Assembly (NCBI GenBank): GCA_050011555.1
Contig: JBEKIT010000005.1
Location: 36,379-100,378, forward strand
Direction: 5' to 3'
DNA length: 64,000 nt
Source: Candidatus Dormibacteria bacterium
Lineage (GTDB): Bacteria; Chloroflexota; Dormibacteria; Aeolococcales; Aeolococcaceae
Position numbers and translations under genes: made by a program. Under the pieces are notes generated by a model, which made no database searches, was not told the origin of the DNA, and worked only from the letters and a program-made list of their open reading frames with translations. Below are positions 1 through 64,000 of the stretch, one piece after another; positions within the stretch are counted from its first letter, which is position 1; each line of letters opens with the position of its first letter.

Positions 1-689
1 TCCTCGACGCGCACCCCGACGATGCCGGCCGCGCCGTCGCGCTCGCCCTCGTCCTGCATCCGCTTCATGGCCAGCTCGCGGGCCGAGTAGATCGCCTGCG
101 TGTACTGGGGGATCTCGACGTTCTGGCCAGCCTGGCGGAGGGTCTGACGGATGGATTGGTGCGCGATGTGGTAGACGCAGCTGCCCATGACCAGCCCGGT
201 CGGCGCCCAGCCGTAGCGCAGCAGCTTGAAGAAGTCGCGCCCGGAGAGGTCCGAGCTGAACGGCTTCCCGCTCGGGGCCCGGAGAGAGCCGGGGGCCTTC
301 TCGAAACGCACCGCCGTCCCCACCGCGAGGAACTCCAGGACCTCGCCGGCACCGACGTAGCCGACCCTTCTGAGGTCCACGCCGACGATGCCGTCGGCGC
401 TGAGCTGGACCGCCTCGGCCACCATCCGCTCGATGGCCAGCTCACGCGCCGCGTACATCGCCTGGCTGAGCGTGGTCAGCTCGACCGACTGCTTCCAGCC
501 GGCGTACTGCAGACCCAGGTGGTACATCGACGTGCCCATCACCAGGCCCAGGGGCACGAAGCCGCTCTCGCGCACCAGGATGAACTCGTCGACGCTCAGG
601 TCCGAGGTGAAGCACTTGCCCTGGGCCGTCTCCGCCAGGCGACCCGCGCCGTCCTGGGGGACCCACTGCGCGGATGGAGCATCGGTCAC
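1..689 (-). CDS. Tandem-domain YbjQ/UPF0145-like (putative heavy-metal-binding) protein, 3' partial at window edge
   Basis: Minus-strand translation from GTG at 689 (GGGAGG RBS about 7 nt upstream) gives two repeats of the YbjQ-like core. Repeat cores are ...MGTSMYHLGLQYAGWKQ...ARELAIERM...GIVGVDL and ...MGSCVYHIAHQSIRQ...ARELAMKRMQDEGERDGAAGIVGVRVE. The frame lacks an ATG, so it is only partly represented in the ORF track. Confidence 0.6.
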   Translation of the reverse strand, partial: MTDAPSAQWVPQDGAGRLAETAQGKCFTSDLSVDEFILVRESGFVPLGLVMGTSMYHLGLQYAGWKQSVELTTLSQAMYAARELAIERMVAEAVQLSADGIVGVDLRRVGYVGAGEVLEFLAVGTAVRFEKAPGSLRAPSGKPFSSDLSGRDFFKLLRYGWAPTGLVMGSCVYHIAHQSIRQTLRQAGQNVEIPQYTQAIYSARELAMKRMQDEGERDGAAGIVGVRVE

Positions 690-830
690 CGTGACACCTC
701 CCACGATCGGCGAACTCGCGCGGAACTATACCCCGGCGGTCATCCGGGGACAGGACGGTGAAGTGAGCGCCTCGCTTCCCTCCGGCGCCATCCCGGCCGC
801 CGCCCGGACACCCGCGCACCGGGCGCCCCG

Positions 831-2699
831 TCAAGCGGGGGTGGGCCCGAGCCCCCGGATGCCCAGCCGCCGGTGGCGGGCCCGCTCGATGTTGACGGCG
901 GCGCCGATCAGGGCCAGATGGGTGAACGCCTGCGGGTAGTTGCCGAGCAGGTCACCGTTGGTGACGTCCGCCTCCTCGGCCATCAGCCCGAGCGGCGAGG
1001 CGAAGGAGATCAGGCGCTCGAAGCGGCGCTGGGCCTGCTCCACCTCCCCGATGTGGGCGAGGGCGTCGGCCAGCCAGAAGGAGCACATCAGGAACGCTCC
1101 CTCCTCGCCGTGGTCGAAGCCGTCGTCGGTCTCCTCGGGACGGTAGCGGCTCACCAGCACCCCGCGGCCGAGGTGGCGGGCGACGGCCCGCACGGTGGAG
1201 ACGATGCGGGGATCGCGAGCGTCGAGGAAGCGCACCTGGGCGGCCCGGAGCATGGCGGCATCGAGGGTCCGCCCGCCCAGGGTCTGGGTGAAGGAGCGCA
1301 GTCCGCGGTGGTACCCCTCGGTGGCCACGGTGCGGTGGATGGTCCGGCGGGCCTCCTCCCAGCGCTCGCGGTCGCAGCGCAGGCCGAAGCGCTCCGCCAG
1401 CCGCAGGCCACGGTCGACCGCGACCCACGACATCATCTTGCTGTACGTGTAATGCAGCTCCCGGCCGCGGCTCTCCCAGATCGATGCGTCGGGAAGCTGC
1501 CACCTCTCAATCGCCAGGTCGACGACCGGGTGGAGCTCCCTCCAGAGCTCCTGGCTGATCTCGCCACCGAACCGCGCGTAGAGGTAGGCGCTGTCCAGGA
1601 GCTCGCCGTAGACGTCGAGCTGGAGCTGGTCGACGGCTCCGTTGCCGATCCGGACCGGCTTGGAATGACGGTAACCGCTCCAGTGGCTCAGCACCTCCTC
1701 GCGTGTGTCGCGACCGCCGTCGACCCGGTAGAGGTTCTGCACCTTCGCGCCCTCACCGATGCCGGTCGAGCGCAGCCAGGCGAAGAAATCATGGGCCTCC
1801 TCGTGCAGGCCCAATTGGAAAAGGCCGAAGAGGGTGAGCGAGGCGTCGCGCAGCCAGGTGAAGCGGTAGTCCCAGTTGCGCCGCCCGCCCGGGGCCTCGG
1901 GCAACGAGGTGGTGGGGGCCGCGACGATGGCCCCGGTCGGCGCGTAGATCATCAGCTTGAGCGCGAGCGCCGACCGCCACACCGGCTCGGGAAAGGCGCC
2001 GGTGTAGTGGACACGATCGATCCACCGCCACCAGAACTCCTGAGCCTGGCGCTTCAGGCGGCGGGCCCTTTCGACCGTCCAGGCGGCCTCGGAGGTGGCA
2101 CAGCCGCCGGCGGCCGGCTGGGAGCGCAGCGAGAGGGCCACGGCGTCCCCAGCCCTCATCGTGAAGGTGGTGTGTGGCCCACTTATCTCGGCTGTCGAGA
2201 CGACGCAGAGGTGAAGGTCGCCAGACCTCCCGTGGAAACGCCGCCCCTCGGCGCTGAAGCCATCCGGGGAGCGGCCGTAATCGGGACGGGGCACCAGATG
2301 GTGCTCCATCGCCACCGTGCCGGCGAGACAGTCCACGATCCGCACCACCCGCGGACGCCGGTGAGGACGCGCGTGATGCGCGACCGTGGTCTCGTCGATG
2401 GGCATGAAGTCGCTCACCCGGACCATCCCGCCAGGCGTCGAGAAGATCGTGCGCAGGACGTTGGTGCGGTCATCGTAGCGCTGGTGGGAACGGTAGGACC
2501 CCCGCGGGCGCAGCTGCCAGTACCCGCCCCGGCGCGCGTCGAGGATCCGGCCGAAGACCGAGGGTGAGTCGAAGCGGGGCAGGCAGCACCAGTCGATGCT
2601 GCCGTCCACACCGACCAGCACGGCGCTCCGGCAGTCGCCGATCAGGCCGTAGCCGGCGATGGGGAGGTAGCCGCCGGTGCGGTCAACGCCCTCGATCAT
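831..2699 (-). CDS. Glycoside hydrolase family 15 (glucoamylase/trehalase-like)
   Basis: N-terminus from internal ATG at 2697-2699 is MIEGVDRTGGYLPIAGYGLIGDCRSAVLVGVDGSIDWCCLPRFDSPSVFGRILD, typical of GH15 trehalases. It also has WLRDASLTLFGLFQLG and a C-terminal (alpha/alpha)6 catalytic region. The 66-codon Pro/Arg-rich upstream extension of the ORF was rejected. Confidence 0.85.
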   Translation of the reverse strand: MIEGVDRTGGYLPIAGYGLIGDCRSAVLVGVDGSIDWCCLPRFDSPSVFGRILDARRGGYWQLRPRGSYRSHQRYDDRTNVLRTIFSTPGGMVRVSDFMPIDETTVAHHARPHRRPRVVRIVDCLAGTVAMEHHLVPRPDYGRSPDGFSAEGRRFHGRSGDLHLCVVSTAEISGPHTTFTMRAGDAVALSLRSQPAAGGCATSEAAWTVERARRLKRQAQEFWWRWIDRVHYTGAFPEPVWRSALALKLMIYAPTGAIVAAPTTSLPEAPGGRRNWDYRFTWLRDASLTLFGLFQLGLHEEAHDFFAWLRSTGIGEGAKVQNLYRVDGGRDTREEVLSHWSGYRHSKPVRIGNGAVDQLQLDVYGELLDSAYLYARFGGEISQELWRELHPVVDLAIERWQLPDASIWESRGRELHYTYSKMMSWVAVDRGLRLAERFGLRCDRERWEEARRTIHRTVATEGYHRGLRSFTQTLGGRTLDAAMLRAAQVRFLDARDPRIVSTVRAVARHLGRGVLVSRYRPEETDDGFDHGEEGAFLMCSFWLADALAHIGEVEQAQRRFERLISFASPLGLMAEEADVTNGDLLGNYPQAFTHLALIGAAVNIERARHRRLGIRGLGPTPA

Positions 2700-2748
2700 G
2701 CCCCGCCCACCGGATCGAGGCGGGCACAGGTGTGGCGATCGTCGCGCG

Positions 2749-3174
2749 TCACCGCTCGCCGTCCCCTTCGATGGCGGCGGTGCCGGCGGGCGGCGCCGTG
2801 AAGCAGGTGGCCGCCCCGGTGTGGCAGGCCGGGCCGGCCGGCTCGACCAGCAGGAGCACCGCGTCACCGTCGCAGTCGAGTCGGGCCTCGACGACATGCA
2901 TGGCGTTGCCGCTCGTCTCCCCCTTCTCCCAGAGGCGCTGCCGGCTCCGGCTCCAGAAGGTCGCCCGGCCGGTGGCGAGCGTCGCCGTGTAGGCGTCGCG
3001 GTCCATGTGGGCGACCATCAGCACCTCGCGGGTGGTGGCGTCCTGGACGACCGCGGTGAGCAGACCCCGGCTGAGGTCGGGGCCGCGCCCCGCCGGCTCC
3101 GCATGGAGGGGCAGGCGGGGCTCCGAGGGGGGGTCGCGGGACGGATCGCGGGAGATGTCGCGGTTCCGGCTCAC
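2749..3174 (-). CDS. hisI: Phosphoribosyl-AMP cyclohydrolase HisI
   Basis: Motifs [31 protein letters not shown] and [28 protein letters not shown]. The GTG start overlaps the hisF stop (GTGA). Confidence 0.85.
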
Positions 3175-3929
3175 AGCCGCACCTCGATGCCGTGGTCGCG
3201 CAGGTAGGCCTTGGTCTGCGGGATGGGATGGATGCCGTCGTGGAAGATGGAGGCCGCCAGGGCGGCGTCGGCACCGCCTTCGCTGAGCACCGCCCGCAGG
3301 TGGTCGGGCTCACCGGCCCCGCCGCTCGCGATCACCGGGATGGTGAGGCGGTCGCCGACCGCCCGGGTGAGCTCGAGGTCGTAGCCGTCCTGGGTGCCGT
3401 CGCGATCCATGCTGGTGAGCAGGATCTCACCGGCGCCACGATCGGCCGCCTCCCGCGCCCAGTCGATGGCATCCCGACCGGTGTCGCGGCGGCCGCCGTG
3501 GGAGAAGACGTGCCAACCGGCGCCCTCGCGGCGGGCATCGATGGCGACCACGACGCACTGGACGCCGAAGCGCTCGGCGGCCTCGCCGATGAGGCCGGGG
3601 TGGTCCAGCGCCGCGGTGTTGAGCGACACCTTGTCGGCGCCGCTGCGGAGCATGCGATCGATGTCCTCCAGCCCGCGCAGCCCGCCCCCCACGGTGAGCG
3701 GGATGAAGACGGAGTCGGCGGTGCGGCGCACCGCTTCGAGCAGGATGTCGCGATCCTCGCTGCTCGCCGTGATGTCGAGGAACACCAGCTCGTCGGCGGA
3801 CTCGGCGTCGTAGCGCGCGGCCAGCTCGGCGGGATCACCGGCGTCGCGGATGTTGACGAAGTTGACGCCCTTGACCACCCGCCCGTGGTCCACGTCCAGA
3901 CAGGGGATGATCCGCTTGGCCAGGCTCAC
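3171..3929 (-). CDS. hisF: Imidazole glycerol phosphate synthase cyclase subunit HisF
   Basis: [33 protein letters not shown]... is the canonical HisF TIM barrel. Confidence 0.95.
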
Positions 3930-3945
3930 GGTCGCGACCGCGGAC

Positions 3946-4671
3946 TCATCGGGGGAACCGGAGGATCGCGGCGCGCAGGTCGAAGCTGCCCTCGTACAGG
4001 GCCCGGCCCACGATCGCGCCGGCCACGCCCGCCTCGGCGCAGCGGACGATGTCGTCGACGGTGCTGATGCCGCCGCTCGCGATCACCGGCCCGGGGAACG
4101 CCCGCACCGTCTGCTCGAGACCGTCGAGGTCGGGGCCCGTCAGCATCCCGTCGAGGGCCACGTCGGTGCGCACCAGCCCGGCCAGAGGCCAGCTCGCCCA
4201 TCGCTCCAGGTGAGCGATGGCGCTGCCCGCGCCCTCGGTCCAGCCCTCGGCCTGGGCCGTGTCACCGCGCACGTCGAGGGCGACCAGGCAGCGTCCGGGC
4301 AGCGCGGCGCAGATCGCCGCCGCGGCCTCCGGCTCGCGGACCGCGACGCTCCCGAGGACGACGAAGGCCGCCCCGGCCGCGAGCCAGCGCTCCGCCGCCG
4401 CAAGGGTGCGGACGCCCCCGCCGACCTCGACCTCCACGCCCGCCTCCCGCGCGCTCTCGAGCACCCGCCGGGCGGCCGTGGCGGAGGCGAGATCGACCAT
4501 GCCCCGGGCCGCGTCGAGGTCGACCAGGTGGATCCGGTGGGCGCCGCTCTCGCTGAGCCGGCGGGCCACCGCCGCGGGGTCGTCCTCGTAGACGCGCTCG
4601 CGGGCGAAGTCCCCCTGGATGAGGCGCACGCACCGACCTCCCCGGATGTCGATGGCGGGGATGACGATCAC
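3946..4671 (-). CDS. hisA: 1-(5-phosphoribosyl)-5-[(5-phosphoribosylamino)methylideneamino]imidazole-4-carboxamide isomerase HisA
   Basis: [28 protein letters not shown]... starts at a GTG that overlaps the hisH TGA stop (GTGA at 4668-4671). The 314-aa track ORF carries an Arg/Pro-rich N-terminal extension, which I rejected. Confidence 0.88.
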
Positions 4672-5315
4672 GGGAGCACCGTCTGAGCCGGCATCTGCGC
4701 GCCGGAGCAGGCGGCGACCAGGTTGGCGTAGATGCGGAGACCGCTGGGCCCGCTCTTCTCGGGGTGGAACTGGGTCCCCGTCACCGTCCCCCGCTCGCAG
4801 ATGGCCACGATCTCGCCGCCGTAGTCGACGCTCGCGATCACGTCCCGGGGGTCGGCGTCGGCGGCGTAGGAGTGGACGAAGTAGCACCAAGCCCCCTCGG
4901 AGACCCCGGCGGTGAGCGCCGACGGCCGGTGCATCCGGAGCTGGTTCCAGCCCATGTGGGGCACCTTGAGCGGCGGGGCGGCATCGATCCGGCGCACCCG
5001 TCCGGGAAGGAGACCGAGGCCCTCGCCCCCCTCGCCCTCCTCGCTGGCCTCGAAGAGGAGCTGGAAGCCGAGGCAGACTCCGAGCACCGGACGGCCGCGC
5101 CCCGCCGCCTCCCGGACCGCGTCGCCGAGCCCGGAGCCGAGCAGCAGCGCTGCCGCCGGGGCGAAGGCGCCGACGCCCGGGAGCACCACCGCATCACTGG
5201 CCGCGACCACCCGTGGATCGGGGGTGATCACGGTCTCGGCTCCCGCCCGCGCCAGCGCCCGCTCGACGCTGCGCAGGTTGCCCACCCCGTAGTCGACGAT
5301 CGCCACCTTCGGCAT
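4668..5315 (-). CDS. hisH: Imidazole glycerol phosphate synthase glutaminase subunit HisH
   Basis: MPKVAIVDYGVGNLRSVERAL... with catalytic Cys (GVCLGFQLL) and His/Glu (QFHPEKS). Confidence 0.95.
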   Translation of the reverse strand: MPKVAIVDYGVGNLRSVERALARAGAETVITPDPRVVAASDAVVLPGVGAFAPAAALLLGSGLGDAVREAAGRGRPVLGVCLGFQLLFEASEEGEGGEGLGLLPGRVRRIDAAPPLKVPHMGWNQLRMHRPSALTAGVSEGAWCYFVHSYAADADPRDVIASVDYGGEIVAICERGTVTGTQFHPEKSGPSGLRIYANLVAACSGAQMPAQTVLP

Positions 5316-5462
5316 TCAGGCCGCGGCCTCGAGAGAGGGCGGGACGCCACGACCTTCCCGAGGCATCAGGCCGCGCCCTCCCCCAGGCTCCGGGTGCCGC
5401 CCCCGTGCCGGCGCATCAGACCGCGCTCGCGCAGCGGCGCGGCGCCCGCCCGGCACGGGACA

Positions 5463-6071
5463 TCAGAGCACCCCCTTGGTCGACGGGACTCCACGCCCCA
5501 CCACCGCCACCGCCTCCCGGGTGGCCAGGCCCAGCGCCTTGAAGGCGGCCTCGGCGACGTGGTGCAGGTTGGTGCCCCGGATCAGGTCGACGTGGATGCT
5601 GATCCCTGCCGATTGGGACAGAGCCTGTACGAACTCGTGGAGGACGCTGACGTCGAAGTCGTTGATCCGGCCGGTGAGCGCCTTCATCTCCCACTCCAGG
5701 TGGGCCCGGTTGGAGTAGTCGAGCGCGCAGCGGACCAGGGACTCGTCGAGGGGTGCATAGGCGTGACCGAAGCGCCGGATGCCGGCGCGGTCGCCGAGCG
5801 CGCGGCTGATCGCAGCGCCCAGCGCGAGCCCGCAGTCCTCGACCAGGTGGTGGGCGTCGACATCGATGTCGCCGGAGCCGTGGAGGCGGACATCCATGCC
5901 GCTGTACTTGACGAAGCATTCCAGCATGTGACGGAAGAAGGGCAGCGAGACCTCGATGTCGGGGCTGCCCCCGCCGTCGAGGTCGACCTCGACCTGGATC
6001 CGCGTCTCCCTGGTGACCCGCTCCTCGGTTGCGATCCGGCGCGGCGCCGCTTCGGAAGGGCCCTCACTCAT
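5463..6071 (-). CDS. hisB: Imidazoleglycerol-phosphate dehydratase HisB (IGPD domain only)
   Basis: TRETRIQVEVDLDGGG..., HHLVEDCGLALG and GxNxHHxxE motifs. At 202 aa it has no fused histidinol-phosphatase domain. Confidence 0.9.
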   Translation of the reverse strand: MSEGPSEAAPRRIATEERVTRETRIQVEVDLDGGGSPDIEVSLPFFRHMLECFVKYSGMDVRLHGSGDIDVDAHHLVEDCGLALGAAISRALGDRAGIRRFGHAYAPLDESLVRCALDYSNRAHLEWEMKALTGRINDFDVSVLHEFVQALSQSAGISIHVDLIRGTNLHHVAEAAFKALGLATREAVAVVGRGVPSTKGVL

Positions 6072-7402
6072 CGGTCACCATCCTCCATCCTGAGCCGGAT
6101 CGCCCGCTCGTGGCCGCGCAGCCCCTCGGCTTCGGCGAGGGCGCAGGCGACCGGGGCCAGGCTGTCGAACTCCGCCGCCGAGAGCTCCACCACCGATTGC
6201 CAGCGCTGGAAGTCCATCACCGAGAGCGGCCCGCGATGGCGGGCGGCACCGCCGGTGGGAAGGGTGTGGTTGGGACCGGCGACGTAGTCGCCCATCGACA
6301 CCGGGGATCGCGGACCCACGAAGACCGCGGACGCGGTGTGGCGGCGGTCACGGAGCGCCTCGGCAGCCTCACCCTGGAGGGAGAGGTGCTCGGCGGCGAA
6401 CTCGTCGGCCAGCCGCACCGCCGCCTCCAGGGTCTCGGTCACGATCACCGCCCCGTGGCGCCCGGCTGCCGCGGCGATGATCCCGCCACGCGCCGCCGCC
6501 CCCGCCTCGGTGGAGAAGGCCTCCCCCACGGCGCCGGCCAGGGCGGGCGAATCGGTGAGGCAGACGGCCCAGGCCAGCGGGTCGTGCTCGAGCTGGGAGA
6601 CGAGGTCGGCGGCCACCAGCCGGGGATCGGCGCCCGCGGAGGCGATCACCACGATCTCGCTCGGCCCGGCCACGCCATCGATCCCGACCTCGCCGAAGAC
6701 CTGGCGCTTGGCCAGGGTGACGAAGAGGTTCCCCGGCCCCGTGATCTTGTCCACCCGAGCGATGGCCTCGGTGCCGTAGCCGAGAGCGGCGATCGCCTGG
6801 GCGCCGCCGGCGGCGTGGACCTCGCTCACCCCGAGGTGATGCGCGCTGGCGAGGACCAGCGGGTGGACCGAGCCGCCCGCCCCGGGTGGCGAGACCAGCG
6901 CGATCTCCGCAACCCCGGCGATCTGGGCGGGGATCACGTTCATCAGCACCGTGCTCGGGTAGGCGGCCCGGCCGCCGGGCACGTAGCAGCCGACCCGGCG
7001 CAGCGGCAGAGGCCGGAGGTGGGCGCTGACGGTGCCCCGGATGGCGGTCTCCCGCTGCGGCTCGTGGATGGCCCGGATGCGGGCGGCGGCGCCGGCGATC
7101 GCATCGCGGGTGGCCGGGTCGATCTCCTCCCAGGCGCGACCCAGGGCCTCGGCGGGGACCCGCGTCTCCGCGACATCGACCCGGTCGAGCCTCAGGGTCC
7201 AGCGCCGCACCGCCGGGTCACCCTCGCGGGCGACGTCCTCGAGGATGGTGCGGACCACCCGGTTGGCGGTCACGGGGAGCTCGAACCACGCGCCCAGCGG
7301 GCCGGCCGTCTCGGCGTCGAGGACCGGATCCGCGCTCCGCCGCTCGGCGCGCACCTGGGCACGCCACTCCTCGGGGGACGGGGATCGGAGCTGCAGGGTC
7401 AC
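6068..7402 (-). CDS. hisD: Histidinol dehydrogenase HisD
   Basis: 444 aa with conserved HisD regions (...VLMNVIPAQIAGV..., ...GPGNLFVTLAKRQVFG...). The start overlaps the hisG stop (GTGA). Confidence 0.93.
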   Translation of the reverse strand: MTLQLRSPSPEEWRAQVRAERRSADPVLDAETAGPLGAWFELPVTANRVVRTILEDVAREGDPAVRRWTLRLDRVDVAETRVPAEALGRAWEEIDPATRDAIAGAAARIRAIHEPQRETAIRGTVSAHLRPLPLRRVGCYVPGGRAAYPSTVLMNVIPAQIAGVAEIALVSPPGAGGSVHPLVLASAHHLGVSEVHAAGGAQAIAALGYGTEAIARVDKITGPGNLFVTLAKRQVFGEVGIDGVAGPSEIVVIASAGADPRLVAADLVSQLEHDPLAWAVCLTDSPALAGAVGEAFSTEAGAAARGGIIAAAAGRHGAVIVTETLEAAVRLADEFAAEHLSLQGEAAEALRDRRHTASAVFVGPRSPVSMGDYVAGPNHTLPTGGAARHRGPLSVMDFQRWQSVVELSAAEFDSLAPVACALAEAEGLRGHERAIRLRMEDGDR

Positions 7403-8088
7403 GGCGCGCTCCGACCTCTCCCGGCGGAGGGCGGGGATCCCGAGCTGACCTCCCCATCCGTCACGGTGCGGCGGAGCGCCGCCGCGAGCTGGTTGACCGC
7501 CCCGCTGCGGGTCTTGAGCGAGGCCTGGTTGGAGATCAGACGAGCGGTGGAACGGCCAGCCTCGGCCACCTCCACGAGGTGGTTGGCGGTGAGCGTCCGG
7601 CCGGTGGCGGTGATGTCGACGACGCAGTCGGCGAGGCCCATGGCCGGGGCCAGCTCCACCGACCCGTGGAGCTTGATCAGCTCCACCGCGAGCCCCACCG
7701 AGTCGAAGTAACGGCGCGCGGCCACCGGGTACTTGGTGGCGGCCCGGAGCGAGCGCGGGAAGCTGCCCCGGGTGAGCGGCGAGCCCTCCGGCGCGGCCAG
7801 CACCAGCCGGCAGGCGCCGAAGCGGAGGTCGACCAGCTCGTAGCAGTCGCGCGGCGACTCCCAGAGGATGTCCTTGCCGACGATGCCGGCGTCGCAGGCG
7901 CCCATCTCCACGTAGACGGGCAAGTCGGTCGGCCGCACCTTGACGACGGTCGCCAACCGGGTCACCAGGCTGAGCTGGCGGTCCAGCCGGGCCGGGTCGA
8001 TCTCGGCGACGCCCGCGGCCACGAGCAGGCGGCAGGCGTCCTCGAAGAGGGCCCCGGCGGGGAGCGCGATCCGCAGCCCGCCGTTCAC
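7399..8088 (-). CDS. hisG: ATP phosphoribosyltransferase, short form (HisGs)
   Basis: From GTG at 8088 (GAGGA RBS): VNGGLRIALPAGALFEDACRLL...LVTRLATVVKVRPTDLPVYVEMGACDAGIVGKD...DITATGRTLTANHLVEV. It is about 229 aa and has no C-terminal regulatory domain. The Arg/Pro-rich N-terminal part of the 484-aa track ORF was rejected. Confidence 0.8.
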   Translation of the reverse strand: MNGGLRIALPAGALFEDACRLLVAAGVAEIDPARLDRQLSLVTRLATVVKVRPTDLPVYVEMGACDAGIVGKDILWESPRDCYELVDLRFGACRLVLAAPEGSPLTRGSFPRSLRAATKYPVAARRYFDSVGLAVELIKLHGSVELAPAMGLADCVVDITATGRTLTANHLVEVAEAGRSTARLISNQASLKTRSGAVNQLAAALRRTVTDGEVSSGSPPSAGRGRSAP

Positions 8089-8140
8089 GCAGCGTCCTCG
8101 AAGGGGGCCCGGATGAGCAGCGCGATCCGCGGGCCGCCCT

Positions 8141-9394
8141 TCACCGAGCGTCCTCGACGCAGGCGGCCAGGAGGGCGTCCAGCCCACCGCCCTCGCGATC
8201 CCGGAGCCGCCAGCGGAGACCCCCGCCGTCGAGGTGGGCCCGCCCGTCGCCCAGCAGCTCGCCGGGTCGCTGGACGGAAGCCTCCAGGTCGAGCGCCACG
8301 GCGAGGCCGGCCCCGCGGAGCCGGGAGGCCACCACGACGGCCTCCCGCGCCTGCTCCGGGGCGTAGCCGAGGCGCAGCACCGAGGCCCCGCCGTTCTCGC
8401 CGGTGCCGCGCAGCAGCGCGTCGCAGCAGCGGTCCACGTGGAGGACGAATCCGGTGGCGGGCGCGCCGGCGCCGAAGGCCTCCAGCAGCCGGTCGTACCG
8501 CCCGCCGGTGCCGAGCGGCCAGCCGAGGTCGGCGCTGAACAGCTCGAAGGTCGGACCGGTGTAGTAGTCCCAGTCGCGCACCGCCCCCAGGTCGAGGTGC
8601 ACGCTGGCGGTGATGCCGTGCCGGTCGAGGACCGTCCAGAGCTCGGCCAGGTCGGCGAGGACGCGGCGCGGCCGCGGGCCGGTGATCCGCGCGCCGGCCG
8701 TGTCGAGGATCTCCCGGCCCCCCCGGAGGGTGGGGAAGGCGAGCAGCAGCTCGCGCTCGGCGTCGCCCGCCTCGGTCCCACGGAGCGCCTCCTCGACCGC
8801 CACCAGGTCCCGCTGGTGGAGCGCCGCGGCCACTCGCGCCCGGGAGGCGGCATCGAGGTTGGCGGAGTCGAGCAGCGAGGGGACGAAGTCGGCGTGTCCG
8901 ACGTCGATCTGGACGCCGGCGATCCCGGCCCTCTCCAGCGCGGCGGCGGCGACCGCGATGCACTCGGCGTCGGCGGCCAGGCCGGGATGCCCGATGAGCT
9001 CGCAGCCCGCCTGCATCGCCTCGCGGCGGCGGCCCCCGAGCGGCGCGCGGTTGAAGAGCACCGGCCCGGCGTAGCAGAGGCGGAGCGGCGACGGTGACCC
9101 CTGGAGCTGGGTGGCGACCACCCGGGCGACGCTCACGGTGCGCTCCCCCACCAGGGCGAGCAGGCTGCCGTCCGCGTCCATGAACCGGAAGAGCTGGGTC
9201 TGCAGACCCCCACCGACCCCGGCGGCCACGGTCTCGAGCGGCTCGACCAGGGGGGTCGCCAGGTACTCGTACCCCCAGGAGGCGAAGGTGTCGACGAAGG
9301 CCTCGGTGACGGCACGCCGGCGCTGCGCCGCCGCGCCGACCCAATCTGCGAAGCCGCCGGCACGGCCCCGCGCCGGACTCTGCAGCGCGCTCAT
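8141..9394 (-). CDS. hisZ: ATP phosphoribosyltransferase regulatory subunit HisZ (HisRS paralogue)
   Basis: 417 aa with class-II aaRS-like motifs (FVDTFASWGYEYLATPLVE, FRFMDADGSLLALVGERTVSVARV). It sits directly upstream of the short-form hisG. ATG at 9392-9394. Confidence 0.75.
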   Translation of the reverse strand: MSALQSPARGRAGGFADWVGAAAQRRRAVTEAFVDTFASWGYEYLATPLVEPLETVAAGVGGGLQTQLFRFMDADGSLLALVGERTVSVARVVATQLQGSPSPLRLCYAGPVLFNRAPLGGRRREAMQAGCELIGHPGLAADAECIAVAAAALERAGIAGVQIDVGHADFVPSLLDSANLDAASRARVAAALHQRDLVAVEEALRGTEAGDAERELLLAFPTLRGGREILDTAGARITGPRPRRVLADLAELWTVLDRHGITASVHLDLGAVRDWDYYTGPTFELFSADLGWPLGTGGRYDRLLEAFGAGAPATGFVLHVDRCCDALLRGTGENGGASVLRLGYAPEQAREAVVVASRLRGAGLAVALDLEASVQRPGELLGDGRAHLDGGGLRWRLRDREGGGLDALLAACVEDAR

Positions 9395-9457
9395 ATGGCG
9401 CGAAGTCTATGCGGTGAACGCGCCACCGCCTCCGCTCACCGGAAGAGAATGCGCAGG

Positions 9458-10297
9458 ATGCCAACCCTGGCCGTCCACGGGGGCGCCGGCCGGCTCGACC
9501 GGAGGGCCCGGCGCGCCGAGATCGACGCCGCCCTGGAGCGTGCCCTGGGCGCGGGCTTCGACGCCGCCGGCGGCGGGGCGCTGGACGCGGCGGTGGCGGC
9601 GGTCCGGGTCCTGGAGGACGACCCGCTGTTCAACGCGGGGACCGGCGCCGTGCTCACCGCGACCGGCGGGGTGGAGCTGGACGCCGCGGTGATGGTGGCC
9701 GCGGGGCTGCGCACCGGCGCGGTGGCCGGGGTCATCGACTTCGCCAACCCGGTGGAGCTGGCCCGCGCGGTGATGGAGGACGGCCGCCACGTGCTGCTGA
9801 GCGGCGCCGGGGCCTCGCGGTTCGGGATCGACTGCGGCCTCGCTCCGATCGATCCGGCTCGGCTGGCGGGCGCCGCCCGGCGGCAGGACGGCTCCCTGGG
9901 AGGCACGGTCGGGGCGGTCTGCCGCGACGACCGGGGGGCACTCGCGGTGGCCGTCTCCACCGGCGGCACGGCGGGCAAGCTGCCCGGGCGAGTGGGCGAC
10001 AGCGCGCTCTGCGGCGCCGGCTTCTACGCCGACCTCGCCGGGGCGGCCTGCGCCACCGGGCACGGCGAGGACTTCGTCCGCCTGGTGGGGTGCCGGCGGG
10101 CGGTCGAGCTGCTGGCCGGCGGGATGGACGCGCAGACCGCCGCCGACCGGCTCATCGAGGAGCTGGAGGCGAGGGTGAACGGGCTGGGCGGGATCATCGT
10201 CGTCGACTCCGCCGGCCGCCCGGGGGTCGCCCACAACGCCCCCTACATGTCCTGGGCCTGGCGGACCGCCGGCGGGTCGGCCCGCTGGTCGGACTGA
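9458..10297 (+). CDS. Isoaspartyl peptidase/L-asparaginase (Ntn-hydrolase, plant-type asparaginase family)
   Basis: MPTLAVHGGAG...DPLFNAGTGAVLT...GTVGAVCRD..GALAVAVSTGG...GDSALCGAG. The Thr nucleophile lies within GTVGAV. The internal ATG at 9458 was preferred over the track start at 9395. Confidence 0.8.
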   Translation: MPTLAVHGGAGRLDRRARRAEIDAALERALGAGFDAAGGGALDAAVAAVRVLEDDPLFNAGTGAVLTATGGVELDAAVMVAAGLRTGAVAGVIDFANPVELARAVMEDGRHVLLSGAGASRFGIDCGLAPIDPARLAGAARRQDGSLGGTVGAVCRDDRGALAVAVSTGGTAGKLPGRVGDSALCGAGFYADLAGAACATGHGEDFVRLVGCRRAVELLAGGMDAQTAADRLIEELEARVNGLGGIIVVDSAGRPGVAHNAPYMSWAWRTAGGSARWSD

Positions 10298-10397
10298 GGC
10301 TGGCCGGCTCTGGCTCGACCGGCGACCCATGGCTCGGCACCCAACCGGGCTGAGCGGACCACCGCACCGCGCCCACACGGTCCGAGCGACCCCGGAG

Positions 10398-10429
10398 GAG
10401 GGCCGGGACCGCTGCCGGCCTCGGCCCTC
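10398..10429. terminator. Putative bidirectional hairpin between convergent genes
   Basis: GAGGGCCG (10398-10405) and CGGCCCTC (10422-10429) form an 8-bp perfect inverted repeat. It lies between the convergent asparaginase (+) and membrane protein (-) genes. There is no clear U-tract, which is common in high-GC genomes. Confidence 0.3.
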
Positions 10430-10458
10430 CCGACCTGGGGGTTGAGGTTGAGATTGAT

Positions 10459-11103
10459 TCAGCTCTGAGGTGGGCCCTGCGGCGGGTAGGGTCCCTGTCC
10501 CTGGGGCGGGTACGGCCCCTGGGGGGGCTGCGGGTAGTTCGGCGGAGGCCCGTAGGGCGGGTAGCCGGCGGGAGCGGCGGAGGCCACCAGCGGCGCCTCG
10601 TCGGGGAACCTGCTGATCACCAGGAAGTAGTAGATGATCGCGTAGATGATCAGGTCGACGATGAAGTAGGTGATGCCGATCCCGAAGCCCCAGAGGATCG
10701 CGTAGATCAGCCAGCCGAAGGCCGCGCCCACCAGGCCGTAGACCATGAGGGCCTTGCCGCGGCGGATCCCCTGGTACATCTGGAAGCCGCCCCACGCGCC
10801 GACGCACATGGCGGCGAGCACGATCAGCGCGCCGATCCCGGCGATCGCCGAGCCGGTGGTCGAGTACAGCGAGCAGTCGACGCCGTGGACGGCGTTGCAC
10901 TCGGCGTTGGCCGCGGACTCGAAGCTGGACAGCGCCGACGAGACGGTGAAGGCGCCGATCATGACGAAGAGAGAGAGGATGGCCCCGATCGCCGCCAGGA
11001 TCCCGACCACCAGCCCGTAGGTCTTGGCCGGGACGTTCACCTTGAGCGGCGGATTGCTGGCGAAGGGCGGGTCCACCAGCGCGTTGTTCCACAGGTCTGC
11101 CAT
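10459..11103 (-). CDS. Hypothetical integral membrane protein with Pro/Tyr/Gln-rich C-terminal tail
   Basis: Several hydrophobic helices (LVVGILAAIGAILSLFVMIGAF, IAGIGALIVLAAMCVGAW, LMVYGLVGAAFGWLIYAILWGFGIGITYFIVDLIIYAIIYYFLV). The tail reads PPYGPPPNYPQPPQGPYPPQGQGPYPPQGPPQS. High GC3. Confidence 0.6.
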   Translation of the reverse strand: MADLWNNALVDPPFASNPPLKVNVPAKTYGLVVGILAAIGAILSLFVMIGAFTVSSALSSFESAANAECNAVHGVDCSLYSTTGSAIAGIGALIVLAAMCVGAWGGFQMYQGIRRGKALMVYGLVGAAFGWLIYAILWGFGIGITYFIVDLIIYAIIYYFLVISRFPDEAPLVASAAPAGYPPYGPPPNYPQPPQGPYPPQGQGPYPPQGPPQS

Positions 11104-11283
11104 AGGGTTACCTCCAGGTCTCTTGGCGTGATGTCACGCATGGACGCATTGCGCACGGCGCGCCGGCCCCCCCGGCCGGCGCGGTCTCCGTCAGCACGAC
11201 CCCCACCCGCGGTGGGGCATCCCCTCTCGCTCTCGGAGCATCCCTCCCCCTCTCGGAGCGGCTCCGGCGTCATCCCCCGACAT

Positions 11284-11514
11284 TCAATCGACCTCCCCGG
11301 CGGGCAAGACCAGCAGGGTGTCGAGCTTGGCCTGCGCCAGCTCCAGCAGGTTGGGCACCGCCTCCAGCGGCAGATCCAGCCGGGCGGCGATGGCGGCGTT
11401 GTCGGCACCCTGGTCGCGCAGGCGCAGCGCCTCCGCGTAGGCCGGGGTGAGCGTCGCCAGGGCCGTCTCCCGGTCCATGATCGCCAGGGTAGGGATCGCC
11501 GCCGCCGGAGTCAT
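11284..11514 (-). CDS. Small HTH protein (sigma-70 region-4/LuxR-like)
   Basis: LTPAYAEALRLRDQGADNAAIAARLDLPLEAVPNLLELAQAKL resembles a region-4 HTH. The start could be 11514 or the internal MDRETAL. Confidence 0.45.
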   Translation of the reverse strand: MTPAAAIPTLAIMDRETALATLTPAYAEALRLRDQGADNAAIAARLDLPLEAVPNLLELAQAKLDTLLVLPAGEVD

Positions 11515-11559
11515 GAGTACCCGGGTACCCAGCCGCGAGCCGCGGCCCCCTGCGGGTAC

Positions 11560-14280
11560 TCAGTGGACGGATTCAGTACTCAGGTCAGGCTGCCGGTCCG
11601 ATTCCGGGATCGTGCCCAGGATGGCGGCGAGCTGGGCCCGCGAGCTGACGCCCAGCTTGGAGTAGGCCTGCTGGAGATGGTTCTCGACGGTGCGCACCGA
11701 CAGCCCGAGGCGGGCGGCGACGTCGGCGCTGCTCGCGCCCCCGGACGCCATCCGGGCCACCTGGAGCTCGCGGTCGGTGAGGGTGCCGCGGGTGGAGATG
11801 CGGCCGAGTGCCGGGGATCGGCTCCCCTCGCAGTCCGCCGCCAGCGCCGCACTGCGCAGCATCGGGACCCGGGCCCGGTTCGGCACCCCGGCCCGGCGGT
11901 GGGCGTCGGCCGCCTCCGCCGCCGCCTCGGCCGCGAAGAGGATCAGACCGATCCGCTCGAACTCGACCGAGGCGCGCTCCAGGCCCGTGGCGTCGGCCTC
12001 GACCAGGGCCTGCACGTGAGCCGCGAGAGCGGGGACGAGCTCCCCCTCGCACTCGCCAGCGAGGCTGCGCAGCCGCTCATCCCCGGAGGGATCACCGAGG
12101 CGGGCGGCATCGTGGAGCGCCCACGCCTCGAGCGGGCGGAAGCCGGCCCGGCGCCAGCCGTCAGCGGCACGGAGCGCGGCGGGAGCCGCTGCGGTGGCGT
12201 CGTCGCGGGCCCAGAGGACCCAGGCCTCACTGAGCTCGACCCAGGGCAGCTCGCTCGGCGGGGCGACGACCGCGGCGCGCGCGGCGGCGAGAGCCGTTCC
12301 GGCACGCTGCAGGTCGCCGCGGAGGCAGTGGGCCTGGGCCAGCGCTCCCTCGAGGGCCGCCAGCTGGCCACCGCCGGCCATGTAACGAGTGCAGATGGCG
12401 GTGCCCTCCTCGAGCCACGCCCTGGCCGTCCTGGTCCTCCCGGTCAGCAGCGCGGCCCAGCCCACCAGCCCGGTCCAGTAGCCGCGCAGCGGCTCCAGGC
12501 TGGCCTCGACCAGCCGGTCGTGGATCTCCTCGGCCAGCCGCTGCGCCTCGGGGACGAGCCCCGCGAACCAGAGGGCGTTCCACCTCCCGATGAGCAGGTT
12601 GGAACGGGTTGAGAGCAGCTCGGGACTGTCCCGGAGCAGCTCCATGCCGGAGTCCAGGGCGGTGATCGCCTGCAGCGGCCGGCCTGAGAAGGCGAGGGCC
12701 AGGCCGAGGATGCCGATGGCGCCGATCCTCACCGGGAGCGCCGCGTCCACGTTCTCGACCACCGCCGTGCTCAGCTCCACGGCGGCCTCGGGGCGGCCGG
12801 CCGAGAACTCGAAGAGGGCGCGGGTCACCGCCAGCTCGTGACCGGCGGGGCCTTCGGGGATGCCGGCGGCCGCATCCCGGAGGACGGCGAGGGCGCGCTC
12901 GCCGCGGCCCAGGCCGAACTGGAGGTTCTGGGCGCTGGTGAGGGACAGCTCGGCCCGCTGCTCGGCCCCCTCGGGTTGGGCGGCGTCGAGGACCGCCTGG
13001 GCCTCCAGCGGCCGGCGCAACCCAGTCATGGCCCGGGAGAGGACGATCTCGGCGGGGAAGCCGCCGCCCGCGTCGACCGCCGCCTGCGCCAGTGCCTCGG
13101 CGGTGTCGAAGCGCCCCGAGCCCAGCATCCAGCGGGCCGCCGCGAGGGCGGCGTCGGCATTGACCCGCTGGCCGGCTTCGAGCCTGATCATGGCCAGCCG
13201 GCTGGGGTCGTCCCCGCGCCGCAGGGGGGTCGCCTCGAGGGCGTCGCCGAGGCGCCCCAGCAGCTCGCGCCTGCGCAGCGGGGTCAGCCCCCCCCGCAGC
13301 GCCTCGGCGTAGAGCGGATGGGCGAGCCTCACCTGCCAGCGCCGGTGGTACTTCTCGTTTACCGTGGTGGTGGTGATCACGCCCGCCGCCTCGAGGTCCC
13401 GGATCACGGCCGGTACCACCAGACGCTCCAGCACGTCGAGCGGGAGCGGCTCAGCGAGGGCCAGCGCCTCGGCCGCCTCGCGCTGGGGCCGCGAGAGGGG
13501 CCGGAGACGCTGCTCGATGGCCTCGAGCGGGCCCCCGGCCGCCACCGGCTCCCCCTCCCACCGCCAGAGACCGTCCCGCTCCGCCAGGGCGCCGGATTCG
13601 AGCCCGATCTCGACCAGCTCGTGGAGGAAGAGCGCGTTGCCCTGGCTCAGCCGGCCGAGCTCGCGCCGGGTGCCCGCGTCGACGTGACCGTCGAGCACCT
13701 GGCCGAGCAGCGCCTCCACCTCGGTGCGGGAGAGGGGCTGGAGCTCGATCCAGCCGATCGCCCCCTCCTTGCGGAGCCCCATGATCGAGTCGGGCAGCGG
13801 CTCGCCGGAGCGGGCGGTGAGCAGGAGCGATGCCGTCTGGGTGCTCGCCAGCTGGTGGAGGAGCGCGGCGGACGCGGCGTCGAGGAGCTGCGCGTCATCG
13901 ACGGAGACCACCATCCGCCCACTCCCGCGCTCCTGGCGCAGCCCCCGCACGCTGTGACGGAGGACGTCGAGAGGGCTCATCGAGAGGGCCTCCGGGAGCA
14001 GCGGCGCGAGCGGGCCGAAGGGGATGGTCGCCGCGGCCCGGGTGGCGGTGACCTCCCTGACCAGCCAGCCGTCGCGGCGGAGCCGGGTCAGAGCCTCGGC
14101 GCGGAGCCGGGTCTTGCCGACCCCGGAGGCGCCCGCGATGATGACGCCGCACGAGGCGGGACGCTCCAGCTCTCGAGCGAGCAGGGCCAGCTCCTCGTGC
14201 CGACCGACAAGGGGCCAGGGCGACCGGCTGGCGGTGGGCGGCATGTGTGCTGACGAGGATTGTGCCAGCGTCGGACCCAC
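11560..14280 (-). CDS. LuxR-family large ATP-binding transcriptional regulator (LAL/MalT-like)
   Basis: N-terminal P-loop GVIIAGASGVGKTRL, a long helical/TPR-like middle, and a C-terminal GerE/LuxR HTH (RELQVARMASGGASSADVAARLGLSVRTVENHLQQAYSKLGVSSRAQL). Confidence 0.85.
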   Translation of the reverse strand: MGPTLAQSSSAHMPPTASRSPWPLVGRHEELALLARELERPASCGVIIAGASGVGKTRLRAEALTRLRRDGWLVREVTATRAAATIPFGPLAPLLPEALSMSPLDVLRHSVRGLRQERGSGRMVVSVDDAQLLDAASAALLHQLASTQTASLLLTARSGEPLPDSIMGLRKEGAIGWIELQPLSRTEVEALLGQVLDGHVDAGTRRELGRLSQGNALFLHELVEIGLESGALAERDGLWRWEGEPVAAGGPLEAIEQRLRPLSRPQREAAEALALAEPLPLDVLERLVVPAVIRDLEAAGVITTTTVNEKYHRRWQVRLAHPLYAEALRGGLTPLRRRELLGRLGDALEATPLRRGDDPSRLAMIRLEAGQRVNADAALAAARWMLGSGRFDTAEALAQAAVDAGGGFPAEIVLSRAMTGLRRPLEAQAVLDAAQPEGAEQRAELSLTSAQNLQFGLGRGERALAVLRDAAAGIPEGPAGHELAVTRALFEFSAGRPEAAVELSTAVVENVDAALPVRIGAIGILGLALAFSGRPLQAITALDSGMELLRDSPELLSTRSNLLIGRWNALWFAGLVPEAQRLAEEIHDRLVEASLEPLRGYWTGLVGWAALLTGRTRTARAWLEEGTAICTRYMAGGGQLAALEGALAQAHCLRGDLQRAGTALAAARAAVVAPPSELPWVELSEAWVLWARDDATAAAPAALRAADGWRRAGFRPLEAWALHDAARLGDPSGDERLRSLAGECEGELVPALAAHVQALVEADATGLERASVEFERIGLILFAAEAAAEAADAHRRAGVPNRARVPMLRSAALAADCEGSRSPALGRISTRGTLTDRELQVARMASGGASSADVAARLGLSVRTVENHLQQAYSKLGVSSRAQLAAILGTIPESDRQPDLSTESVH

Positions 14281-14322
14281 CGGTCGAGCACGGCCCGTGC
14301 GGTGAGGTCTCGGTGGCCCTCC

Positions 14323-15201
14323 TCAGTACTGGTCCTCCGGGCGCACGTCCTCGTCGGTGTCGTCCTCCTCCTCGACGTCCTCGAGCGGCGCGGGCTCCTC
14401 GTACTCCTCGGCGGCGGCCAGCGGCTCCAGCTCCTCCCCTGGCTCCGGGGTCGCGGCCACCTCGTCGTCATCGTCGTCGGCGTCCCCGAGGTCGGCCTCG
14501 TCGATGCCGCGCTGGGCGAGCAGGGAATCCTTGGCGTAAGGGCGGAACTCCTCGCGCTTCTGGCGGCTAACCGGGAAGGACGACTTGCGGGCGTTTTCGG
14601 CGGACTGGAAGGCCTCGCGGATGATGATCTCGATCTGGCTCTCGTCGACCCTTGCGACGACCGCGGTGTAGCGGTTGCCGTTCCCCATCAGGGGCACCAG
14701 CCGCCGGGCGATCTTGCTGTCGACGTCGCCGAGCACGACACCACGGGCGGTCTGAGCCTGGAGACCGCCGTCCTGGAGGTGGAGCTCGACGACGTCGCCG
14801 GGTGCCACCACCGCGATCACCCCCGAGCGCGGCGGGTTGAGCACGGTGAGCGCGCTCTTACCCGGCTCCTCGGCGAAGAGGTCGACATCGATGGCGCCCT
14901 TGGCCCCGCCCAGCTTGGCCCGGCTGTCGAGGAGCAGCTGGAGCTTGCGGACGTTCTTCTGGGCGATGACGTTCAACGGGTTGAGCTGGAGCGCCTGCGA
15001 GTAGGCGTCCAGAGCCGGCTGGTGCTCGCCGAGCTCGGTCAGCGCCTTGCCGATCCGGTTGTAGGTCTCGTCGTCACCACCATGGCGATCGATGAGGGCC
15101 CGATTGATGGCGACGGCATCCTGCCACCGGCTCTCCAGCGCTGCCTGAATCGCCTCTTCGACATACAGGCTGCGCGGCTTGACACGTTCGGCTTCCGTCA
15201 C
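14323..15201 (-). CDS. TPR-repeat protein with highly acidic C-terminal tail
   Basis: N-terminal TPR-like helices (YNRIGKALTELGEHQPALDAYSQALQLNPLNVIAQKN). The C-terminus is a D/E-rich tail (DEADLGDADDDDDEVAATPEPGEELEPLAAAEEYEEPAPLEDVEEEDDTDEDVRPEDQY). GTG start with a GAGGGAG RBS. Confidence 0.65.
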   Translation of the reverse strand: MTEAERVKPRSLYVEEAIQAALESRWQDAVAINRALIDRHGGDDETYNRIGKALTELGEHQPALDAYSQALQLNPLNVIAQKNVRKLQLLLDSRAKLGGAKGAIDVDLFAEEPGKSALTVLNPPRSGVIAVVAPGDVVELHLQDGGLQAQTARGVVLGDVDSKIARRLVPLMGNGNRYTAVVARVDESQIEIIIREAFQSAENARKSSFPVSRQKREEFRPYAKDSLLAQRGIDEADLGDADDDDDEVAATPEPGEELEPLAAAEEYEEPAPLEDVEEEDDTDEDVRPEDQY

Positions 15202-15256
15202 GTACGACTCCCTCAGCTTGGTAATCCGATCGCTCAGCCCGCCGCCGAGATCGGCT

Positions 15257-15283
15257 TTGGCAACGTGCAGGGTCCGCTATGAT
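15257..15283 (+). promoter_or_regulatory. Putative sigma-A-type promoter upstream of parA-like gene
   Basis: TTGGCA (15257-62), a 15-nt spacer, then TATGAT (15278-83). It lies in the divergent intergenic region between the TPR gene and the ParA-like gene. Confidence 0.3.
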
Positions 15284-15345
15284 ACCGGCTCAGTGCGGCG
15301 CATCTGTTCGACAGCATTTTCTACCCCCGCTGCCCAGGTCCCTCT

Positions 15346-16179
15346 GTGAGCCGGGTCATAGCCATCGCCAACCAGAAGGGCGGCGTCGGCAAGACCACCA
15401 CCGCCGTCAACCTGGCCGCCGCGCTCGCCGAGGCCGGAGCCCGGGTGCTCGCCGTGGATCTCGACCCCCAGGGCCACCTGACCATCAACATGGGGGTCCG
15501 CCGGCCCGACGAGCTCGAGGTGACCGTCTACAACATCCTCACCGAGCCGTCCACCACCGCGGCCGAGGCCCGGCTCCGCTCCGAGCCGATCGGGCTCGAC
15601 TTCCTCCCCGCCAACATCGAGCTCTCCGGCGCGGAGCTCCAGCTGGTCACCGAGTTCGGCCGCGAGTCGGTGCTTCAGGAGAAGCTGACCCCGCTGCTGC
15701 CCGAGTTCGACTTCGCGGTCATCGACTGCCCACCCTCGCTTGGCCTGCTCTGCGTCAACGCCCTCGTCGTCGCCACCGAGGTGATCATCCCGCTCCAGTG
15801 CGAGTACTTCGGGATGAAGGGGATGCAGCAGCTCCAGCGGACCATCGACCGGGTCCGGGCAAAGCTCAACCCGCAGCTCACCATCGCCGGCATCCTCCCC
15901 ACCATCTACAAGCCGCGCACCCTGCACAGCCAGGAGGTCCTCGAGCTGGTCAAGGAGCGCTACGGCGACCAGGTCTTCGACGTCCGGGTCGACGCGTCGA
16001 TCCGCTTCGCCGAGACCCCCCTGGCCGGGCTCTCCATCCTTCAGTACGCCCCCGAGTCGCCCGGCGCCAGGGCCTACCGCAGCCTCGCCCGCACCGTGAT
16101 GGCGCGCGGCGCCGAGCAACCCGCCGCCAAGGAGGAGGCGGCACCGGCACGATCCGGGGCACGGGCAGGGCGCCCGTGA
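15346..16179 (+). CDS. ParA/Soj-family partition ATPase (orphan; no ParB adjacent)
   Basis: Deviant Walker A in MSRVIAIANQKGGVGKTTTAVNLAAALAEAG, plus VLAVDLDPQGHLT and DCPPSLGLL motifs. Confidence 0.9.
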   Translation: MSRVIAIANQKGGVGKTTTAVNLAAALAEAGARVLAVDLDPQGHLTINMGVRRPDELEVTVYNILTEPSTTAAEARLRSEPIGLDFLPANIELSGAELQLVTEFGRESVLQEKLTPLLPEFDFAVIDCPPSLGLLCVNALVVATEVIIPLQCEYFGMKGMQQLQRTIDRVRAKLNPQLTIAGILPTIYKPRTLHSQEVLELVKERYGDQVFDVRVDASIRFAETPLAGLSILQYAPESPGARAYRSLARTVMARGAEQPAAKEEAAPARSGARAGRP

Positions 16180-16463
16180 TGCCGGGCTTCCGTCGCGCCC
16201 AGCTGCGGGGCTCGGACGAGCTGTTCCGCAGCACCGACGAGGCCGCCCCGGTCGAGCCCGCCCTCCCCGAGCCTCCGGTCCACCCGGTGCCGGCGGCGCC
16301 GACGCACAACCTGCGCTCGGTGCGCCTCAGCGAGGAGGAGATCGAGCTGCTGGCGGAGGCGGTCCAGCACCTCAAGTTCCCCGGCAAGACGCCCGCCCGG
16401 CCATCGATCGGGGATTTCGAGAGCCTCGAGGCCCTGCGCCAGAAGCTGCTCCGCGTCCTGTAG
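16179..16463 (+). CDS. Small acidic hypothetical protein translationally coupled to ParA (candidate ParA partner)
   Basis: Its ATG overlaps the parA TGA (TGATG). 94 aa: MPGFRRAQLRGSDELFRSTDEAAPVEPALPEPPVHP...LSEEEIELLAEAVQHLKFPGKTPARPSIGDFESLEALRQKLLRVL. High GC3. Confidence 0.5.
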   Translation: MPGFRRAQLRGSDELFRSTDEAAPVEPALPEPPVHPVPAAPTHNLRSVRLSEEEIELLAEAVQHLKFPGKTPARPSIGDFESLEALRQKLLRVL

Positions 16464-16609
16464 ACGGAGCCCGCGACCGCGGCACGCGCACAGCGGCGCC
16501 CACAGCGGTGCCCGCGCATCTTTCCAAGCGCGGAAAAGCCTGATAGGTTGGGCGGGTGGGCGGCCGCCGGAGGCGGCGGGCGCGGAGGGATCGGAGGAAG
16601 GAGAGAGGA

Positions 16610-18082
16610 ATGAGAGCATCGCGAGCTTCCGCGCTTGCCCAGATGGTGGCCACGGGCGCCATCGCCATCCTGGGCGGAGGGACGGCCGCCGCGGTCCCGG
16701 TGGCCGCGGCCGCGATCCGGATGATCCCGGCCTCGGAGGGACACATCCTGTCAATGGGCAACCTCGCCGCGCCGCCGACCACCGCCGACTGCGAGGCGAC
16801 CTACCACATCGCCTGCTACCAGCCGTTCCAGGTCCGGCGGGCGTACGACCTCCAGCCGCTCTACGCCCAGGGTGTCGAGGGCCAGGGGGAGACCATCGTC
16901 GTCGTGGACGCCTTCGGCTCGCCGACCATCCGCGAGGACCTGGCCAGGTTCGACCAGGACTTCGGGCTTCCGGCCCCGCCCTCGTTCCAGGTGGTCCAGC
17001 CGGAGGGACCGGTGCCCTCCTGCGGCTACGACCCCTTCGGGGCCAGCGACTGCTACGGCTGGGGCACCGAGACGAGCCTCGACGTGGAGTGGGCGCACAC
17101 CATGGCGCCTGACGCCAACATCGTGCTGGTCGAGACCCCCACCTCGGAGACCGAGGGGCTGCAGGGCTTCCCCGACATCGTCGCCGCCGAGAACTGGGTG
17201 GTCGACCACCACATCGGTGACGTCATCACCCAGAGCTTCGGGGCCACCGAGCAGACCTTCTCCAGCCCGGCGCAGATCTACGGGCTGCGCAGCGCGTACT
17301 TCAACGCGGCCGCCAACGGGGTCACGGTCCTGGCGGCGAGTGGGGACCAGGGGTCAACCGACTACCTCTCCACCAGCACCTGCTGCTACGCCACCCGGGC
17401 CATCGACTGGCCCTCCTCCGATCCGCTGGTGACCGCGGTCGGCGGGACCCAGCTCCACCTCAACGCCTACGGCGGGCAGATCGCCCCGGCCAGCGTCTGG
17501 AACGACTCCAGCACGACCATCGGCATCCCGGGCCCGGCCTACACCTGGGGAGCCGGCGGGGGCGGGCTCTCGACCGTCTTCTCGCGGCCCGCCTTCCAGA
17601 ACGGGGTGGCGAGCGTGGTCGGCAACTCCCGGGGCACCCCTGACATCGCGATGAGCGCGGCGGTCAACGGCGCCGTCGACTTCTTCCAGTCCACCGCCTA
17701 CTACTACGTCGGCGGGGTGCGCACCGAGTTCCAGGGCGGCTGGAGCATCGTGGGCGGCACCAGCGAGGCCAGCCCGCTCTTCTCCGGGATCGTGGCCCTC
17801 GCCGACCAGGAGGCCGGGCACAGCCTCGGCTACATCAACCCCGAGCTGTACGCGCTGGCCGAGCACGGCGGTGACAACGGCATCGTGCCGATCACCAGCG
17901 GCAACAACACCTTCACCTTCTGCATCGCCGCCGACGTCGAAAGCAACGACGAGTGCGAGAGCAGCAGCGACCTGAGGACCGTCCCCGGATTCCAGGCGGA
18001 CGGCTCGTTCAGCGACGCCACCGGCTGGGGGACGGTGGACGCAGCAAGGTTCGTCCCGGCCCTGGCCAGGGGCGCGGCCTAG
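16610..18082 (+). CDS. Secreted S53 (sedolisin/kumamolisin-type) serine peptidase
   Basis: ATG at 16610 with a GGAGGAAGGAGAGAGG RBS and a signal peptide (MRASRASALAQMVATGAIAILGGGTAAAVPVAAAA). Catalytic motifs: ASGDQGSTDY and GGTSEASPLFSGIVALADQ (the SGD and GGTS signatures of S53). Confidence 0.8.
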   Translation: MRASRASALAQMVATGAIAILGGGTAAAVPVAAAAIRMIPASEGHILSMGNLAAPPTTADCEATYHIACYQPFQVRRAYDLQPLYAQGVEGQGETIVVVDAFGSPTIREDLARFDQDFGLPAPPSFQVVQPEGPVPSCGYDPFGASDCYGWGTETSLDVEWAHTMAPDANIVLVETPTSETEGLQGFPDIVAAENWVVDHHIGDVITQSFGATEQTFSSPAQIYGLRSAYFNAAANGVTVLAASGDQGSTDYLSTSTCCYATRAIDWPSSDPLVTAVGGTQLHLNAYGGQIAPASVWNDSSTTIGIPGPAYTWGAGGGGLSTVFSRPAFQNGVASVVGNSRGTPDIAMSAAVNGAVDFFQSTAYYYVGGVRTEFQGGWSIVGGTSEASPLFSGIVALADQEAGHSLGYINPELYALAEHGGDNGIVPITSGNNTFTFCIAADVESNDECESSSDLRTVPGFQADGSFSDATGWGTVDAARFVPALARGAA

Positions 18083-18183
18083 CCGCCACCCCGGCCTGAT
18101 CAGCACCCACGCGCGGCGTGAGGCGGTCGCCCTGAGGGCGGCCGTCTCACCGCTCGCCGGGCCGGTCTGCTAGGTTGCCCGGG

Positions 18184-18471
18184 ATGGTGATCGGAACCCT
18201 CGTCCTGCGCCTCCAGGTCCCGGAGAGCGGCTCGCTCAAGGAGAAACGCCAGGTGGTCCGCTCCCTGGTCGCCCGGGTGCGCCGGACCTTCGACGTCGCG
18301 ATCGCGGAGGTGGGTGACCAGGACCTCTGGCAGGCGGTGGAGCTGGGGGTGGCGTGCGTCTCGAACAACGCCCGCCACGCCGACGAGGTCTGCCAGAAGG
18401 TGCTCAACTACGTGGCCTCCGACGGTGAGGCCCTGCTCACCGACTCGAGGTTCGAGATCCTCCGCCTGTGA
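18184..18471 (+). CDS. DUF503 (YlxP-like) family protein
   Basis: MVIGTLVLRLQVPESGSLKEKRQVVRSLVARVRRTFDVAIAEVGDQDLWQ is the characteristic DUF503 N-terminus. TAGGTT at 18171-76 lies immediately upstream, so the transcript may be leaderless. The track start is 18175 (TTG). Confidence 0.7.
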   Translation: MVIGTLVLRLQVPESGSLKEKRQVVRSLVARVRRTFDVAIAEVGDQDLWQAVELGVACVSNNARHADEVCQKVLNYVASDGEALLTDSRFEILRL

Positions 18472-18490
18472 ACGTTGAGTTGTCGCGCCG

Positions 18491-19933
18491 GTGAGCACGG
18501 AGCGCGGGCCCGCTCGGCGGCTGGCCCTGGGCAGCCCGGCGGGTCGCTGGCTGCTGGCCGCGACCGTCCTCGGCTCCGGGATGGCCCTGCTCGACACCAC
18601 CACGGTGACGGTCGCCCTGCCGGCCATCGGGCGCGACCTGGGCGGCGGTCTGGCGACGCTGCAATGGGTGCTCGACGCCTACCTGCTCACCCTCGCCGGA
18701 ATGGTGCTGCTGGGCGCCGCGCTCGGCGAGGTGGTGGGCCATGACCGGGTCTTCCTGGCCGGTGCCGCGGGCTTCGGGGTGATCTCCATCCTCTGCGCCG
18801 CGTCGCCGAATGGGCTGACCCTGGTGCTGGGCCGGCTCGTGCAGGGCGCGGCCGCCGCGCTGCTGGTCCCCGGCGCGCTCGCCATCGTCTCCACCAGCTT
18901 CACCGCGGAGGATCGCGGCCGCGCCATCGGGGCCTGGTCGGTGATCTCCGGGACGGCCACGGTCATCGGCCCGCTGCTGGGTGGCCTGCTCGTCGACCAC
19001 GCGGGGTGGCGGTGGGTGTTCTGGATCAACGTCCCGCTCGCGGTGGCCGCGGTCGGCGCTGCCTGGGGTCACCTCCCCGCCCGGGAGGCCGGCTTCCGAG
19101 GTCGGGCCGATCGCCTCGACATCGGGGGCGCGCTGGCCGTGACCGTCGGGCTGGGGCTCGCCGTCACCGGCCTGATCGCGGGGCACACCCTGGGGGTCGC
19201 GATCAGCCTTGCGGCGGTGGTCGCCGGGCTCGCCGTGATGGTCGGTTTCGGGATCATGGAGAGGCGCCGGGACCACCCCCTGCTGCCACTCGGCCTCTTC
19301 CGCATCCGGGCGTTCACGGTCGCCAACCTCAGCACCCTCTTCGTCTACGCGGCCCTGAGCGCCGCGCTCCTCCTGGTGGTCATCGAGCTCCAGGCGGTGG
19401 CGGGCTACAGCGCGCTGGAGTCCGGGGCGGCCATCCTCCCGGTCACCCTGCTGCTCTTCGCCCTGGCCCCCCGGATGGGAGGGGTGGTCGGCCGCCTCGG
19501 TGCTCGGAGGCTGCTCACCCTCGGCCCGCTGGTCGCGGCGGTCGGGCTGCTCCTCTTCATCCGGGTGTCGGGCCCCGCCTCCTACCTGACCGTGGTGCTG
19601 CCCGCCGCGGTCCTCCTCGGGCTCGGCCTGGCGGCAACCGCGGCGCCGCTCACCACCACCCTGCTGGAAGCCGTGCCGGTGACCCGTGCCGCGATCGCCT
19701 CGGGGGTGAACAACGCGGTCACCCGGGTGGCCGGGCTGCTGGCGGTGGCGGCGGTGCCTCTGGCGGCGGGTCTCGCCGGGATCGATGACCTCACCGGAAG
19801 CGCGTACGACCAGGGCTACCACCGGGCCATGGTGGTCGCGGCCCTGCTCTGCGTCGCCGGGTCCGCCGTCTCCTTCGTCGGGCTGCGCCCTCACCGGCAC
19901 CGCGCGGCCGCGGACAACGCGGTCAGCGCGTGA
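18491..19933 (+). CDS. MFS transporter (DHA2-like, 14-TMS drug/H+ antiporter type)
   Basis: About 14 hydrophobic segments. MFS motifs GRxxDRxGRR-like (EDRGRAIGAW), LDTTTVTVALPAIGRDLGG. Confidence 0.88.
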   Translation: MSTERGPARRLALGSPAGRWLLAATVLGSGMALLDTTTVTVALPAIGRDLGGGLATLQWVLDAYLLTLAGMVLLGAALGEVVGHDRVFLAGAAGFGVISILCAASPNGLTLVLGRLVQGAAAALLVPGALAIVSTSFTAEDRGRAIGAWSVISGTATVIGPLLGGLLVDHAGWRWVFWINVPLAVAAVGAAWGHLPAREAGFRGRADRLDIGGALAVTVGLGLAVTGLIAGHTLGVAISLAAVVAGLAVMVGFGIMERRRDHPLLPLGLFRIRAFTVANLSTLFVYAALSAALLLVVIELQAVAGYSALESGAAILPVTLLLFALAPRMGGVVGRLGARRLLTLGPLVAAVGLLLFIRVSGPASYLTVVLPAAVLLGLGLAATAAPLTTTLLEAVPVTRAAIASGVNNAVTRVAGLLAVAAVPLAAGLAGIDDLTGSAYDQGYHRAMVVAALLCVAGSAVSFVGLRPHRHRAAADNAVSA

Positions 19934-22404
19934 GCACCTCCAGCGGGCTGCCGGCCGGGAACGCGGCGGCCCCGGACGCCGGGGCCGGTCCCGACGTCGG
20001 GGCGCTTGCGCAGGCCTTCAGCGCCCACGTCGGCCTGACCCTCGATCCCTTTCAGGTGGAGGCGATCGAGAAACTGGAACGCTCCCGGGGCGTGCTGGTC
20101 AGTGCGCCCACCTCGAGCGGCAAGACGCTCATCGCCGAGTACGCGATCTGGCGCTGCCTGGCGGCACCGCCGGGGCTGCGGCTGGACCCGGCGCGAGCCC
20201 ACCGGGTCATCTACACCACCCCGCTGAAGGCGCTCTCCAACCAGAAGTTCCGCGACCTCGGGGAGCGGTACGGCGGGGCCAACGTCGGTCTGGTCACCGG
20301 CGAGCACACCCTCAACGAGTCCGCGCCGGTGGTGGTGATGACCACCGAGATCCTGCGCAACATCCTCTACGACGAGCCCGCGCGCCTCGACCTCGTCGGC
20401 GACATCGTCCTCGACGAGGTCCACTACATCGACGACCACCCGCGCGGGACGGTGTGGGAGGAGGTGATCATCGAGGCGCCCCGCCACATCCGGATCACCG
20501 GGCTGTCGGCGACGATCAGCAACGTCGACGAGGTGGCCGCCTGGATGAGCGGGCTGCGCGGGGGCGTGGAGGTGGTGACCCAGACCGAGCGACCGGTGGC
20601 CCTCGAGCTCTGGCTCTGCCTCGACAACCAGCTCTGGCCGCTCTTCGACGAGCGCGGCCAGGTGGACCGTCGCACCCTGGAGAAGGCGCAGAACCTGAGC
20701 GCCGGCGATCTCCGGTTGCGCTACGCGCGGCGCGCCCCCGAGAACGACCTGCTCCAGGTCATCGAGCGCCTGCGCGGCAACGGCATGCTGCCGGCCATCT
20801 ACTTCATCTTCTCGCGACGCGGCTGCCGCGAGGCGATCTCGCGCTGCGCGGTGCACGGCCTCGATCTCACCACGCAGACCGAGAAGCTGGCTGTCGACAC
20901 CGAGCTCACCCACCGCCTGGAGGCGATCGCGGACGACGACGAACGCCGTGTCTTCCTCGATGCGCTCGACGGCAAGCTGCTCCGCCGCGGCATCGCCATG
21001 CACCACGCCGGCATGCTGCCGTACGCCAAGGAGACCGTCGAGGTGCTCTTCCAGCGGGGCCTGGTCAGGGTGGTGTTCGCCACCGAGACCCTCTCGCTCG
21101 GCCTCAACATGCCGGCCCGGGCCTGCGTGGTCTCCTCGTTCACCAAGTTCGACGGCACCGGATTCCATGCGCTCACCCCGGCAGAGCTGACCCAGCTCAT
21201 GGGGCGGGCGGGCAGGCGCGGCATCGACACCCTGGGACACGGGATCATCCTCAAGGAGTCGGACGTCGACGTGCGCGACATCTACGACGCCGCGATCGGC
21301 GGCGAGATGAGCGTCGAGTCGAAGTTCGCGCCCACCTACACCATGGTGCTCGCCCTGCTCAAGACCCGGAGCCTGGAGCGGGCCGAGGAGCTGCTGGACC
21401 GCTCCTTCGGGCAGTACCAGGCACTGCTGCGCAGCGAGCACTGGGTGCACCGCAGGGCAAACCTCGAGAAGCTGCGCGACGATCTGGCGCGGCGCGTCTT
21501 CCGCCATCCGCGGCTCGCCTGCACCGAGGTGACGCTCACCCGCCACCTGCGGCTGGCCGCCCAGGTCGAGGCCATGGACACCGAGGTGCGACGGGCCCAG
21601 CGCCAGCACTGGCGCGACAGCCGGGCGGGCCGCTACGGCGGCCGCGCCGCCGATCCCGGCGGGCGGTTCGAGACCATGCGGCGCTCCCTGAAGGCATCGC
21701 GCGCCCGGTTGGAGCAGAGCCCGTGCACCGGCTGTCCCCACCTCAGCGAGCACCGCGGCCACCGGCGCGAGACCGAGGAGGTCGCGGAGACGCTTCGCCA
21801 CGGCGAGGAGGAGCTGCGCTCGGCCCGAGGCCGCTACCGGCGCGAGTTCCGAGCCCTGCGCGGGGTGCTGCGCGAGGCCGGCTTCCTGGAGAACGACCGG
21901 CCCACCGAGCTGGGGCTGCTCGCCGAGGCACTCTTCGGAGAGAGCGCCCTGCTGGTGGCGGATGCGATCCAGGCCGGCTGGCTCGAGGAGCTGACCCCGG
22001 CCGACCTGGTGGGCGTGCTCACCATGCTGGTGGCCGAGGACCGCGGGCGTGATCGGCCCCCGCCGGCCCGCCGCCAGTGGCCCAGCCGGGGCGTGGAGCG
22101 CGGTCACCGCCTGCTGCGCGCCGACCTCCAGCGGCTCGCCGCCATCGAGGAGCATCACGGGGTCGCCACCCTCCGGCCGCTCTCCTTCGACTTCGTCGGA
22201 GCCGCCCACCAGTGGGCCTCCGGGGTGGCGCTCGCCGAGATCGACGTCCCACCGGGCGCCGACGTCGGCGACCTCGTGAAGGCGGTCAAGAACCTCTACT
22301 CCCTGCTCCGCCAGATGGAGCAGGCAGTCCGCGAGCATCGGCTGGCGCCCCTGGTGAGGCGGACCCGCGAGGCGATCGAGCGGGAGATGATCCGCCGGAT
22401 CTAG
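19930..22404 (+). CDS. helY: HelY/Ski2-like DExH-box RNA helicase
   Basis: FQVEAIEKLERSRGVLVSAPTSSGKTLIAEYAI (motif I), LDEVHYIDDHPRGTVWEEVII (DEVH), GLSATISN, IAMHHAGMLP...VVFATETLSLGLNMPAR. The C-terminus is Ski2-like. The GTG start overlaps the MFS stop (GTGA). Confidence 0.9.
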   Translation: MSTSSGLPAGNAAAPDAGAGPDVGALAQAFSAHVGLTLDPFQVEAIEKLERSRGVLVSAPTSSGKTLIAEYAIWRCLAAPPGLRLDPARAHRVIYTTPLKALSNQKFRDLGERYGGANVGLVTGEHTLNESAPVVVMTTEILRNILYDEPARLDLVGDIVLDEVHYIDDHPRGTVWEEVIIEAPRHIRITGLSATISNVDEVAAWMSGLRGGVEVVTQTERPVALELWLCLDNQLWPLFDERGQVDRRTLEKAQNLSAGDLRLRYARRAPENDLLQVIERLRGNGMLPAIYFIFSRRGCREAISRCAVHGLDLTTQTEKLAVDTELTHRLEAIADDDERRVFLDALDGKLLRRGIAMHHAGMLPYAKETVEVLFQRGLVRVVFATETLSLGLNMPARACVVSSFTKFDGTGFHALTPAELTQLMGRAGRRGIDTLGHGIILKESDVDVRDIYDAAIGGEMSVESKFAPTYTMVLALLKTRSLERAEELLDRSFGQYQALLRSEHWVHRRANLEKLRDDLARRVFRHPRLACTEVTLTRHLRLAAQVEAMDTEVRRAQRQHWRDSRAGRYGGRAADPGGRFETMRRSLKASRARLEQSPCTGCPHLSEHRGHRRETEEVAETLRHGEEELRSARGRYRREFRALRGVLREAGFLENDRPTELGLLAEALFGESALLVADAIQAGWLEELTPADLVGVLTMLVAEDRGRDRPPPARRQWPSRGVERGHRLLRADLQRLAAIEEHHGVATLRPLSFDFVGAAHQWASGVALAEIDVPPGADVGDLVKAVKNLYSLLRQMEQAVREHRLAPLVRRTREAIEREMIRRI

Positions 22405-22630
22405 TGCACTGGCCCAGAGGTGGCTTTCTGGTTCGCCGGCCAGGCCGCCGGAGCCGAGGAAGGGGTGGTGGGAGGAGGAGCGCACCAGGAGGTGCCGCGC
22501 CTGACGGCGCCGCCGCCGGGCCCCCTGACGCTGGCTTCAGGGCGCGCAGCGCCCCCGGCGGAAATGGCCGGATAAAACGGGAAGTCACTCCTGGGCCGTG
22601 CACAGTAGCCGGCCGCCTCTCGGACCCGAT

Positions 22631-22642
22631 GCGACCGGTCGC
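22631..22642. promoter_or_regulatory. 12-bp perfect palindrome GCGACCGGTCGC upstream of the Kelch-protein gene
   Basis: Seen directly in the sequence, 46 nt upstream of the ATG at 22688. Candidate operator. Confidence 0.25.
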
Positions 22643-22687
22643 GCATGACCGCGGGCGGCGTACGGTTGACGGCACGGACGCGACGCC

Positions 22688-24034
22688 ATGACCGACATGG
22701 GCCCCACCGCGCCGGAGGGAGAGCCCCCACCGGACGGAACCGCCCGAGCCGCCTCCGGCGGCTGGGACGATGAGGCACGCCACCCGGCACGGCGGTTGCG
22801 CCGCGCCCTGGCCGTCCGCGGCGGGGTCCCGCCCGAGCCGGTGGCCCCCGGGGCCGCGCCGGAGCGCGCGGACTTCGACCTCGACCCCGCGGCGGTGGCC
22901 GGCGCTCCGGGCGCGCCGCGGCACGGCACGAGAGCCCTCACCCGCCGGACCCTGGTGGTTGGCGTCGCCCTGGCGACGCTGGTGGCCGCGGCGGCCGGCG
23001 CTGTGGTGCTCACCTCGGCGCATCGCGCGCCGCTGGCGGTCGTGACCCCGACCCCCACCGCGATCGCCCTCCCCGCCGCGCCCCCGGTCCGCCCCTCGGC
23101 CCGGGTGGACGCGGCGATGGCCTACGACGACGCCGACGGCGACGTCATCCTCTACGGCGGGTTGGTGATCGGGGGCACGGGCCTGCGCGCGCTCGCCGAC
23201 ACCTGGAGCTGGAACGGGGTGGAGTGGAGTCGGCTCGACCCGGCGACGTCGCCGCCCGCGCTCAGCGATGCCCTGCTCGGCTATGACCCGGTCACCGAGG
23301 AGCTGGTGCTGACCGGAGGCGACCAGTCCAACCGGACCGACGGTCTGGTGGAGGCCGACGCCACCTGGACCTGGAGCGGATCGTCGTGGTCCGCTCAGCC
23401 GTCGGGCGGGCTGCCGGCACCGGACCTGCCCGGCGCGATGGCCACCGACCAGGCGACCGGGCAGCTCATCCTGGTCACCGGCAGCGCCGGCTGCCAGGGC
23501 ACCGAGACCTGGCGATGGGGGGCCGGATCCTGGGTCCTGCTCCACCCCGCGACATCCCCCCCGCCGGCGTCGGTCGACGGGCTCGCCTTCGATCCCGCAT
23601 CGGGGGGCCTGGACCTGCTCGAGGCGTCCGGCGGCTGCGCCGGGGACGCGGCCAGCACCTCCGCGACGCCGCCGGCGTGGTCGTGGAACGGCTCGACCTG
23701 GAGCCCGGTCCCGACCCCGGCCGCGTCCGCGCTGGCGGCGTCGTGGGAGCTGACCACGTCGGCCGAGGGAACGCTGCTGGTCTCCTCGGCGGGGACGTTC
23801 CTGCAGGGCGGCGGGGAGGACGGCGAGTGGACCGAGGTCTCGTCGAGCCCCGCGGCCGGCGACTCGTCGGTCGCCTACGACGCCGGAGACGGCCAGGTGG
23901 TCCTCTTCGGTGGCATCTGCGCGACCTGCGGCGCCGACGCGGTCCCCTACACCTGGACCTGGGACGGCGGCTGGACCCTCCGCGACTCCACGGCCGCCAC
24001 GGCGATTCCGCCCGCGACCCCCTACGATCGCTGA
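22688..24034 (+). CDS. Membrane-anchored Kelch-repeat (beta-propeller) protein
   Basis: One TM helix (LVVGVALATLVAAAAGAVVL) followed by about 6 repeats with W-x-W/Kelch signatures (TWSWNGVEWS, TWTWSGSSWS, TWRWGAGSWV, AWSWNGSTWS, YTWTWDGGWT) and VILYGG/VVLFGG strands. Confidence 0.7.
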   Translation: MTDMGPTAPEGEPPPDGTARAASGGWDDEARHPARRLRRALAVRGGVPPEPVAPGAAPERADFDLDPAAVAGAPGAPRHGTRALTRRTLVVGVALATLVAAAAGAVVLTSAHRAPLAVVTPTPTAIALPAAPPVRPSARVDAAMAYDDADGDVILYGGLVIGGTGLRALADTWSWNGVEWSRLDPATSPPALSDALLGYDPVTEELVLTGGDQSNRTDGLVEADATWTWSGSSWSAQPSGGLPAPDLPGAMATDQATGQLILVTGSAGCQGTETWRWGAGSWVLLHPATSPPPASVDGLAFDPASGGLDLLEASGGCAGDAASTSATPPAWSWNGSTWSPVPTPAASALAASWELTTSAEGTLLVSSAGTFLQGGGEDGEWTEVSSSPAAGDSSVAYDAGDGQVVLFGGICATCGADAVPYTWTWDGGWTLRDSTAATAIPPATPYDR

Positions 24035-24292
24035 GTGGCGCGGATCGAGGTGCTGGCCGAGGGCGGCGGGGCCTTCCAGGTGCGGGTGGAGGGGCGGAGC
24101 TTCGCGGTGACCGCAAGCGACGGGCTGGCCGGGGAGCTGGGTGCCCCCGACGCGGAGGCGCTGGTGCGCCAGTCGTTCGCATTCCTCCTGGAGAGGGAGC
24201 CGGCCGGATCGATCCTCCCCCGCTTCGACCTGACGGTGATCGGGCGTTACTTCCCGGAGTGGCGCGAGGAGATGCGCAGCCGCTGGCTCTGA
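24035..24292 (+). CDS. Small hypothetical protein, coupled to the upstream Kelch gene
   Basis: The GTG follows the upstream TGA by 1 nt. 85 aa (MARIEVLAEGGGAFQVRVEGRSFAVTASDGLAGELGAPDAEALVRQSFAFLLEREPAGSILPRFDLTVIGRYFPEW...). Strong GC3 bias and no recognisable family. Confidence 0.45.
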   Translation: MARIEVLAEGGGAFQVRVEGRSFAVTASDGLAGELGAPDAEALVRQSFAFLLEREPAGSILPRFDLTVIGRYFPEWREEMRSRWL

Positions 24293-24326
24293 CGTGTGGC
24301 GTCCGTCCTGGGCGGCCGCGCCATGC

Positions 24327-25019
24327 TCAGGGGACGGCGTCGACGGCCTGGCGGACCCAGCGCGCGATGACCCCGCGCCGCTCCGCATCGGTGCGCCGCA
24401 GCCACTCCCGCGCGTCATCGGGCAGCGTGAGGTGCCGTGCCCAGGCGCCCAGCAGCGCGCCGTCGACCTCGACGTGGAACTGGAACCCGTAGGCCCGGCC
24501 GAGTCGGAACGCCTGGTTGGGGTACGCCTCGCTCTGAGCCAGGTGGCAGGAGCCGCGGGGCAGGTCAAAGGTGTCGGCGTGCCAGTGGAGCACCGCCAGC
24601 GTCGGGCCGCAGCCCGCGAAGACGGGATCGTCGCGCCCGGGCGCGGTCAGGGTGACCGCCCCCAGGCCCAGCTCCGGGCCCCGCTCCCCGGGCCGCACCG
24701 GCGCACCGCAGGCGGCGGCGGCGAGCTGGGCGCCGAGGCACACCCCGAGCACGGGCAGCCCGCGGGTCACCGCCTCGTGGAGGAGCACCACCTCGTCGCG
24801 GAGCCGCCGATCCGGCGCGTGCACGCTCTGGGGACCGCCCATCACCACCAGGGCGGTCACGCCGTCGAGGGCGGGCAGCGGATCGGCGGCGCTGAGCCGG
24901 CGCACCTGCATGCCGAAGCCGGTGGCGATCTCGCCGATCAGGCCGGGGCCCTCGTCCTCGGCGTGCTCGATGACCACCAGCATGGGAGGTCTCGACCCCT
25001 CCACCGCCGGCTCGGTCAT
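24327..25019 (-). CDS. Class-I glutamine amidotransferase-like protein (GMP-synthase-N-terminal type)
   Basis: Catalytic Cys in LPVLGVCLGAQLAAAA and His/Glu in FQFHVE. 230 aa. The start overlaps the stop of the upstream gene (4-nt overlap). Confidence 0.85.
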   Translation of the reverse strand: MTEPAVEGSRPPMLVVIEHAEDEGPGLIGEIATGFGMQVRRLSAADPLPALDGVTALVVMGGPQSVHAPDRRLRDEVVLLHEAVTRGLPVLGVCLGAQLAAAACGAPVRPGERGPELGLGAVTLTAPGRDDPVFAGCGPTLAVLHWHADTFDLPRGSCHLAQSEAYPNQAFRLGRAYGFQFHVEVDGALLGAWARHLTLPDDAREWLRRTDAERRGVIARWVRQAVDAVP

Positions 25020-25555
25020 TCCTCGCGGACCATCGCCTCAGGGACCGAGACGACCCGGTACGGCAGGTCGGTGATGTCGTAGTAGCGGACCGCTTTGTGG
25101 AACCGCTTGGCGATCCCGATCTGGACCTTCACGCCGAGCGAGATGGTGCCGAAGACCCACATCTCGTCCGACTTGACGATCAGATTGTTGAAGGCCTCGC
25201 GCACCGTCTCCTTGGGCACGGTGTGGAGCAGGTAGTAGTCGAAGAGCATGAAGGGGACGATGGGGACGGCCCCCTCATCGAGGACGAACTTGCTGATGTG
25301 CTGGCGCCAGTAGAAGTTGCGATTGCTAATGGCGCAGTAGACGATCCGTCGCGGACGGCGCAGCACCCGCTCCGCCTGCTCGGCAGGGGACGCCTTGGGC
25401 CGCGGGGTGAAGATCCGCTCGAGGATGTCCTCGGCGTCCTTGACACCCCCGCTGACGGCGGGCGTCGGCGTGGTTTCTTTGTCGGGCACGGCGGCACCCT
25501 GTCTCTCACTGTGCGGGAGCACAAACAGCGTCCGATCATAGCATCGCTCGCTCAT
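25016..25555 (-). CDS. Nucleoside 2-deoxyribosyltransferase-like (DUF4406-like) fold protein with N-terminal extension
   Basis: RIVYCAISN..., ...DEGAVPIVPF..., ...LIVKSDEMWVFG... and ...SLGVKVQIGIAKRFHKAV resemble the NDT/Rcl/LOG-type flavodoxin-like fold. In NDT the corresponding motif is GTAFEMGYA, with a catalytic Glu; here that position is Gln. The region is visibly A/T-richer. 4-nt overlaps on both sides. Confidence 0.45.
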   Translation of the reverse strand: MSERCYDRTLFVLPHSERQGAAVPDKETTPTPAVSGGVKDAEDILERIFTPRPKASPAEQAERVLRRPRRIVYCAISNRNFYWRQHISKFVLDEGAVPIVPFMLFDYYLLHTVPKETVREAFNNLIVKSDEMWVFGTISLGVKVQIGIAKRFHKAVRYYDITDLPYRVVSVPEAMVREE

Positions 25556-26211
25556 CCGGATTCCGCCCAGGCGACCAGATCGGGAAGTCGGGCGAGGGCG
25601 CGCTCCAGGCGGGCGATGTGCGCCGACTCGTTGAGCCAGCGGCTCTGCCCGGACGGGTGGGGCAGCGGGAGCAGCAGGGGCGCGCCGTCACCCACCTCCG
25701 CCTCGGCTCCGGAGGCGTCGAAGAGGCTCCCCACCGCGGCCTCCAGACCCTTCCCGGGAAGGAAGCGGGTCAGCGCCAGGGTCCCGATCGGGAGCACCAA
25801 CCTCGGCTTCAGCAGCGCGAGGACCCCGTTCAACCAGCCGGCGCAGAGGGCGACCTCCCGCGCGCTGGGACGCCGGTCGCCACGGCCGTCGGGGGTGCGC
25901 CCGGGGAAGCAGGTGGTCATCGAGGTCATGTAGACGCGGCGCCGGACGTCGGCGTCGCCGGCGAAGCCACCCCGCTCGAACCAGCGCATCAGCTGCCGGC
26001 CGGCGCGGCCCGCGAAGGGCCGCTGCCCGTCGTTCTCGACCGGCCCCGGAGCCTGTCCCACCAGCAGGATCCGCTGTCCCGGATGGCCGCTGAAGACCGG
26101 GTTGGCAGCCGCCAGGAGGCCCGCGCCGACGCAGCGGGTGCAGGCGCGGTGCGCCGCCTGCAGAGCGTGCAGGGAGCCCCCCTCCAGAGGCGTCCGCTCA
26201 GCTCCGGGCAC
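25552..26211 (-). CDS. Uracil-DNA glycosylase superfamily protein (family 4/5-like, Fe-S type) with non-canonical motif A GQAPG
   Basis: Motif A is ILLVGQAPGPVENDGQRPFAGRAGRQL. The family-4 consensus is GEGPG; E to Q is the kind of change seen in UdgX and UdgB-type enzymes. Motif B is LPLPHPSGQSRWLN. Cys residues for a 4Fe-4S cluster: CTRC, TCFPGR, LCAGW. Confidence 0.75.
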   Translation of the reverse strand: MPGAERTPLEGGSLHALQAAHRACTRCVGAGLLAAANPVFSGHPGQRILLVGQAPGPVENDGQRPFAGRAGRQLMRWFERGGFAGDADVRRRVYMTSMTTCFPGRTPDGRGDRRPSAREVALCAGWLNGVLALLKPRLVLPIGTLALTRFLPGKGLEAAVGSLFDASGAEAEVGDGAPLLLPLPHPSGQSRWLNESAHIARLERALARLPDLVAWAESG

Positions 26212-26380
26212 GCGCGAGCTCCGGCAGCCGGACGCGGGCGGCCCCCGGCCGGCGCGAGCTCCGGCGACGGATCGGAAGGCGGTCGACCCGGCGCGCGGTC
26301 GGGGGTATCATCTCTATGCGGCCGCATCGCATTGTCAACGTGGAGGCCTGCGGACCGCATGGCGCGCGCAGTGGGACGTG

Positions 26381-26758
26381 ATGCCTGACGACGACTACCG
26401 TCCGACCCACGGGCTCCCCCCGGATTCGCGGTCCACGAACGTGCCTCCGGATTGGTGGTCGCAGCTCGACCGCAACGACCTGCCGCCGGATGGTCGGGAC
26501 CCGGGCGACGGGCGCGGTCACCGGCGCGGGCGTGACGACGCCGCACACGCCCATCGTGGCCGCCGCCCGGCTCGACCGGGCCTGAGCTGGCAGCGGTGGC
26601 TGATCAACCTCGCGCTCATCGCTATCGCGGCTCTCCTGCTGATCGCCGGACTCGACGCGACCCCCAGCGGGGCCGCGCCGATCCTGATCGTTTTGGGCAT
26701 TCTGATCCTGCTCGCGGCGGTGGCCGTCCAGACGGTGCGCGCCCGGCATCGGGGGTAG
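26381..26758 (+). CDS. Small hypothetical membrane protein
   Basis: ATG at 26381, about 125 aa, two C-terminal TM helices (WLINLALIAIAALLLIAGL; ILIVLGILILLAAVAV). Confidence 0.4.
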   Translation: MPDDDYRPTHGLPPDSRSTNVPPDWWSQLDRNDLPPDGRDPGDGRGHRRGRDDAAHAHRGRRPARPGLSWQRWLINLALIAIAALLLIAGLDATPSGAAPILIVLGILILLAAVAVQTVRARHRG

Positions 26759-26817
26759 CGGCGAGGGTGCGAGGCGGCCATGGGGACGGGGCCGCCGGGC
26801 GCAGCTAGCATCTCTCC

Positions 26818-27693
26818 ATGGACGTGGAGCGGGAGCGGCGGCGCCACCGCAGGCACCTGGACCCGGGACCCGGCGTGCGGCTTCCCCGGCTCGCCGCCGA
26901 CGTCGACGCCGCCGCGACCCAGCGCCGATTCCGAGAGGCCGCCGAGGACGTGGCCGCCCTGGCCTCGGCGGCTGACGCCGCCCTCCTCGAGCAGCTCGCC
27001 ACCGCACCGGTGCGGGCCATGGGCAGGGTGGTGTACTCCAGCAACGCGGTCTTCCTGCTCGAGCTGGACGCCCCCGACCCGACGGTGGCGGGACAGCCGC
27101 TGCGGGCGATCTACAAACCGGCCCGGGGGGAGCGCCCGCTCCACGACTTCGCCCGCCACACCCTGCATCTCCGCGAGCGCGCCGCCTACCTGCTGAGCGC
27201 GGCGGCCGGGATGGCGGTGGTGCCACCCACGGCGCTCCGGGACGGGCCCCACGGGCCCGGGAGCGTCCAGCTCTACGTCCACGGCGGGGACGAGGAGCTG
27301 CCCGCGAGCGCCACCGACGCCCTGGAGGCCCAGCTGCACCGGATCGCGGTCTTCGACATCCTGGCGAACAACGCCGACCGCAAGCGCGCCCACCTCCTGC
27401 TCGACGGCGCGGGGCACCTCTGGGGGATCGACAACGCCCTCACCTTCCTCCCCTACCCCCGGCAGCGAACCGTGCTCCTCCACCTGGGGGGCGACGACCT
27501 CGAGCCCGAGGACGCGGAGCTGGTGCGCGAGCTGCGTGACGGAGCCGTCCGCGACGCGCTGCGGGCCGCCCTCCGCCGGTTGCTGACAGCCGCCGAGGTC
27601 GACGCCTTCGAGGCCAGGGTGGAGGAGCTGGCCGAGCACCCGTGGTACCCCCGGCTGGACGAGTGGGACGGCCGCCCGTTCGAGTGGTGGTAG
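26818..27693 (+). CDS. SCO1664-family protein (PI3/PI4-kinase-like/HipA-like fold)
   Basis: Characteristic motifs of the actinobacterial SCO1664 family: AIYKPARGERPLHDF, HTLHLRERAAYLLS, VFDILANNADRKRAHLL, HLWGIDNALTF. Confidence 0.7.
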   Translation: MDVERERRRHRRHLDPGPGVRLPRLAADVDAAATQRRFREAAEDVAALASAADAALLEQLATAPVRAMGRVVYSSNAVFLLELDAPDPTVAGQPLRAIYKPARGERPLHDFARHTLHLRERAAYLLSAAAGMAVVPPTALRDGPHGPGSVQLYVHGGDEELPASATDALEAQLHRIAVFDILANNADRKRAHLLLDGAGHLWGIDNALTFLPYPRQRTVLLHLGGDDLEPEDAELVRELRDGAVRDALRAALRRLLTAAEVDAFEARVEELAEHPWYPRLDEWDGRPFEWW

Positions 27694-27714
27694 CGGGTTC
27701 GGGTTCCCGGGCGT

Positions 27715-28605
27715 TCACGAGCCCTGACCTTCGCCCTCCGGCGCCATGGCCCGGGCCCATCCCGCGACCTCGAGTGGGCGTCGCGGCATCGCCTGCTCCG
27801 AGTCGACGAATGGCCGCACCTCGATGCAGCCGAACCGAGCCACCGGATGGCGCGACGCGACCTCGATCGCCTGGTCCAGGTGCGGGCACTCGATGACGTC
27901 GTAACCGGCGATCTGCTCCTTGGTCTCGGCGAAGGGGCCGTCGGTCACCAGCAGCTCCCCCTTGCGGGCACGGACCGTCGTGGCCGAGCTCACCGGCCTG
28001 AGACGACCACCGTGGAGGTTGACGCCACGGCCGATGGTGTCCTCGAGCCATGCTGTCATCCGTCGATCGGACTCGACGACCTCCTCGGGCGACAACTCCA
28101 CACCCTCGGCCACGCAGATCATGAGCATGTACTTGTTCCCGGTCTTCCCCGCCGGCTCGGCCGTCGTCACATCGGACGGGGGCTCGCCGCGCTGGAGACG
28201 GTCGTCGCGCCAGCCGATGGCGCGGGCCCATCCGGCCACCTCGAGGGACCTGCGCGGCAGCGCCTGGTCTCGGTCCACGAAGGGCCGCACCTCGATGCAC
28301 CCGTAGCGCAGGGGGAGGCGGGAGACCAGCTCGAGGGCCTCGTCCAGGTCGGCGCACTCGATGACGTCGTAGCCGGCGATCTGTTCCTTGGTCTCGGCGA
28401 AGGGGCCGTCGGTCACCAGCAGCTCACCCCCGCGGACGCGAACGGTCGAGGCGGTTTCGGCCGGCTGGAGCTGTCCCCCATGGAGGCTGACACCGCGGGG
28501 GATGGTGTCCTCGAGCCACGCCATCATTGCCCGGTTCAACTCCGCCGTTGCCTCGGCGCTGATGTCGACGTCCTTGTCGACGCAGTGCAAGAGCATGTAC
28601 TTCAT
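27715..28605 (-). CDS. Tandem YciI-like/DGPF-domain protein (two full repeats in one polypeptide)
   Basis: Two about 120-aa repeats, each beginning KYML(L/M)... and containing GELLVTDGPFAETKEQIAGYDVIEC and RFGCIEVRPF. They are joined by a short linker. Confidence 0.8.
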   Translation of the reverse strand: MKYMLLHCVDKDVDISAEATAELNRAMMAWLEDTIPRGVSLHGGQLQPAETASTVRVRGGELLVTDGPFAETKEQIAGYDVIECADLDEALELVSRLPLRYGCIEVRPFVDRDQALPRRSLEVAGWARAIGWRDDRLQRGEPPSDVTTAEPAGKTGNKYMLMICVAEGVELSPEEVVESDRRMTAWLEDTIGRGVNLHGGRLRPVSSATTVRARKGELLVTDGPFAETKEQIAGYDVIECPHLDQAIEVASRHPVARFGCIEVRPFVDSEQAMPRRPLEVAGWARAMAPEGEGQGS

Positions 28606-28642
28606 GTCAGGCTGGGCTCCTCAGACAAGGGAATGGCGCTCG

Positions 28643-28900
28643 TCACAGCGGCAGTGGCCAGAACGGCCGCACCGCGATGGTTCGCAAACCGGCGAAGGGC
28701 CCGTCGGTCACCATCAGCTCCCCACAGCCGACGCGCAGGGTCCGAGCCTCCTCAGGGGGCTCGAGCCGATTCCCGTCAACGTGCACCCCCGGGGAGCTCG
28801 TCTCCCTGACCCACGACCTCGTCGATTCCATCGCCGCTGCCTCCTCGCCGGCGGTGAGGTCGACGGTGGTCTCGGCGCACATCAGCAGCCGGTGCTTCAT
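28643..28900 (-). CDS. Third, truncated/degenerate YciI-like (DGPF) copy
   Basis: 85 aa. MKHRLLMCAE...GELMVTDGPFAGLRTIAV... keeps the DGPF core but lacks the C-terminal half. It sits between the ECF sigma gene and the tandem DGPF gene in the same orientation. Its start overlaps the sigma stop. Confidence 0.45.
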   Translation of the reverse strand: MKHRLLMCAETTVDLTAGEEAAAMESTRSWVRETSSPGVHVDGNRLEPPEEARTLRVGCGELMVTDGPFAGLRTIAVRPFWPLPL

Positions 28901-30180
28901 GGAACCCTCCTCTCTGCGGTGACGGAGTCATCCAGCTCGTGGAGCCGGCGCATCAGGTAACGGCGCTCCACCTCGCTGGGACCGAGCTCCAGGGCGCGGC
29001 GGTAGCTGGCCGCGGCTTCGGAGCGGCGGCCCATGCGGCGGAGCAGGTCGGCCCGGGTGGCGGGCAGCAGGTGGTAGCCGCCGAGCGCCCCCGACGTCTC
29101 CAGCGCCTCCACTCTGGCCAGGCCGACCTCGATCCCCTCAGCCATGGCAACGGCGACGGCGCGGTTCAGCTCCACCACCGGTGAGGGCATCACCTCGGCC
29201 AGCCGGCCATAGAGCCCGGCGATCGCCGCCCAGTCCGTCTCCGCGGCGTGCTGGGCGGCGGCGTGGCAGGCGGCGATCCCCGCCTGCAGCTGGTACGGCC
29301 CGGTGAGCAAGGTGGTGGGCGTCCCGCTGAGGATGCGCTGCGCCTCCGAGATCTGCGCGCGGTCCCAGAGAGCACGGTCCTGCTCCTCGAGGGTGACCAG
29401 GTCGCCGTGTGCGTCGACCCGAGCAAGGCGGCGGGAGTCCTGGAACAGCATCAGGGCCAGCAGCGCCTGCACCTCGGGCTCATCAGGCATGAGCTGGGCG
29501 ACGATCCGGGCGAGCCGGAGGGCCTCGGTGGTGAGCCCCAGGCGGACCAGGTCACTGCCGGCGCTTGCCGAGTAGCCCTCGTTGAAGAGGAGGTAGAGGA
29601 CGGCGAGCACACCGCCGAGGCGTTCCGGGAGCAGGTGGGGTGGCGGCACCCGGAAGGGGATGCCGGCGTCCTGGATCTTGTGCTTGGCGCGGACCAGACG
29701 CTTCGCCATCGTGGCTTCCGGCGCGAGGAAAGCCCGCCCGATCTGGGCGGTGGTGAGCCCGGCGAGCGATCGCAAGGTGAGAGCGACGCGCGCCTCGATG
29801 CCGAGCGCCGGGTGACAGCAGGTGAAGATGAGGCGCAGCCGCTCGTCGGGGATGGCTGCGCCCTCGCGGTCCTCGTCCCCGTCTGCGCTTACAGGGCTCC
29901 GGAGCGCTGCCTGCTCGAGCTTGACGGCCTCGACGGCGCGACGGCGCAGTCGGTCGACGGCCTTGTTGCGGGCCACCGTGGTCAGCCACGCTCCGGGGCG
30001 GGATGGCACCCCGTCGCCGGACCAGCGCTGCACCGCTTGGGTGAACGCATCTTGGGCGCACTCCTCAGCGAGATCCCAATCACCAGTGGCGGCGATGAGG
30101 GTGGCCACAACCCTTCCCCATTCCTGATGGAAGGCATCGGTGACGGCGGTTTCGACGCTGGAGCCGGCGGTTTCCGCCAT
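28897..30180 (-). CDS. ECF sigma factor with long C-terminal TPR-like extension (ECF42-like)
   Basis: From ATG at 30178-30180: region 2 (FHQEWGRVVATLIAATGDWDLAEECAQDAF) and region 4 (LAGLTTAQIGRAFLAPEATMAKRLVRAKHKI), followed by about 230 aa of helical repeats. Adjacency to DGPF genes is the known ECF42 signature. Confidence 0.8.
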   Translation of the reverse strand: MAETAGSSVETAVTDAFHQEWGRVVATLIAATGDWDLAEECAQDAFTQAVQRWSGDGVPSRPGAWLTTVARNKAVDRLRRRAVEAVKLEQAALRSPVSADGDEDREGAAIPDERLRLIFTCCHPALGIEARVALTLRSLAGLTTAQIGRAFLAPEATMAKRLVRAKHKIQDAGIPFRVPPPHLLPERLGGVLAVLYLLFNEGYSASAGSDLVRLGLTTEALRLARIVAQLMPDEPEVQALLALMLFQDSRRLARVDAHGDLVTLEEQDRALWDRAQISEAQRILSGTPTTLLTGPYQLQAGIAACHAAAQHAAETDWAAIAGLYGRLAEVMPSPVVELNRAVAVAMAEGIEVGLARVEALETSGALGGYHLLPATRADLLRRMGRRSEAAASYRRALELGPSEVERRYLMRRLHELDDSVTAERRVP

Positions 30181-30354
30181 CAACTCCCGCTTGTGGCGCA
30201 CATCCGCAAGCCGATGCTGGCCATGACATGGGCTCCTGTCTGGGGTGGGCCACCCCCGGGGGAGAGGCTCTCCTGGTGCCGCACCCACCGGGACCGTTCC
30301 CATTCTCCGCTCCACTGCTCCGGCGAGGCCGTGATCGGGGCTGCTCGCCAGCCG

Positions 30355-30594
30355 CTACGACCAGCGGCCTCGCGCTGCGCTGCCGAGGAGCACCCCGGCC
30401 GGGGCGGGCCCCGCCGCCGCCGCGAGCGATGGCGACCTGCGACCGCGGCCGATGAGGCGGGCGGCGAACCGGCGCATGCGGACAACGCTCGTCGTGAGGC
30501 TGGCGGCGAATGCGCCGATCTGCGCATCCATCACCCAGATCTCCGCGATGCTCCGTGGACGGTCCGAGAGGGTGTAGCCGGCGTACGGGCTCAT
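30355..30594 (-). CDS. Small hypothetical protein
   Basis: ATG at 30594 with GGAG about 10 nt upstream. 80 aa (MSPYAGYTLSDRPRSIAEIWVMDAQIGAFAASLTTSVVRMRRFAARLIGRG...). Very high GC3 and no family recognised. Confidence 0.3.
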   Translation of the reverse strand: MSPYAGYTLSDRPRSIAEIWVMDAQIGAFAASLTTSVVRMRRFAARLIGRGRRSPSLAAAAGPAPAGVLLGSAARGRWS

Positions 30595-30880
30595 GGGTTG
30601 GTCTCCTCGGGGCTCGCCCCGGTGTAGGTGTGGCTCGGCGTCTGTCGAACCCTTCACCCTGACGACGAACGGTCCGGCGCCGGATGGACATCGATCGAGG
30701 AACGCGAGTGGGCAACCGCCCGCTCAACTCGCCCGCGGTGCCCGGTCCATGGCACGTCGAGACCGCCGAGGTCGGTGACCGGGTCGGGGTGCAGCCCCGG
30801 GCCCCGAGGCGGCGCGGGAGGAGCACGGCGGGGCCGGCAGGCGGTCGAGGCACGGGGGTGTCCCGAATGGCCTTCTTCCG

Positions 30881-30955
30881 ATATAACTGCTATCATGAGT
30901 TATGATAATAGTGCTCGCCTAAACTCACGGTGAGGCCGAGCACGGCAGGGAGGTC
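30881..30955 (+). promoter_or_regulatory. AT-rich promoter island with palindromic operator and leader hairpin
   Basis: ATATAACTGC then the perfect inverted repeat TATCATgagttATGATA (30891-30907), containing TATGAT/TAATAG -10-like hexamers. A GTGCTCGCC...GGCCGAGCAC hairpin (30911-30943) follows, then the AGGGAGG RBS and the start at 30956. It stands out as a local low-GC island. Confidence 0.4.
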
Positions 30956-31414
30956 GTGGTGATGATCACGCAGAGAGCCCGAGACCCCGAGACCGGTGAG
31001 CCGGTGGTGACGGAGACGGAGCCGACCACCACGGTCACCGGGCGCAGGGTGGTCGCGTCCGCCCCTCCGGTGGCCGCGTACCGCCCCGCACGGCCCGCCG
31101 GCTGGACCGCCGGTCACCTCCTCATCCGCCTGATCTGGCTCATCGTCGGCGTCATCGACGCCATCGTGGGCCTGGACTTCGTGTTCCGGCTGATCGCGGC
31201 GCGCGACACCGGGTTCGCTCACGTGATCATGGTGGCGGGGTCGACGCTGGCATCGCCGTTCAACGGGATCTTCGCCAGCGTCCCCAGGTTCTCGAACCTC
31301 ACCCTGCAGTGGAGCGACCTGCTCGTCTTTCTCCTGGCCATCTTCGCGGGGTGGGTCCTGAGCGGGATCGTCTCGCTGGCGATGCGAGGCTCACGCGGAC
31401 CGGCCACCGTCTGA
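30956..31414 (+). CDS. Hypothetical small membrane protein (YggT-like?)
   Basis: 152 aa. A hydrophilic N-terminus, then helices LLIRLIWLIVGVIDAIVGLDFVFRLI and LLVFLLAIFAGWVLSGIVSLAM. Confidence 0.55.
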   Translation: MVMITQRARDPETGEPVVTETEPTTTVTGRRVVASAPPVAAYRPARPAGWTAGHLLIRLIWLIVGVIDAIVGLDFVFRLIAARDTGFAHVIMVAGSTLASPFNGIFASVPRFSNLTLQWSDLLVFLLAIFAGWVLSGIVSLAMRGSRGPATV

Positions 31415-31583
31415 GGCGCGCCGTCCTCTCGCCGGTCCTCGAGGAGGACGGGAGGTTGCCCAGTAAGAGGACGGGAGGTTGCCCAGCGAACCGTCCGTCA
31501 CCTCCGACGGCGCCGCGTCTGAGATGTCGAGAGCTGGATCACCGGCCATCGTTCTGAGGTCAGGAGAGGTCGCCAGGAGGAAG

Positions 31584-32435
<852 letters not shown>

Positions 32436-32478
32436 GGCGCGGGCTGGCCGTGCATCCCCTCAGACTAGCCATCGCATC

Positions 32479-33295
32479 CGTGAACGACGCGCCTCCGCCT
32501 CCGCCGCCGCCTCAGCTCCCGCCACCGTCGCCTCAGCTCCCGCCACCGCCCTCCCAGCTCGCGCCACCGCCCCCTCCTCCTCCACCGCCGCCGGCACCCC
32601 CGGGATGGACGACCTGGAGCCCTCCGCCCAGCCCGCCGGGGCCGTTCGACAGCGGTTGGGGCGCCCCCAGCCCGCCTCCCCCACCGGGTCAGCAGGGCCC
32701 CGCGCCGCAGCCCGGGAGGGGGCGGGGCGGCGGCAGGTGGCGGCTCGCACTGGCCGTCGCCGGCGGCGTGGCCATCGCGGCGGTCGCCGGGGTGGGCGGC
32801 TACCTCCTCGTCAACCGCGGCTCCAGCGGTCCGTCCACCGCCACCGGCACGCCCACGCCGCTGCCGGTGTCGAGCACCCCGTCGGGCGGCGGAGAGCCGC
32901 CCATCCAGGTGGGCGTCGACTGCAGCGGCGGCAGCCCGCCGGACGCCTACACCGCGGCGGCGGTGAAGGACATCTGCGACGTCCTGGTCCCCCTCGCGGC
33001 CATGGACCCATCCTGTGCCGGCACGCCGGCGGCCGCCTGCGAGAGCGCCGCCGGCGAGCTGGATCGGGTGGCATCCGCGGCGCTGGTCGACATCCGCAAC
33101 CAGCACCCGGCCACGGCGGGGGAGGTGGCCGCCGACCCCCATCTGCGAGCCGCCTTCCGCGACTACGCGGCCGCCGGGGCCGATCTGGCCACCGGGGTGG
33201 CGGACGGCGATCGCTCCCTCGAGGCCAAGGGGACGGCCGCGCTCACCGCCGGCACCGAGGCGCTAAGCGCGGCGGGCGCCGACCTCGACGGCTGA
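32479..33295 (+). CDS. Proline-rich membrane-anchored hypothetical protein
   Basis: From GTG at about 32479: long PPPPPPPQLPPPSPQLPPPPSQLAPPPPPPPPPPAPP tract, one TM helix (WRLALAVAGGVAIAAVAGVGGYLLV), then a Cys-containing extracytoplasmic domain. The start is uncertain. Confidence 0.45.
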
Positions 33296-33297
33296 GG

Positions 33298-34188
33298 TCA
33301 GCGACGCCGGCCGCCGACCACCCGGGTGAGCCCACCCGGATCCGACCTCACCGACACCTCGAGCTCGGCCCCGCGCAGCAGGGACTGGACCGGCCGGCTC
33401 AGGTAGGGAGCCACCTCGAAGAGCACCACCCCGCCACGGCGCAGCCATCCGGGAGCCTGGCCGACCAGGTCGCGCACCAGGCCCAGCCCATCGGCGGACC
33501 CATCGGTGAGGGTGTGGCGGGGCTCAAAGCCCCGGATCTCGCGCGGAAGGGCTCGGACCTCGCGCCGGGCGACGTAGGGCGGGTGCATGGTGAACGCGCC
33601 CACCTCGCCGCGCAGCCTGGGGGGCAGTCCGGCCAGGAGGTCGGAGACCCGAAAGCGGGCGTTGGTGAGGTGGTTGCGGCGCGCGTTCGCCCGGCTCAGC
33701 GCGACCGCGGCCGGGTCGATGTCCAGGCCCCAGACCTCGGCCGAGGGAAGCGCGGCGGCCACCGCGCAGGCGACCGGGGCCGCCCCGCAGGCGACATCCA
33801 CGGCGACCTTGACGGGGCGGCGGCGAAGCGCGGCGATCGCCGCCTCGGCGAGCAGCTCGCTGGATCCCCGTGGCACGAAGACGCCGGGGCGGACCTTCAG
33901 GGTCAACCCGGCGAAACAGACCGCGCCGCGGATCAATGCCACCGGCTCGCCCGCGGCACGGCGCTCCAGGTAGTCGCGGTAGCGCCTCTCCGCCCTCGCC
34001 GGGACCGGCGCCTCCGGGTCGAGCGCCTCCACCTCCACCCCCAGCGCGAGGGCGAGAAGGTCCTCGGCATCCTCGCGGGCGATGGCCCCCCGCCAGTGGT
34101 CGATCGCCGTCGATTCCCTAAGGCGCGTGCGACCAACGGTTAACAGGTGGCCGATTTCCGGCCGAGGGAGGGGCATTCGTGGTTGCAT
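33298..34188 (-). CDS. HemK/PrmC-like SAM-dependent N5-glutamine methyltransferase family protein
   Basis: SAM motif VAVDVACGAAPVACAV and the (N/H)PPY motif as TMHPPYV. Confidence 0.7.
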   Translation of the reverse strand: MQPRMPLPRPEIGHLLTVGRTRLRESTAIDHWRGAIAREDAEDLLALALGVEVEALDPEAPVPARAERRYRDYLERRAAGEPVALIRGAVCFAGLTLKVRPGVFVPRGSSELLAEAAIAALRRRPVKVAVDVACGAAPVACAVAAALPSAEVWGLDIDPAAVALSRANARRNHLTNARFRVSDLLAGLPPRLRGEVGAFTMHPPYVARREVRALPREIRGFEPRHTLTDGSADGLGLVRDLVGQAPGWLRRGGVVLFEVAPYLSRPVQSLLRGAELEVSVRSDPGGLTRVVGGRRR

Positions 34189-35018
34189 GGGCGGGGATGG
34201 TAGTCGCGCAACCGCACCCCTGGCGGATCGCAGCCTTCTTCGACGTCGACCGCACCCTGGTGCGCGGCTCGTCGATACTCGCCCTGGCGGGTCCCCTCTG
34301 CCGCGCCGGGCTGCTCCCGCGCCGGGCGCTGGTCACCGCGGCGCTCCGCGGGCTTCAGTTCAGCGCCCGCGGCTTCTCCGAGGAGGAGGTCCAGCGGGCG
34401 GTCCGCGGCATCGGGACCGCCGTGCGGGGTCTGGACGCGGTGGCCCTGCGGCGGGTCGCCGACCGGGCGATACCGCTGGTGCTGGCACCCAGGGTGTACG
34501 GCGAGGCGGTGGAGCTCATCGCCTGGCACCGCTCCCGGGGTCACCTGGTCTTCCTGGTCTCCGCCTCCACCCATGAGCTGATCGACCGGCTGGGCGGGAT
34601 CGTGGGCGCGGACGGGGTGGTCGCCTCCGAGGCCGAGATCGTCGACGGCCGCTACACCGGCACGGTGGCGCTCTGCCACGGTGCCGCCAAGGTGGAGGCG
34701 GTCCGCCGGCTGGCGGCGGCGTACCGGGTCGACCTGGAGCGCTCCTTCGCCTATGGCGACGGCACCGGGGACATCCCGATGCTGCTCGCGGTCGGCAACC
34801 CGAACGCGGTGAACCCCGACCACCGGCTCCGGGCGGCGGCCGTCCAGCACGGCTGGCCCCAGCTGCACTTCCGAGGCCGCGATGGCCTCTCCTGGCTGGA
34901 CGACCCGGGCTGGCCTTTCGGGCCGGCCTGGACGGGGGCCTCGTCCTGGCGCGCCGACTCGGGTGACACCCTGGGCGGTGAGCCGGTCGTGGAAGGCGTG
35001 AGCACCCCCGCCTACTGA
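34179..35018 (+). CDS. HAD-IB family hydrolase (SerB-like)
   Basis: IAAFFDVDRTLVRGSS (DxD motif I), FLVSASTHELI and GDGTGDIPML (motif IV). The track start overlaps the divergent methyltransferase start. An internal start near 34197 is likely. Confidence 0.8.
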   Translation: MVAWAGMVVAQPHPWRIAAFFDVDRTLVRGSSILALAGPLCRAGLLPRRALVTAALRGLQFSARGFSEEEVQRAVRGIGTAVRGLDAVALRRVADRAIPLVLAPRVYGEAVELIAWHRSRGHLVFLVSASTHELIDRLGGIVGADGVVASEAEIVDGRYTGTVALCHGAAKVEAVRRLAAAYRVDLERSFAYGDGTGDIPMLLAVGNPNAVNPDHRLRAAAVQHGWPQLHFRGRDGLSWLDDPGWPFGPAWTGASSWRADSGDTLGGEPVVEGVSTPAY

Positions 35019-35076
35019 TCCGGGTCGCCCCGCCACCCCGGCGGCCAGCGACTACAATCCGCCGGCATCCGCCCCC

Positions 35077-36606
35077 ATGGACGCGGCTCCCCCACCTCCA
35101 CCCCCGCCCACCCCGCCACCAGAGGGGTCCGCCGCGCCACCGGGATGGCCGCCCATGCCGCGCGACTGGCCGCCCGCGCCACCCGACCGGCCGCCCGCGC
35201 CACCTGACTGGCCACCCGCGCCACCCGACTGGCCACCCGCGCCACCGCCCCCGCCGGGATCGGCGCCTCGGGCTCCCTCACCTCTCACCTGGGCACCGCC
35301 CGCCTGGGCACCGGCGGCGGTGCTCCCCGGCCGCGAGATGGTGCTGGCGGGGACGGGCCGCCGCCTCGGGGCGTTCGCCCTCGACGGGGTCTTCATCGGG
35401 ATGATCATCGTGGCCGGGCTGGTGGTGGGCGGCGGCATCGTCGAGGCGGCGATCTCGCCGGCGACCACGATCTCGCCGGCGGCGGCGACCTCGCCCGGGG
35501 TGCTCGCCGGGACGCTCGTCTACCTGCTCACCATCATCGCCACCCCCTTCGTCTACCCGGCGGTGGGCTGGCGGTCGGGGGCCACCCCGGCGATGCGCGT
35601 CCTGGGCCTGCGGGTGGTCGATGCCCGCGGCGGTGACCGGCTGGGCTGGGGTCAGGCGCTGCTCCGCACCGCGGGCTGGTGGTGGTCGCTGCTCACCTGC
35701 GGCGCCGGCTTCATCCCGGCGCTGGCCGACGCCTGGCGCCGGGGCCTCCCCGACCGGATGGCCAGCAGCCTGGTGGTGGCCATCCGGCCCCTGCCGCTCG
35801 CGTGGGTGCCCGGCCCCTACGGCTGGACCATGGCGCCGGCCCGGCCGCCGATGCCCGCCCCGCTCGTCCCCACCGCCCGGGCCGTCTCCGACCCGCCGGC
35901 GACCCGGACCGCGTGGACCTGGACCGACGTGGTCCCGGTGCTGATCGCCCTCCTGCCGATCATCTTCGGGGCCAACTGGGTTGCCGGGATCACCGCACAG
36001 GGACTCAACATCACCGCCGGCACGGGCGGCGCGGTCGCGCTCTCGTACGCGGACGAGATCGCCGTCTACGGCGCCTGCCTGCTCCTGATCTGTCTATTGG
36101 TGCGCTGGCGCCGGCGCACCGCGCTGACCGCCCTCGGCCTGCGGCTGCCCACCTGGCCCTGGCTGGCGGCGGGGATCCCGCTGGGTTTCGCGGCCATCGT
36201 GCTCGAGTACGTGGGTGGGGTGATCGACCGCATCGTCCTCCCCACCGCCAACTCCACCAACCAATGCGTCGGCATCCGCGCCGAGTACGGCGGGTCGGTC
36301 GCGCTGACGCTGCTCGCGACCGCGGTGATCGCACCCATCGCCGAGGAGATCATCTTCCGCGGCTTCACCTTCCGCTGGCTGCAGGGACGGATGCCGCTCT
36401 GGGGGGCGGTGATGGTGAGCGCGGCCCTCTTCTCAGCCGCCCACGTGGGGTGGGCGGAGCCGACCCTCTTCCTCCCCGTCTTCCTCGACGGGCTCCTGCT
36501 CGCCTACGTCTACGCCAAGTCGGGATCGGTCTGGCCGGGGGTGATCATCCACGCCAGCATCAACGTGCTGGCCACGATCATCGTGCTCACCGCCCCGAGC
36601 TGCTGA
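35077..36606 (+). CDS. Fusion: Pro-rich N-terminus + RDD-family domain + CPBP (CAAX/Abi) intramembrane metalloprotease
   Basis: N-terminus PPPPPPTPPPEGSAAPPGWPPMPRDWPPAPPDRPPAPPDWPPAPPDWPPAPPPPP. RDD-like TM region (RRLGAFALDGVFIGMIIVAGL...RVVDARGGDRLGWGQALLR). C-terminal CPBP motifs IAPIAEEIIFRGFTFRWLQ and FSAAHV. Confidence 0.75.
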   Translation: MDAAPPPPPPPTPPPEGSAAPPGWPPMPRDWPPAPPDRPPAPPDWPPAPPDWPPAPPPPPGSAPRAPSPLTWAPPAWAPAAVLPGREMVLAGTGRRLGAFALDGVFIGMIIVAGLVVGGGIVEAAISPATTISPAAATSPGVLAGTLVYLLTIIATPFVYPAVGWRSGATPAMRVLGLRVVDARGGDRLGWGQALLRTAGWWWSLLTCGAGFIPALADAWRRGLPDRMASSLVVAIRPLPLAWVPGPYGWTMAPARPPMPAPLVPTARAVSDPPATRTAWTWTDVVPVLIALLPIIFGANWVAGITAQGLNITAGTGGAVALSYADEIAVYGACLLLICLLVRWRRRTALTALGLRLPTWPWLAAGIPLGFAAIVLEYVGGVIDRIVLPTANSTNQCVGIRAEYGGSVALTLLATAVIAPIAEEIIFRGFTFRWLQGRMPLWGAVMVSAALFSAAHVGWAEPTLFLPVFLDGLLLAYVYAKSGSVWPGVIIHASINVLATIIVLTAPSC

Positions 36607-36795
36607 GCGGTCGTGCGACCACGGCCCCAAACCGGAAGCCGGCTCCAGCTGGCGAACCGCTCGTGGACGCCGGAGAGGACGGCGTCCACCTCGGCTTCGC
36701 CCATCACCACGAAGCGCTCCGGCTCGTCCTCGGTGGGGGGTTGACGGTGGCGATCTGCTCGTGGCCGTCGGCCAAGCGCCTTCGCCCGCCGGGGA

Positions 36796-38121
36796 TCACG
36801 CCAGCCGCGCCACCCCCTGGCGGCCGGCCGCGGCCACCGCCTCGGCGACCGACTCGGCCTCCGAGGGATCGAGGCCGGCGCAGGTGATCCTCACCGCGGG
36901 CGCGGTGGTGATCCGGAAGCGCTCCCCGGAAAGGGCGGCGTAGCCGGCCTCGGCAAGCGCGTCCAGCACCGGGGCCTCGGCCTCCACCGGCACCCAGACG
37001 TTGAGGCCGGTGACTCCGTGGGCGGCGATGCCACGCCGTTCCAGGGCGTCGAGGAGCCCCTCCCGCCGCTGTCGGTAGGTGTCGGCGGCCTGAGCGAGCA
37101 GCAGGTCGAGCCCGGGACGCGACCAGAGGCCGATGACCAACCGCTGGAGGAGGTGGCTCACCCATCCCGGCCCGAGCGCCAGCCGTCCCGCCACCCGCGC
37201 CACCGTGCCCTCGTCGCCGCAGACGACGGCCAGGCGGAGGTCGGGGCCGAGGGTTTTGGAGACCGAGCGCACCACCGCCCACGCCGGTGATCCGGGGATG
37301 GCGACCCCGACCACGCTGCCCCCGCCGACCGCCTCGGCGTGGTCGTCCTCGACCACCAGGACGGCGGGGTGGCGGGCCAGGGCGCGGCGGAGCTCGGTGC
37401 GTCGGAGATCGTCGAGCGCGCTGCCGAACGGGTTCTGGCTGCGGGGGGTCATCACCACCGCCCGCGCCCCGCGCCCGAGGGCCTGGTCCAGGTCGTCGGC
37501 GAGCATGCCCCGGGCGTCCACCCGCACTGGCAGCGGCCGCAGCGACATCGCCCGCAGCAGGTCGACGATGGGTGGGTAGACGGGATCCTCGACGGCCACA
37601 GCATCGCCCGGCCGGAGGTGGGCTCCCAGCACCCGCTCGATGCCGTCGACCGCACCGCTGACCACGGTGAGGTGGGAGGCGTCGACGCCGTCGGCGCTGA
37701 GGCGCTCACGGGCGAGGTCGGCAAGGTCCGGCTCGACCAGCGCGGAGCCGTACGACGCCGACCGGCGGGGCAGGCCGGCCAGCGCGCGGCTCCACTCCGG
37801 GAGCAGGCGGGGGTCGGGGTGGCCCAGGGCGAGATCGCGGAGGCCCGGGCGAGGCCGCGCGGTGAACCCGGCGTGGAGAGGTGGCCGGGGGGCGATCGAG
37901 GTGCCGGAGCGCCCGGCACCGACCGCCAGCCCGCGCCGGCCCAGCTCCCGGTACGCGGCGGCCACGGTCGCCGGGCTCACCCCCAGCTCCGCCGCCACCC
38001 GCCGGACGGTGGGCAGGCGCTCGCCCGGCTGGATGCGGCCGTCGCGGACGGCCCCCTCCACGGCGGTGGTGAGGTCGGCGGCGCGATGGCCCGTCGTGTA
38101 AAATAGTTCGGTAACGTTCAC
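36796..38121 (-). CDS. MocR/GabR-family transcriptional regulator (GntR HTH + class-I aminotransferase-like domain)
   Basis: GTG start. HTH ERLPTVRRVAAELGVSPATVAAAYRELGRRG, then a PLP-fold domain (...ISLDSGSP-like...VRSVSKTLGPDLRLAVV has the Lys). Confidence 0.85.
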   Translation of the reverse strand: MNVTELFYTTGHRAADLTTAVEGAVRDGRIQPGERLPTVRRVAAELGVSPATVAAAYRELGRRGLAVGAGRSGTSIAPRPPLHAGFTARPRPGLRDLALGHPDPRLLPEWSRALAGLPRRSASYGSALVEPDLADLARERLSADGVDASHLTVVSGAVDGIERVLGAHLRPGDAVAVEDPVYPPIVDLLRAMSLRPLPVRVDARGMLADDLDQALGRGARAVVMTPRSQNPFGSALDDLRRTELRRALARHPAVLVVEDDHAEAVGGGSVVGVAIPGSPAWAVVRSVSKTLGPDLRLAVVCGDEGTVARVAGRLALGPGWVSHLLQRLVIGLWSRPGLDLLLAQAADTYRQRREGLLDALERRGIAAHGVTGLNVWVPVEAEAPVLDALAEAGYAALSGERFRITTAPAVRITCAGLDPSEAESVAEAVAAAGRQGVARLA

Positions 38122-38139
38122 GTCTTTGTATCATAACAT

Positions 38140-38856
38140 ATGGACGAAATACCAACCTCCAGCGCGGCCACTCGGAGATCCGGCGAAGGCGGCCCGGTGA
38201 GCCCTCGGGTCGAGGTCCGGCGGCACTCGGAGCGCGCTCGCTACGATCGGGCGACGATCGACGCCATCCTCGACGAGGCGCTGATCTGCCACCTCGGGGT
38301 GGTCGTCGAGGGGGAGCCACTGGTGCTCCCGACCGGGTTCGGCCGTATCGGGGACACCCTGTACCTGCACGGCGCGGCGTCCAATCGCAGCCTGGCGGCA
38401 GCCCTGGAGGGAGCCTGCGTGACCGTCACCCACCTGGACGGCCTGGTCATGGCACGCTCCGCATCCGGCCACTCGATGAATTACCGGAGCGTCGTGGTGA
38501 GGGGGCGCGCCCGCGCGGTCACCGATCCGGTGGAGCGGCGGGCCGGGCTGCGCGCCGTGGTCGAGCACGCCATCCCGGGGCGGTGGGACGAGGTGCGCCA
38601 GCCGAGCCCCCGGGAGATGGAGGCCACCGCCGTCATCGCCCTCGACCTGGCCGAGTGCTCGGCGAAGGTCCGGAGTGGCCCTCCGCTCGACCCGGCCGCC
38701 GACCGCCCGCCGGGGGTCTGGGCGGGTGTGGTGCCGCTTCGGATGGTCGCCGGCGCTCCACTCCCCGACCCCGACCTGGGGGAGGGCATCGACGAGGCGC
38801 CGAGCGTGAGCCGGGTGCGGCGGCGATTTCCCACGCTCCCCGACGACGGCGTGTGA
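38140..38856 (+). CDS. Pyridoxamine 5'-phosphate oxidase-like (FMN-binding split-barrel) protein
   Basis: ATIDAILDEALICHLGVVVEGEPLVLPTGFGRIGDTLYLHGAASNRS... matches the PNPOx-like fold. It is divergent from the MocR regulator across an AT-rich intergenic region (GTATCATAACATATGG). Confidence 0.75.
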   Translation: MDEIPTSSAATRRSGEGGPVSPRVEVRRHSERARYDRATIDAILDEALICHLGVVVEGEPLVLPTGFGRIGDTLYLHGAASNRSLAAALEGACVTVTHLDGLVMARSASGHSMNYRSVVVRGRARAVTDPVERRAGLRAVVEHAIPGRWDEVRQPSPREMEATAVIALDLAECSAKVRSGPPLDPAADRPPGVWAGVVPLRMVAGAPLPDPDLGEGIDEAPSVSRVRRRFPTLPDDGV

Positions 38857-38860
38857 CCGG

Positions 38861-39814
38861 GTGACCCGCACCCGCCTCACCCCCCTCCTGATCGCCTGCT
38901 TCGCCGCCGTCTTCCTGATCTGGGGCTCCACCTACCTCGCCATCCGGTTCGCGATCGAGACGATCCCGCCTCTCGCCATGGCCGGGCTCCGCTTCCTCAC
39001 CGCCGGCGCCCTCCTCTTTCCGCTCGCCTACCTGACCGGCGATCGCGCCCACGACCGCCTGAGGGCGGTGCACTGGCGCTCGGCCCTGGTCATCGGGTCG
39101 CTGCTCCTCTTCGCGGGCAATGGGGTGATCACCCTCGCCGAGCAGCACGTCGCCTCGGGGCTGGTCGCCCTGCTGGTGGCCACCGTGCCCCTCTGGATGG
39201 CGGCCTTCGGCCATCTCGCCGGTGTCCAGCGGGTGGGCCGGGTGGGAGCGGTGGGCCTGGCCGCGGGGCTGCTGGGGGTCGGCCTGATGCTCCGCCCGGG
39301 CAGCGTCGGTGCGGGGTCCCCGGGCTGGATCGCCTTCACGCTGATCTCGCCGCTCACCTGGGCGCTGGGCTCGATGTACGCCCGGAGCGCCCCGATGCCC
39401 CGGCGTCCGCTGCTCGCGACCTCGATGGAGATGCTCTGCGGCGGCGCCGTCCTCTGCGTGACGGCCACCCTGCTGGGGGAGTGGGGGCAGTTCCATCCGG
39501 CGGCGATCTCGGCGGTCTCGGTGGCGGGATTCGTCTACCTGGTGGTCGCCGGCTCGATGGTCGGGTACACCGCCTACACCTACCTCAACGGCAAGGTCTC
39601 CCCCCAGGCGGCGTCGAGCTACGCCTACGTCAACCCGCTGGTGGCGGTGCTCCTGGGCTGGGCCTTCGTCGGCGAGACCATCACCCCCACCACCCTCCTG
39701 GCCGGGGGGCTCATCGTGGTCGCCGTCGTCGCCCTGCTCGCGGGCGACCGCCGTCCGTCGTGGCGCGCCGCCAGGGCGCCCTCTCCCGCCGCCACCGAGG
39801 CGGAGGTCGCCTGA
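38861..39814 (+). CDS. EamA/DMT-superfamily transporter
   Basis: 10 TM segments. GSTYLAIRFAIETIPPLAMAGLRF and a second EamA repeat (FTLISPLTWALGSMYAR). Confidence 0.85.
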   Translation: MTRTRLTPLLIACFAAVFLIWGSTYLAIRFAIETIPPLAMAGLRFLTAGALLFPLAYLTGDRAHDRLRAVHWRSALVIGSLLLFAGNGVITLAEQHVASGLVALLVATVPLWMAAFGHLAGVQRVGRVGAVGLAAGLLGVGLMLRPGSVGAGSPGWIAFTLISPLTWALGSMYARSAPMPRRPLLATSMEMLCGGAVLCVTATLLGEWGQFHPAAISAVSVAGFVYLVVAGSMVGYTAYTYLNGKVSPQAASSYAYVNPLVAVLLGWAFVGETITPTTLLAGGLIVVAVVALLAGDRRPSWRAARAPSPAATEAEVA

Positions 39815-39861
39815 TCCCAGCGGCCGGCTGAACGCGGCGATGCTGCCCGACCGGCGGTCAC

Positions 39862-40722
39862 GTGCCCGCGCGGCGGCCGGTCCGCAGACAGATCGCTGCA
39901 TCCCGGAAGGCCGCCCGAACTCCGCCGCCAGCGACAATGCCGGGGGTGACCTCCGAGCCGGCCCTCCCGGCCCACGACCCCGCCGCCGGCCCAGCGCTCG
40001 CGGGAGCGGCTCAGTCCGCGGGCGATTCGGCCCCTCTCCCTCCGCGCCGGCGGCTCATCGAGGGGCACTGGGGATGGCTGGACGTCCTGATCGTCGGGCC
40101 TCTGGTGGCCAGCTCGATCTACTACTACGCCGGCCTGCCCCTCGGCACCTGGCTGATCCTCCACAACCAGCCGGTGCGGGCGGCGCTGCTCCGAGGTTCC
40201 ACGGCGTCGATGATCCTGACCGGGGCCGCGGTCCGCACCTCGGGCCTGAGCATCTGGGTGGCGCTGCTCGCACCCCTCCCGATCACCATGTGCACCGACC
40301 CCTGCTTCTTCTACGGCGGCCGCCGCTACGGCCGCGCCCTGATCCAGTTCCTCGGACGCAGCGACCCGCGCTGGGACCGGCGGATGGCGAGGGGGGAGCG
40401 GATCTTTGCCCGCTGGGCCGGCTGGGCGGTGTTTCTCGCTCCGGTGATCTGGCTGCCCAACTCCGTCTTCTACTTCCTCGCGGGAGAGCCCCGCAAGATG
40501 CCGTTCTGGCAGTTCATCCTCCTGGACACGGCCGGCGAGCTGGCCTTCATCGCCGAGATCGAGGCCCTCGGCTACTTCATCGGCAAGCCGGCCGAGGACG
40601 TCGCCAAGTCCCTCTCCAACTACAGCATCCCCATCGTCATCGGGCTGGTGGTCCTGATGGTGGTGGTCTCCGCGGTGAGCGGGGTGCGGCGCGCCCGGAC
40701 CGGTTCGGGTCCCGCGAGGTGA
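39862..40722 (+). CDS. DedA/VTT-domain-like membrane protein
   Basis: Hydrophobic segments. FYGGRRYGRALIQFLGRSDPRWDRRMARGERIFARWAGWAVFLAPVIWLPNSVFYFLAGEPRKMPFWQF resembles the DedA core. The start could be the internal M at about 39937. Confidence 0.5.
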   Translation: MPARRPVRRQIAASRKAARTPPPATMPGVTSEPALPAHDPAAGPALAGAAQSAGDSAPLPPRRRLIEGHWGWLDVLIVGPLVASSIYYYAGLPLGTWLILHNQPVRAALLRGSTASMILTGAAVRTSGLSIWVALLAPLPITMCTDPCFFYGGRRYGRALIQFLGRSDPRWDRRMARGERIFARWAGWAVFLAPVIWLPNSVFYFLAGEPRKMPFWQFILLDTAGELAFIAEIEALGYFIGKPAEDVAKSLSNYSIPIVIGLVVLMVVVSAVSGVRRARTGSGPAR

Positions 40723-41405
40723 CGGGCCGCCCCGATTCGGCCACAATCACCACCGTGGCCGAGCTCCCGAGGCAGTTCGTCCTCGGCGTGGACCTCGACG
40801 GCGTCTGCGCCGACTACTACCCCTTCATGCGCCGGGTGGTCGCCGACTGGCTGGGGCGTGACATCGACTCGCTCCCCACCGACGTCGGCTGGGAGATGAC
40901 CGAATGGGGCATCGAGCCCGGGGAGTTCCACAAGGTCCACCGCTTCGCGGTGGTGCAGCGCAAGCTCTTCCTCGAGGTGGGCATGATCGTGGGCGCCGGG
41001 CCCGCCCTGCGCCGGCTGTCCAATCTGGGGATCCGGATCCGGATCATCACCCACCGCCTGGTCATCGAGCACTTTCATCAGATCGCGGTCGCACAGACGG
41101 TGGAATGGCTGGACCGCCACGGCATCCCCTACTGGGACCTCTGCTTCATGGGCGAGAAGGGCGCGGTCAACGCCGACCTCTACATCGAGGACTCCCCCTA
41201 CAACGTCGAGGCGCTGCTCCGCGATCATCGCAACGTCATCGTCTTCAGCCATGCCGCCAACACCCACATCGACGTCCCCGACGAGCAGCGCGCCCGCACC
41301 TGGGCGGAGGCGGAGCCGCTCATCGTGGCGCGCTACCACGCCTGGGAGCGGCGGGGTGGCGCCGAGGAGATGCGCCGCCGCGCATCAGATCGCGTCGCGG
41401 GGTGA
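40719..41405 (+). CDS. HAD-superfamily 5'(3')-deoxyribonucleotidase (NT5C family)
   Basis: The GTG overlaps the upstream TGA (GTGA). PRQFVLGVDLDGVCADYYPFMRRVVADWLGRD is the NT5C DxDGV motif I. Also ...RIITHR..., GIPYWDLCFMGEKGAVNADLYIEDSPYN. Confidence 0.75.
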   Translation: MTGRPDSATITTVAELPRQFVLGVDLDGVCADYYPFMRRVVADWLGRDIDSLPTDVGWEMTEWGIEPGEFHKVHRFAVVQRKLFLEVGMIVGAGPALRRLSNLGIRIRIITHRLVIEHFHQIAVAQTVEWLDRHGIPYWDLCFMGEKGAVNADLYIEDSPYNVEALLRDHRNVIVFSHAANTHIDVPDEQRARTWAEAEPLIVARYHAWERRGGAEEMRRRASDRVAG

Positions 41406-42400
41406 CCGCGGACAGCCTCGAGGTCGATGGCCACGACCTCGCGATCTCCAATCCCGACAAGGTCTTCTTCGCGGAGCGGGGAATCACCAAGCGACAGCTG
41501 GTCGAGTACTACCTGGCGGTGGCCGACGGCGCGCTGACCGGCTGCTTCGACCGTCCGTCGGTGCTCAAGCGCTACCCCAACGGGGCCGCCGGCCCCTTCT
41601 TCTTCCAGAAGCGCGCCCCGGTGGGTGACGCCCCGTACCTGCGCACCACCACGGTCCATTTCCCGAGCGGACGCAGCGCCAGCCTGCTGGTCATCGACTC
41701 GGCGGCGGCCCTGCTCTGGTCGGTGAACCTCGGCTGCATCGACATCAACCCCTGGCCGGTGCGCAGCGGCGACACCGACCACCCCGACGAGCTGCGCGTC
41801 GACCTCGACCCCCAGCCCGACGTCCCCTTCGCCGACATCCGCCGGGTCGCCCTGGTGGTGCGCGAGGTGCTGGAGGAGATGGGCCTGCGCGGGTACCCCA
41901 AGACCTCGGGCTCGCGGGGCATCCACATCAACGTGCGGATCGTTCCCGAGCACGGCTTCACCGCCGTCCGCCGCGCCGCGTTGGCCCTGGCCCGCGAGGT
42001 CGAGCGCCGAGCCCCCACCCTCGCCACCAGCAAATGGTGGAAGGAGGAACGTCACGGGGTGTTCATCGACTACAACCAGAACGCCCGGGACCGCACCGTG
42101 GCCAGCGCCTACTCGGTGCGCCCGGTCCCCGATGCGCGGGTCTCCTGCCCGCTGGAGTGGGACGAGGTGGCCGACGTCGAACCGGCCGACCTGACCGTGG
42201 AGACGGTGCCACGCCGATTGAGCCAGAGGGGTGACCCGGGTGCCGGCATCGACGCCGTCGCCCACCGGCTCGACTCCCTGCTGGAGCTGGCCGACCGCGA
42301 CGAGCGCGAGGGGCTCGGTGACGCCCCCTGGCCGCCGCACTTCCCCAAGGGCGACGACGAGCCGCGCCGGGTGGCACCGTCCCGCGCCCGGAAGGACTGA
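41402..42400 (+). CDS. Standalone LigD polymerase domain (NHEJ primase-polymerase, PolDom)
   Basis: The GTG overlaps the NT5C stop (GTGA). Hallmark AEP motifs: DGHDLAISNPDKVFF, VIDLDP-like LRVDLDPQPD, PKTSGSRGIHINVRI, FIDYNQNARDRTVASAYSVRP. About 332 aa. Confidence 0.85.
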   Translation: MTADSLEVDGHDLAISNPDKVFFAERGITKRQLVEYYLAVADGALTGCFDRPSVLKRYPNGAAGPFFFQKRAPVGDAPYLRTTTVHFPSGRSASLLVIDSAAALLWSVNLGCIDINPWPVRSGDTDHPDELRVDLDPQPDVPFADIRRVALVVREVLEEMGLRGYPKTSGSRGIHINVRIVPEHGFTAVRRAALALAREVERRAPTLATSKWWKEERHGVFIDYNQNARDRTVASAYSVRPVPDARVSCPLEWDEVADVEPADLTVETVPRRLSQRGDPGAGIDAVAHRLDSLLELADRDEREGLGDAPWPPHFPKGDDEPRRVAPSRARKD

Positions 42401-42464
42401 GCCCAGGAGACGCGGGACACGACCGGTGACCCGTGGCCGAGAGAGCGCCTGGCCCGCCGGGGGC

Positions 42465-43274
42465 TCACGCCACCGCCCGCATGCTCGAGCCGACCTGCTC
42501 CACAAGAACCTCCTCCCAGGTGCGGCGGCCCAGGACGGCGTGCTCGGGGGCCAGGTTGGCGCCGGCCCGGATCGCGCGTGCGGCCCCGCCCGGCATGTGC
42601 AGGGGGAGGAGCACGCGGTGGCGGCGGCTGGCCCGCAAGTAGCCGCGGAGCAGTTCGTCCATGGCGTACGTGCGCGGCCCGGCCATTTCGGGCACCAGGC
42701 CGGCCGGCTCGCCGAGGGCGAGCTCTGCGACCCGAGCCGCGACCTCCCCGGTGTCGACCGGCTGGAACCGGATCCCCGCCGGCACGGGTAGGACGGGCAG
42801 CTTCGACATCTGCCGGGCCACGGCCAGGAGGGCGTCGTGGAATTGGGTGGCGCGCAGCGTCGTCCAGGGCAGGCCAGAGCCCGAGATCTCGTGCTCGGCG
42901 GCCAGCTTGGCGGCGAAGTAGCCGAACATGGCACGGTCGACGCGGCTCCGGACCGGCACCCGGTCGGCGCCCACCACGGAGATGTTGACCAGGTGCGGCG
43001 TCCCCACCCCCAGCGCCGCCCGCACCAGGATCCTGGCCATTCCGTCATCGCCCTTGGCGCTGCCAGCGCAGTTCACCACGGTGGTGACGCCTGCGAGCGC
43101 GGGCTCGATCCCCTCGCCGGTGCGAAGGTCGCCCACCAGGTGCTCAATGCCATCTCCGTGGTCACCCGGGTGGCGGGTGACCACGCGCACCTCGCACCCG
43201 GCGTCGCGCAGCCGCGCGACCACGGGCCGCCCCAGCCTTCCGGTGCCGCCAATTACCAGAATCCTCGCTGTCAT
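42465..43274 (-). CDS. NmrA-like/atypical SDR NAD(P)-binding protein
   Basis: MTARILVIGGTGRLGRPVVARLRDAGCEVRVVTRHP is a Rossmann GxxGxxG. About 269 aa, no YxxxK motif; NmrA-like. Confidence 0.8.
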   Translation of the reverse strand: MTARILVIGGTGRLGRPVVARLRDAGCEVRVVTRHPGDHGDGIEHLVGDLRTGEGIEPALAGVTTVVNCAGSAKGDDGMARILVRAALGVGTPHLVNISVVGADRVPVRSRVDRAMFGYFAAKLAAEHEISGSGLPWTTLRATQFHDALLAVARQMSKLPVLPVPAGIRFQPVDTGEVAARVAELALGEPAGLVPEMAGPRTYAMDELLRGYLRASRRHRVLLPLHMPGGAARAIRAGANLAPEHAVLGRRTWEEVLVEQVGSSMRAVA

Positions 43275-43368
43275 GGCTCCTCCTGATCAGGGGGCTGATC
43301 CGCCCGTCAAATTGGCTCGATCTCGCGGGTCTACCCTTCAGACACGCCGGGAAGGAGCGATGTGACCG

Positions 43369-44253
43369 ATGGCTGACCAGGATTGGCTGGCGGATCGATT
43401 CGAGGAACAGCGGGCCCATCTGCGCTCGGTGGCATACCGGATGCTGGGGTCGCTCACCGAGGCCGACGATGCGGTCCAGGACGCCTGGCTGCGACTCAGC
43501 CGCAGCGGCGCCGGCGAGGTGGAGAACCTCCAGGCGTGGCTGACCACGGTCGTCGCCCGTGTCTGCCTCAATGCCCTGCGCTCCCGCAACGTGCGCCGCG
43601 AGGAGGCGCTCCCCGTGCACGTGCCGGATCCGGTCGTCGCCTCACCGGAGGAGCAGGCGATACTCGCCGACTCGGTCGGGCTCGCCCTGCTCGTCGTGCT
43701 CGACACGCTGACCCCTGCGGAGCGTCTCGCGTTCGTGCTCCACGACATGTTCCAGCTGCCCTTCGAGGCGATCGCCCCGATGGTGGGGCGCACGCCCGTG
43801 GCCACGAGGCAGCTCGCCAGCCGGGCGCGTCGGCGGATCACAGGCGCGGATGTGCCCGCTCCGGACACCGACCTCGCCCGCCAGCACAAGGTGGTCGATG
43901 CCTTCTTCCAGGCAGCCCGCGCGGGCGACTTCGACGCCCTGGTCGCGTTGCTCGACCCGGCGGTGGTGCTGCGGCTCGACGCCGGCGCGGCGCCCTCCTC
44001 CGCCTCCATGGTGCGCAGCGGCGCGGCGGTGGTGGCCCGGCAGGCGCTGCGAGGTCTGCGCTCCGCTCTCCCTGGCGCGGAGATCCGGCCCGCGGTCGTG
44101 AACGGCGCCGCCGGCGTGGTGGTCACCGTGGGCGGACGGCCGGTCACCGTGATGGGCTTCACCGTCGCCGGTGGCCGGATCGTCGAGATCGATGCCATCG
44201 CCGATCCGGAGCGCGTCGCGAGGCTTGCCACCACCGGCTTCGCCGGCGAGTAG
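43369..44253 (+). CDS. ECF sigma factor with fused C-terminal SnoaL-like extension (ECF41-like)
   Basis: Region 2 (RSVAYRMLGSLTEADDAVQDAWLRL) and region 4 (LDTLTPAERLAFVLHDMFQLPFEAIAPMVGRTPVATRQLASRAR), then about 110 aa of extension ending DPERVARL. It is divergent from the NmrA-like gene, a typical ECF41 neighbourhood. Confidence 0.8.
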   Translation: MADQDWLADRFEEQRAHLRSVAYRMLGSLTEADDAVQDAWLRLSRSGAGEVENLQAWLTTVVARVCLNALRSRNVRREEALPVHVPDPVVASPEEQAILADSVGLALLVVLDTLTPAERLAFVLHDMFQLPFEAIAPMVGRTPVATRQLASRARRRITGADVPAPDTDLARQHKVVDAFFQAARAGDFDALVALLDPAVVLRLDAGAAPSSASMVRSGAAVVARQALRGLRSALPGAEIRPAVVNGAAGVVVTVGGRPVTVMGFTVAGGRIVEIDAIADPERVARLATTGFAGE

Positions 44254-44296
44254 ACGCAGGAGGCTGCGACGTCCGCAGCCCGGCCAGCCCCCCGGG

Positions 44297-45325
44297 CTAT
44301 CCGCCGCCGTTCAGGATCGCCCCCAGGTCGAAGGGGTGGGGCGGCAGCAGCTGGTCATACCCGCACTCGCCGGCGGCCTTGTCGGGGCGCCAGCGCAGGA
44401 AGCGGGAGGCGTGGCGGAAGCGGTTGCCCTGGAGGTGGTCGAATGCGACCTCGCAGACCAGCTCGGGGCGCACGGCCACCCAGTCGGCGTCCCGTCCCCT
44501 CGTCCATCGCGACGGCCCGCCCGGCGTCCGCCCCGCGCCGAAGGAGGTGCCGCCCTCCAGGGGCCGCAGCCGGGCGAGCAGGTCGCGGCGCTCGGCGGCC
44601 GAGAACGAGGAGGTGTGGCCGACGTGGTGGAGGACCCCGTCGCCGTCGTACAGGCCGAGCAGGAGGGATGCCACCGCCTCGACCTTGAGGTCCTTCCGGT
44701 ACCCCCCGACCACGCAGTCGACGGTGCGGAGATGCTTGACCTTGATCCAGCCGCGATCGCCGCTCCGGTATGTCGAGTCGAGCGGCTTGGCGACCACCCC
44801 GTCGCAGCCGGCTCCCTCGAACCGTTCGAACCAGGTGGCCGCCTCCTCGGGATCGGTGGTCTGGGGGGTCAGCGCGACCCGGGGGTTGGGGATGAGCACC
44901 GCCCCGAGGCGGCGGGCCCGCTCCTGGAGGGGCTGATCGCGGAGATCCTCCTCCCCCACCGCCAGCAGGTCGAAGGCGATGAAGGTCGCCGGGCTGTCGG
45001 CGGCGAGCATCCGCACCCGGGACGCGGCGGGATGGAGGCGGAGCTGGAGGGCGTCGAAGTCGAGACCGCGCGGGCCGGCGATGACGATCTCGCCGTCGGC
45101 CACCGCCATCTCCGGGAGAGCGGCGCGCAGGGGGTCGAGCAGCTCCGGGAAGTAGCGCTGGAGAGGGAGGCTGTTGCGGCTCTCCAGGTGGATTGAATCG
45201 CCCTCGCGGAAGACGATGCAGCGGAAGCCGTCCCACTTCGGCTCGTACACGAGGCCGGGAGTTGCCGGGATCTCGACCTCGGAGCGGCAGAGCATGGGCT
45301 GGAGGGGAGGGTGGAGTGCGGGCAT
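44297..45325 (-). CDS. ATP-dependent DNA ligase (LigC/LigD ligase-domain type)
   Basis: From ATG at about 45325: adenylation motif I EPKWDGFR; motif III ATFIAFDLL; motif IV DGVVAKP; motif V WIKVKH. OB domain at the C-terminus. The 58-codon N-terminal extension of the track ORF was rejected. Confidence 0.85.
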   Translation of the reverse strand: MPALHPPLQPMLCRSEVEIPATPGLVYEPKWDGFRCIVFREGDSIHLESRNSLPLQRYFPELLDPLRAALPEMAVADGEIVIAGPRGLDFDALQLRLHPAASRVRMLAADSPATFIAFDLLAVGEEDLRDQPLQERARRLGAVLIPNPRVALTPQTTDPEEAATWFERFEGAGCDGVVAKPLDSTYRSGDRGWIKVKHLRTVDCVVGGYRKDLKVEAVASLLLGLYDGDGVLHHVGHTSSFSAAERRDLLARLRPLEGGTSFGAGRTPGGPSRWTRGRDADWVAVRPELVCEVAFDHLQGNRFRHASRFLRWRPDKAAGECGYDQLLPPHPFDLGAILNGGG

Positions 45326-45383
45326 CGGGCCGATCGTACGGCAGGGGTGGCGCGATGCCCAGCGGCCGGGTGACCGGCGCGGG

Positions 45384-46328
45384 TCAGCAGCGGTCGACCG
45401 CCTCCCGGGTTCCCCCCGCCGCGGCGGGAAGGAGACCGGCCACCAGACGGCGGAGGGAGCAGGCGGTGTCGCTGAGCGCCGGCAGGCGGGTTGCGCCAAC
45501 GCTCACGTACACGGTGGACCCGCAGGCCCATTCCGACACCATGTAGCTGGGGCGGGAGCTGAAGGACGGCGGCTCGAAGGTGATCGTGAAGAGGAGGGAG
45601 TCCTCGGCGCAGAACGACTCCGGCGCGACGGGGAGACCGTTGACAGCGGCGGCCAGCCGGGCGCTGTCCGCCTCGCCGAGCTCCACGTTCACCGGACCGC
45701 TGGAGGGGTTCATGTCAGAGAGGGTCGTGTAGCCGGTCAGCTGCGCGATCGCCTGGGGAGGGATCATCTCGGTCCCCGACCGGTCGGGCACCCATACGAC
45801 CTCAGCGTCGATGCGGAGCACGTAGCCGCCGCCAGGGGCATCGGTGCTCTCGTAGATGAGCTGGGCCCAGTGCTCGTTGGGTCCCGAGGTGGGAAGGGAG
45901 ACGGCGAACCCGCTCGTCATGCCCTGAGGCCCATTTCCGCTGTTGCCCCCCGCATAGCTGCTGCCGGCAGGCAGGCGGGCGAGCACATAGCGGTCGAGGG
46001 AGCCGCTCCCATCCGGCGCGGCGGGTTCCCCCACCAGGTAGAGCTGGTGCAGGTCGATGAGGCCGCTGATGGCGACGGTCTGGACCGAGTTGAGGTCCGC
46101 CGGAGGCTGAGCCGTCCAGGCCTGCTCACCGGGAGGGATGGGGGCCGAGTCCAGCACCTGGATGGCGTACTGGTCTGCGGACGCCGGCGGGGCGGCCGCG
46201 GGTGTCGTGCGGGCGAACCCGGTCGCAGTGGTGGGCGCACCGGCGGTGGTCAGCACGGCGGGGAGGAAGGCGAGCGCCATGACCACGGCGACGCACGCGG
46301 TGACGATCCTGCGCCCCTGCACGTCCAT
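45384..46328 (-). CDS. Secreted hypothetical protein
   Basis: Signal peptide MDVQGRRIVTACVAVVMALAFLPAVLTTAGA. 314 aa, Ser/Pro/Gly-rich, no recognisable family. Confidence 0.5.
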   Translation of the reverse strand: MDVQGRRIVTACVAVVMALAFLPAVLTTAGAPTTATGFARTTPAAAPPASADQYAIQVLDSAPIPPGEQAWTAQPPADLNSVQTVAISGLIDLHQLYLVGEPAAPDGSGSLDRYVLARLPAGSSYAGGNSGNGPQGMTSGFAVSLPTSGPNEHWAQLIYESTDAPGGGYVLRIDAEVVWVPDRSGTEMIPPQAIAQLTGYTTLSDMNPSSGPVNVELGEADSARLAAAVNGLPVAPESFCAEDSLLFTITFEPPSFSSRPSYMVSEWACGSTVYVSVGATRLPALSDTACSLRRLVAGLLPAAAGGTREAVDRC

Positions 46329-46457
46329 TCAACGCGCAAGCATGGCAGCGAGTTCCCCGGGACGCCGGGTGGCGGCAGGTTCCCCGGATTGCCTGCTGGC
46401 ATCAGGTTCCCCGGCTTGCCGCCGGAGCCTCGACCGTGGGGGGCCTCCGGGCTGGGC

Positions 46458-46880
46458 TCAGCCGGTGAACGCTCCCCCGCCGGCCGGCGTCCGCAGCCGG
46501 ATCAGGTTGACGACCTCGGCACCGCCTCGGACGCGCTCGATCACCTCGCTGGCGCGGCGGATCTGCTCCAGCGAGCCCACCTCGCCGCGCACGGTGAGGG
46601 TGCCGTCATCGCCGGCGATCACCCGGAGCCCGAACCCGTCCGCGCCCAGCTCGTCGAGCAGGGCGTCGGCGATCTCTGCCCGGAGCTCGGCGGCCCCAGC
46701 TCTGCCCCGTCGGCGGCGGGTGCCGACCAGGGAGGTGACGTTCGAACCCTCGCGGACGAGCCGCTCCCCGCCGCGTCGGACCGCCTCCCGGCGGTCCGCC
46801 CCCTTGCGCGGGTGCAGGAAGAAGGCGGCGCCCGCGGCGGCGATCGCTCCGAGGCCGACGATGCGTGCGCGCTTCTTCAT
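46458..46880 (-). CDS. BON-domain protein (OsmY-like)
   Basis: From MKKRARIVGLGAIAAAGAAFF (TM/signal). The BON core is VIAGDDGTLTVRGEVGSLEQIRRASEVIERVRGGAEVVNLIRL. Confidence 0.65.
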   Translation of the reverse strand: MKKRARIVGLGAIAAAGAAFFLHPRKGADRREAVRRGGERLVREGSNVTSLVGTRRRRGRAGAAELRAEIADALLDELGADGFGLRVIAGDDGTLTVRGEVGSLEQIRRASEVIERVRGGAEVVNLIRLRTPAGGGAFTG

Positions 46881-46884
46881 CCGC

Positions 46885-47310
46885 TCAATGGAGGTCGATG
46901 GCTGGGCCGGTGACGGCGAACGGGAGGTGGCCGGCGGCGCCGAACAGGGCAAAGAGGGCGAGCGCCGCGCCGAGCAGGGTCACGTTGCGGAGAAAGCTGC
47001 CCTGCTGGATGCGCCGGGTCGCCGGGTCCGCGAAGTTCCAGAAGGGGTGGAAGAGCAGCGCGGCGGGCGCCAGGAAGGCGGCGATCATGAGCGCTCCCAG
47101 GTCCGCCCAGATGCCGGCGACGATCGAGACCGCCGCCAGGAGCAGGTAGATCCCGGTGGGGACACCGGCCAGGAAGGCGATCGGCAGCTTGCCGTGGGCG
47201 ATCCCCACGTACTGGGGATGACGCCGCATGTGACCCCACGCCGAGAAGGCGAAGAGGGAGCTGAAGAGCAGCCGTCCGACCAGCAGGAAGATCCCGCCCA
47301 GCGTGTCCAT
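46885..47310 (-). CDS. DoxX-family membrane protein
   Basis: From ATG at about 47310: MDTLGGIFLLVGRLLFSSLFAFSAWGHM...IAFLAGVPTGIYLLLAAVSIVAGIW...IAAFLAPAALLFHPFW. About 141 aa, 4 TM helices. Confidence 0.7.
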   Translation of the reverse strand: MDTLGGIFLLVGRLLFSSLFAFSAWGHMRRHPQYVGIAHGKLPIAFLAGVPTGIYLLLAAVSIVAGIWADLGALMIAAFLAPAALLFHPFWNFADPATRRIQQGSFLRNVTLLGAALALFALFGAAGHLPFAVTGPAIDLH

Positions 47311-47386
47311 GCCCCGATTGTCCCTCTCGGGGGTCGCAGCATGCCGCGCTCGCGAGATGGGAGCCGCGCCGCGCGGCTCCCCCGGG

Positions 47387-47908
47387 TCACTCCGTGGCCG
47401 CGAGCTCCTTGGTGAAGAAGATGCAGGGGAATCCCCACACCTGACCGCGACCGCTCTCGGTGAAGCCCTCAGCACGGTAGAGGGCGACGGCCGCGACCTG
47501 GCCCTCGGTGGTGTCCAGGACCATGCGGTGGTACCCGAGATCGATCGCCCGCTCCTCGAGGCGGCGCAGGAGGAGGCGCCCGAAGCCACGCCGTTGCACG
47601 TCGGGGTGCACCCGCATCCGCTTGACCTCGGCGGTCGCGTCCTCATGCCACCGCAGGGCGGCCATGGCCACGATACGGCCGTCGAGGAGGCCCACCAGGA
47701 ACTCTCCCCGGCCGTCGAGGTAGACCTCGGAGACGTGGTGGAGGTCGTCGTCCCACACGCCGTTTCCGGCGTGAGCCCCGACCGCGCGCAGGGCGAGGTT
47801 GTGCAGCTCCCAGACGGCGTCGTGATCGCCGTCGCGGTAGCGGCGGATCAGCAACTCGGTCTCCGCCGCCTCGGCTCCGTGTGGGTGGGGGTTCTCGATA
47901 CCGCCCAC
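47387..47908 (-). CDS. GNAT-family N-acetyltransferase
   Basis: Acetyl-CoA motif RVHPDVQRRGFGRLLLRRLEERA (Q/RxxGxG/A). Confidence 0.85.
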   Translation of the reverse strand: MGGIENPHPHGAEAAETELLIRRYRDGDHDAVWELHNLALRAVGAHAGNGVWDDDLHHVSEVYLDGRGEFLVGLLDGRIVAMAALRWHEDATAEVKRMRVHPDVQRRGFGRLLLRRLEERAIDLGYHRMVLDTTEGQVAAVALYRAEGFTESGRGQVWGFPCIFFTKELAATE

Positions 47909-48037
47909 GCTACGCCGTGAGGTGCCGGTCGACGAAGGCGAAGATGCGCGCGCGGGCGTCGAGCGCGGACGGCTCGTGGTAACCGTGCGTCACCGTCCTG
48001 CCGGCCAGCCGGAGGAGGAGCGGGATGCGGTCACCGC

Positions 48038-49009
48038 TCAGTTCCGCTCCGCCGTGGACGTGCCCAGCTCGCGGGCGATCTCCCCCGCCCAGCCCTCGAT
48101 CGCGGGCCAATCGCGGAAGTCGCCCTCCGGCATGAGCTGGCGCATCGCGGGCGCGGTGCGCATGAGCCGCTCCGTCCGCCCAAGTCGGCTGGGGTCGAGG
48201 CCGCCCAAGAAGACGCGCAGGTCGCGCGGCTTCAGGATGTTCCGGAACTCGGCGAACTGCTTGGGCTCGGAGGCCTCGAGGATGTCCCTTCCCTTGGGGT
48301 CGGTGGTTGCCGTCCCCAGCGGGCCGCTGCTGAACAGCCAGAGGGGCCGGGCGGCGAGGGCGTCCCGGTTGCGCCGCACGAACTCGGTCGCCGGCGGCAG
48401 CCACTGGCCAACGTAGGCGGCGCTGCCGATGACGAAGGCGTCATAGCCGGAGAGGTCGCCGACCGAGGCCAGGGGGCGCTCGTCCACCGTCCGCCCGGAC
48501 GCCCGCAGCGCCGTGGCGAGTCGGTCGGCGATGCCCTGGGTGAACCCGTGCCGGCTCGCGTAGGCCACCAGCACCGATCCGGTGGCGTGCCCCCCGTCCC
48601 CCGCCGTCGCGGGCACGGTGCGCTCCCGGGCGGGCGCCGGGGGGGCCGCCACCGCGTGGTGGGCGGCGGACAGCACCCACATCACGACGAGCCCGATCAT
48701 CAGCGCCGCCAGCGTCCCCCAGCCGTCCCCGACCAGGGTGGCGATCCCCAGCCCCAGAAGGACGGCGCCGACCAGGCCGACGAAGCTGGTCCACAGGCCT
48801 GGCTTCTGGCCATAGGCCGCCGACATCGGGCAGAGCAGCACCGTGCTGATCAGCACGATCGAGGCCATGGCCCGGGGGTCCTTGATGAATCCGACGCTGC
48901 CCAGGTGGAGCAGCGCCGCGTACGTCGCCAGGTCGGCGAGCACGACGACCAGTGCCACACCATCTCGCCACCGCTGGGCCGGCACGCCCCGGTTGTTCAT
49001 CGCTCCCAT
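48038..49009 (-). CDS. Membrane-anchored flavodoxin-domain protein
   Basis: N-terminal 4 TM helices (ALVVVLADLATYAALL...IVLISTVLLCPMSAAYG...FVGLVGAVLLGLGIATLV...LAALMIGLVVMWVLSA). The C-terminal flavodoxin-like domain has SVLVAYASRHGFTQGIADRLATAL and DAFVIGSAAYVGQW. Confidence 0.7.
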   Translation of the reverse strand: MGAMNNRGVPAQRWRDGVALVVVLADLATYAALLHLGSVGFIKDPRAMASIVLISTVLLCPMSAAYGQKPGLWTSFVGLVGAVLLGLGIATLVGDGWGTLAALMIGLVVMWVLSAAHHAVAAPPAPARERTVPATAGDGGHATGSVLVAYASRHGFTQGIADRLATALRASGRTVDERPLASVGDLSGYDAFVIGSAAYVGQWLPPATEFVRRNRDALAARPLWLFSSGPLGTATTDPKGRDILEASEPKQFAEFRNILKPRDLRVFLGGLDPSRLGRTERLMRTAPAMRQLMPEGDFRDWPAIEGWAGEIARELGTSTAERN

Positions 49010-49148
49010 CTCGCATCCCCCTGGTGACCCACGCTCGGCGCCCAGGGTCGGCCATCCGGGGAGAGGACGCCAGAGACGGACGTCCGGCCGCGGTGATGCC
49101 CGGCGATGCCGAGGGCAGGGCTCAAGGTCCCGACCCCACCGCCCGCGC

Positions 49149-50189
49149 TCAGCCGCCGAGTACGATCTCCGCGACCTGGCGGACCGCGGTCACCTCGGGC
49201 CGGACGTGCACCAGCAGAGTCGTCAGCAGTGAACGCCTCCACTCCGCCAGCTCCTCGCGGATCTTGGCGGCGGGGCCGATCAGGGCAACCTGCTCGACGA
49301 CGGCGGTGGGGATGGCGGCGGCGGCCTCGCGGGTGCGTCCAGCCGTCCAGAGCTCGCGCACCTGGGTGGCCACGCTCTCGTACCCCATCCGCACGAACGC
49401 GTTGTAGTGGAAGTTGCGGCCGCGCGGCCCCATCCCCCCGATGAACCGGGCGAAGAGGCCCCGCAGCCGGTCCGCGGCGGCCTCGACGTCGTCGTCGACG
49501 ATCAACGGGACGGTGCCCAGGATCTCGAAGCTCTCCGCGGCGGCGTGGGCCCCCGGGCGCGCCGCGCCCTCGGCCAGAGCCAGGCGGTAATGAGCGTCGT
49601 GATGCGGCGAGTAGTAGGTCGCCATCCAGCCGTCGGCAATCTCGCGGGCCAGGGCGACGTTCTTCGGGCCCTCGGCGGCGAGCACGATGGGGAGATCGGG
49701 ACGGAGCGGCCGCACCATGGAGAGGAAGGGCCGGCCGAGCCCTGAGCCTCCCCGGAGGGGCAGCGAGAGGTACCGGCCCTGGTACTCCACCGGCTCGCGT
49801 CGGAGGAGCACCCGGCGGACGATCTCGACGTAGTCGCGGGTCCGCCCGAGCGGCGGGTCGAAGGGCTGCCCGTACCATCCCTCGACCAGCTCGGGCCCGG
49901 AGACACCGAGGCCCAGGACGAAGCGGCCGCCGGAGAGGTGATCGAGTGAGAGGGCCGCCATGGCCGTCGCCGCCGGGGCCCGCGCGGCCATGTGCATGAT
50001 GCACGTGCCCAGCCGCATCGTCGTGGTGTGCGCGCCGATCCAGGCGAGCGGGGTCAGGGCGTCGGAACCGGAGGCCTCGGAGGTCCACACCGACTCGTAG
50101 CCCAGGGCCTCAGCCACACGGACGGTCTCCAGCAGTCCGGGCGGCGGACCGGCCTCGCCCCAGAAGCCGAGCAGCAGGCCGAGTTTCAC
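49149..50189 (-). CDS. LLM-class F420-dependent oxidoreductase (luciferase-like monooxygenase family)
   Basis: MKLGLLLGFWGE...VAEALGYESVWTSE...RLGTCIMHMAARAPA...GGRFVLGLGVSGPE is the typical LLM TIM barrel. Confidence 0.85.
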   Translation of the reverse strand: MKLGLLLGFWGEAGPPPGLLETVRVAEALGYESVWTSEASGSDALTPLAWIGAHTTTMRLGTCIMHMAARAPAATAMAALSLDHLSGGRFVLGLGVSGPELVEGWYGQPFDPPLGRTRDYVEIVRRVLLRREPVEYQGRYLSLPLRGGSGLGRPFLSMVRPLRPDLPIVLAAEGPKNVALAREIADGWMATYYSPHHDAHYRLALAEGAARPGAHAAAESFEILGTVPLIVDDDVEAAADRLRGLFARFIGGMGPRGRNFHYNAFVRMGYESVATQVRELWTAGRTREAAAAIPTAVVEQVALIGPAAKIREELAEWRRSLLTTLLVHVRPEVTAVRQVAEIVLGG

Positions 50190-50213
50190 GACCGCCTAGT
50201 GTGACTGCGCCAG

Positions 50214-50669
50214 ATGGGCATGGCATTCCGGCATCGGGCGCTCCTCACGGCGGGGGTCTATGATCCTGCCGAGAAGCGTCGTTGTGACCAACCGCACCAA
50301 GCTTGCAGATCCCGCCCCGACACCCTGGTCGTCGTCGGCACCGCGAGCCGGGTTCCCGACGCGATCCGGCTGGCGCTGAGGACCAGGCCGCAAGTGGCGG
50401 TCGTGGACGTCAGCATGCCGGACGGTGGCGGTTGGGCGGCGGCCCGTGGCCTGCGGGAGGTCTGCCCGGGCATCCGCCTGGTCGCTTTCACCTCGTTCGA
50501 CAACGCGCTGGTGATCCGGACCATCGCGGCCGCCGGGATCAACGCCTACGTGACCAAGGGGTCCGCCATCGAGGTCCTGCTGGCGGCGATCCACGGCGAG
50601 GACGTGATGCCGGCACCGCCGCAGCGAATGTCCCTCATCCGCAGGACCGCCGGGGTGACGACGGACTAG
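50214..50669 (+). CDS. Stand-alone receiver (REC) domain protein lacking the conserved N-terminal acidic pair (pseudo-receiver?)
   Basis: LVVVGTASRVPDAIRLAL...VAVVDVSMPDGGGWAAARGLRE...IRLVAFTSFDN...AGINAYVTKGS keeps the phospho-acceptor Asp, the Thr and the Lys. The beta1 DD pair is replaced by GT. No output domain. Confidence 0.5.
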   Translation: MGMAFRHRALLTAGVYDPAEKRRCDQPHQACRSRPDTLVVVGTASRVPDAIRLALRTRPQVAVVDVSMPDGGGWAAARGLREVCPGIRLVAFTSFDNALVIRTIAAAGINAYVTKGSAIEVLLAAIHGEDVMPAPPQRMSLIRRTAGVTTD

Positions 50670-51283
50670 ATGTGAGCCTCCGGGACCTCGGCCGGCGTGC
50701 GCTGAAGTCGGTACCAGCCGAACCCTCGGCCGCCATCAACGTCCCCCGACTCGTCGACCGTGAACCAGCGAGCGAAGCGCCGACCCACGTCGGCCGTGCC
50801 CGTTCCCGGCGCCCCGATCAGCCGCCAGCTCGCGGGGATGGACCGGAACCCGAAGAGTAGGAACGTCGCCGCCAGTGCCGCGGCTCGGGCGACTGCCTCG
50901 GCGTACCGCTCCCTGCCAACCTCGGAGAGCCCGTGGTAGCAGCCGACGTCGAGGATCAGGTCGAACCGGCGGTCATCGAGGAGCGCGTCGAGGCGCGTCA
51001 CATCGCCGACGCGGAGGTCTGCCTTCACCCCGGCCTGCTCCGCTCGCCGCCGCGCCCTGGCGATCGCGGAGGGCACGTAGTCGATCCCGACCACCTCCCA
51101 GCCCAGACCGGCAAGGCGGACAGCCGACGTCCCCGTTCCGCAGCCAAGGTCGAGGAAACGGCCCGGCGACAGGTGTCGAACCACGTCGACGAGGACGTCG
51201 GGAGCCCGCCCCGTGTCCCAGTTCGGTTTGCCATGCGCGTAGCTGAGCCGGTAGAAGAGCCGGCCTACCCTCTCTCGGATCAT
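50666..51283 (-). CDS. Class I SAM-dependent methyltransferase
   Basis: Motif I FLDLGCGTGTSAVRLAGLGWEVVGIDYVPSAI. Confidence 0.8.
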   Translation of the reverse strand: MIRERVGRLFYRLSYAHGKPNWDTGRAPDVLVDVVRHLSPGRFLDLGCGTGTSAVRLAGLGWEVVGIDYVPSAIARARRRAEQAGVKADLRVGDVTRLDALLDDRRFDLILDVGCYHGLSEVGRERYAEAVARAAALAATFLLFGFRSIPASWRLIGAPGTGTADVGRRFARWFTVDESGDVDGGRGFGWYRLQRTPAEVPEAHI

Positions 51284-51313
51284 GGGGAGTTCCCCTCAGC
51301 TGTTCGATGCTAA

Positions 51314-51330
51314 TGACTGACGGTCAGTCA
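51314..51330. promoter_or_regulatory. Perfect 17-bp palindrome TGACTGACgGTCAGTCA (operator 1, putative TetR site)
   Basis: Seen directly in the sequence. It lies 31 nt upstream of the divergent methyltransferase start. Confidence 0.5.
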
Positions 51331-51392
51331 TAGAGTAGCCGGTCGGCATCCTGGCGTCAAGACCCTTTGCTTCCAGGGCGATTCCCAGCTAC

Positions 51393-51405
51393 ACTGACGG
51401 TCAGT
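51393..51405. promoter_or_regulatory. Second copy of the operator core ACTGACgGTCAGT (operator 2)
   Basis: It has the same core as operator 1 and abuts the tetR start codon (about 51409), suggesting autoregulation. Confidence 0.5.
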
Positions 51406-51408
51406 CAT

Positions 51409-52020
51409 ATGCGTACCGGAGAGCCGAAAACGAGGTGGAGGCCCGCCCGGCATGTCCGCCTCGGCTCCGCGGCCCGCCGCGAGGCAATCCTCGAGGGCGC
51501 ACGGCGAGCGCTGATCGCGGGGGGCTTGGCCGGGACGACCATGGACGACGTCGCGGCGGCGGCGGGCGTCGCCAAGGGCACCCCCTACCTCTACTTCAGT
51601 TCCAAGGCCGACCTGATCGAGACCATCCGTCTGGAGTACGGCATGGACCTGCTGGCGCAGGGCGGCGGCGTTCTCGACCCGGAGGTGGCGTCAGGCGAGC
51701 CGGCCACCCAGCGGTTGGAGCGCTTTGCCCTCTCGATATTCGACTTCGCGGTCGTGCACCAGGACCTCCACCACGCACTGTTCGAGGACTCCCGGGCCTC
51801 CGAGGGTGAGCACCTCCAGCCGGTCACCGCCACCGTCGAGCGGTTCCTGGAGTCGGCCATGGCATCGGGGGAACTCGGCCCTGGGAGTCCCCGCCTGCTG
51901 GCGCACGTGCTCGTCGCTGGAGCTCACGCCGCGATGGTGCCCGCGATGCACCGGCGCCCCCCGGACCGGGAGGCATTCCTGACCCTCACGCGCGATCTGG
52001 TCCATCGCCTCTTCCGCTGA
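51409..52020 (+). CDS. TetR-family transcriptional regulator
   Basis: HTH ILEGARRALIAGGLAGTTMDDVAAAAGVAKGTPYLYFSSKADLIETI. The internal ATG at 51409 was preferred over the track start at 51367. Confidence 0.85.
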   Translation: MRTGEPKTRWRPARHVRLGSAARREAILEGARRALIAGGLAGTTMDDVAAAAGVAKGTPYLYFSSKADLIETIRLEYGMDLLAQGGGVLDPEVASGEPATQRLERFALSIFDFAVVHQDLHHALFEDSRASEGEHLQPVTATVERFLESAMASGELGPGSPRLLAHVLVAGAHAAMVPAMHRRPPDREAFLTLTRDLVHRLFR

Positions 52021-52038
52021 TCCCGCGACCGGTCGCGA

Positions 52039-52674
52039 TCAGCTGAGGGAGCGCTCGCCCGACGCCACCCGGTGGCCGGCGAGCGCGGCGGCCGGCTCCG
52101 CCGCGCGGCGCAGAGATCGGACCTCCTCCTCGCGCGCCGCGAACCAGGCCAGGCTCGCCGGCAGGACGAAGGGGACGAGGAGCAGCCGCAGCCAGTCCCA
52201 GAGGGTGTTGCCCCGGTACCCCGTCCACCCCCAACCGAGGGCGTACCCCCCGACAACGGTCAGGACGAAGGCCGCGAGCACGGCCAGGCCGGCACGGCGC
52301 CAGCGGCCCTCCCAACGGGTGTGAGTCGTGAACCACAACGGCAGCGAGGCGATGACCAGAGGGAGGGCCAGCAGCTCGAGCCAGTCCCAGAGGGTGTTGC
52401 CGGAGAAGCCGGTCCAGTCCCAGCCGAGGCCGTAACCGCCAACGACGAGGATTGCGAAGGCGACAACGATCACCGCCAGGACGGCTCGCCACTCGATCAT
52501 CCACCGCTCACGGGTTCGGTACCAGATCGGCAGAGTGGCCAGCACGAGCGGCAGGACGATGACCTGGAGGAGATCCCAGAGCTGGTCCTGACCGGTGACC
52601 CCGGTCCAGGCCCAGTGGAAGCCGTACCCGCCGACCACCGAGACGCAGAGGGCGACGACGCCGATCGGCAGCAC
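52039..52674 (-). CDS. Hypothetical integral membrane protein built from three tandem ~65-aa repeats
   Basis: Repeat unit V(V)GGY(G/A)xxWxWTGxxGxxxLWDxLxxxxxPxVxxxLPxWxxT/RxRW(xx)RWR recurs three times: VVGGYGFHWAWTGVTGQDQLWDLLQVIVLPLVLATLPIWYRTRERW, VVGGYGLGWDWTGFSGNTLWDWLELLALPLVIASLPLWFTTHTRWEGRW and VVGGYALGWGWTGYRGNTLWDWLRLLLVPFVLPASLAWF. That gives 6 predicted TM helices. GTG start. Confidence 0.6.
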   Translation of the reverse strand: MLPIGVVALCVSVVGGYGFHWAWTGVTGQDQLWDLLQVIVLPLVLATLPIWYRTRERWMIEWRAVLAVIVVAFAILVVGGYGLGWDWTGFSGNTLWDWLELLALPLVIASLPLWFTTHTRWEGRWRRAGLAVLAAFVLTVVGGYALGWGWTGYRGNTLWDWLRLLLVPFVLPASLAWFAAREEEVRSLRRAAEPAAALAGHRVASGERSLS

Positions 52675-53069
52675 CCAGCGGATCGCCGCTGTGGCCGCTG
52701 GCTCGGGTGCGGTGGAGGTGGCGGCAGTGGCGGCGGCGGTTCGAGGGGCGGCGACGTCAGCGGCGGTCGCGAAGGTGCTGGTGCCAGTGGCCGCCGGGGT
52801 GATGCCGGCGGTGGCAGGAGCAGTGCCGGGGGACGCAGGGTCGGCTTCGAGCGCAGCATCGGAGGCGGTACCGACTGCCGTCTCCGGCCGTGCGGAAGCG
52901 GTGGTGGGGGGCTCTCCCGTCGAGAGACATCATGCCTGGTCGCGGCGCGAGCGCCAAGCCGGGTGGGAGGTTGCGGGTCAGCGGCCGGCAGCAGCGGTCA
53001 GTGCCGACCTCCTCCGGCGTCTCGTACCAGCGGACGCGCTCGCCGATGCGACTGCGCATCTTCCAGACC

Positions 53070-53384
53070 ATGCTGTTGGGGGCATCGTCGATCGCAGCCC
53101 GGATGGCCGCGATTCCAGAGCGGCCCGCATTCCACGTTCCCGCCATCGTCTACGGCGCGAGCAAGGCCGCCGTCTCGATGCTCACTCTCCAGTATGCCAA
53201 GGCGCTGCCGGACATCAAGTTCAACGCGGTCGAGCCCGGCCACACCGTCACCGATCTCGGAGGAGGAGGCAGCGGCGGCCGACCCGTCGAGGAGAGCACC
53301 AAGGTCATCGTCCGCATGGCCACCATCGGCACGGACGGCCCCACCGGCACCTTCCAGGAGGACGTGGGCGAGCTCGCCTGGTAG
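53070..53384 (+). pseudogene. C-terminal remnant of a classical SDR (short-chain dehydrogenase) gene
   Basis: MLLGASSIAARMAAIPERPAFHVPAIVYGASKAAVSMLTLQYAKALPDIKFNAVEPGHTVTDL has the SDR YxxxK active site and the PG motif. The Rossmann N-terminal half (TGxxxGIG, NAG) is absent. The upstream sequence is occupied by the repeat-protein gene on the other strand. Confidence 0.55.
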
Positions 53385-53467
53385 TGCTCGTCCTTCCGCG
53401 ACCCCTCGGCCAGCAATCACGGCAAGCTCATACGGCGAGGGGCTGCGCCTCCGCCAGGGCCGGTGCA

Positions 53468-55060
53468 CTACCCGAGGTCGGCGAGCAGGCCGCTGCGCGG
53501 GGCGAGCAGGGTCCGCCCCGGCAGTGACTCGCCGGCCCGCCCGCCGTCGGTGGCGACCACCACCCGCCCGCTGATCCCCGACACCTCCACCAGGCCGTCG
53601 GTGAGGTTGACGGCGATCGCATGCGCCGTCCCGCGCCGCCAGGCCAGGACGCCCTCCGGCGAGGCCAGCCAGGTCATCTCGCCCCGGCGCAGCTCGTCGC
53701 GATCCGCCCGCGCCGCGAGCAGGTCGTGACAGAGGCAGAGCGTCGAGTGCGGGTCAGCTCGCTGGCCGGCGACGGAATTCCTGGTGCAATCCCCGAGGGG
53801 CAGCCAGGGGGTGACCCCGGGGCGGGTGAAGCCGCCTCCGGGCTGGGCCGACCACTGCATCGGCGTCCGAGCCGGGTCGCGACGCCCACCCCGGTCGCGT
53901 CGCCGGTTCGCCGGGACCTCCACGTCGGTCATGCCGATCTCGTCGCCGTAGTAGAGGAGGGGGGTCCCCCGCAGGGTGAGCAGGAGGAGAAGGGCGCAGC
54001 GCGCCAGCGCCTGGTCCCCGCCGCACCAGCGGCTGGCCAGGTGGCCGTCGTCGTGACTGGAGCCGCACCAGAGCGGCCACGCTCTCGGGGGCAGGGCGGC
54101 CAGGGTCGCATCCACGGTCGTCCGCATCGCGGCGGCGGTGAGTGGCGTGCGCAGGAAGGGGATGTTGAGGGCGAGCTGCAGCTCGTCGCCGGCTCCGTAG
54201 AAGGGGGCCAGCCGCTCCACGGCGCCCACGTAGGTCTCCCCCAGCAGCAGCCGGGGAGGGTCGAGGGAGTCGGCGAGGCGGCGCCAGGAGCGGAGGATGT
54301 CGTGGAGCTCGGGGCGCTCGGCGTTCATGAGCTGGCGCTGGCCCCGTTGCCGGCTCACCGGATCGTCGTCGGGGTGGAGGGACGGGTTGTCGCGAAGCCG
54401 GTCGTCGACCACCAGCTTGTGGGCCACGTCGACGCGCACCCCGTCGGCGCCGCGGGCGAACCAGCTCGCCAGGATGTCGAAGAACTCGTCGCGGACCGCG
54501 GGGTTCCGCCAGTTGAGGTCCACCTGCTCGGGGAGGAAGGAGCTCAGATACCACTGACCGCTGGGCGGGTCGAAGGTCCAGGCGCTGCGGGGCAAACCGC
54601 GCTCCCGGAAGTCGCTCAGCCAGTTGTTCGGCGGTGCGGCCCCCCGCCCGTCCGCCCAGACGTACCAGTCCCGGCGCGGCGCGCCACGCCCCGCCCGGGC
54701 CTCCACGAACCACGAATGCTCGACGCTCGTGTGGTTGGGGACGAGATCCAGCAGCACCCGGATGCCCCTCTCGTGGGCCGTGGCGATCAGCGCGTCGAGG
54801 GCCACATCGCCACCCAGCGATGGCTGGACCCGGCGGTAGTCGCTGACGTCGTAGCCGAAGTCGGCGTCCGGGCTCACCGAGGTCGGGGAGAGCCAGATGG
54901 CGTTCACCCCCAGCCAGCTCAGGTGGTCGAGACGGCCGGTCAGCCCGGGGAGGTCGCCGACCCCGTCGCCGTCCGAGTCGGCGAAGCTGCGGACGTAGAC
55001 GTGGTAGAGGACGGCATCACGCCACCAGTCCGGCGCCTCATCGCTCACCTGGCGCGACAT
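53468..55060 (-). CDS. GH13 alpha-glucosidase/oligo-1,6-glucosidase-like alpha-amylase-family hydrolase
   Basis: From ATG at 55058-55060: PDWWRDAVLYHVYVRSFADSDGDGVGDLPGLTGRLDHLSWLGVNAIWLSP, ...GYDVSDYRRV..., GIRVLLDLVPNHTS (region I), GADGVRVDVAHKL (region II with the catalytic Asp), LLLGETYV (region III Glu), NHD-like region IV. The 440-codon N-terminal extension of the 971-aa track ORF was rejected. Confidence 0.85.
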   Translation of the reverse strand: MSRQVSDEAPDWWRDAVLYHVYVRSFADSDGDGVGDLPGLTGRLDHLSWLGVNAIWLSPTSVSPDADFGYDVSDYRRVQPSLGGDVALDALIATAHERGIRVLLDLVPNHTSVEHSWFVEARAGRGAPRRDWYVWADGRGAAPPNNWLSDFRERGLPRSAWTFDPPSGQWYLSSFLPEQVDLNWRNPAVRDEFFDILASWFARGADGVRVDVAHKLVVDDRLRDNPSLHPDDDPVSRQRGQRQLMNAERPELHDILRSWRRLADSLDPPRLLLGETYVGAVERLAPFYGAGDELQLALNIPFLRTPLTAAAMRTTVDATLAALPPRAWPLWCGSSHDDGHLASRWCGGDQALARCALLLLLTLRGTPLLYYGDEIGMTDVEVPANRRRDRGGRRDPARTPMQWSAQPGGGFTRPGVTPWLPLGDCTRNSVAGQRADPHSTLCLCHDLLAARADRDELRRGEMTWLASPEGVLAWRRGTAHAIAVNLTDGLVEVSGISGRVVVATDGGRAGESLPGRTLLAPRSGLLADLG

Positions 55061-55221
55061 AGCGGGGCTGCCGGCATGGTCGGATGGTAGCCGGACCGTG
55101 GCCCACCGCCGAGGCCGCTCAGAGGACCGGCGAATACGGTGCTCCTCGTGCCGGAGGGGTCCGACCCGGGGAACTCCGCCACCGCGACGGCCTGAGCGCG
55201 GCGAGCAATGGCGTGTCGCAC

Positions 55222-56130
55222 TCAGACAGGCGTCACCAGCTCGGTGCGCAGCTCGTGAGCCCCGTCCTCCCGGGTGGCCTCGTAGTAGAGGCGGTACCCG
55301 CCGAAGGGTAGCGGGACCAGGCTGACGTAGCGGAGGCCGCCCCGTCCGTGGGGCGAGGCGGCCACCGGACCCTCCCCGTTCGCGGTGAGACCGACTGGCG
55401 ATGTCCCCGTGGCCAGGCCGGTGCGCTCCTCGAAGTTCTCGGCGGCGCTGGCGCGGCCATCGTAGAGGGCCATCCAGGCTCCGCCCCGTCGCCACACCGC
55501 GGTGACCCGAGTGCCGCGCGCGTCCCACCCGGAGGCTCGGGGCCGGAGCGCGATCCCGTCCCACCGCCACACCAGGCCGTCCGGGCTCACCGCGTGACTG
55601 GTCCACATCCGGTCGGTGGCCCCGGGGTCGTCGAGGGGGTGGATGCAGGCCCACATCTCCCAGCCCGACCCCCGCCGGATGATGACCGGGTCCTTGACCG
55701 CCGCCCCGGTGTCGCCGGGCAGCACCATGCGCGGCCGGGCGGCGGGGAGGGCCTCGAGGCTGGCCGCCTCCAGCAGCTCCACCCGCCAGTGCTTGGTGCC
55801 GGGGGTGGCGCAGCTCAGGTAGAGCCGCCAGTGCCCGTCGGGGGTGCGGGCCAGGGCCGGTCGCTCCAGCGACTCCGCGCCGAGCAGGTCCTTGGAGATC
55901 ACCGCCACCGGCTCGAAGGCGACCTGATCCGCGGAGCGGGCGACCACGACGTCGACGCCCCTCCCCTGCTCCTCCGGGCGCCGCACCCGGTAGGCCAGGT
56001 GCATGACGCCGTCGGTGAGGAGCGCGGCGGCGGCCCCCGCCCAGTTCCCCGGGCCGGGCCCCGGCGCCGGGACCACCACCTGGGAGGCGCCGAAGCGCGG
56101 GATCGGGGGCGGAGCCGCCATGCCTTCCAT
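55222..56130 (-). CDS. Hypothetical beta-propeller protein (GH43/GH130-like fold candidate)
   Basis: Repeated blade-like segments: GVMHLAYRV...VDVVVARSADQVAFEP; DGHWRLYLSCA; KDPVIIRRGSGWEMWAC; DRMWTSHAVSPDGLVWRW; AWMALYDG; YVSLVPLPFGGYRLYYEA. It is translationally coupled (ATGA) to the upstream kinase-like gene. Confidence 0.5.
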   Translation of the reverse strand: MEGMAAPPPIPRFGASQVVVPAPGPGPGNWAGAAAALLTDGVMHLAYRVRRPEEQGRGVDVVVARSADQVAFEPVAVISKDLLGAESLERPALARTPDGHWRLYLSCATPGTKHWRVELLEAASLEALPAARPRMVLPGDTGAAVKDPVIIRRGSGWEMWACIHPLDDPGATDRMWTSHAVSPDGLVWRWDGIALRPRASGWDARGTRVTAVWRRGGAWMALYDGRASAAENFEERTGLATGTSPVGLTANGEGPVAASPHGRGGLRYVSLVPLPFGGYRLYYEATREDGAHELRTELVTPV

Positions 56131-57464
56131 CAGCTCGCCGCCGGCCCCGGGGGCCGGGTCTCGCCGGAGAGCACGGTGGCGACGAAGGAGGCCACGGTGT
56201 CATCGAGCCCGACGTCGTGGCCGGCCGCCTCGGAGAGGTACCAGCGGTGGTCGAGCACCTGGTGGAAGAGCTCGGCAGGCTCGAGCCGGCCGCGCAGCCG
56301 GCGGGGCACCGCGGCCACCGTCCGCTCGAAGACCTCGGTGAGCCAGCGGCGGGCGGCCGCACTCTCCGAGATGCCGGCAGCACTTCCGCGCTCCAGCTCG
56401 GTGCGGTAGCGGGCGAGGTCGTCGAGGAGGCGACGCGCCTGGTTCTCCTGGACCGCGAGACCGGTCAGCGCCTGCAGGGTCCGGACGTGGTAGCCGGGGT
56501 CGACCACCCGCGGATTGAGCCGCAGGCGGTAGCCACCCTCCTCGGCGAGCACCTCGACCTCCTCGACGGCGAACCCCAGGGCGTTGAGCTGGCGCACCCG
56601 CTCCTCCACGCGGTAGCGCTGGTCGGGCGCGAAGCTCACCTCCTGGGTCAGCTCCCCCCAGAGCCGGCGGTAGCGCCGCTCCATCTCCTCGGCCGTCGCC
56701 AGCGGGTCGAGGCCGTGATCGACCCCCTCCGCGGAGAGGTCGAGCAGCTCGCCGGCCAGGTTCTCGCCGGCCACCACCAGGTCGTGGGATCGCTGCCCGT
56801 CGCTGAGCTGGGGATGCAGCTCGCCAGTCTCGGTGTCGACGACGTAGGCGGCGAGATCTCCCGCGTCGAGGCGAAAGAGGGTGTTGGAGAGGGAGCAGTC
56901 ACCCCAGAAGAAGCCGACCACGTGCAGGCGGACCAGCAGGTTGACCAGGGCGTCCAGCAGTCGGTCGGCCGACCCTCCCAGCTCCGACCCGGTCTGCAGC
57001 GCCCGGCGATAGGGGAGCGAGAAGCCGAGGTGCCGGGTGATCAGCACCGCCTCCAGCTCGGAGCGAGCTCCACGAGGGCCGCCCGCCACGCGCCCGGTCC
57101 CACGACCGGTCACGAGGGCGGCGACCTCGACCACCGGGATCAGCAGCCGGTCGAGCTCGGCGAGCAGCCGGTACTCGCGCTCCGCCAGCCTGGTGGGAAG
57201 CTCCTTCAACGCATAGATTGCCTCCCCATACCGGACGAACCGAACCACGTGCCGAGATATCCCGCGGGGGACGTCGACCAGGCGGTCGTGCCGCCAGCTT
57301 TCCAGCGCGAGCTGCCAGGGCAGATCGAGGAAGTCGGGGTGACCAACCCGTCGCATCATCTGAAAGGTGGCGCCCCGACCGCTCGTCCTGCCCAAGGCTT
57401 CCAACTCCCGGTCGACGGCCCACAACGAGTGATGGCCCGGGACCCTCTCCGGGTCCCGGGCCAC
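56130..57464 (-). CDS. Protein-kinase-like fold protein (Kdo/WaaP LPS-kinase-like domain + DUF4032-like C-terminal region)
   Basis: Catalytic-loop-like LHVVGFFWGDCSLSNTLFRLD (compare HGDlhxxNxl) and a DFG-like AYVVDTETGEL. About 440 aa. The start is ambiguous: GTG at 57464 is immediately followed by a 12-bp palindrome, and an alternative start is MMRRVGHP at about 57359. Confidence 0.5.
   Translation of the reverse strand: MARDPERVPGHHSLWAVDRELEALGRTSGRGATFQMMRRVGHPDFLDLPWQLALESWRHDRLVDVPRGISRHVVRFVRYGEAIYALKELPTRLAEREYRLLAELDRLLIPVVEVAALVTGRGTGRVAGGPRGARSELEAVLITRHLGFSLPYRRALQTGSELGGSADRLLDALVNLLVRLHVVGFFWGDCSLSNTLFRLDAGDLAAYVVDTETGELHPQLSDGQRSHDLVVAGENLAGELLDLSAEGVDHGLDPLATAEEMERRYRRLWGELTQEVSFAPDQRYRVEERVRQLNALGFAVEEVEVLAEEGGYRLRLNPRVVDPGYHVRTLQALTGLAVQENQARRLLDDLARYRTELERGSAAGISESAAARRWLTEVFERTVAAVPRRLRGRLEPAELFHQVLDHRWYLSEAAGHDVGLDDTVASFVATVLSGETRPPGPAAS
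57434..57462 (-). terminator. Strong GC hairpin (12-bp perfect inverted repeat GGCCCGGGACCC/GGGTCCCGGGCC, 5-nt loop) downstream of the SBP gene
   Basis: Seen directly in the sequence. It lies 16 nt after the SBP stop on the transcribed strand. This looks like the intercistronic attenuator or stabiliser often found after SBP genes in ABC operons. Confidence 0.45.
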
Positions 57465-57477
57465 CGCGTCGAGGATG

Positions 57478-58857
57478 TCAGTGGCCCAGCGCGGCTGTGG
57501 CCTGCGACTGCATGGTCGCCTCGATGGAGGAGATGTTGGAGGCGCTCGGGTTGCCGACGAAGTTCTTCATGTCGCTCCAGAGGTCGCTCTCCCAGCTGCC
57601 CTGGAGGTCGTCAAGGCTGAAGACGAAGGCAGTGGCGTCGACCAGCCCCTTGGCGTCGGCCTGGGAGACCGGGTCGGGGTAGGAGCTGAGCGGCACCTGG
57701 TTGTTCGGCGAGGCGAAACCGCCGGCGTGGGCCCAGATCTCAGCGCCCTCGGGACCGGCCAGATACTTGATCAGGGCCTCGGCCTGGGGAGTCTCATTGA
57801 GCAGCATGCCCACGTCACCCGAACCCTGGACGGCGCTCGCGTTGGCGCTGTCCGCCGCCGGGGCCGGGAAGGGGAAGAAGCCGTAGCAGCCTGCGGCGGT
57901 CGACGACGGGGTGCAGCCGCTCGCGGTAGGGCTGGACACCGGGGTGTAGGTGCTGGAGTTGGCGGTGATCTCCGAGACCACGAAGTCGGCCTCGATCACC
58001 ATCGCCGCCTGGGGCTGCGTGCCCTCCTTGGGGAAGACCTTGTCGACGCATTCGGGGTAGGTCTGGCTCAGCGCGCCGGAGGTGCCGCCCAGCAGGAAGG
58101 ACGGCTGGCCCACGACCTGCGCCATGGTGGTGAAGGCGGTGGTCACGCTGGGGTCGGTCCACGGGATGTTGTGGGCGGCCAGGCTGTCGTACTTAGTGGC
58201 ACCGGCCGTCTTGAGGTAGACGTTCTGCCAGAGGTCGGCGATCGGCCAGCCGATGTCGGAGCACAGCGAGAACGGAGTGATGCCCGCCGCCTGGAGCGTG
58301 GTCGCGTCGGAGACCAGCTGCTCCCAGGTGGTCGGCGTCGAGGTGAGCCCGGCAGCGGCGAACTCGGCCGGGTTGTACCAGATCGTGTTCTTGTTGGCTC
58401 CCTTGAACCACACCCCGTAGAGGGTGCCGTTGTGACTTGCCAGCGTGTTCCAGGCGCTGCTGTAGTTGTTCACCAGGTTGCCCAGGATGCTGGCCAGCGG
58501 CTTGATCTTGCCCTCACCCGCCAGCGTGTTCAGCTCACCGGGGTCGGGCACCAGGGCAACGTCCGGCGGCGCCCCGCCGGCGATCGACGCGTTGAGCGCC
58601 TCGTCCATGTTGCTGCCCTTGCCGGTGTAGTTGATGGTGATCCCGGTCTCGTTCTCGAAGGGGGTCATCGCGGCCAGGAAGTCGTCCTGCTCGGTGCTCG
58701 TCCACTCCGCCCACACGGTGACCGAGCCACCGATGTGCGACGACGACGCCGAGGCCGACGGCGTGGTCGACGAGGAGGTCGAGCCACACGCAGCCACTCC
58801 AAGGGTCACCAGAGCCGTCGCGGTGGCGAGGCGGCTCATTGGTTGTAGATGTCTCAT
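57478..58857 (-). CDS. ABC transporter substrate-binding lipoprotein (family 1, carbohydrate)
   Basis: Lipobox LVTLGVAAC, a Ser/Thr-rich linker, then VTVWAEWTSTEQDDF...ITINYTGKGSN. 459 aa. Confidence 0.85.
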   Translation of the reverse strand: MRHLQPMSRLATATALVTLGVAACGSTSSSTTPSASASSSHIGGSVTVWAEWTSTEQDDFLAAMTPFENETGITINYTGKGSNMDEALNASIAGGAPPDVALVPDPGELNTLAGEGKIKPLASILGNLVNNYSSAWNTLASHNGTLYGVWFKGANKNTIWYNPAEFAAAGLTSTPTTWEQLVSDATTLQAAGITPFSLCSDIGWPIADLWQNVYLKTAGATKYDSLAAHNIPWTDPSVTTAFTTMAQVVGQPSFLLGGTSGALSQTYPECVDKVFPKEGTQPQAAMVIEADFVVSEITANSSTYTPVSSPTASGCTPSSTAAGCYGFFPFPAPAADSANASAVQGSGDVGMLLNETPQAEALIKYLAGPEGAEIWAHAGGFASPNNQVPLSSYPDPVSQADAKGLVDATAFVFSLDDLQGSWESDLWSDMKNFVGNPSASNISSIEATMQSQATAALGH

Positions 58858-59117
58858 CAGGGATCTCCTCTCCGTTGCTCAGCGCATGCGAGCCGCCCGC
58901 CTGGCGGGCCTTCACCTCTGTGGGCACCCTAACGTTCGCGATGCGCTCCCACTATGAGCCGAATGGACAGAGAGTCCTGTCCCCCAACCGGGTGATGGGC
59001 GAACGCCGTCGGCCGGGCTAGCATCTGCCGCACGCCGACGCGCATGCGGCGACACCGGGGACCACCCGGTGGAAGCGGGTGCGCGCCTCCATGAGCCGGG
59101 CGAGGAGGGTGTCGATC

Positions 59118-60596
59118 ATGGCCGCGCTGCCGCGTCGTCGCAGCCTGGTGCTACGCCATGCAGTGGCCACGCCCGCCGCGGAGCCGGGCGGTGCCGCGAC
59201 TGCCGCCGACGCGCTGGCGGAAACGGGCCGGCCGCCCGGCGGAGGCTGGCGGAGCCACCTCGGCTCGATAGTCTTCCTCGCACCGGCGGCCATCTGGCTG
59301 GCCGTCATCGTTGGCTACCCGCTGGTGGAGAGCATCCGCGACAGCTTCTATGACAACTCCTCGACCAGCTTCGTCGGGCTGGCCAACTACAGGACGGTCT
59401 TCTCCACCGCCGACATCCTGGTCACCTTCCGCAACAACGTGATCTGGGTGGTGGTGGCCCCCTTCCTGCTCACCTTCCTGGGGCTGGTGTTCGCGGTGCT
59501 CACCGAGCGCATCCGCTGGGCGACCGCCTTCAAGACCGTGGTCTTCATGCCCATCGCCTTCAGCATGACCGCATCCGGTCTGGTCTGGAACAGCATCATG
59601 AACATCGACCCGCACATCGGGATGGTGAACGCGACCATGGAGACGGTCAGCGACTGGTTCAGCCCTCCCGGGCTCTACCCGGTCGACACCTCGGCGGGGC
59701 AGAGCGTGGCCAGCCTGGCCGCGACCGGGCTGCGGGCCGGCCCCGGCGGGACCCTGGAGAGCAGGGCGCTGGTGTCGCCGGGAAGCACGGCGTTGCTCGG
59801 GATGATCGGCATCAGCCCGGAGACCCTCCAGTTGGTCGGCGCCCAGAAGGCGGAGACGCCGTCGGCGGCAGCGGGCGCGGTCAGCGGCCTGGTGTGGCGT
59901 GACTTCTCCCCGAGTCACCCCACCGCGCGGGGCCAGGTGCTCCCCGACGAGGACGGCATCGCCGGGCTGAGCCTCAGTCTGGTGAGCAGCACCGGCAGCA
60001 GCGTCGGAACCACCCAGACCGACGCGCATGGCGACTTCCGCTTCACCGGCGTCAGCGCCGGGAGCTACCGGGTGGAGGTCGCCTCCGGCAACTTCTCCTC
60101 CGGCTTCACCGGCATCTACTGGCTGAGCGGCACCCAGTCGATAACGCCCACCAGCGGCCTCAACCAGACCGCCCAGGCGCTGCTCAGCATCCCCCTCGTG
60201 GACATGTCGATGATCATCGCCTACCTCTGGATCTGGGCCGGGTTCGCGATGGTGATCATCGGCGCGGGCCTGGCAGCCATCAACCGTGAGGTGCTGGAGG
60301 CGGCGCGCATCGACGGCGCCACCGAGTGGCAGACCTTCCGGCGCGTCACCATGCCCATGCTCGCGCCGGTGCTGATTGTGGTGTTCGTGACCATGATCAT
60401 CAACGTCCTCAAGATCTTCGACATCATCATCAACATGGCACCCTCGGTGTCCCAGGCCAACACCCTGGCCACCGAGCTCTACAACGTGGGATTCGCGTCG
60501 TCGCCGCCTGCCAACGGGATAGCCAGCGCCATCGCGGTGATCCTCTTCCTCCTGGTGGTGCCGGTGATCTACATCAACCTGCGGAGGATCCGGTGA
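59118..60596 (+). CDS. Carbohydrate ABC transporter permease (MalF-like) with a ~150-aa extracytoplasmic Ig-like (Cna-B/SdrD-B/CarboxypepD_reg-like) insertion
   Basis: TM core with the EAA-type motif (AARIDGATEWQTFRRVTMPMLAP). The insert between TM helices contains LPDEDGIAGLSLSLVSSTGSSVGTTQTDAHGDFRFTGVSAGSYRVEVASGNF, a beta-sandwich signature. Confidence 0.8.
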   Translation: MAALPRRRSLVLRHAVATPAAEPGGAATAADALAETGRPPGGGWRSHLGSIVFLAPAAIWLAVIVGYPLVESIRDSFYDNSSTSFVGLANYRTVFSTADILVTFRNNVIWVVVAPFLLTFLGLVFAVLTERIRWATAFKTVVFMPIAFSMTASGLVWNSIMNIDPHIGMVNATMETVSDWFSPPGLYPVDTSAGQSVASLAATGLRAGPGGTLESRALVSPGSTALLGMIGISPETLQLVGAQKAETPSAAAGAVSGLVWRDFSPSHPTARGQVLPDEDGIAGLSLSLVSSTGSSVGTTQTDAHGDFRFTGVSAGSYRVEVASGNFSSGFTGIYWLSGTQSITPTSGLNQTAQALLSIPLVDMSMIIAYLWIWAGFAMVIIGAGLAAINREVLEAARIDGATEWQTFRRVTMPMLAPVLIVVFVTMIINVLKIFDIIINMAPSVSQANTLATELYNVGFASSPPANGIASAIAVILFLLVVPVIYINLRRIR

Positions 60597-61516
60597 TGAG
60601 CGCGGTGCAGACCGTCAGCCAGCCGATGGCGCTGAGGGCCAGACGGATCGCCATCCGCTTCCGGCCCACGCGCATGGTGCTCAACGTCATCCTGGGCCTG
60701 ATCGCCATCTTCTGGCTGGTGCCCACCGTGAGCCTGCTGGTCATCTCCCTCCGCCCCGCGTCGTCCTTCGGGGTCTCGGGCTGGTGGACGGTGTTCACCG
60801 CGCCGACCCAGCTCACCCTACAGAACTACCGGTCGCTGTTCTCCACGGGGCTGGCGACGGGAGGCATTCTCGATTCGGTCGTCACCACGGCGCTGATCAC
60901 GGTGCCCGCCACCATCCTGGTCACCGTCATCGCCAGCCTGGCCGCCTACTCGCTGGTCTTCGGTCGGTGGCGCGGCCGCTCCGCCGTCTTCATGGTCATC
61001 GTCGGGCTACTGGTCGTCCCGGTGCAGATCGCCCTCATCCCGGTGGCCCAGCTCTACGACGCCTTCGGGCACCTCTCCGGTTTCAATCCCTACGGCACGC
61101 TGCCCGGGGTGATCATCTTCCACGTCGCCTTCGGGCTGCCGTTCGGGATCTTCCTGATGCGCAACTTCTACACCGGGATTCCCAAGGACCTGCTCGAGGC
61201 CGGCAGGATCGACGGCGCCGGCGAGTGGACGCTGTTTCGCCGGGTGGTGCTGCCGCTGGGACTGCCGGCGGCCGCATCGCTCGCCATCTTTCAATTCATC
61301 TGGGTGTGGAACGACCTGCTGGTGGGGCTGGTGTTCCTGGGCGGCAATCCGCACCACACGCTGACCATCTACCTCTACAGCTTCACCCGGACCCTGGCCA
61401 ACGACTACTGGGTGATCGCGACCGGCGGGATCATCTCGATCCTGGTCCCGCTCATCGTCTTCTTCTCCTTCCAGCGTTATTTCGTCCGCGGCGTGCTCGC
61501 CGGGGCGGTCAAGTGA
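60596..61516 (+). CDS. Carbohydrate ABC transporter permease (MalG-like)
   Basis: The ATG overlaps the upstream TGA (TGATG). 6 TM segments. EAA motif EAGRIDGAGEWTLFRRVVLPLGLPA. Confidence 0.85.
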   Translation: MSAVQTVSQPMALRARRIAIRFRPTRMVLNVILGLIAIFWLVPTVSLLVISLRPASSFGVSGWWTVFTAPTQLTLQNYRSLFSTGLATGGILDSVVTTALITVPATILVTVIASLAAYSLVFGRWRGRSAVFMVIVGLLVVPVQIALIPVAQLYDAFGHLSGFNPYGTLPGVIIFHVAFGLPFGIFLMRNFYTGIPKDLLEAGRIDGAGEWTLFRRVVLPLGLPAAASLAIFQFIWVWNDLLVGLVFLGGNPHHTLTIYLYSFTRTLANDYWVIATGGIISILVPLIVFFSFQRYFVRGVLAGAVK

Positions 61517-61526
61517 GGCAGCTACC

Positions 61527-62624
61527 ATGTCCCGTGTCGTCCTCAAGGACCTGACCAAGCGGTACGCCGGCGGCAACCTCGCGGTCGACCGGCTCAACCT
61601 GGAGGTGGCTGACGGCGAGTTCGTCTGCCTGGTGGGGCCCTCCGGCTGCGGCAAGACCACGGCGCTCCGGATGATCGCCGGCCTGGAGGACATCTCCAGC
61701 GGGCAGGTGATGATCGGTGAGAAGGTGGTCAACCTGCTGCCCCCGCGCGACCGTGACATCGCCTTGGTCTTCCAGAGCTACGCCCTCTACCCGCACATGA
61801 GCGTGTACGACAACATGGCCTTTGGCCTGCAGCTGCGCAAGACGCCCAAGCCGCAGATCGCGACCGCGGTGCGCGAGGCGGCCCGCATCCTCGACCTGGA
61901 GCGCTTCCTGGACCGCAAGCCCGGCCAGCTCTCCGGCGGCCAGCGCCAGCGCGTGGCCCTGGGGCGGGCCATCGTCCGCGAGCCCGCCGTCTTCCTGATG
62001 GACGAGCCGCTCTCGAACCTGGACGCCAAGCTGCGCGTGCAGACCCGGGCCGAGATCGCCCGGCTCCATCAGCGGCTGCAGGCGACCATGATCTACGTGA
62101 CCCACGACCAGGTCGAGGCGATGACCATGGCCGACCGCATCGCGGTGATCAGCGAGGGCGTACTCCAGCAGGTGGGGACGCCCAAGGAGCTGTACGAGAA
62201 GCCGAACAACCGGTTCGTGGCCGGCTTCATCGGCTCGCCGTCGATGAACTTCGTCGAGCTCAACGTGGAAGCGGATGGGGGCTCGCGCCTGGTCGGCGGT
62301 GGCGCCCAGGTGATCCTCGACGATGCCCAGCGGGCGCGGCTGCGCGACCAGGGGCTGGCGACGACCACCGTGGGCTTCCGGCCCGAGCACCTGCGGGTCG
62401 GGGAGCCGGAGGGTCCGGGCCTGCGTCTCTCGGCAAAGATCGACGTGGTGGAGTTCCTGGGCAACGACGAGCTGATCCACGCCGTCTCCGAGGGCAAGGA
62501 CGTGGTCGCCATCGTCGAGGCGGACGCCCGGCTCGCGGTCGGGGACACCGTGGTCCTCTCGGCGGACCCCCGCCACGTGTACCTCTTCAACCCCCAGACC
62601 GAGCTGAGCCTGAGCGCGGGCTGA
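61527..62624 (+). CDS. Sugar ABC transporter ATP-binding protein (MalK/UgpC type)
   Basis: Walker A GPSGCGKTT, the signature LSGGQRQRVALGRA, Walker B VFLMDEPLSNLD, and a C-terminal TOBE/MalK regulatory domain. Confidence 0.9.
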   Translation: MSRVVLKDLTKRYAGGNLAVDRLNLEVADGEFVCLVGPSGCGKTTALRMIAGLEDISSGQVMIGEKVVNLLPPRDRDIALVFQSYALYPHMSVYDNMAFGLQLRKTPKPQIATAVREAARILDLERFLDRKPGQLSGGQRQRVALGRAIVREPAVFLMDEPLSNLDAKLRVQTRAEIARLHQRLQATMIYVTHDQVEAMTMADRIAVISEGVLQQVGTPKELYEKPNNRFVAGFIGSPSMNFVELNVEADGGSRLVGGGAQVILDDAQRARLRDQGLATTTVGFRPEHLRVGEPEGPGLRLSAKIDVVEFLGNDELIHAVSEGKDVVAIVEADARLAVGDTVVLSADPRHVYLFNPQTELSLSAG

Positions 62625-62745
62625 GCTGACCGCCACGACGGGTCTCCCCGTGCCGGAGCCGCCGGCCCCGATCCCGAGCGCGCCGGTTTCGCCGGGCGAC
62701 CGGGTCAGGCATGATGATGGTGCGGCACGGCGGCTGGGGTGAGCG

Positions 62746-63405
62746 ATGGAGCCCTACCTGGAGATCTGGAGGCGTTCGGGGCGAGAGGTCGCCGTCCTCG
62801 GCGGGGAGGCGGTGACCATCGGCCGCGGCCAGCAGACGGCGGTGCGGCTCGCCGACGACGCCGAGGTCTCACGCCTCCACGCCGTCATCGAGAAGGTGGC
62901 CTCGGGGTGGAGCGTGCGCGACCTGGGCAGCCGCAACGGGACCTACGTGAACGCCGAGCGCATCCTCGGGGAGCGGGTGCTCCGCCCCGACGACGAGATC
63001 CAGATGGGCGGGGTGCGGATCTTCTTCCGGGCGGAGGACGTCGCCGGGAGCATGACCGTCACCCGCGCCCTCAGCCGGGCCCCAGAGCTCACCCGGCGCG
63101 AGCAAGCGGTCCTGAAGGCGCTCTGCCGGCCGGTCGCCTTCGGCGACATGTTCACCGAGCCGGCCTCGGTGCGCCAGATGGCCGTCGCCCTCCGGGTCAC
63201 CGAGACCGCGGTCAAGTACCACCTGGGCAACCTCTACGTGAAGTTCGGCATCGCCGACGAGGGGGATCGGCGCCGGGTGCGCCTCGCCAACGAGGCGATC
63301 CGGCGGGGAGCGGTGGCCCTCTCCGCGATGATCTCCGGCAGCCACGGGCCCGGCGGCACCGAGGCCACGCCCGGAGAGGATCCGCAGCACGCCGGGAGGC
63401 GGTGA
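62746..63405 (+). CDS. FHA-domain + LuxR/GerE-HTH fusion regulator
   Basis: FHA: VTIGRGQQTAVRLADDAEVSRLHAVIEKVASGWSVRDLGSRNGTYVN. GerE HTH: LTRREQAVLKALCRP...ASVRQMAVALRVTETAVKYHLGNLYVKFGI. Confidence 0.8.
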   Translation: MEPYLEIWRRSGREVAVLGGEAVTIGRGQQTAVRLADDAEVSRLHAVIEKVASGWSVRDLGSRNGTYVNAERILGERVLRPDDEIQMGGVRIFFRAEDVAGSMTVTRALSRAPELTRREQAVLKALCRPVAFGDMFTEPASVRQMAVALRVTETAVKYHLGNLYVKFGIADEGDRRRVRLANEAIRRGAVALSAMISGSHGPGGTEATPGEDPQHAGRR

Positions 63406-63429
63406 CGCCCGACGCTCAGCGCGACCGGG

Positions 63430-64000
63430 TCAGCGCAGGCGGGGGCCCGCCGTCCGGCCGGCGGGCTGCCCGGCAACGTGCGCCGCGCGCACCGGGGTCG
63501 CCCGGGGTCCCGCGGACGCCACCCGCCGCCCGGTGCCGGGGGCCCGGGCCGCCGCCCATAGGGAGGCGATGAGGGCCGACGCGGAGGCGGGCCGCCGGCT
63601 CGGGTCGACCGCCAGCCCGGCCCTGAGCTCGGCCTCGAGGGCGGTGGCGAGGTCGGGATCGATCCGCCCCCAATCGGGCGCCTCGGCCAGCCGGGGTGGA
63701 TGGCCGGTGAGGAGGGCGAGGGTGGTGGCGGCAAGGCTGAAGACGTCCGAGGCGGGGGTCGGCGGCGCCCCGGCCAGCATCTCGGGGGCCATGAACCCGG
63801 GGCTGCCCACCACCTGGCGCGTCCCGCCGGCGTCGCCGGCTTCCCGGGGGAGCTCGTGGCGCTGCGAGATGCCGAAGTCGACCAGGATGGCGCGGCCCTC
63901 CGGCCCCGCGGTGAGGATCACATTGCCGGGCTTGACGTCACCGTGGACGGTCACCGGGTTCTGGCCGTGGAGGTGGTCGAGAACCTCAGCGACCTGCCCC
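63430..64000 (-). CDS. Ser/Thr protein kinase (C-terminal part; 5' end beyond window)
   Basis: Catalytic loop VHGDVKPGNVIL, DFG as VDFGIS, and APE as GSPGFMAPE. A Pro/Ala-rich C-terminal tail follows. Confidence 0.8.
   Translation of the reverse strand, partial: GQVAEVLDHLHGQNPVTVHGDVKPGNVILTAGPEGRAILVDFGISQRHELPREAGDAGGTRQVVGSPGFMAPEMLAGAPPTPASDVFSLAATTLALLTGHPPRLAEAPDWGRIDPDLATALEAELRAGLAVDPSRRPASASALIASLWAAARAPGTGRRVASAGPRATPVRAAHVAGQPAGRTAGPRLR

Follow-up and report, generated by a model that had tools for sequence, protein, structure and literature searches.

The families of the UDG superfamily are defined by their active-site motifs, and the closest solved structures to the protein described here, by both sequence and fold, are those of family 4 (1ui0 and 4zbx) and of UdgX, the covalent uracil-DNA binding protein of M. 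smegmatis. In NDT and DNPH1, the covalent nucleophile is a glutamate. DNPH1 cleaves hmdUMP, and the DNPH1-SMUG1 logic serves as the model for a two-tier form of sanitation, considered below. The locus comes from the Dormibacterota, which are uncultured bacteria of soil and permafrost.

The roles assigned here to residues E41, N80, N89, and H155 of T. thermophilus UDGa (TthUDGa) are taken from PMC5387724, according to which H155 of family 4 stabilises the leaving group and the E41Q mutation lowers k2/Km by 888-fold. N89 of TthUDGa and H109 of UdgX are functional equivalents (PMC10359453), and the entry title of PDB 6l6s describes a UdgX H109E mutant crosslinked to DNA.

The DNA analysed, referred to as the window, is a single stretch of 64,000 nucleotides. 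Within it lie three ORFs on the minus strand, which agrees with an earlier note made from the letters of this DNA. They encode a UDG-superfamily protein, a protein of the DUF7768 family, and a stand-alone class-I glutamine amidotransferase (GATase). All three are genuine genes rather than high-GC chance ORFs, with hundreds to thousands of homologues each.

The UDG-superfamily protein

The first gene (25552..26211, minus strand) encodes a 219-aa protein that belongs to the UDG superfamily, matching PF03167 with an E value of 4.7e-25 and 88.8 bits against a Pfam gathering score of 24.3. Its AF2 model (pLDDT 85.8) has the UDG alpha/beta fold, with a Foldseek probability of 1.00 against family 4, UdgX, family 5, TDG, and MUG. 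Family 4 UDGa is the best match in sequence (T. thermophilus 1ui0 and S. tokodaii 4zbx, profile E 7.6e-21) and in structure (TM of about 0.77). UdgX gives a similar TM-score and shares the Fe-S, family-4-like fold, while family 5 UDGb (TthUDGb, 2d3y/2dp6) is less close, with a profile E of 5.5e-10 and a TM of 0.61. Four cysteines, C24, C27, C101, and C123, are invariant in the orthologues and align with those of 1ui0, 4zbx, and 1vk2. They are the predicted ligands of a [4Fe-4S] cluster, the feature expected of a family 4 enzyme. Also conserved with family 4 are F66, the stacking Phe; E59, the Glu that excludes thymine; and the His of motif B. This last residue, His185 (25657..25659, in HPSGQSRWLN), is invariant and is the counterpart of H155.

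Despite these likenesses, the active site departs from that of family 4 in several ways. Motif A (residues 52-56; 26044..26058) reads GQAPG instead of GE(A/G)PG, and this form is kept in 76 of 77 orthologues. Together with the Pfam match, the cysteines, and the fold, this upholds the view of the earlier note that the protein is an Fe-S UDG in which the motif-A Glu is replaced by Gln. The column of the uracil-reading Asn (Tth N80) holds Ser or Ala, and motif B takes the form HPSG(Q/A)SRWLN. In place of the motif-3 Asn (Tth N89) stands an invariant aspartate, Asp112 (25876..25878), within an invariant G-D-R-x-P loop that is longer by 6 residues; its placement is ambiguous, as it sits in a loop and aligns to N89 by profile alignment and to UdgX residue 109 by pairwise alignment. 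UdgX itself had been offered as an example of motif-A Glu loss, which is mistaken, as it keeps the residue: it has Glu52 (GEQPG) and His109 (PMC10359453) where the present protein has Gln53 and Asp112. The R-loop position is more UdgX-like, being enlarged and Arg-rich (GRGDRRP vs KRRIH in UdgX). UdgX traps uracil-DNA covalently, whereas the sequence of the present protein gives no sign of such trapping. Scores against the NCBIfam models fall below the cut-off both for family 4 (TIGR00758, 54.3 bits against a trusted cut-off of 125.3) and for UdgX (TIGR03914, 55.9 bits against 189.95).

To our knowledge, no described UDG family combines a QA doublet, an Asp at the C1'-facing motif-3 position, and the loss of the uracil-reading Asn. 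The protein and its orthologues read as a family-4-like but unclassified subfamily with a remodelled pocket. This group would represent a new active-site design and, because no described family combines these motifs, may have new specificity or chemistry. We infer that it is active as a monofunctional glycosylase and that it prefers a lesion other than, or in addition to, uracil. It could also be weak or inactive, since E41Q alone cripples TthUDGa.

The DUF7768 protein and the amidotransferase

The second gene (25016..25555, minus strand) is an ORF of 179 aa whose product matches PF24963 (DUF7768) with 31.2 bits against a gathering score of 26, and PF24963 is annotated on all homologues. The top Foldseek matches are to C. 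thermalis NDT, with its E88Q mutant (8pqq) in first place, and phrog_355, annotated as a nucleoside 2-deoxyribosyltransferase, matches with an E value of 1.5e-3. Both results agree with the NDT-like fold that had been proposed from the letters. PF05014 gave no match at E <= 1; in profile searches of the PDB, the alignment of Dormibacterota (Gln-type) DUF7768 had no match and the broad DUF7768 alignment had chance matches only. No mention of DUF7768 was found in literature searches, and those on NDT and UDG gene neighbourhoods and on Dormibacterota DNA repair returned nothing relevant.

The name Gln-type refers to Gln145 (25121..25123) in the motif SLGVKVQIG, which is invariant across the Dormibacterota subfamily and falls in a column that is Glu in most other DUF7768 members. 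hhalign places this column on DNPH1 E104 and NDT E98, weakly (E of about 0.15) and with hand-entered template sequences; it is from these weak alignments and the Foldseek ranking that Gln145 is equated with the catalytic Glu of NDT, as the earlier note had done. The Dormibacterota form S-L-G-V-K-V-Q differs from the family-typical S-D-G-V-x-x-E in a further position, as the Asp of the motif is gone too. Otherwise the pocket is common to Gln-type and Glu-type members (A-x-S...F-Y-x-R, P-x-x-P-F, F-D-Y, N-N, D-E-x-W-V-F-G, and S-x-G-V), and acidic residues at D93/E94, D106, and E116 are invariant in the Gln-type. Glycosyl transfer by the Dormibacterota protein is disfavoured because the needed nucleophile is missing, although Gln could support some unforeseen chemistry. 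Gln-type DUF7768 is 63-92% identical between loci whose UDGs share 47-92% identity. Such values suggest strong purifying selection, and the standing of the protein as one of the phylum's better conserved small proteins argues for a role in binding. Charge was considered as a sign of DNA binding and set aside as uninformative, the Gln-type core being only mildly more basic (pI 9.1-9.7) than the Glu-type (median 8.0).

Of the N-terminal extension of about 60 aa described in the earlier note, roughly 30 residues (about 40-68, forming two helices) are conserved, while residues 1-38 of the 179-aa ORF are variable and modelled with low confidence. The start of the gene bears on a further claim, that 4-nt start/stop overlaps join all three genes and imply co-translation. 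Both ATGA sequences are present, at 25016-25019 and 25552-25555. The second requires translation to begin at the ATG at 25555, which probably does not serve as the start codon. In many homologues the first residue corresponds to Val23 (GTG 25489), an in-frame stop in a close relative (L008) excludes the N-terminal extension of the ORF, and the counts of variable columns by codon position are 10/3/8 before the GTG and 5/6/20 after it. The overlap between the UDG and DUF7768 genes is probably an artefact of ORF calling, with GTG 25489 as the likely start and a product of 157 aa. The intervening 62 nt, from the UDG stop to this GTG (25490..25551, minus strand), are conserved in nucleotide sequence among 12 close relatives, and their variable columns lack the codon-position pattern of coding DNA; the stretch would be a conserved leader or else an N-terminal extension particular to the clade. 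Stop-codon read-through or a true fusion was also considered and rejected: the two genes share a reading frame at 29 of 79 loci, close to the one third expected by chance, and there is no fused ORF. The sole apparent UDG-DUF7768 fusion, P0132, carries frameshift-like errors.

In other lineages, DUF7768 is fused to NUDIX, MazG, and type-I PRTase domains, and its neighbours include NUDIX (5), Ham1 (8), and canonical NDT (3) genes as well as a HAD phosphatase and NTPase_I-T (ITPase). These fusions and neighbours mark it as a family that would act on non-canonical (deoxy)nucleoside monophosphates. They also fit better with the second suggestion of the earlier note, a damaged-nucleotide sanitation module, than with its first, a three-component system for base exchange or hypermodification.

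The third gene (24327..25019, minus strand) encodes a 230-aa protein that matches PF00117 (E 6.8e-17, 62.2 bits against a gathering score of 22.8). Its triad, Cys94/His182/Glu184, is intact, as had been noticed from the letters, and aligns to that of the solved GATases 9xfs and 1o1y. The best NCBIfam model is NF005458, with 139 bits against an equivalog cut-off of 250. The ATGA at 25016-25019 joins this gene to the DUF7768 gene. A GATase follows DUF7768 in just 17 of 80 species loci from the Dormibacterota, which are all closely related, and it is absent from loci such as L001-L004 and L088-L090. However, an unrelated lineage of low GC (L100, L108, and L129) has a PRK07053-type GATase in translational coupling with a Glu-type DUF7768, in the opposite gene order, and NF005458 is again the best model in L100 and L108. 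Because this coupling is independent, the link between GATase and DUF7768 may not be accidental.

Gene order and competing explanations

Neighbours were counted by targeted tblastn at 80 Dormibacterota species loci; all-against-all clustering of ORFs was swamped by shadow ORFs. The UDG gene lies directly upstream of DUF7768 on the same strand in about 75 of the 80, and the same holds at 7 of 7 additional loci. Where enough flank is available, the two are adjacent in about 97% of loci, with both flanks varying around them, and the distance from the UDG stop to the DUF7768 core is 57-268 nt. The pair is conserved over most of the phylum and is not obligatory. The three genes together do not form a conserved system: their synteny in related genomes, by which the earlier note would have its proposal judged, fails at the GATase.

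The setting is a housekeeping one. The GC content of the locus is that of its surroundings, the genes around the trio are a helicase, unknown proteins, a YCII protein, and an ECF sigma factor, and the DUF7768 gene holds a stable chromosomal position across the phylum. No canonical synthase, transglycosylase, ATPase, precursor-synthesis, restriction, or mobile-element genes are found near the trio. PADLOC models gave 0 matches at the locus, and a defence-system reading was dropped on this basis; a mobile-element reading was dropped as a Glu-type DUF7768 query had no matches in plasmid and phage collections. Scans for a minus-strand promoter or terminator with E. coli-type consensus sequences found none, and no Rfam family matched within 24000-27000.

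The most likely explanation is a chromosomal, vertically inherited, Dormibacterota-specific module that handles damaged bases or nucleotides. We put a probability of roughly 0.4 on this repair or sanitation module, in which the glycosylase would have a probably non-catalytic nucleotide-binding partner and DNA modification would play no part. In the UDG, His185 would be left to stabilise the departing base, Asp112 would stand in place of the water-positioning Asn of family 4, and the pocket would carry Gln-Ala for Glu-Gly in motif A and Ser/Ala for the uracil-reading Asn. We infer that Gln-type DUF7768 binds, but does not cleave, a ligand of the (deoxy)ribose-5-phosphate type, candidates being a damaged dNMP or a flipped or abasic sugar, and that it would serve as an accessory or regulatory partner. 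The PRK07053-like GATase would be an addition in the window's own clade only, probably related to DUF7768 rather than to the UDG. Cooperation between the proteins is suggested by a UDG-DUF7768 pairing that is more constant than any other neighbour; also counted in favour of the module are the uniform GC and the lack of PADLOC, phage, and plasmid matches, the UDG active-site inventory, the fold and Gln145 of DUF7768, the apparent purifying selection, the nucleotide house-cleaning context, and the independent GATase coupling. Counted against it are the Gln-type genes that have no adjacent UDG and the Glu-type relatives that are never UDG neighbours.

These same exceptions favour a simpler view, in which shared descent alone accounts for the genes lying together: the UDG would be a stand-alone repair glycosylase, DUF7768 would have a separate role such as nucleotide sensing or sequestering, the GATase would be unrelated, and there would be no joint mechanism. 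The UDG is cleanly missing from two loci (L046 and L056) where the flanking membrane-protein gene and DUF7768 are retained. In a second Dormibacterota clade, that of the 150-aa proteins, a divergent SDR gene takes its place next to the Gln-type gene (3 of 3 loci), and the 79 Glu-type loci from other lineages are all without a neighbouring UDG. The overlap of the two genes is also probably not real, and the adjacency may partly reflect inheritance rather than selection because gene order in the entire neighbourhood is fairly well kept across the phylum, with the helicase present in 61/80 loci and a 291-aa ORF in 50/80. All remaining neighbours reach at most 20/80, and against shared descent alone stand the excess of UDG adjacency over every other neighbour amid variable flanks, the constant strand, order, and short spacer, and the recurrence of GATase coupling in reversed order. 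On balance we regard descent alone as somewhat unlikely. A two-tier arrangement with an active hydrolase, in which DUF7768 would cleave a damaged dNMP or NMP through another acid while the UDG removes the same lesion from DNA, is a good deal less probable. It would suit the house-cleaning context of the family, the shared pocket of the two types, and the invariant D93/E94, D106, and E116 as alternative acids. Against it, NDT and DNPH1 use Glu as their covalent nucleophile, the entry title of 8pqq describes a Glu-to-Gln variant of the NDT fold crystallised with a bound nucleoside analogue, Gln is invariant throughout the subfamily, and the Asp of S-D-G-V is lost as well (S-L-G-V).

The proposal that the three genes form a DNA base-exchange or hypermodification system, with the glycosylase fold opening a site, the NDT fold transferring a sugar or base, and the GATase supplying ammonia, is more exciting and appears very improbable. 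Three co-oriented, tightly packed genes, an arrangement found in 17 related species, would suit it, as would the two occurrences of GATase-DUF7768 coupling and the presence of Asp112 at the position where UdgX H109E forms its covalent DNA adduct (6l6s title). However, the trio is restricted to one sub-clade, the NDT-like protein lacks its nucleophile, the stable chromosomal position and the empty phage and plasmid searches do not suit such a system, and there are neither defence-model matches nor any of the accessory genes nearby; the evidence does not support it. A related idea holds that Asp112 forms a covalent deoxyribosyl-enzyme intermediate on DNA and that DUF7768 docks on the sugar-phosphate so exposed, which it would protect, pass on, or re-base, possibly with ammonia from the GATase in the window's clade. 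We give this scarcely any credence; if true, an entire bacterial phylum would have, as a native trait, a new form of protein-assisted AP-site processing or DNA base exchange.

Comparison with known systems

Base-exchange systems of the Dpd and phage types contain a TGT-like transglycosylase or its equivalent, an ATPase, and precursor synthesis, and usually lie in a mobile or defence island; the locus has none of these. The GATase is closest to the orphan class-I enzymes of the PRK07053/TM1158 type (PDB 1o1y, 3m3p, and 9xfs), with which it shares a single domain and the Cys-His-Glu triad; NF005458 is its best model, yet the score stays below the cut-off. We know of no acceptor (synthase) partner for this group.

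The DUF7768 protein has the same flavodoxin-like fold as NDT, DNPH1 (Rcl), and the MilB/BcmB N-glycosidases, along with the S-x-G-V-x-x-[E]-(I/L)-G-x-A motif after strand 3, and the family context resembles the nucleotide-sanitation role of DNPH1. Unlike NDT and DNPH1, the Dormibacterota protein has Gln instead of the catalytic Glu after strand 3, as well as an extra conserved two-helix segment at its N-terminus. It would be a natural Glu-to-Gln pseudoenzyme, mimicking the mutation that inactivates NDT-type enzymes. The fusions and neighbours of DUF7768 provide a first functional lead for the family, as a candidate for the bacterial equivalent of DNPH1-type sanitation of nucleotides, and the pairing of its Gln-type form with a family-4-like UDG may offer new insight into the repair biology of the uncultured Dormibacterota.

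The three genes and their conservation in Dormibacterota

The three minus-strand ORFs named in the earlier note are real genes, each with a Pfam match: UDG (25552-26211; 219 aa; PF03167, E 4.7e-25), DUF7768 (25016-25555; 179 aa; PF24963, 31.2 bits, cut-off 26), and GATase (24327-25019; 230 aa; PF00117, E 6.8e-17). GC is uniformly high across the window (0.67-0.77), with abundant long chance ORFs, and the 24-26 kb region is unremarkable at 0.72. Promoter, terminator, and Rfam scans found no element at the locus. Neighbouring genes in the window encode a DSHCT helicase, unknown proteins, a tandem-YCII protein, and an ECF-type sigma factor.

A one-genome-per-species scan recovered 305 genomes with a Gln-type DUF7768 gene, that is, one with Gln145 at the nucleophile position of NDT and DNPH1, and the best 80 of the 305 were analysed. 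All 80 are Dormibacterota, some of them mislabelled; homologue names assign the window itself to Candidatus Dormibacterota. UDG is present at the locus in 76 of these 80, or in 72 of the 74 with sufficient upstream flank, and wherever present it lies directly upstream on the same strand, with the single exception of locus L083. The GATase follows DUF7768 in only 17 of the best 80 of 305, all close relatives of the window, and seven further UDG-DUF7768 loci have LemA, YkuD, or helicase downstream and not GATase; conserved synteny of the whole trio, the check proposed earlier, was thus not borne out. No feature of the region is more constant than the UDG-DUF7768 pair, but the region is itself fairly syntenic. 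The pairing is not obligatory. Loci L046 and L056 keep DUF7768 and a divergent membrane-protein gene while UDG is absent, and in a second Dormibacterota clade with a Gln-type protein of 150 aa (the 150-aa clade) a divergent SDR gene stands in UDG's place in 3/3 loci. In each of the latter (L085, L086, and L087) the DUF7768 gene occupies 6001-6453, 21 nt from the short-chain dehydrogenase gene, and the vicinity contains no UDG. No true UDG-DUF7768 fusion was found among 79 loci, same-frame arrangements occurring at chance rate. The metagenomic protein P0132 (229 aa), which looks like a single-ORF fusion of the UDG C-terminus and a Gln-type DUF7768, shows frameshift-like scrambling further on and may be an assembly error.

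Among the flanking genes, that for a Ski2/HelY-like DEAD-box helicase (19930-22404, plus strand), which carries a DSHCT domain, is found no more than 5 kb from the DUF7768 gene in 61 of the best 80 of 305 species loci and also near that of the 150-aa clade, thereby marking a stable chromosomal neighbourhood. A 291-aa ORF ending in RPFEWW (26818-27693, plus strand; no Pfam match) is within 5 kb in 50 of the same 80. Divergent from UDG and upstream of it is a small protein gene (26102-26758, plus strand) with the motif PPDWW..L.R.DLPDD, a C-terminal membrane segment, and no Pfam match; its counterparts at L046 4232-4771 and L056 4318-4827 (both minus strand) are those retained where UDG is absent. 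The double-YCII-domain protein (27715-28605, minus strand) adjoins the sigma factor (28897-30315, minus strand), which carries DUF6596 and TPR repeats. Convergent with the GATase gene are genes for a 448-aa protein (22688-24034, plus strand) and an abutting 85-aa protein (24035-24292, plus strand), neither with a Pfam match and found in just 13/80 and 15/80 related loci, respectively (best 80 of 305).

DUF7768: start site, fold, and relatives

Orthologues of the DUF7768 protein are 63-92% identical, with conservation from about residue 40; the first 38 residues vary and have pLDDT below 50 in the model. In many homologues the protein begins at the residue corresponding to Val23. The 66 nt from ATG 25555 to GTG 25489 are conserved in twelve close relatives, with variable columns split 10/3/8 over the three codon positions, compared with 5/6/20 immediately downstream, and in L008, a close relative with the GATase present, an in-frame stop excludes the N-terminal extension. 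Homologue starts, codon-position pattern, and the L008 stop together point to a probable product of 157 aa from GTG 25489. The 4-nt overlaps reported earlier can be read in the window as ATGA at both junctions (25552-25555 and 25016-25019), but given the GTG start the first is probably an ORF-calling artefact, replaced by a conserved 62-nt spacer from the UDG stop to the probable start (25490-25551, minus strand). Nucleotide conservation here is coding-like in the 12 relatives (21/66 variable columns versus 22/42 in the adjacent UDG C-terminus), with no coding-type codon pattern. The spacer, which had no match in an Rfam search, may serve as a leader or regulatory element.

The core adopts the predicted NDT/TIR flavodoxin-like fold (pLDDT 86-94). 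In Foldseek the top rank goes to C. thermalis NDT, ahead of ThsB2, DNPH1, BcmB, and MilB, and the single best match is the E88Q mutant of C. thermalis NDT. The sequence itself offers little support: against phrog_355 (nucleoside 2-deoxyribosyltransferase) the window protein scores E 1.5e-3, and relatives reach 1e-5 to 1e-14. Most of the 400 DUF7768 relatives found by exhaustive profile search carry D-E-L-W-V-F-G-x-I-S-D-G-V-x-x-E-I, whereas the Dormibacterota proteins have S-L-G-V-K-V-Q-I with an invariant Gln. This motif is paired by hhalign, in weak alignments (E about 0.15), with SLGVGYELG of DNPH1 (E104) and GLGMELG of NDT (E98). These alignments and the E88Q match place Gln145 at the nucleophile position, as originally claimed. 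The Glu of NDT and DNPH1 forms a covalent ribosyl-enzyme intermediate, and the natural Gln form is therefore predicted most likely to be a binder and not a catalyst. A literature search found neither DUF7768 nor the UDG-DUF7768 gene pair mentioned in any paper.

Glu-type relatives, with Glu at this position, are fused to NUDIX (P0123, P0199), MazG (P0143), a type-I phosphoribosyltransferase (P0194, P0264, P0269), or a roughly 570-aa FAD-dependent protein. The last is a large family with DUF7768 as its C-terminal domain (P0174-P0252; about 555-610 aa); tandem duplications also occur, and proteins listed with fusions or duplications include P0124-P0128. In 79 metagenomic Glu-type loci, the first and second neighbours include Ham1 (8), NUDIX (5), DUF1653 (4), canonical NDT (3), HAD phosphatases, NTPase_I-T ITPase, an IMPase-family protein, and, in one lineage, NAD-dependent DNA ligase; no UDG-superfamily gene was found in them with a profile able to detect families 4, 5, and UdgX. 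Such neighbours are typical of enzymes clearing non-canonical nucleotides, as DNPH1 does in mammals. One metagenomic lineage (L141-L170) has a same-strand cluster of Glu-type DUF7768, a DUF1653 or unknown protein, then Ham1 or canonical NDT (for example L143 4353-6045, L148 2969-6714, L149 3-2355), with the ligase directly upstream in many loci.

In a low-GC metagenomic lineage, a Glu-type DUF7768 gene is immediately preceded by a GATase gene (L100 4204-5351; L108 4214-5396; L129 3-655). The two genes overlap by ATGA in L100 and L129 and are 1 nt apart in L108, and their flanks differ among loci. This GATase exceeds the cut-off of NF005458/PRK07053, the best model for the window GATase as well. 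Because the gene order here is opposite to that in the window, the pairing is an independent event and provides modest evidence that the GATase is tied to DUF7768 rather than to UDG.

Competing readings of the locus

The best explanation, to which we give a probability of roughly 40%, is a Dormibacterota module, passed on by vertical descent, that deals with damaged bases or nucleotides. A remodelled Fe-S glycosylase would be paired with a DNPH1/NDT-like partner that lacks the nucleophile and probably binds a ligand, and the PRK07053-type GATase would be an addition in a single clade. The main rival holds that the genes are adjacent but unrelated, and is somewhat unlikely; it draws on the overall synteny of the region, where the helicase and 291-aa ORF also recur, and must contend with a pair more constant than either. 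That DUF7768 is an active DNPH1-like hydrolase is improbable, as Gln replaces the covalent nucleophile Glu throughout the Dormibacterota subfamily. Least credible, and very unlikely, is the DNA modification system of the earlier note: no defence model matched any of the three proteins, and a Glu-type DUF7768 protein was without a match in 72,556 plasmids and 50,697 phages. The observation behind that proposal was largely right and its fold predictions are confirmed, but a three-component base-exchange system is not supported.

The UDG active site compared with family 4 and UdgX

By sequence, the nearest solved proteins to the UDG are family-4 UDGs (1ui0, 4zbx, 1vk2) and UdgX, with family 5 much more distant. 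Foldseek orders them identically using the AlphaFold model (pLDDT 85.8), with TM of about 0.76-0.77 to family 4 and UdgX and 0.61 to family 5. The UDG scores far under the NCBIfam thresholds set for family 4 and for UdgX. Across 77 orthologues the GQAPG motif A pointed out earlier and the four Cys at Fe-S ligand positions (C24, C27, C101, C123) are essentially invariant, as are E59, F66, T96 followed by Ser/Ala, G111-D112-R113-x-P115, and H185-P-S-G-(Q/A)-S-R-W-L-N. UdgX had been likened to this loss of the motif-A Glu, mistakenly, as it retains the residue (GEQPG; PMC10359453).

In T. thermophilus UDGa (TthUDGa), E41 makes a main-chain contact to uracil O2, with E41Q cutting k2/Km 888-fold, while N80 recognises uracil N3/O4, N89 places the water, and H155 stabilises the leaving group (PMC5387724); N89 and UdgX H109 do the same job (PMC10359453). 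D112 falls on residue 109 of the UdgX H109S chain in a pairwise alignment and is shifted by four residues in the UdgX profile alignment, a disagreement that leaves the equivalence of its loop to N89/H109 plausible, not proven. We infer a still-active glycosylase with altered base preference, in which His185 and Asp112 would be the catalytic pair. Compared with TthUDGa, the Dormibacterota UDG retains the His, the stacking Phe, and the thymine-blocking Glu, but has Gln for E41, Ser/Ala for N80, and, in a loop longer by six residues, an invariant Asp in the N89 column.

Follow-up and report, generated by a model that had tools for sequence, protein, structure and literature searches.

Overlapping genes for a nucleotidase-like phosphatase and a primase-polymerase raise the question of whether the two constitute a dedicated DNA repair system or are neighbours that share a transcript. 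Such a pair is present in the 64,000-nucleotide stretch of DNA analyzed here (the window, whose numbering is used throughout), which is an unremarkable part of a Dormibacteria-type chromosome. Three consecutive plus-strand genes, coding for a DedA/VTT-like membrane protein, an NT5C-family phosphatase and a stand-alone Prim-PolC-type polymerase, are joined in the sequence by two GTGA stop/start overlaps. An earlier note on this DNA described the last two as an NT5C nucleotidase coupled to a LigD PolDom, a combination of which it knew no earlier description, and a literature search combining LigD or primase-polymerase with nucleotidases or HAD enzymes likewise returned no report of an NT5C/Prim-PolC pairing.

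Organization of the locus

The two overlaps lie where the earlier note had placed them. At 40719-40722 the TGA that ends the DedA-like gene (40720-40722) overlaps the GTG that begins the NT5C gene (40719-40721), an arrangement shared by roughly 10 of the 14 close relatives compared; at 41402-41405 the NT5C gene ends in TGA (41403-41405) and the Prim-PolC gene begins with GTG (41402-41404), and this second overlap is kept in all 13 of the loci L001-L013. Such stop/start overlaps make co-transcription of the three genes very probable, and co-expression of NT5C and Prim-PolC therefore likely; translational coupling may occur as well. Overlaps of 4 bp are routine in the window, with seven of them between co-directional open reading frames when each frame is counted from its first possible start codon, and an alternative in-frame GTG at 40755 would, if used as the NT5C start, abolish the first overlap.

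The three genes complete a plus-strand string of five with tiny or negative intergenic gaps. The string begins with a PNPOx-like gene (Pyridox_ox_2, PF12900, E 8e-43; 38140-38856), which is syntenic in L001-L017, L164-L166 and L170, and continues after a 4-bp gap with an EamA/DMT transporter gene (PF00892, E 4e-31; 38861-39814) that is missing in L001, L003 and L007. The DedA/VTT-like gene (39862-40722) has an uncertain start, with an alternative ATG near 39937, and its product matches the VTT/DedA domain weakly at 21.8 bits, below the cut-off of 33.9; nine of nine orthologues match VTT_dom at E <= 0.1, the best at 2e-12, and PF09335 is found in called genes of L162, L164 and L170. Divergent from the string, on the minus strand, is a gene for a MocR-type regulator with a GntR DNA-binding and an aminotransferase-like domain (Pfam GntR and Aminotran_1_2; 36796-38121), and this divergent arrangement of regulator, PNPOx-like gene and DMT transporter gene resembles the PdxQ-type regulons (PMC5320631).

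With such short gaps and such a regulator, NT5C could belong with the genes upstream of it, as the phosphatase of a MocR-controlled PNPOx-like/DMT/DedA unit that dephosphorylates, for example, a vitamer or metabolite before export, with Prim-PolC merely the last gene in the transcript; the DedA-like gene is also found upstream of NT5C in L014, L016 and L017, all of which lack Prim-PolC. However, genes are inserted between DedA and NT5C in L019, L162, L164-L166 and L170, the NT5C subfamily is elsewhere never located beside PNPOx, EamA or DedA genes, and the fold and family of the protein indicate nucleotide substrates. We regard membership in an upstream unit as quite improbable.

A scan of positions 37900-45700 detected nothing promoter-like and a single terminator-like hairpin, located within the Prim-PolC gene; both outcomes are at chance level and uninformative for a genome of 72% GC. 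Recent horizontal transfer of the pair was considered and rejected: GC3 is 0.93 for NT5C and Prim-PolC alike, the same as for their neighbours, and there is thus no sign of such an event. Downstream of Prim-PolC are genes for an NmrA-like NAD(P)-binding protein (minus strand, 42465-43274; PF13460/PF05368) and for an ECF sigma factor with a C-terminal SnoaL_2 domain (plus strand, 43369-44253; Sigma70_r2, r4_2 and SnoaL_2), which form a single insertion that the window shares with L004 and L013 alone and that is absent from L001 and others.

The polymerase and a nearby LigC-type ligase

The product of the third gene (plus strand, 41402-42400; 332 aa) matches the LigD_Prim-Pol family PF21686 at 289 bits (E 4e-86), and Pfam and NCBIfam profile searches found no ligase or phosphoesterase domain in it; it is a single-domain, separate polypeptide, as the earlier note had held. 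Its identification as the PolDom of an NHEJ LigD is not borne out. The AEP/LigD_Prim-Pol fold family is shared with the LigD of the LigD/Ku NHEJ system (M. tuberculosis Rv0938, PolDom 2IRU), but the match to that domain is weaker (E 1e-37) than the match to M. smegmatis Prim-PolC (PDB 6sa0/5op0; E 1e-107), and the window protein has no fused ligase or phosphoesterase. It aligns end to end with the polymerase of the mycobacterial LigC complex (MSMEG_6301 Prim-PolC, 5OP0 and 6SA0, with LigC1/LigC2; PMC5663958, PMC7442782), with which it has in common the catalytic Asp triad (D134/D136/D223, corresponding to D140/D142/D231 in 6sa0), the 5'-phosphate pocket, the Loop 2 WWK motif and Loop 3. In the pocket (N20, K23, Y25 and K35) the Asn and both Lys residues are identical and Y25 is replaced by Phe. 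Loop 3, comprising residues 313-333 in M. smegmatis, is the defining feature of the Prim-PolC subfamily (PMC7442782), and this C-terminal loop is present here with the motif GLGDAPWPPHFPK; the segment GLGDAPWPPHFPKGDDEPRRV is matched to GLGDLPYPPNYPKMPGEPPRV in an alignment that reaches residue 336 of 6sa0, with P320, K324 and R331 retained and the pin residue N321 changed to His. Loop 3 blocks the in-trans end-joining geometry (PMC7442782), and its presence is a further difference from the LigD PolDom. The polymerase is an orthologue of mycobacterial Prim-PolC in a Dormibacteria-type host, not a generic NHEJ PolDom, and by orthology it would be expected to fill short gaps with rNTPs.

A gene for an ATP-dependent DNA ligase, not mentioned in the earlier note, is located 1.9 kb downstream of Prim-PolC and convergent with it (minus strand, 44297-45325; Pfam DNA_ligase_A_M and A_C), with the NmrA-like and ECF sigma genes lying between the two. 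Its open reading frame extends to 45499, and the orthologue starts at MPAL... give a product of 342 aa. This protein scores 455.8 bits against the LigC model NF006078 (cut-off 296) and 175 bits against NHEJ_ligase_lig, below the cut-off of 228, and is LigC-type, not LigD. LigC is directly adjacent to Prim-PolC in L001, L003 and others, and the convergent arrangement seen in the window is the commonest among the surveyed loci. Scanning 47 predicted proteins of the 64-kb window revealed no Ku domain (a few short open reading frames lay outside the scan), and a Ku gene may be present elsewhere in the genome.

The window polymerase belongs to the LigC excision-repair or short-gap module and is not an NHEJ LigD PolDom. 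By analogy with its mycobacterial homologues, Prim-PolC would bind the 5'-phosphate of a 1-3 nt excision-repair gap and fill it preferentially with ribonucleotides, and LigC would then seal the remaining nick; the functional repair unit would consist of Prim-PolC and LigC. An upstream overlapping NT5C phosphatase is not reported for mycobacterial Prim-PolC (PMC5663958, PMC7442782) and is a feature of the window.

The NT5C-family phosphatase

That the HAD protein is NT5C-like, as first proposed, is upheld by its family match, conserved motifs and predicted fold. The gene at 40719-41405 (plus strand) encodes a putative 5'(3')-(deoxy)nucleotidase of 228 aa that matches PF06941 at 142.7 bits (cut-off 24.8; E 1.4e-41) over profile positions 3-178 of 180, and matches none of the NCBIfam models. 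Residues of HAD motifs I-IV (D25/D27, T111, K147 and D153/D158) are invariant across 20 homologues. They comprise the DxDxV nucleophile/acid, the motif II Thr, the motif III Lys and the motif IV acidic pair, and their counterparts in mdN are D41/D43 and the remaining motif residues. In the AF2 model (pLDDT 86.8) cap helices 33-45, 70-80 and 83-86, between motifs I and II, lie over the active site, and the top 16 Foldseek matches of this model in the PDB are cdN, mdN, the bacterial dN-like 3bwv and mdN-derived designs, with cdN 2i7d, mdN 4mum/1z4i and 3bwv the best. PF06941 membership, motifs I-IV and the capped fold (TM-scores 0.59-0.78) are thus common to the window protein and to cdN (NT5C, 2I7D), mdN (NT5M, 1MH9/4L6A) and S. 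epidermidis 3BWV, but sequence identity is only about 17-23%, and the window subfamily, unlike cdN and mdN, has invariant motifs of its own (HRFAV, RIRIITHRL and PYWDLCFM). In the substrate pocket mdN F49 corresponds to Tyr or Phe and W76 to an aromatic residue, and W96 is not conserved (A77); with the pocket residues partly conserved, a preference for 2'-deoxyribonucleoside monophosphates is putative. The model points to a capped small-molecule (d)NMP phosphatase, closest to human cdN and mdN and not PNKP-like.

This bears on the earlier suggestion of an end-cleaning enzyme. In one form of that idea, NT5C would be a PNKP-like HAD 3'-phosphatase that strips the 3'-phosphate produced by a bifunctional glycosylase, allowing extension by Prim-PolC and sealing by LigC. 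The phosphatases of PNKP and T4 Pnk are HAD-superfamily enzymes, and they have HAD chemistry and a DxDxT/V nucleophile motif in common with NT5C, a likeness that is one of analogy only. NT5C also adjoins Prim-PolC and is probably co-expressed with it, and the BER route of Prim-PolC and LigC needs a 3'-phosphatase step, for which EndoIV or XthA is the supplier in mycobacteria (PMC5663958). However, the helical cap over the modelled active site is typical of small-molecule phosphatases, small-molecule HAD enzymes account for every one of the 50 best PDB fold matches, with cdN and mdN leading and no PNKP-type structure among them, and the NT5C subfamily is frequently found in genomes and gene neighbourhoods that lack Prim-PolC or LigC. 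End cleaning is the role that we find hardest to credit, and we consider it highly improbable.

Distribution of the NT5C/Prim-PolC pairing

Anchored on NT5C, a neighbourhood survey covered the top 80 among at least 567 species genomes. Prim-PolC is directly downstream of NT5C in 14 of these 80 closest loci, all of them in metagenome-assembled genomes of one Dormibacteria-type clade, and the surrounding block is mostly syntenic among the 14. Neither Prim-PolC nor LigC is found within 8 kb of NT5C at any of the 61 loci of other lineages in the best 80, a set that spans Planctomycetota, Betaproteobacteria, Acidobacteriota and other groups and includes five cultured actinomycetes. Neighbour clustering identified no DNA-repair genes beside NT5C in other phyla; rpsL-rpsG-fusA (18 loci) and a DEAD-box helicase were found instead. 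In the reverse survey, of 80 Prim-PolC loci of other lineages at 58-69% identity, LigC lies beside Prim-PolC in 36 and NT5C in none. Divergent AEP or NT5C genes that tblastn might have overlooked were sought with profile HMMs in six-frame translations, with zero matches in either direction. Neither family includes an NT5C/AEP fusion protein among its top 120 matches. We note that one Prim-PolC/GNAT fusion is present among the top 120 matches.

The conserved pair is Prim-PolC/LigC, the NT5C/Prim-PolC pairing is restricted to one lineage, and the NT5C subfamily is widespread but normally resides in unrelated gene contexts. The neighbourhood check that the earlier note had proposed therefore has a divided outcome, with the pairing present in related genomes of a single Dormibacteria clade and absent from 61/61 distant NT5C loci and 80/80 distant Prim-PolC loci. 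A conserved two-gene NT5C/Prim-PolC system is not supported, as the pairing does not recur in independent lineages in either direction.

The linked NT5Cs all group together in a single clade (NJ bootstrap 89/100), which indicates that the linkage arose once; NT5C would have been placed beside the LigC/Prim-PolC locus a single time, in the clade ancestor. The pairing has since been broken several times within the clade. Four close relatives (L014-L017) and L170 carry NT5C and LigC without Prim-PolC, with no Prim-PolC pseudogene remnant detected in L014-L017 even at E <= 10, nor in L170, and Prim-PolC has been lost at least twice with NT5C retained. A membrane-protein gene is inserted between NT5C and Prim-PolC in L019, and NT5C stands alone in the subclade L167/L169/L171/L020, where those of L167, L169 and L171 are near AAA_28, RNase_T, GMP synthase or dCMP-deaminase-like genes. 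In L162 and L163, an NT5C with 55% identity to that of the window is directly upstream of Prim-PolC and has different outer flanks; independent recruitment of NT5C in L162 was considered and rejected, as it groups with the other linked NT5Cs. Wherever a member of the clade has LigC, NT5C lies no more than about 2 kb from it.

Interpretation

We think it probable, with some reserve, that NT5C and Prim-PolC are co-transcribed neighbours by virtue of inherited and decaying synteny, and not an obligate two-component system or a new repair system. Four observations run against a reading from synteny alone. The GTGA overlap of NT5C and Prim-PolC persists in 13/13 loci despite turnover of the flanks (EamA is lost in three, and the NmrA-like and ECF sigma genes are present in three); the adjacency in L162/L163 is retained at 55% NT5C identity with altered outer flanks; NT5C has persisted near LigC, which could reflect selection for co-expression; and there is a precedent in fpg, a lineage-specific operon partner of the LigC/Prim-PolC module in mycobacteria that has been treated as meaningful (PMC5663958).

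A functional link could operate through nucleotide pools, with NT5C co-expressed with Prim-PolC and LigC (in stationary phase or dormancy, for example) and hydrolysing dNMPs, including excised or damaged ones; this would lower the dNTP supply or give a cleaner pool during ribonucleotide gap filling, and would block the re-salvage of damaged dNMPs. The conserved stop/start overlap implies co-expression, NT5C remains by the LigC locus throughout the clade despite many local indels, the closest characterised relatives, cdN and mdN, are dNMP-specific pool regulators, and Prim-PolC prefers rNTPs, with the LigC complex peaking when dNTP pools drop (PMC5663958). Yet the linkage arose only once and is found at none of the 61 and none of the 80 loci beyond the clade, NT5C has outlasted at least two losses of Prim-PolC, and the protein is only about 21-23% identical to cdN and mdN and lacks the mdN W96. 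Moreover, a soluble nucleotidase works on the whole-cell pool, so adjacency is unnecessary for its effect. We judge a pool-based link to be unlikely, if less so than the roles in an upstream unit or in end cleaning. It is similarly doubtful that NT5C was recruited in one Dormibacteria lineage as a translationally coupled accessory of Prim-PolC and LigC, its destruction of dNMPs leading to ribonucleotide patching in dormancy or, less likely, its action being that of a PNKP-like 3'-phosphatase.

The NT5C/Prim-PolC pairing provides no basis for annotation, or for discussion in reviews, as a new conserved NHEJ-associated system. The solid result is the presence of a Prim-PolC/LigC short-gap repair module, complete with Loop 3, in the Dormibacteria, uncultured soil and peat bacteria that are thought to stay dormant for long periods; this module has been studied so far only in mycobacteria. 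Its NT5C neighbour is a testable lead for an accessory factor, which may be a nucleotide-pool regulator or an end phosphatase.

Identity of the polymerase and its ligase neighbor

The polymerase encoded at 41402-42400 (+) (Pfam PF21686 LigD_Prim-Pol, 289 bits) finds its best solved-structure matches in M. smegmatis Prim-PolC (6sa0 and 5op0; E 1e-107, residues 3-328 aligned), whereas the M. tuberculosis LigD PolDom (2iru) matches at only 1e-37. In the M. smegmatis enzyme the 5'-phosphate pocket comprises N20, K23, Y25 and K35, and D140, D142 and D231 are catalytic (PMC7442782). Alignment with 6sa0 places the catalytic residues of the window protein at D134, D136 and D223; the phosphate pocket is present but with Phe in place of Y25, the Loop 2 WWK motif is present, and Loop 3, the hallmark of the Prim-PolC subfamily, is complete (GLGDAPWPPHFPK...) with His replacing the pin Asn. 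Pfam and NCBIfam profile searches found no ligase or phosphoesterase domain in it, in line with the earlier note, which describes a separate polypeptide without a fused ligase or nuclease domain. In one 551-aa homologue, P0210, the Prim-PolC domain (69% identity) is joined to a domain of the GNAT acetyltransferase type.

Convergent with the polymerase gene, and absent from the earlier note, is a LigC-type ATP-dependent DNA ligase gene (44297-45325, -; NCBIfam NF006078, 455.8 bits against a cut-off of 296), whose listed ORF begins 58 codons before the likely MPAL... start. Because the ligase passes this model and fails the NCBIfam NHEJ ligase models, and a scan of 47 predicted proteins of the window turned up no Ku domain, the polymerase is best assigned to a predicted Prim-PolC/LigC module and not to LigD/Ku NHEJ, against the NHEJ reading in the earlier note. 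The mycobacterial Prim-PolC/LigC complex is expressed in stationary phase, works with base excision repair enzymes and fills gaps of 1-3 nt with ribonucleotides (PMC5663958).

In the window, two inserted genes (42465-44253) separate Prim-PolC from LigC, one NmrA-like and the other for an ECF sigma factor with a SnoaL_2 domain. This insertion is shared by only two homologous loci from other genomes (L004 and L013), and the same pair lies ~1.2 kb upstream of a Prim-PolC from an unrelated lineage (L116). A small gene of ~140 aa adjoins LigC in many Dormibacteria loci (L162 8033-8440, with a weak YtxH match; L164 8090-8512; L170 8237-8674), and it stays near LigC about as consistently as NT5C does; in the window, the gene one beyond LigC (46458-46952, -) encodes a 164-aa BON-domain protein. 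A class-I glutamine amidotransferase, a DUF7768 protein and a UDG-superfamily DNA glycosylase, an unexplained combination with two 4-bp overlaps, are encoded 15 kb from the Prim-PolC/LigC locus (24327-26211, -).

The gene string and its junctions

Upstream of Prim-PolC on the plus strand are genes for a DedA-like membrane protein (39862-40722; VTT/DedA, 21.8 bits, below the cut-off) and an NT5C-type HAD phosphatase (40719-41405; Pfam PF06941, 142.7 bits). The "DedA-like" label is reasonable because all nine of nine orthologues match the VTT/DedA family (best E 2e-12). The ORF listing and raw sequence bear out the GTGA junctions previously reported for these three genes; at both, the upstream TGA stop overlaps the downstream GTG start. 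NT5C has a second possible in-frame GTG start at 40755, and 4-bp overlaps are routine here, with seven between co-directional ORFs in the window when each is taken from its first possible start codon. Since the overlap makes co-transcription very likely, NT5C and Prim-PolC are probably co-expressed in this organism, and translational coupling across the overlapping codons is possible. A terminator-like GC-rich hairpin with a T/C-rich tail lies within the Prim-PolC coding region (41582-41596, +), the count of such elements being at chance level.

The DedA-NT5C-Prim-PolC genes run on in the same strand after genes for a Pyridox_ox_2 protein and an EamA/DMT transporter, from which a MocR-type regulator (GntR plus aminotransferase fold) diverges (36796-39814); the arrangement resembles PdxQ-type divergons, in which a PNPOx-like gene accompanies a DMT transporter (PMC5320631). 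NT5C and Prim-PolC are likely part of a longer string starting opposite the regulator, and that NT5C belongs functionally with these upstream MocR-controlled genes seems unlikely. Farther upstream (35077-36606, +), and kept there in related loci, is the gene for a 509-aa membrane protein whose N-terminus is proline-rich and which carries an RDD domain and, at its C-terminus, an Rce1-like CAAX protease domain.

The NT5C-like protein

Residues D25/D27 (DxDxV), T111, K147 and D153/D158 are invariant in an alignment of 20 NT5C homologues and correspond to the catalytic positions in human mdN. An AlphaFold2 model built from this alignment (pLDDT 86.8, pTM 0.81) has cap helices between motifs I and II, and its best PDB fold matches are the human 5'(3')-deoxyribonucleotidases cdN (2i7d) and mdN (4mum, 1z4i and 1mh9) and the S. 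epidermidis dN-like protein 3bwv (E ~1e-8, TM-scores 0.59-0.78), followed by other small-molecule HAD phosphatases; no PNKP-type DNA phosphatase is among the top 50. The PF06941 match, catalytic residues and fold together indicate an NT5C-like protein, a putative (deoxy)nucleotidase, and therefore not the generic HAD phosphatase on which the earlier proposal would have foundered. It is only ~17-23% identical to the characterized enzymes, its subfamily carries invariant motifs of its own, and no NCBIfam model matches it.

Distribution and history of the linkage

At least 567 loci of the NT5C subfamily were found using one genome per species, and the best 80 were taken with 8-kb flanks and their gene content determined by tblastn with the window's proteins. 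Prim-PolC directly follows NT5C in 14 of these 80 (L001-L013 and the fragmentary L018), nearly all labelled as Dormibacteria/Dormibacterota MAGs; 'Candidatus Changshengia' belongs to class Dormibacteria. In L001-L013 NT5C is at least 78% identical to that of the window and all 13 share the same GTGA overlap, and much of the flanking block is syntenic in the paired loci (PNPOx-like, EamA, DedA, LigC and further neighbors). Four close relatives (L014-L017; NT5C 75-79% identity) retain the block together with LigC but lack Prim-PolC, with no remnant found; nothing occupies its slot in L015 and L017, and a Kelch-like secreted protein gene does so in L014 (8387-9829) and L016 (8626-9861). The window paralogue of this gene (22688-24034, +; 41-46% identity) is a secreted repeat protein, Kelch-like by eye, with no Pfam match. 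In L019 a large membrane-protein gene separates NT5C from Prim-PolC.

In the other 61 loci, neither tblastn nor profile HMMs detected Prim-PolC or LigC within 8 kb of NT5C; these loci represent Planctomycetota, Betaproteobacteria, Acidobacteriota, Acidimicrobiia and further groups, with five cultured actinomycetes among them, and their recurrent neighbors are unrelated to repair (e.g. rpsL-rpsG-fusA in 18). This independence from repair genes, together with the capped fold of the model, argues against NT5C being a PNKP-like 3'-phosphatase, which we consider highly improbable. A reciprocal survey, whose query alignment was headed by an actinomycete-type homologue, yielded 80 metagenome loci with Prim-PolC 58-69% identical to the window's: tblastn and HMM searches found NT5C in none (64 have at least 700 bp upstream), and LigC, the positive control for a real functional neighbor, in 36. 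The anticipated pairing in related genomes thus holds within one Dormibacteria-type clade and fails in the 61 distant NT5C loci and the 80 Prim-PolC loci.

Individual protein look-ups (L161-L171) bridge the two surveys. The best evidence for persistence is L162/L163, where NT5C, only 55% identical to the window's, lies directly upstream of Prim-PolC/LigC and the outer flanks differ. In L164-L166 a 52-bp gap separates NT5C and Prim-PolC, and a gene on the opposite strand has been inserted between DedA and NT5C. L170 combines the PNPOx-like, EamA and VTT genes with three of the kynurenine pathway, NT5C, a small ORF and LigC, and lacks Prim-PolC. L161 (6001-10029) has Prim-PolC (71% identity), LigC and a VTT gene, without NT5C; its VTT/DedA gene, which shares the strand of LigC and lies immediately upstream of it, has no tblastn match to the window DedA-like protein, so VTT-LigC proximity may recur independently. 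NT5C stands alone in L167-L169 and L171, convergent to an AAA_28 P-loop protein in L167 (6001-7985), L168 and L169 (6001-12076), and near an RNase_T exonuclease in L167 and L171 (1287-2485); GMP synthase and two dCMP-deaminase-like genes are nearby in L169. The neighbors of this LigC-unlinked subclade hint at a role in nucleotide metabolism.

In a neighbor-joining tree of 87 NT5C sequences, all those linked to LigC or Prim-PolC fall in one clade (bootstrap 89/100 on a 44-taxon subset), with the unlinked L167/L169/L171/L020 group inside or beside it; the unlinked Dormibacteria-labelled L021, L031 and L036 lie elsewhere. The simplest history is a single ancestral juxtaposition and, after it, at least three or four independent disruptions: Prim-PolC was lost twice, a gene was inserted between the two once, and the two became completely separated once.

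We somewhat favor NT5C and Prim-PolC as co-transcribed neighbors through inherited synteny. A pool-level link, with NT5C clearing dNMP or lowering dNTP during ribonucleotide patch repair, would fit the invariant GTGA overlap, the adjacency kept in L162 and the stationary-phase biology of the mycobacterial complex (PMC5663958), but the linkage has a single origin and was lost repeatedly, and we regard this link as rather doubtful; that NT5C is an accessory factor of Prim-PolC/LigC is about as improbable. A literature search found no published description of NT5C beside LigD-type polymerases, and a new conserved NT5C/Prim-PolC system is not supported by the comparative data. Prim-PolC plus LigC appears to be the conserved functional unit, and NT5C a putative capped small-molecule nucleotidase of a widespread subfamily that adjoins it in only one lineage. 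Every part comes from known families; what is new is the occurrence of Prim-PolC/LigC in Dormibacteria.
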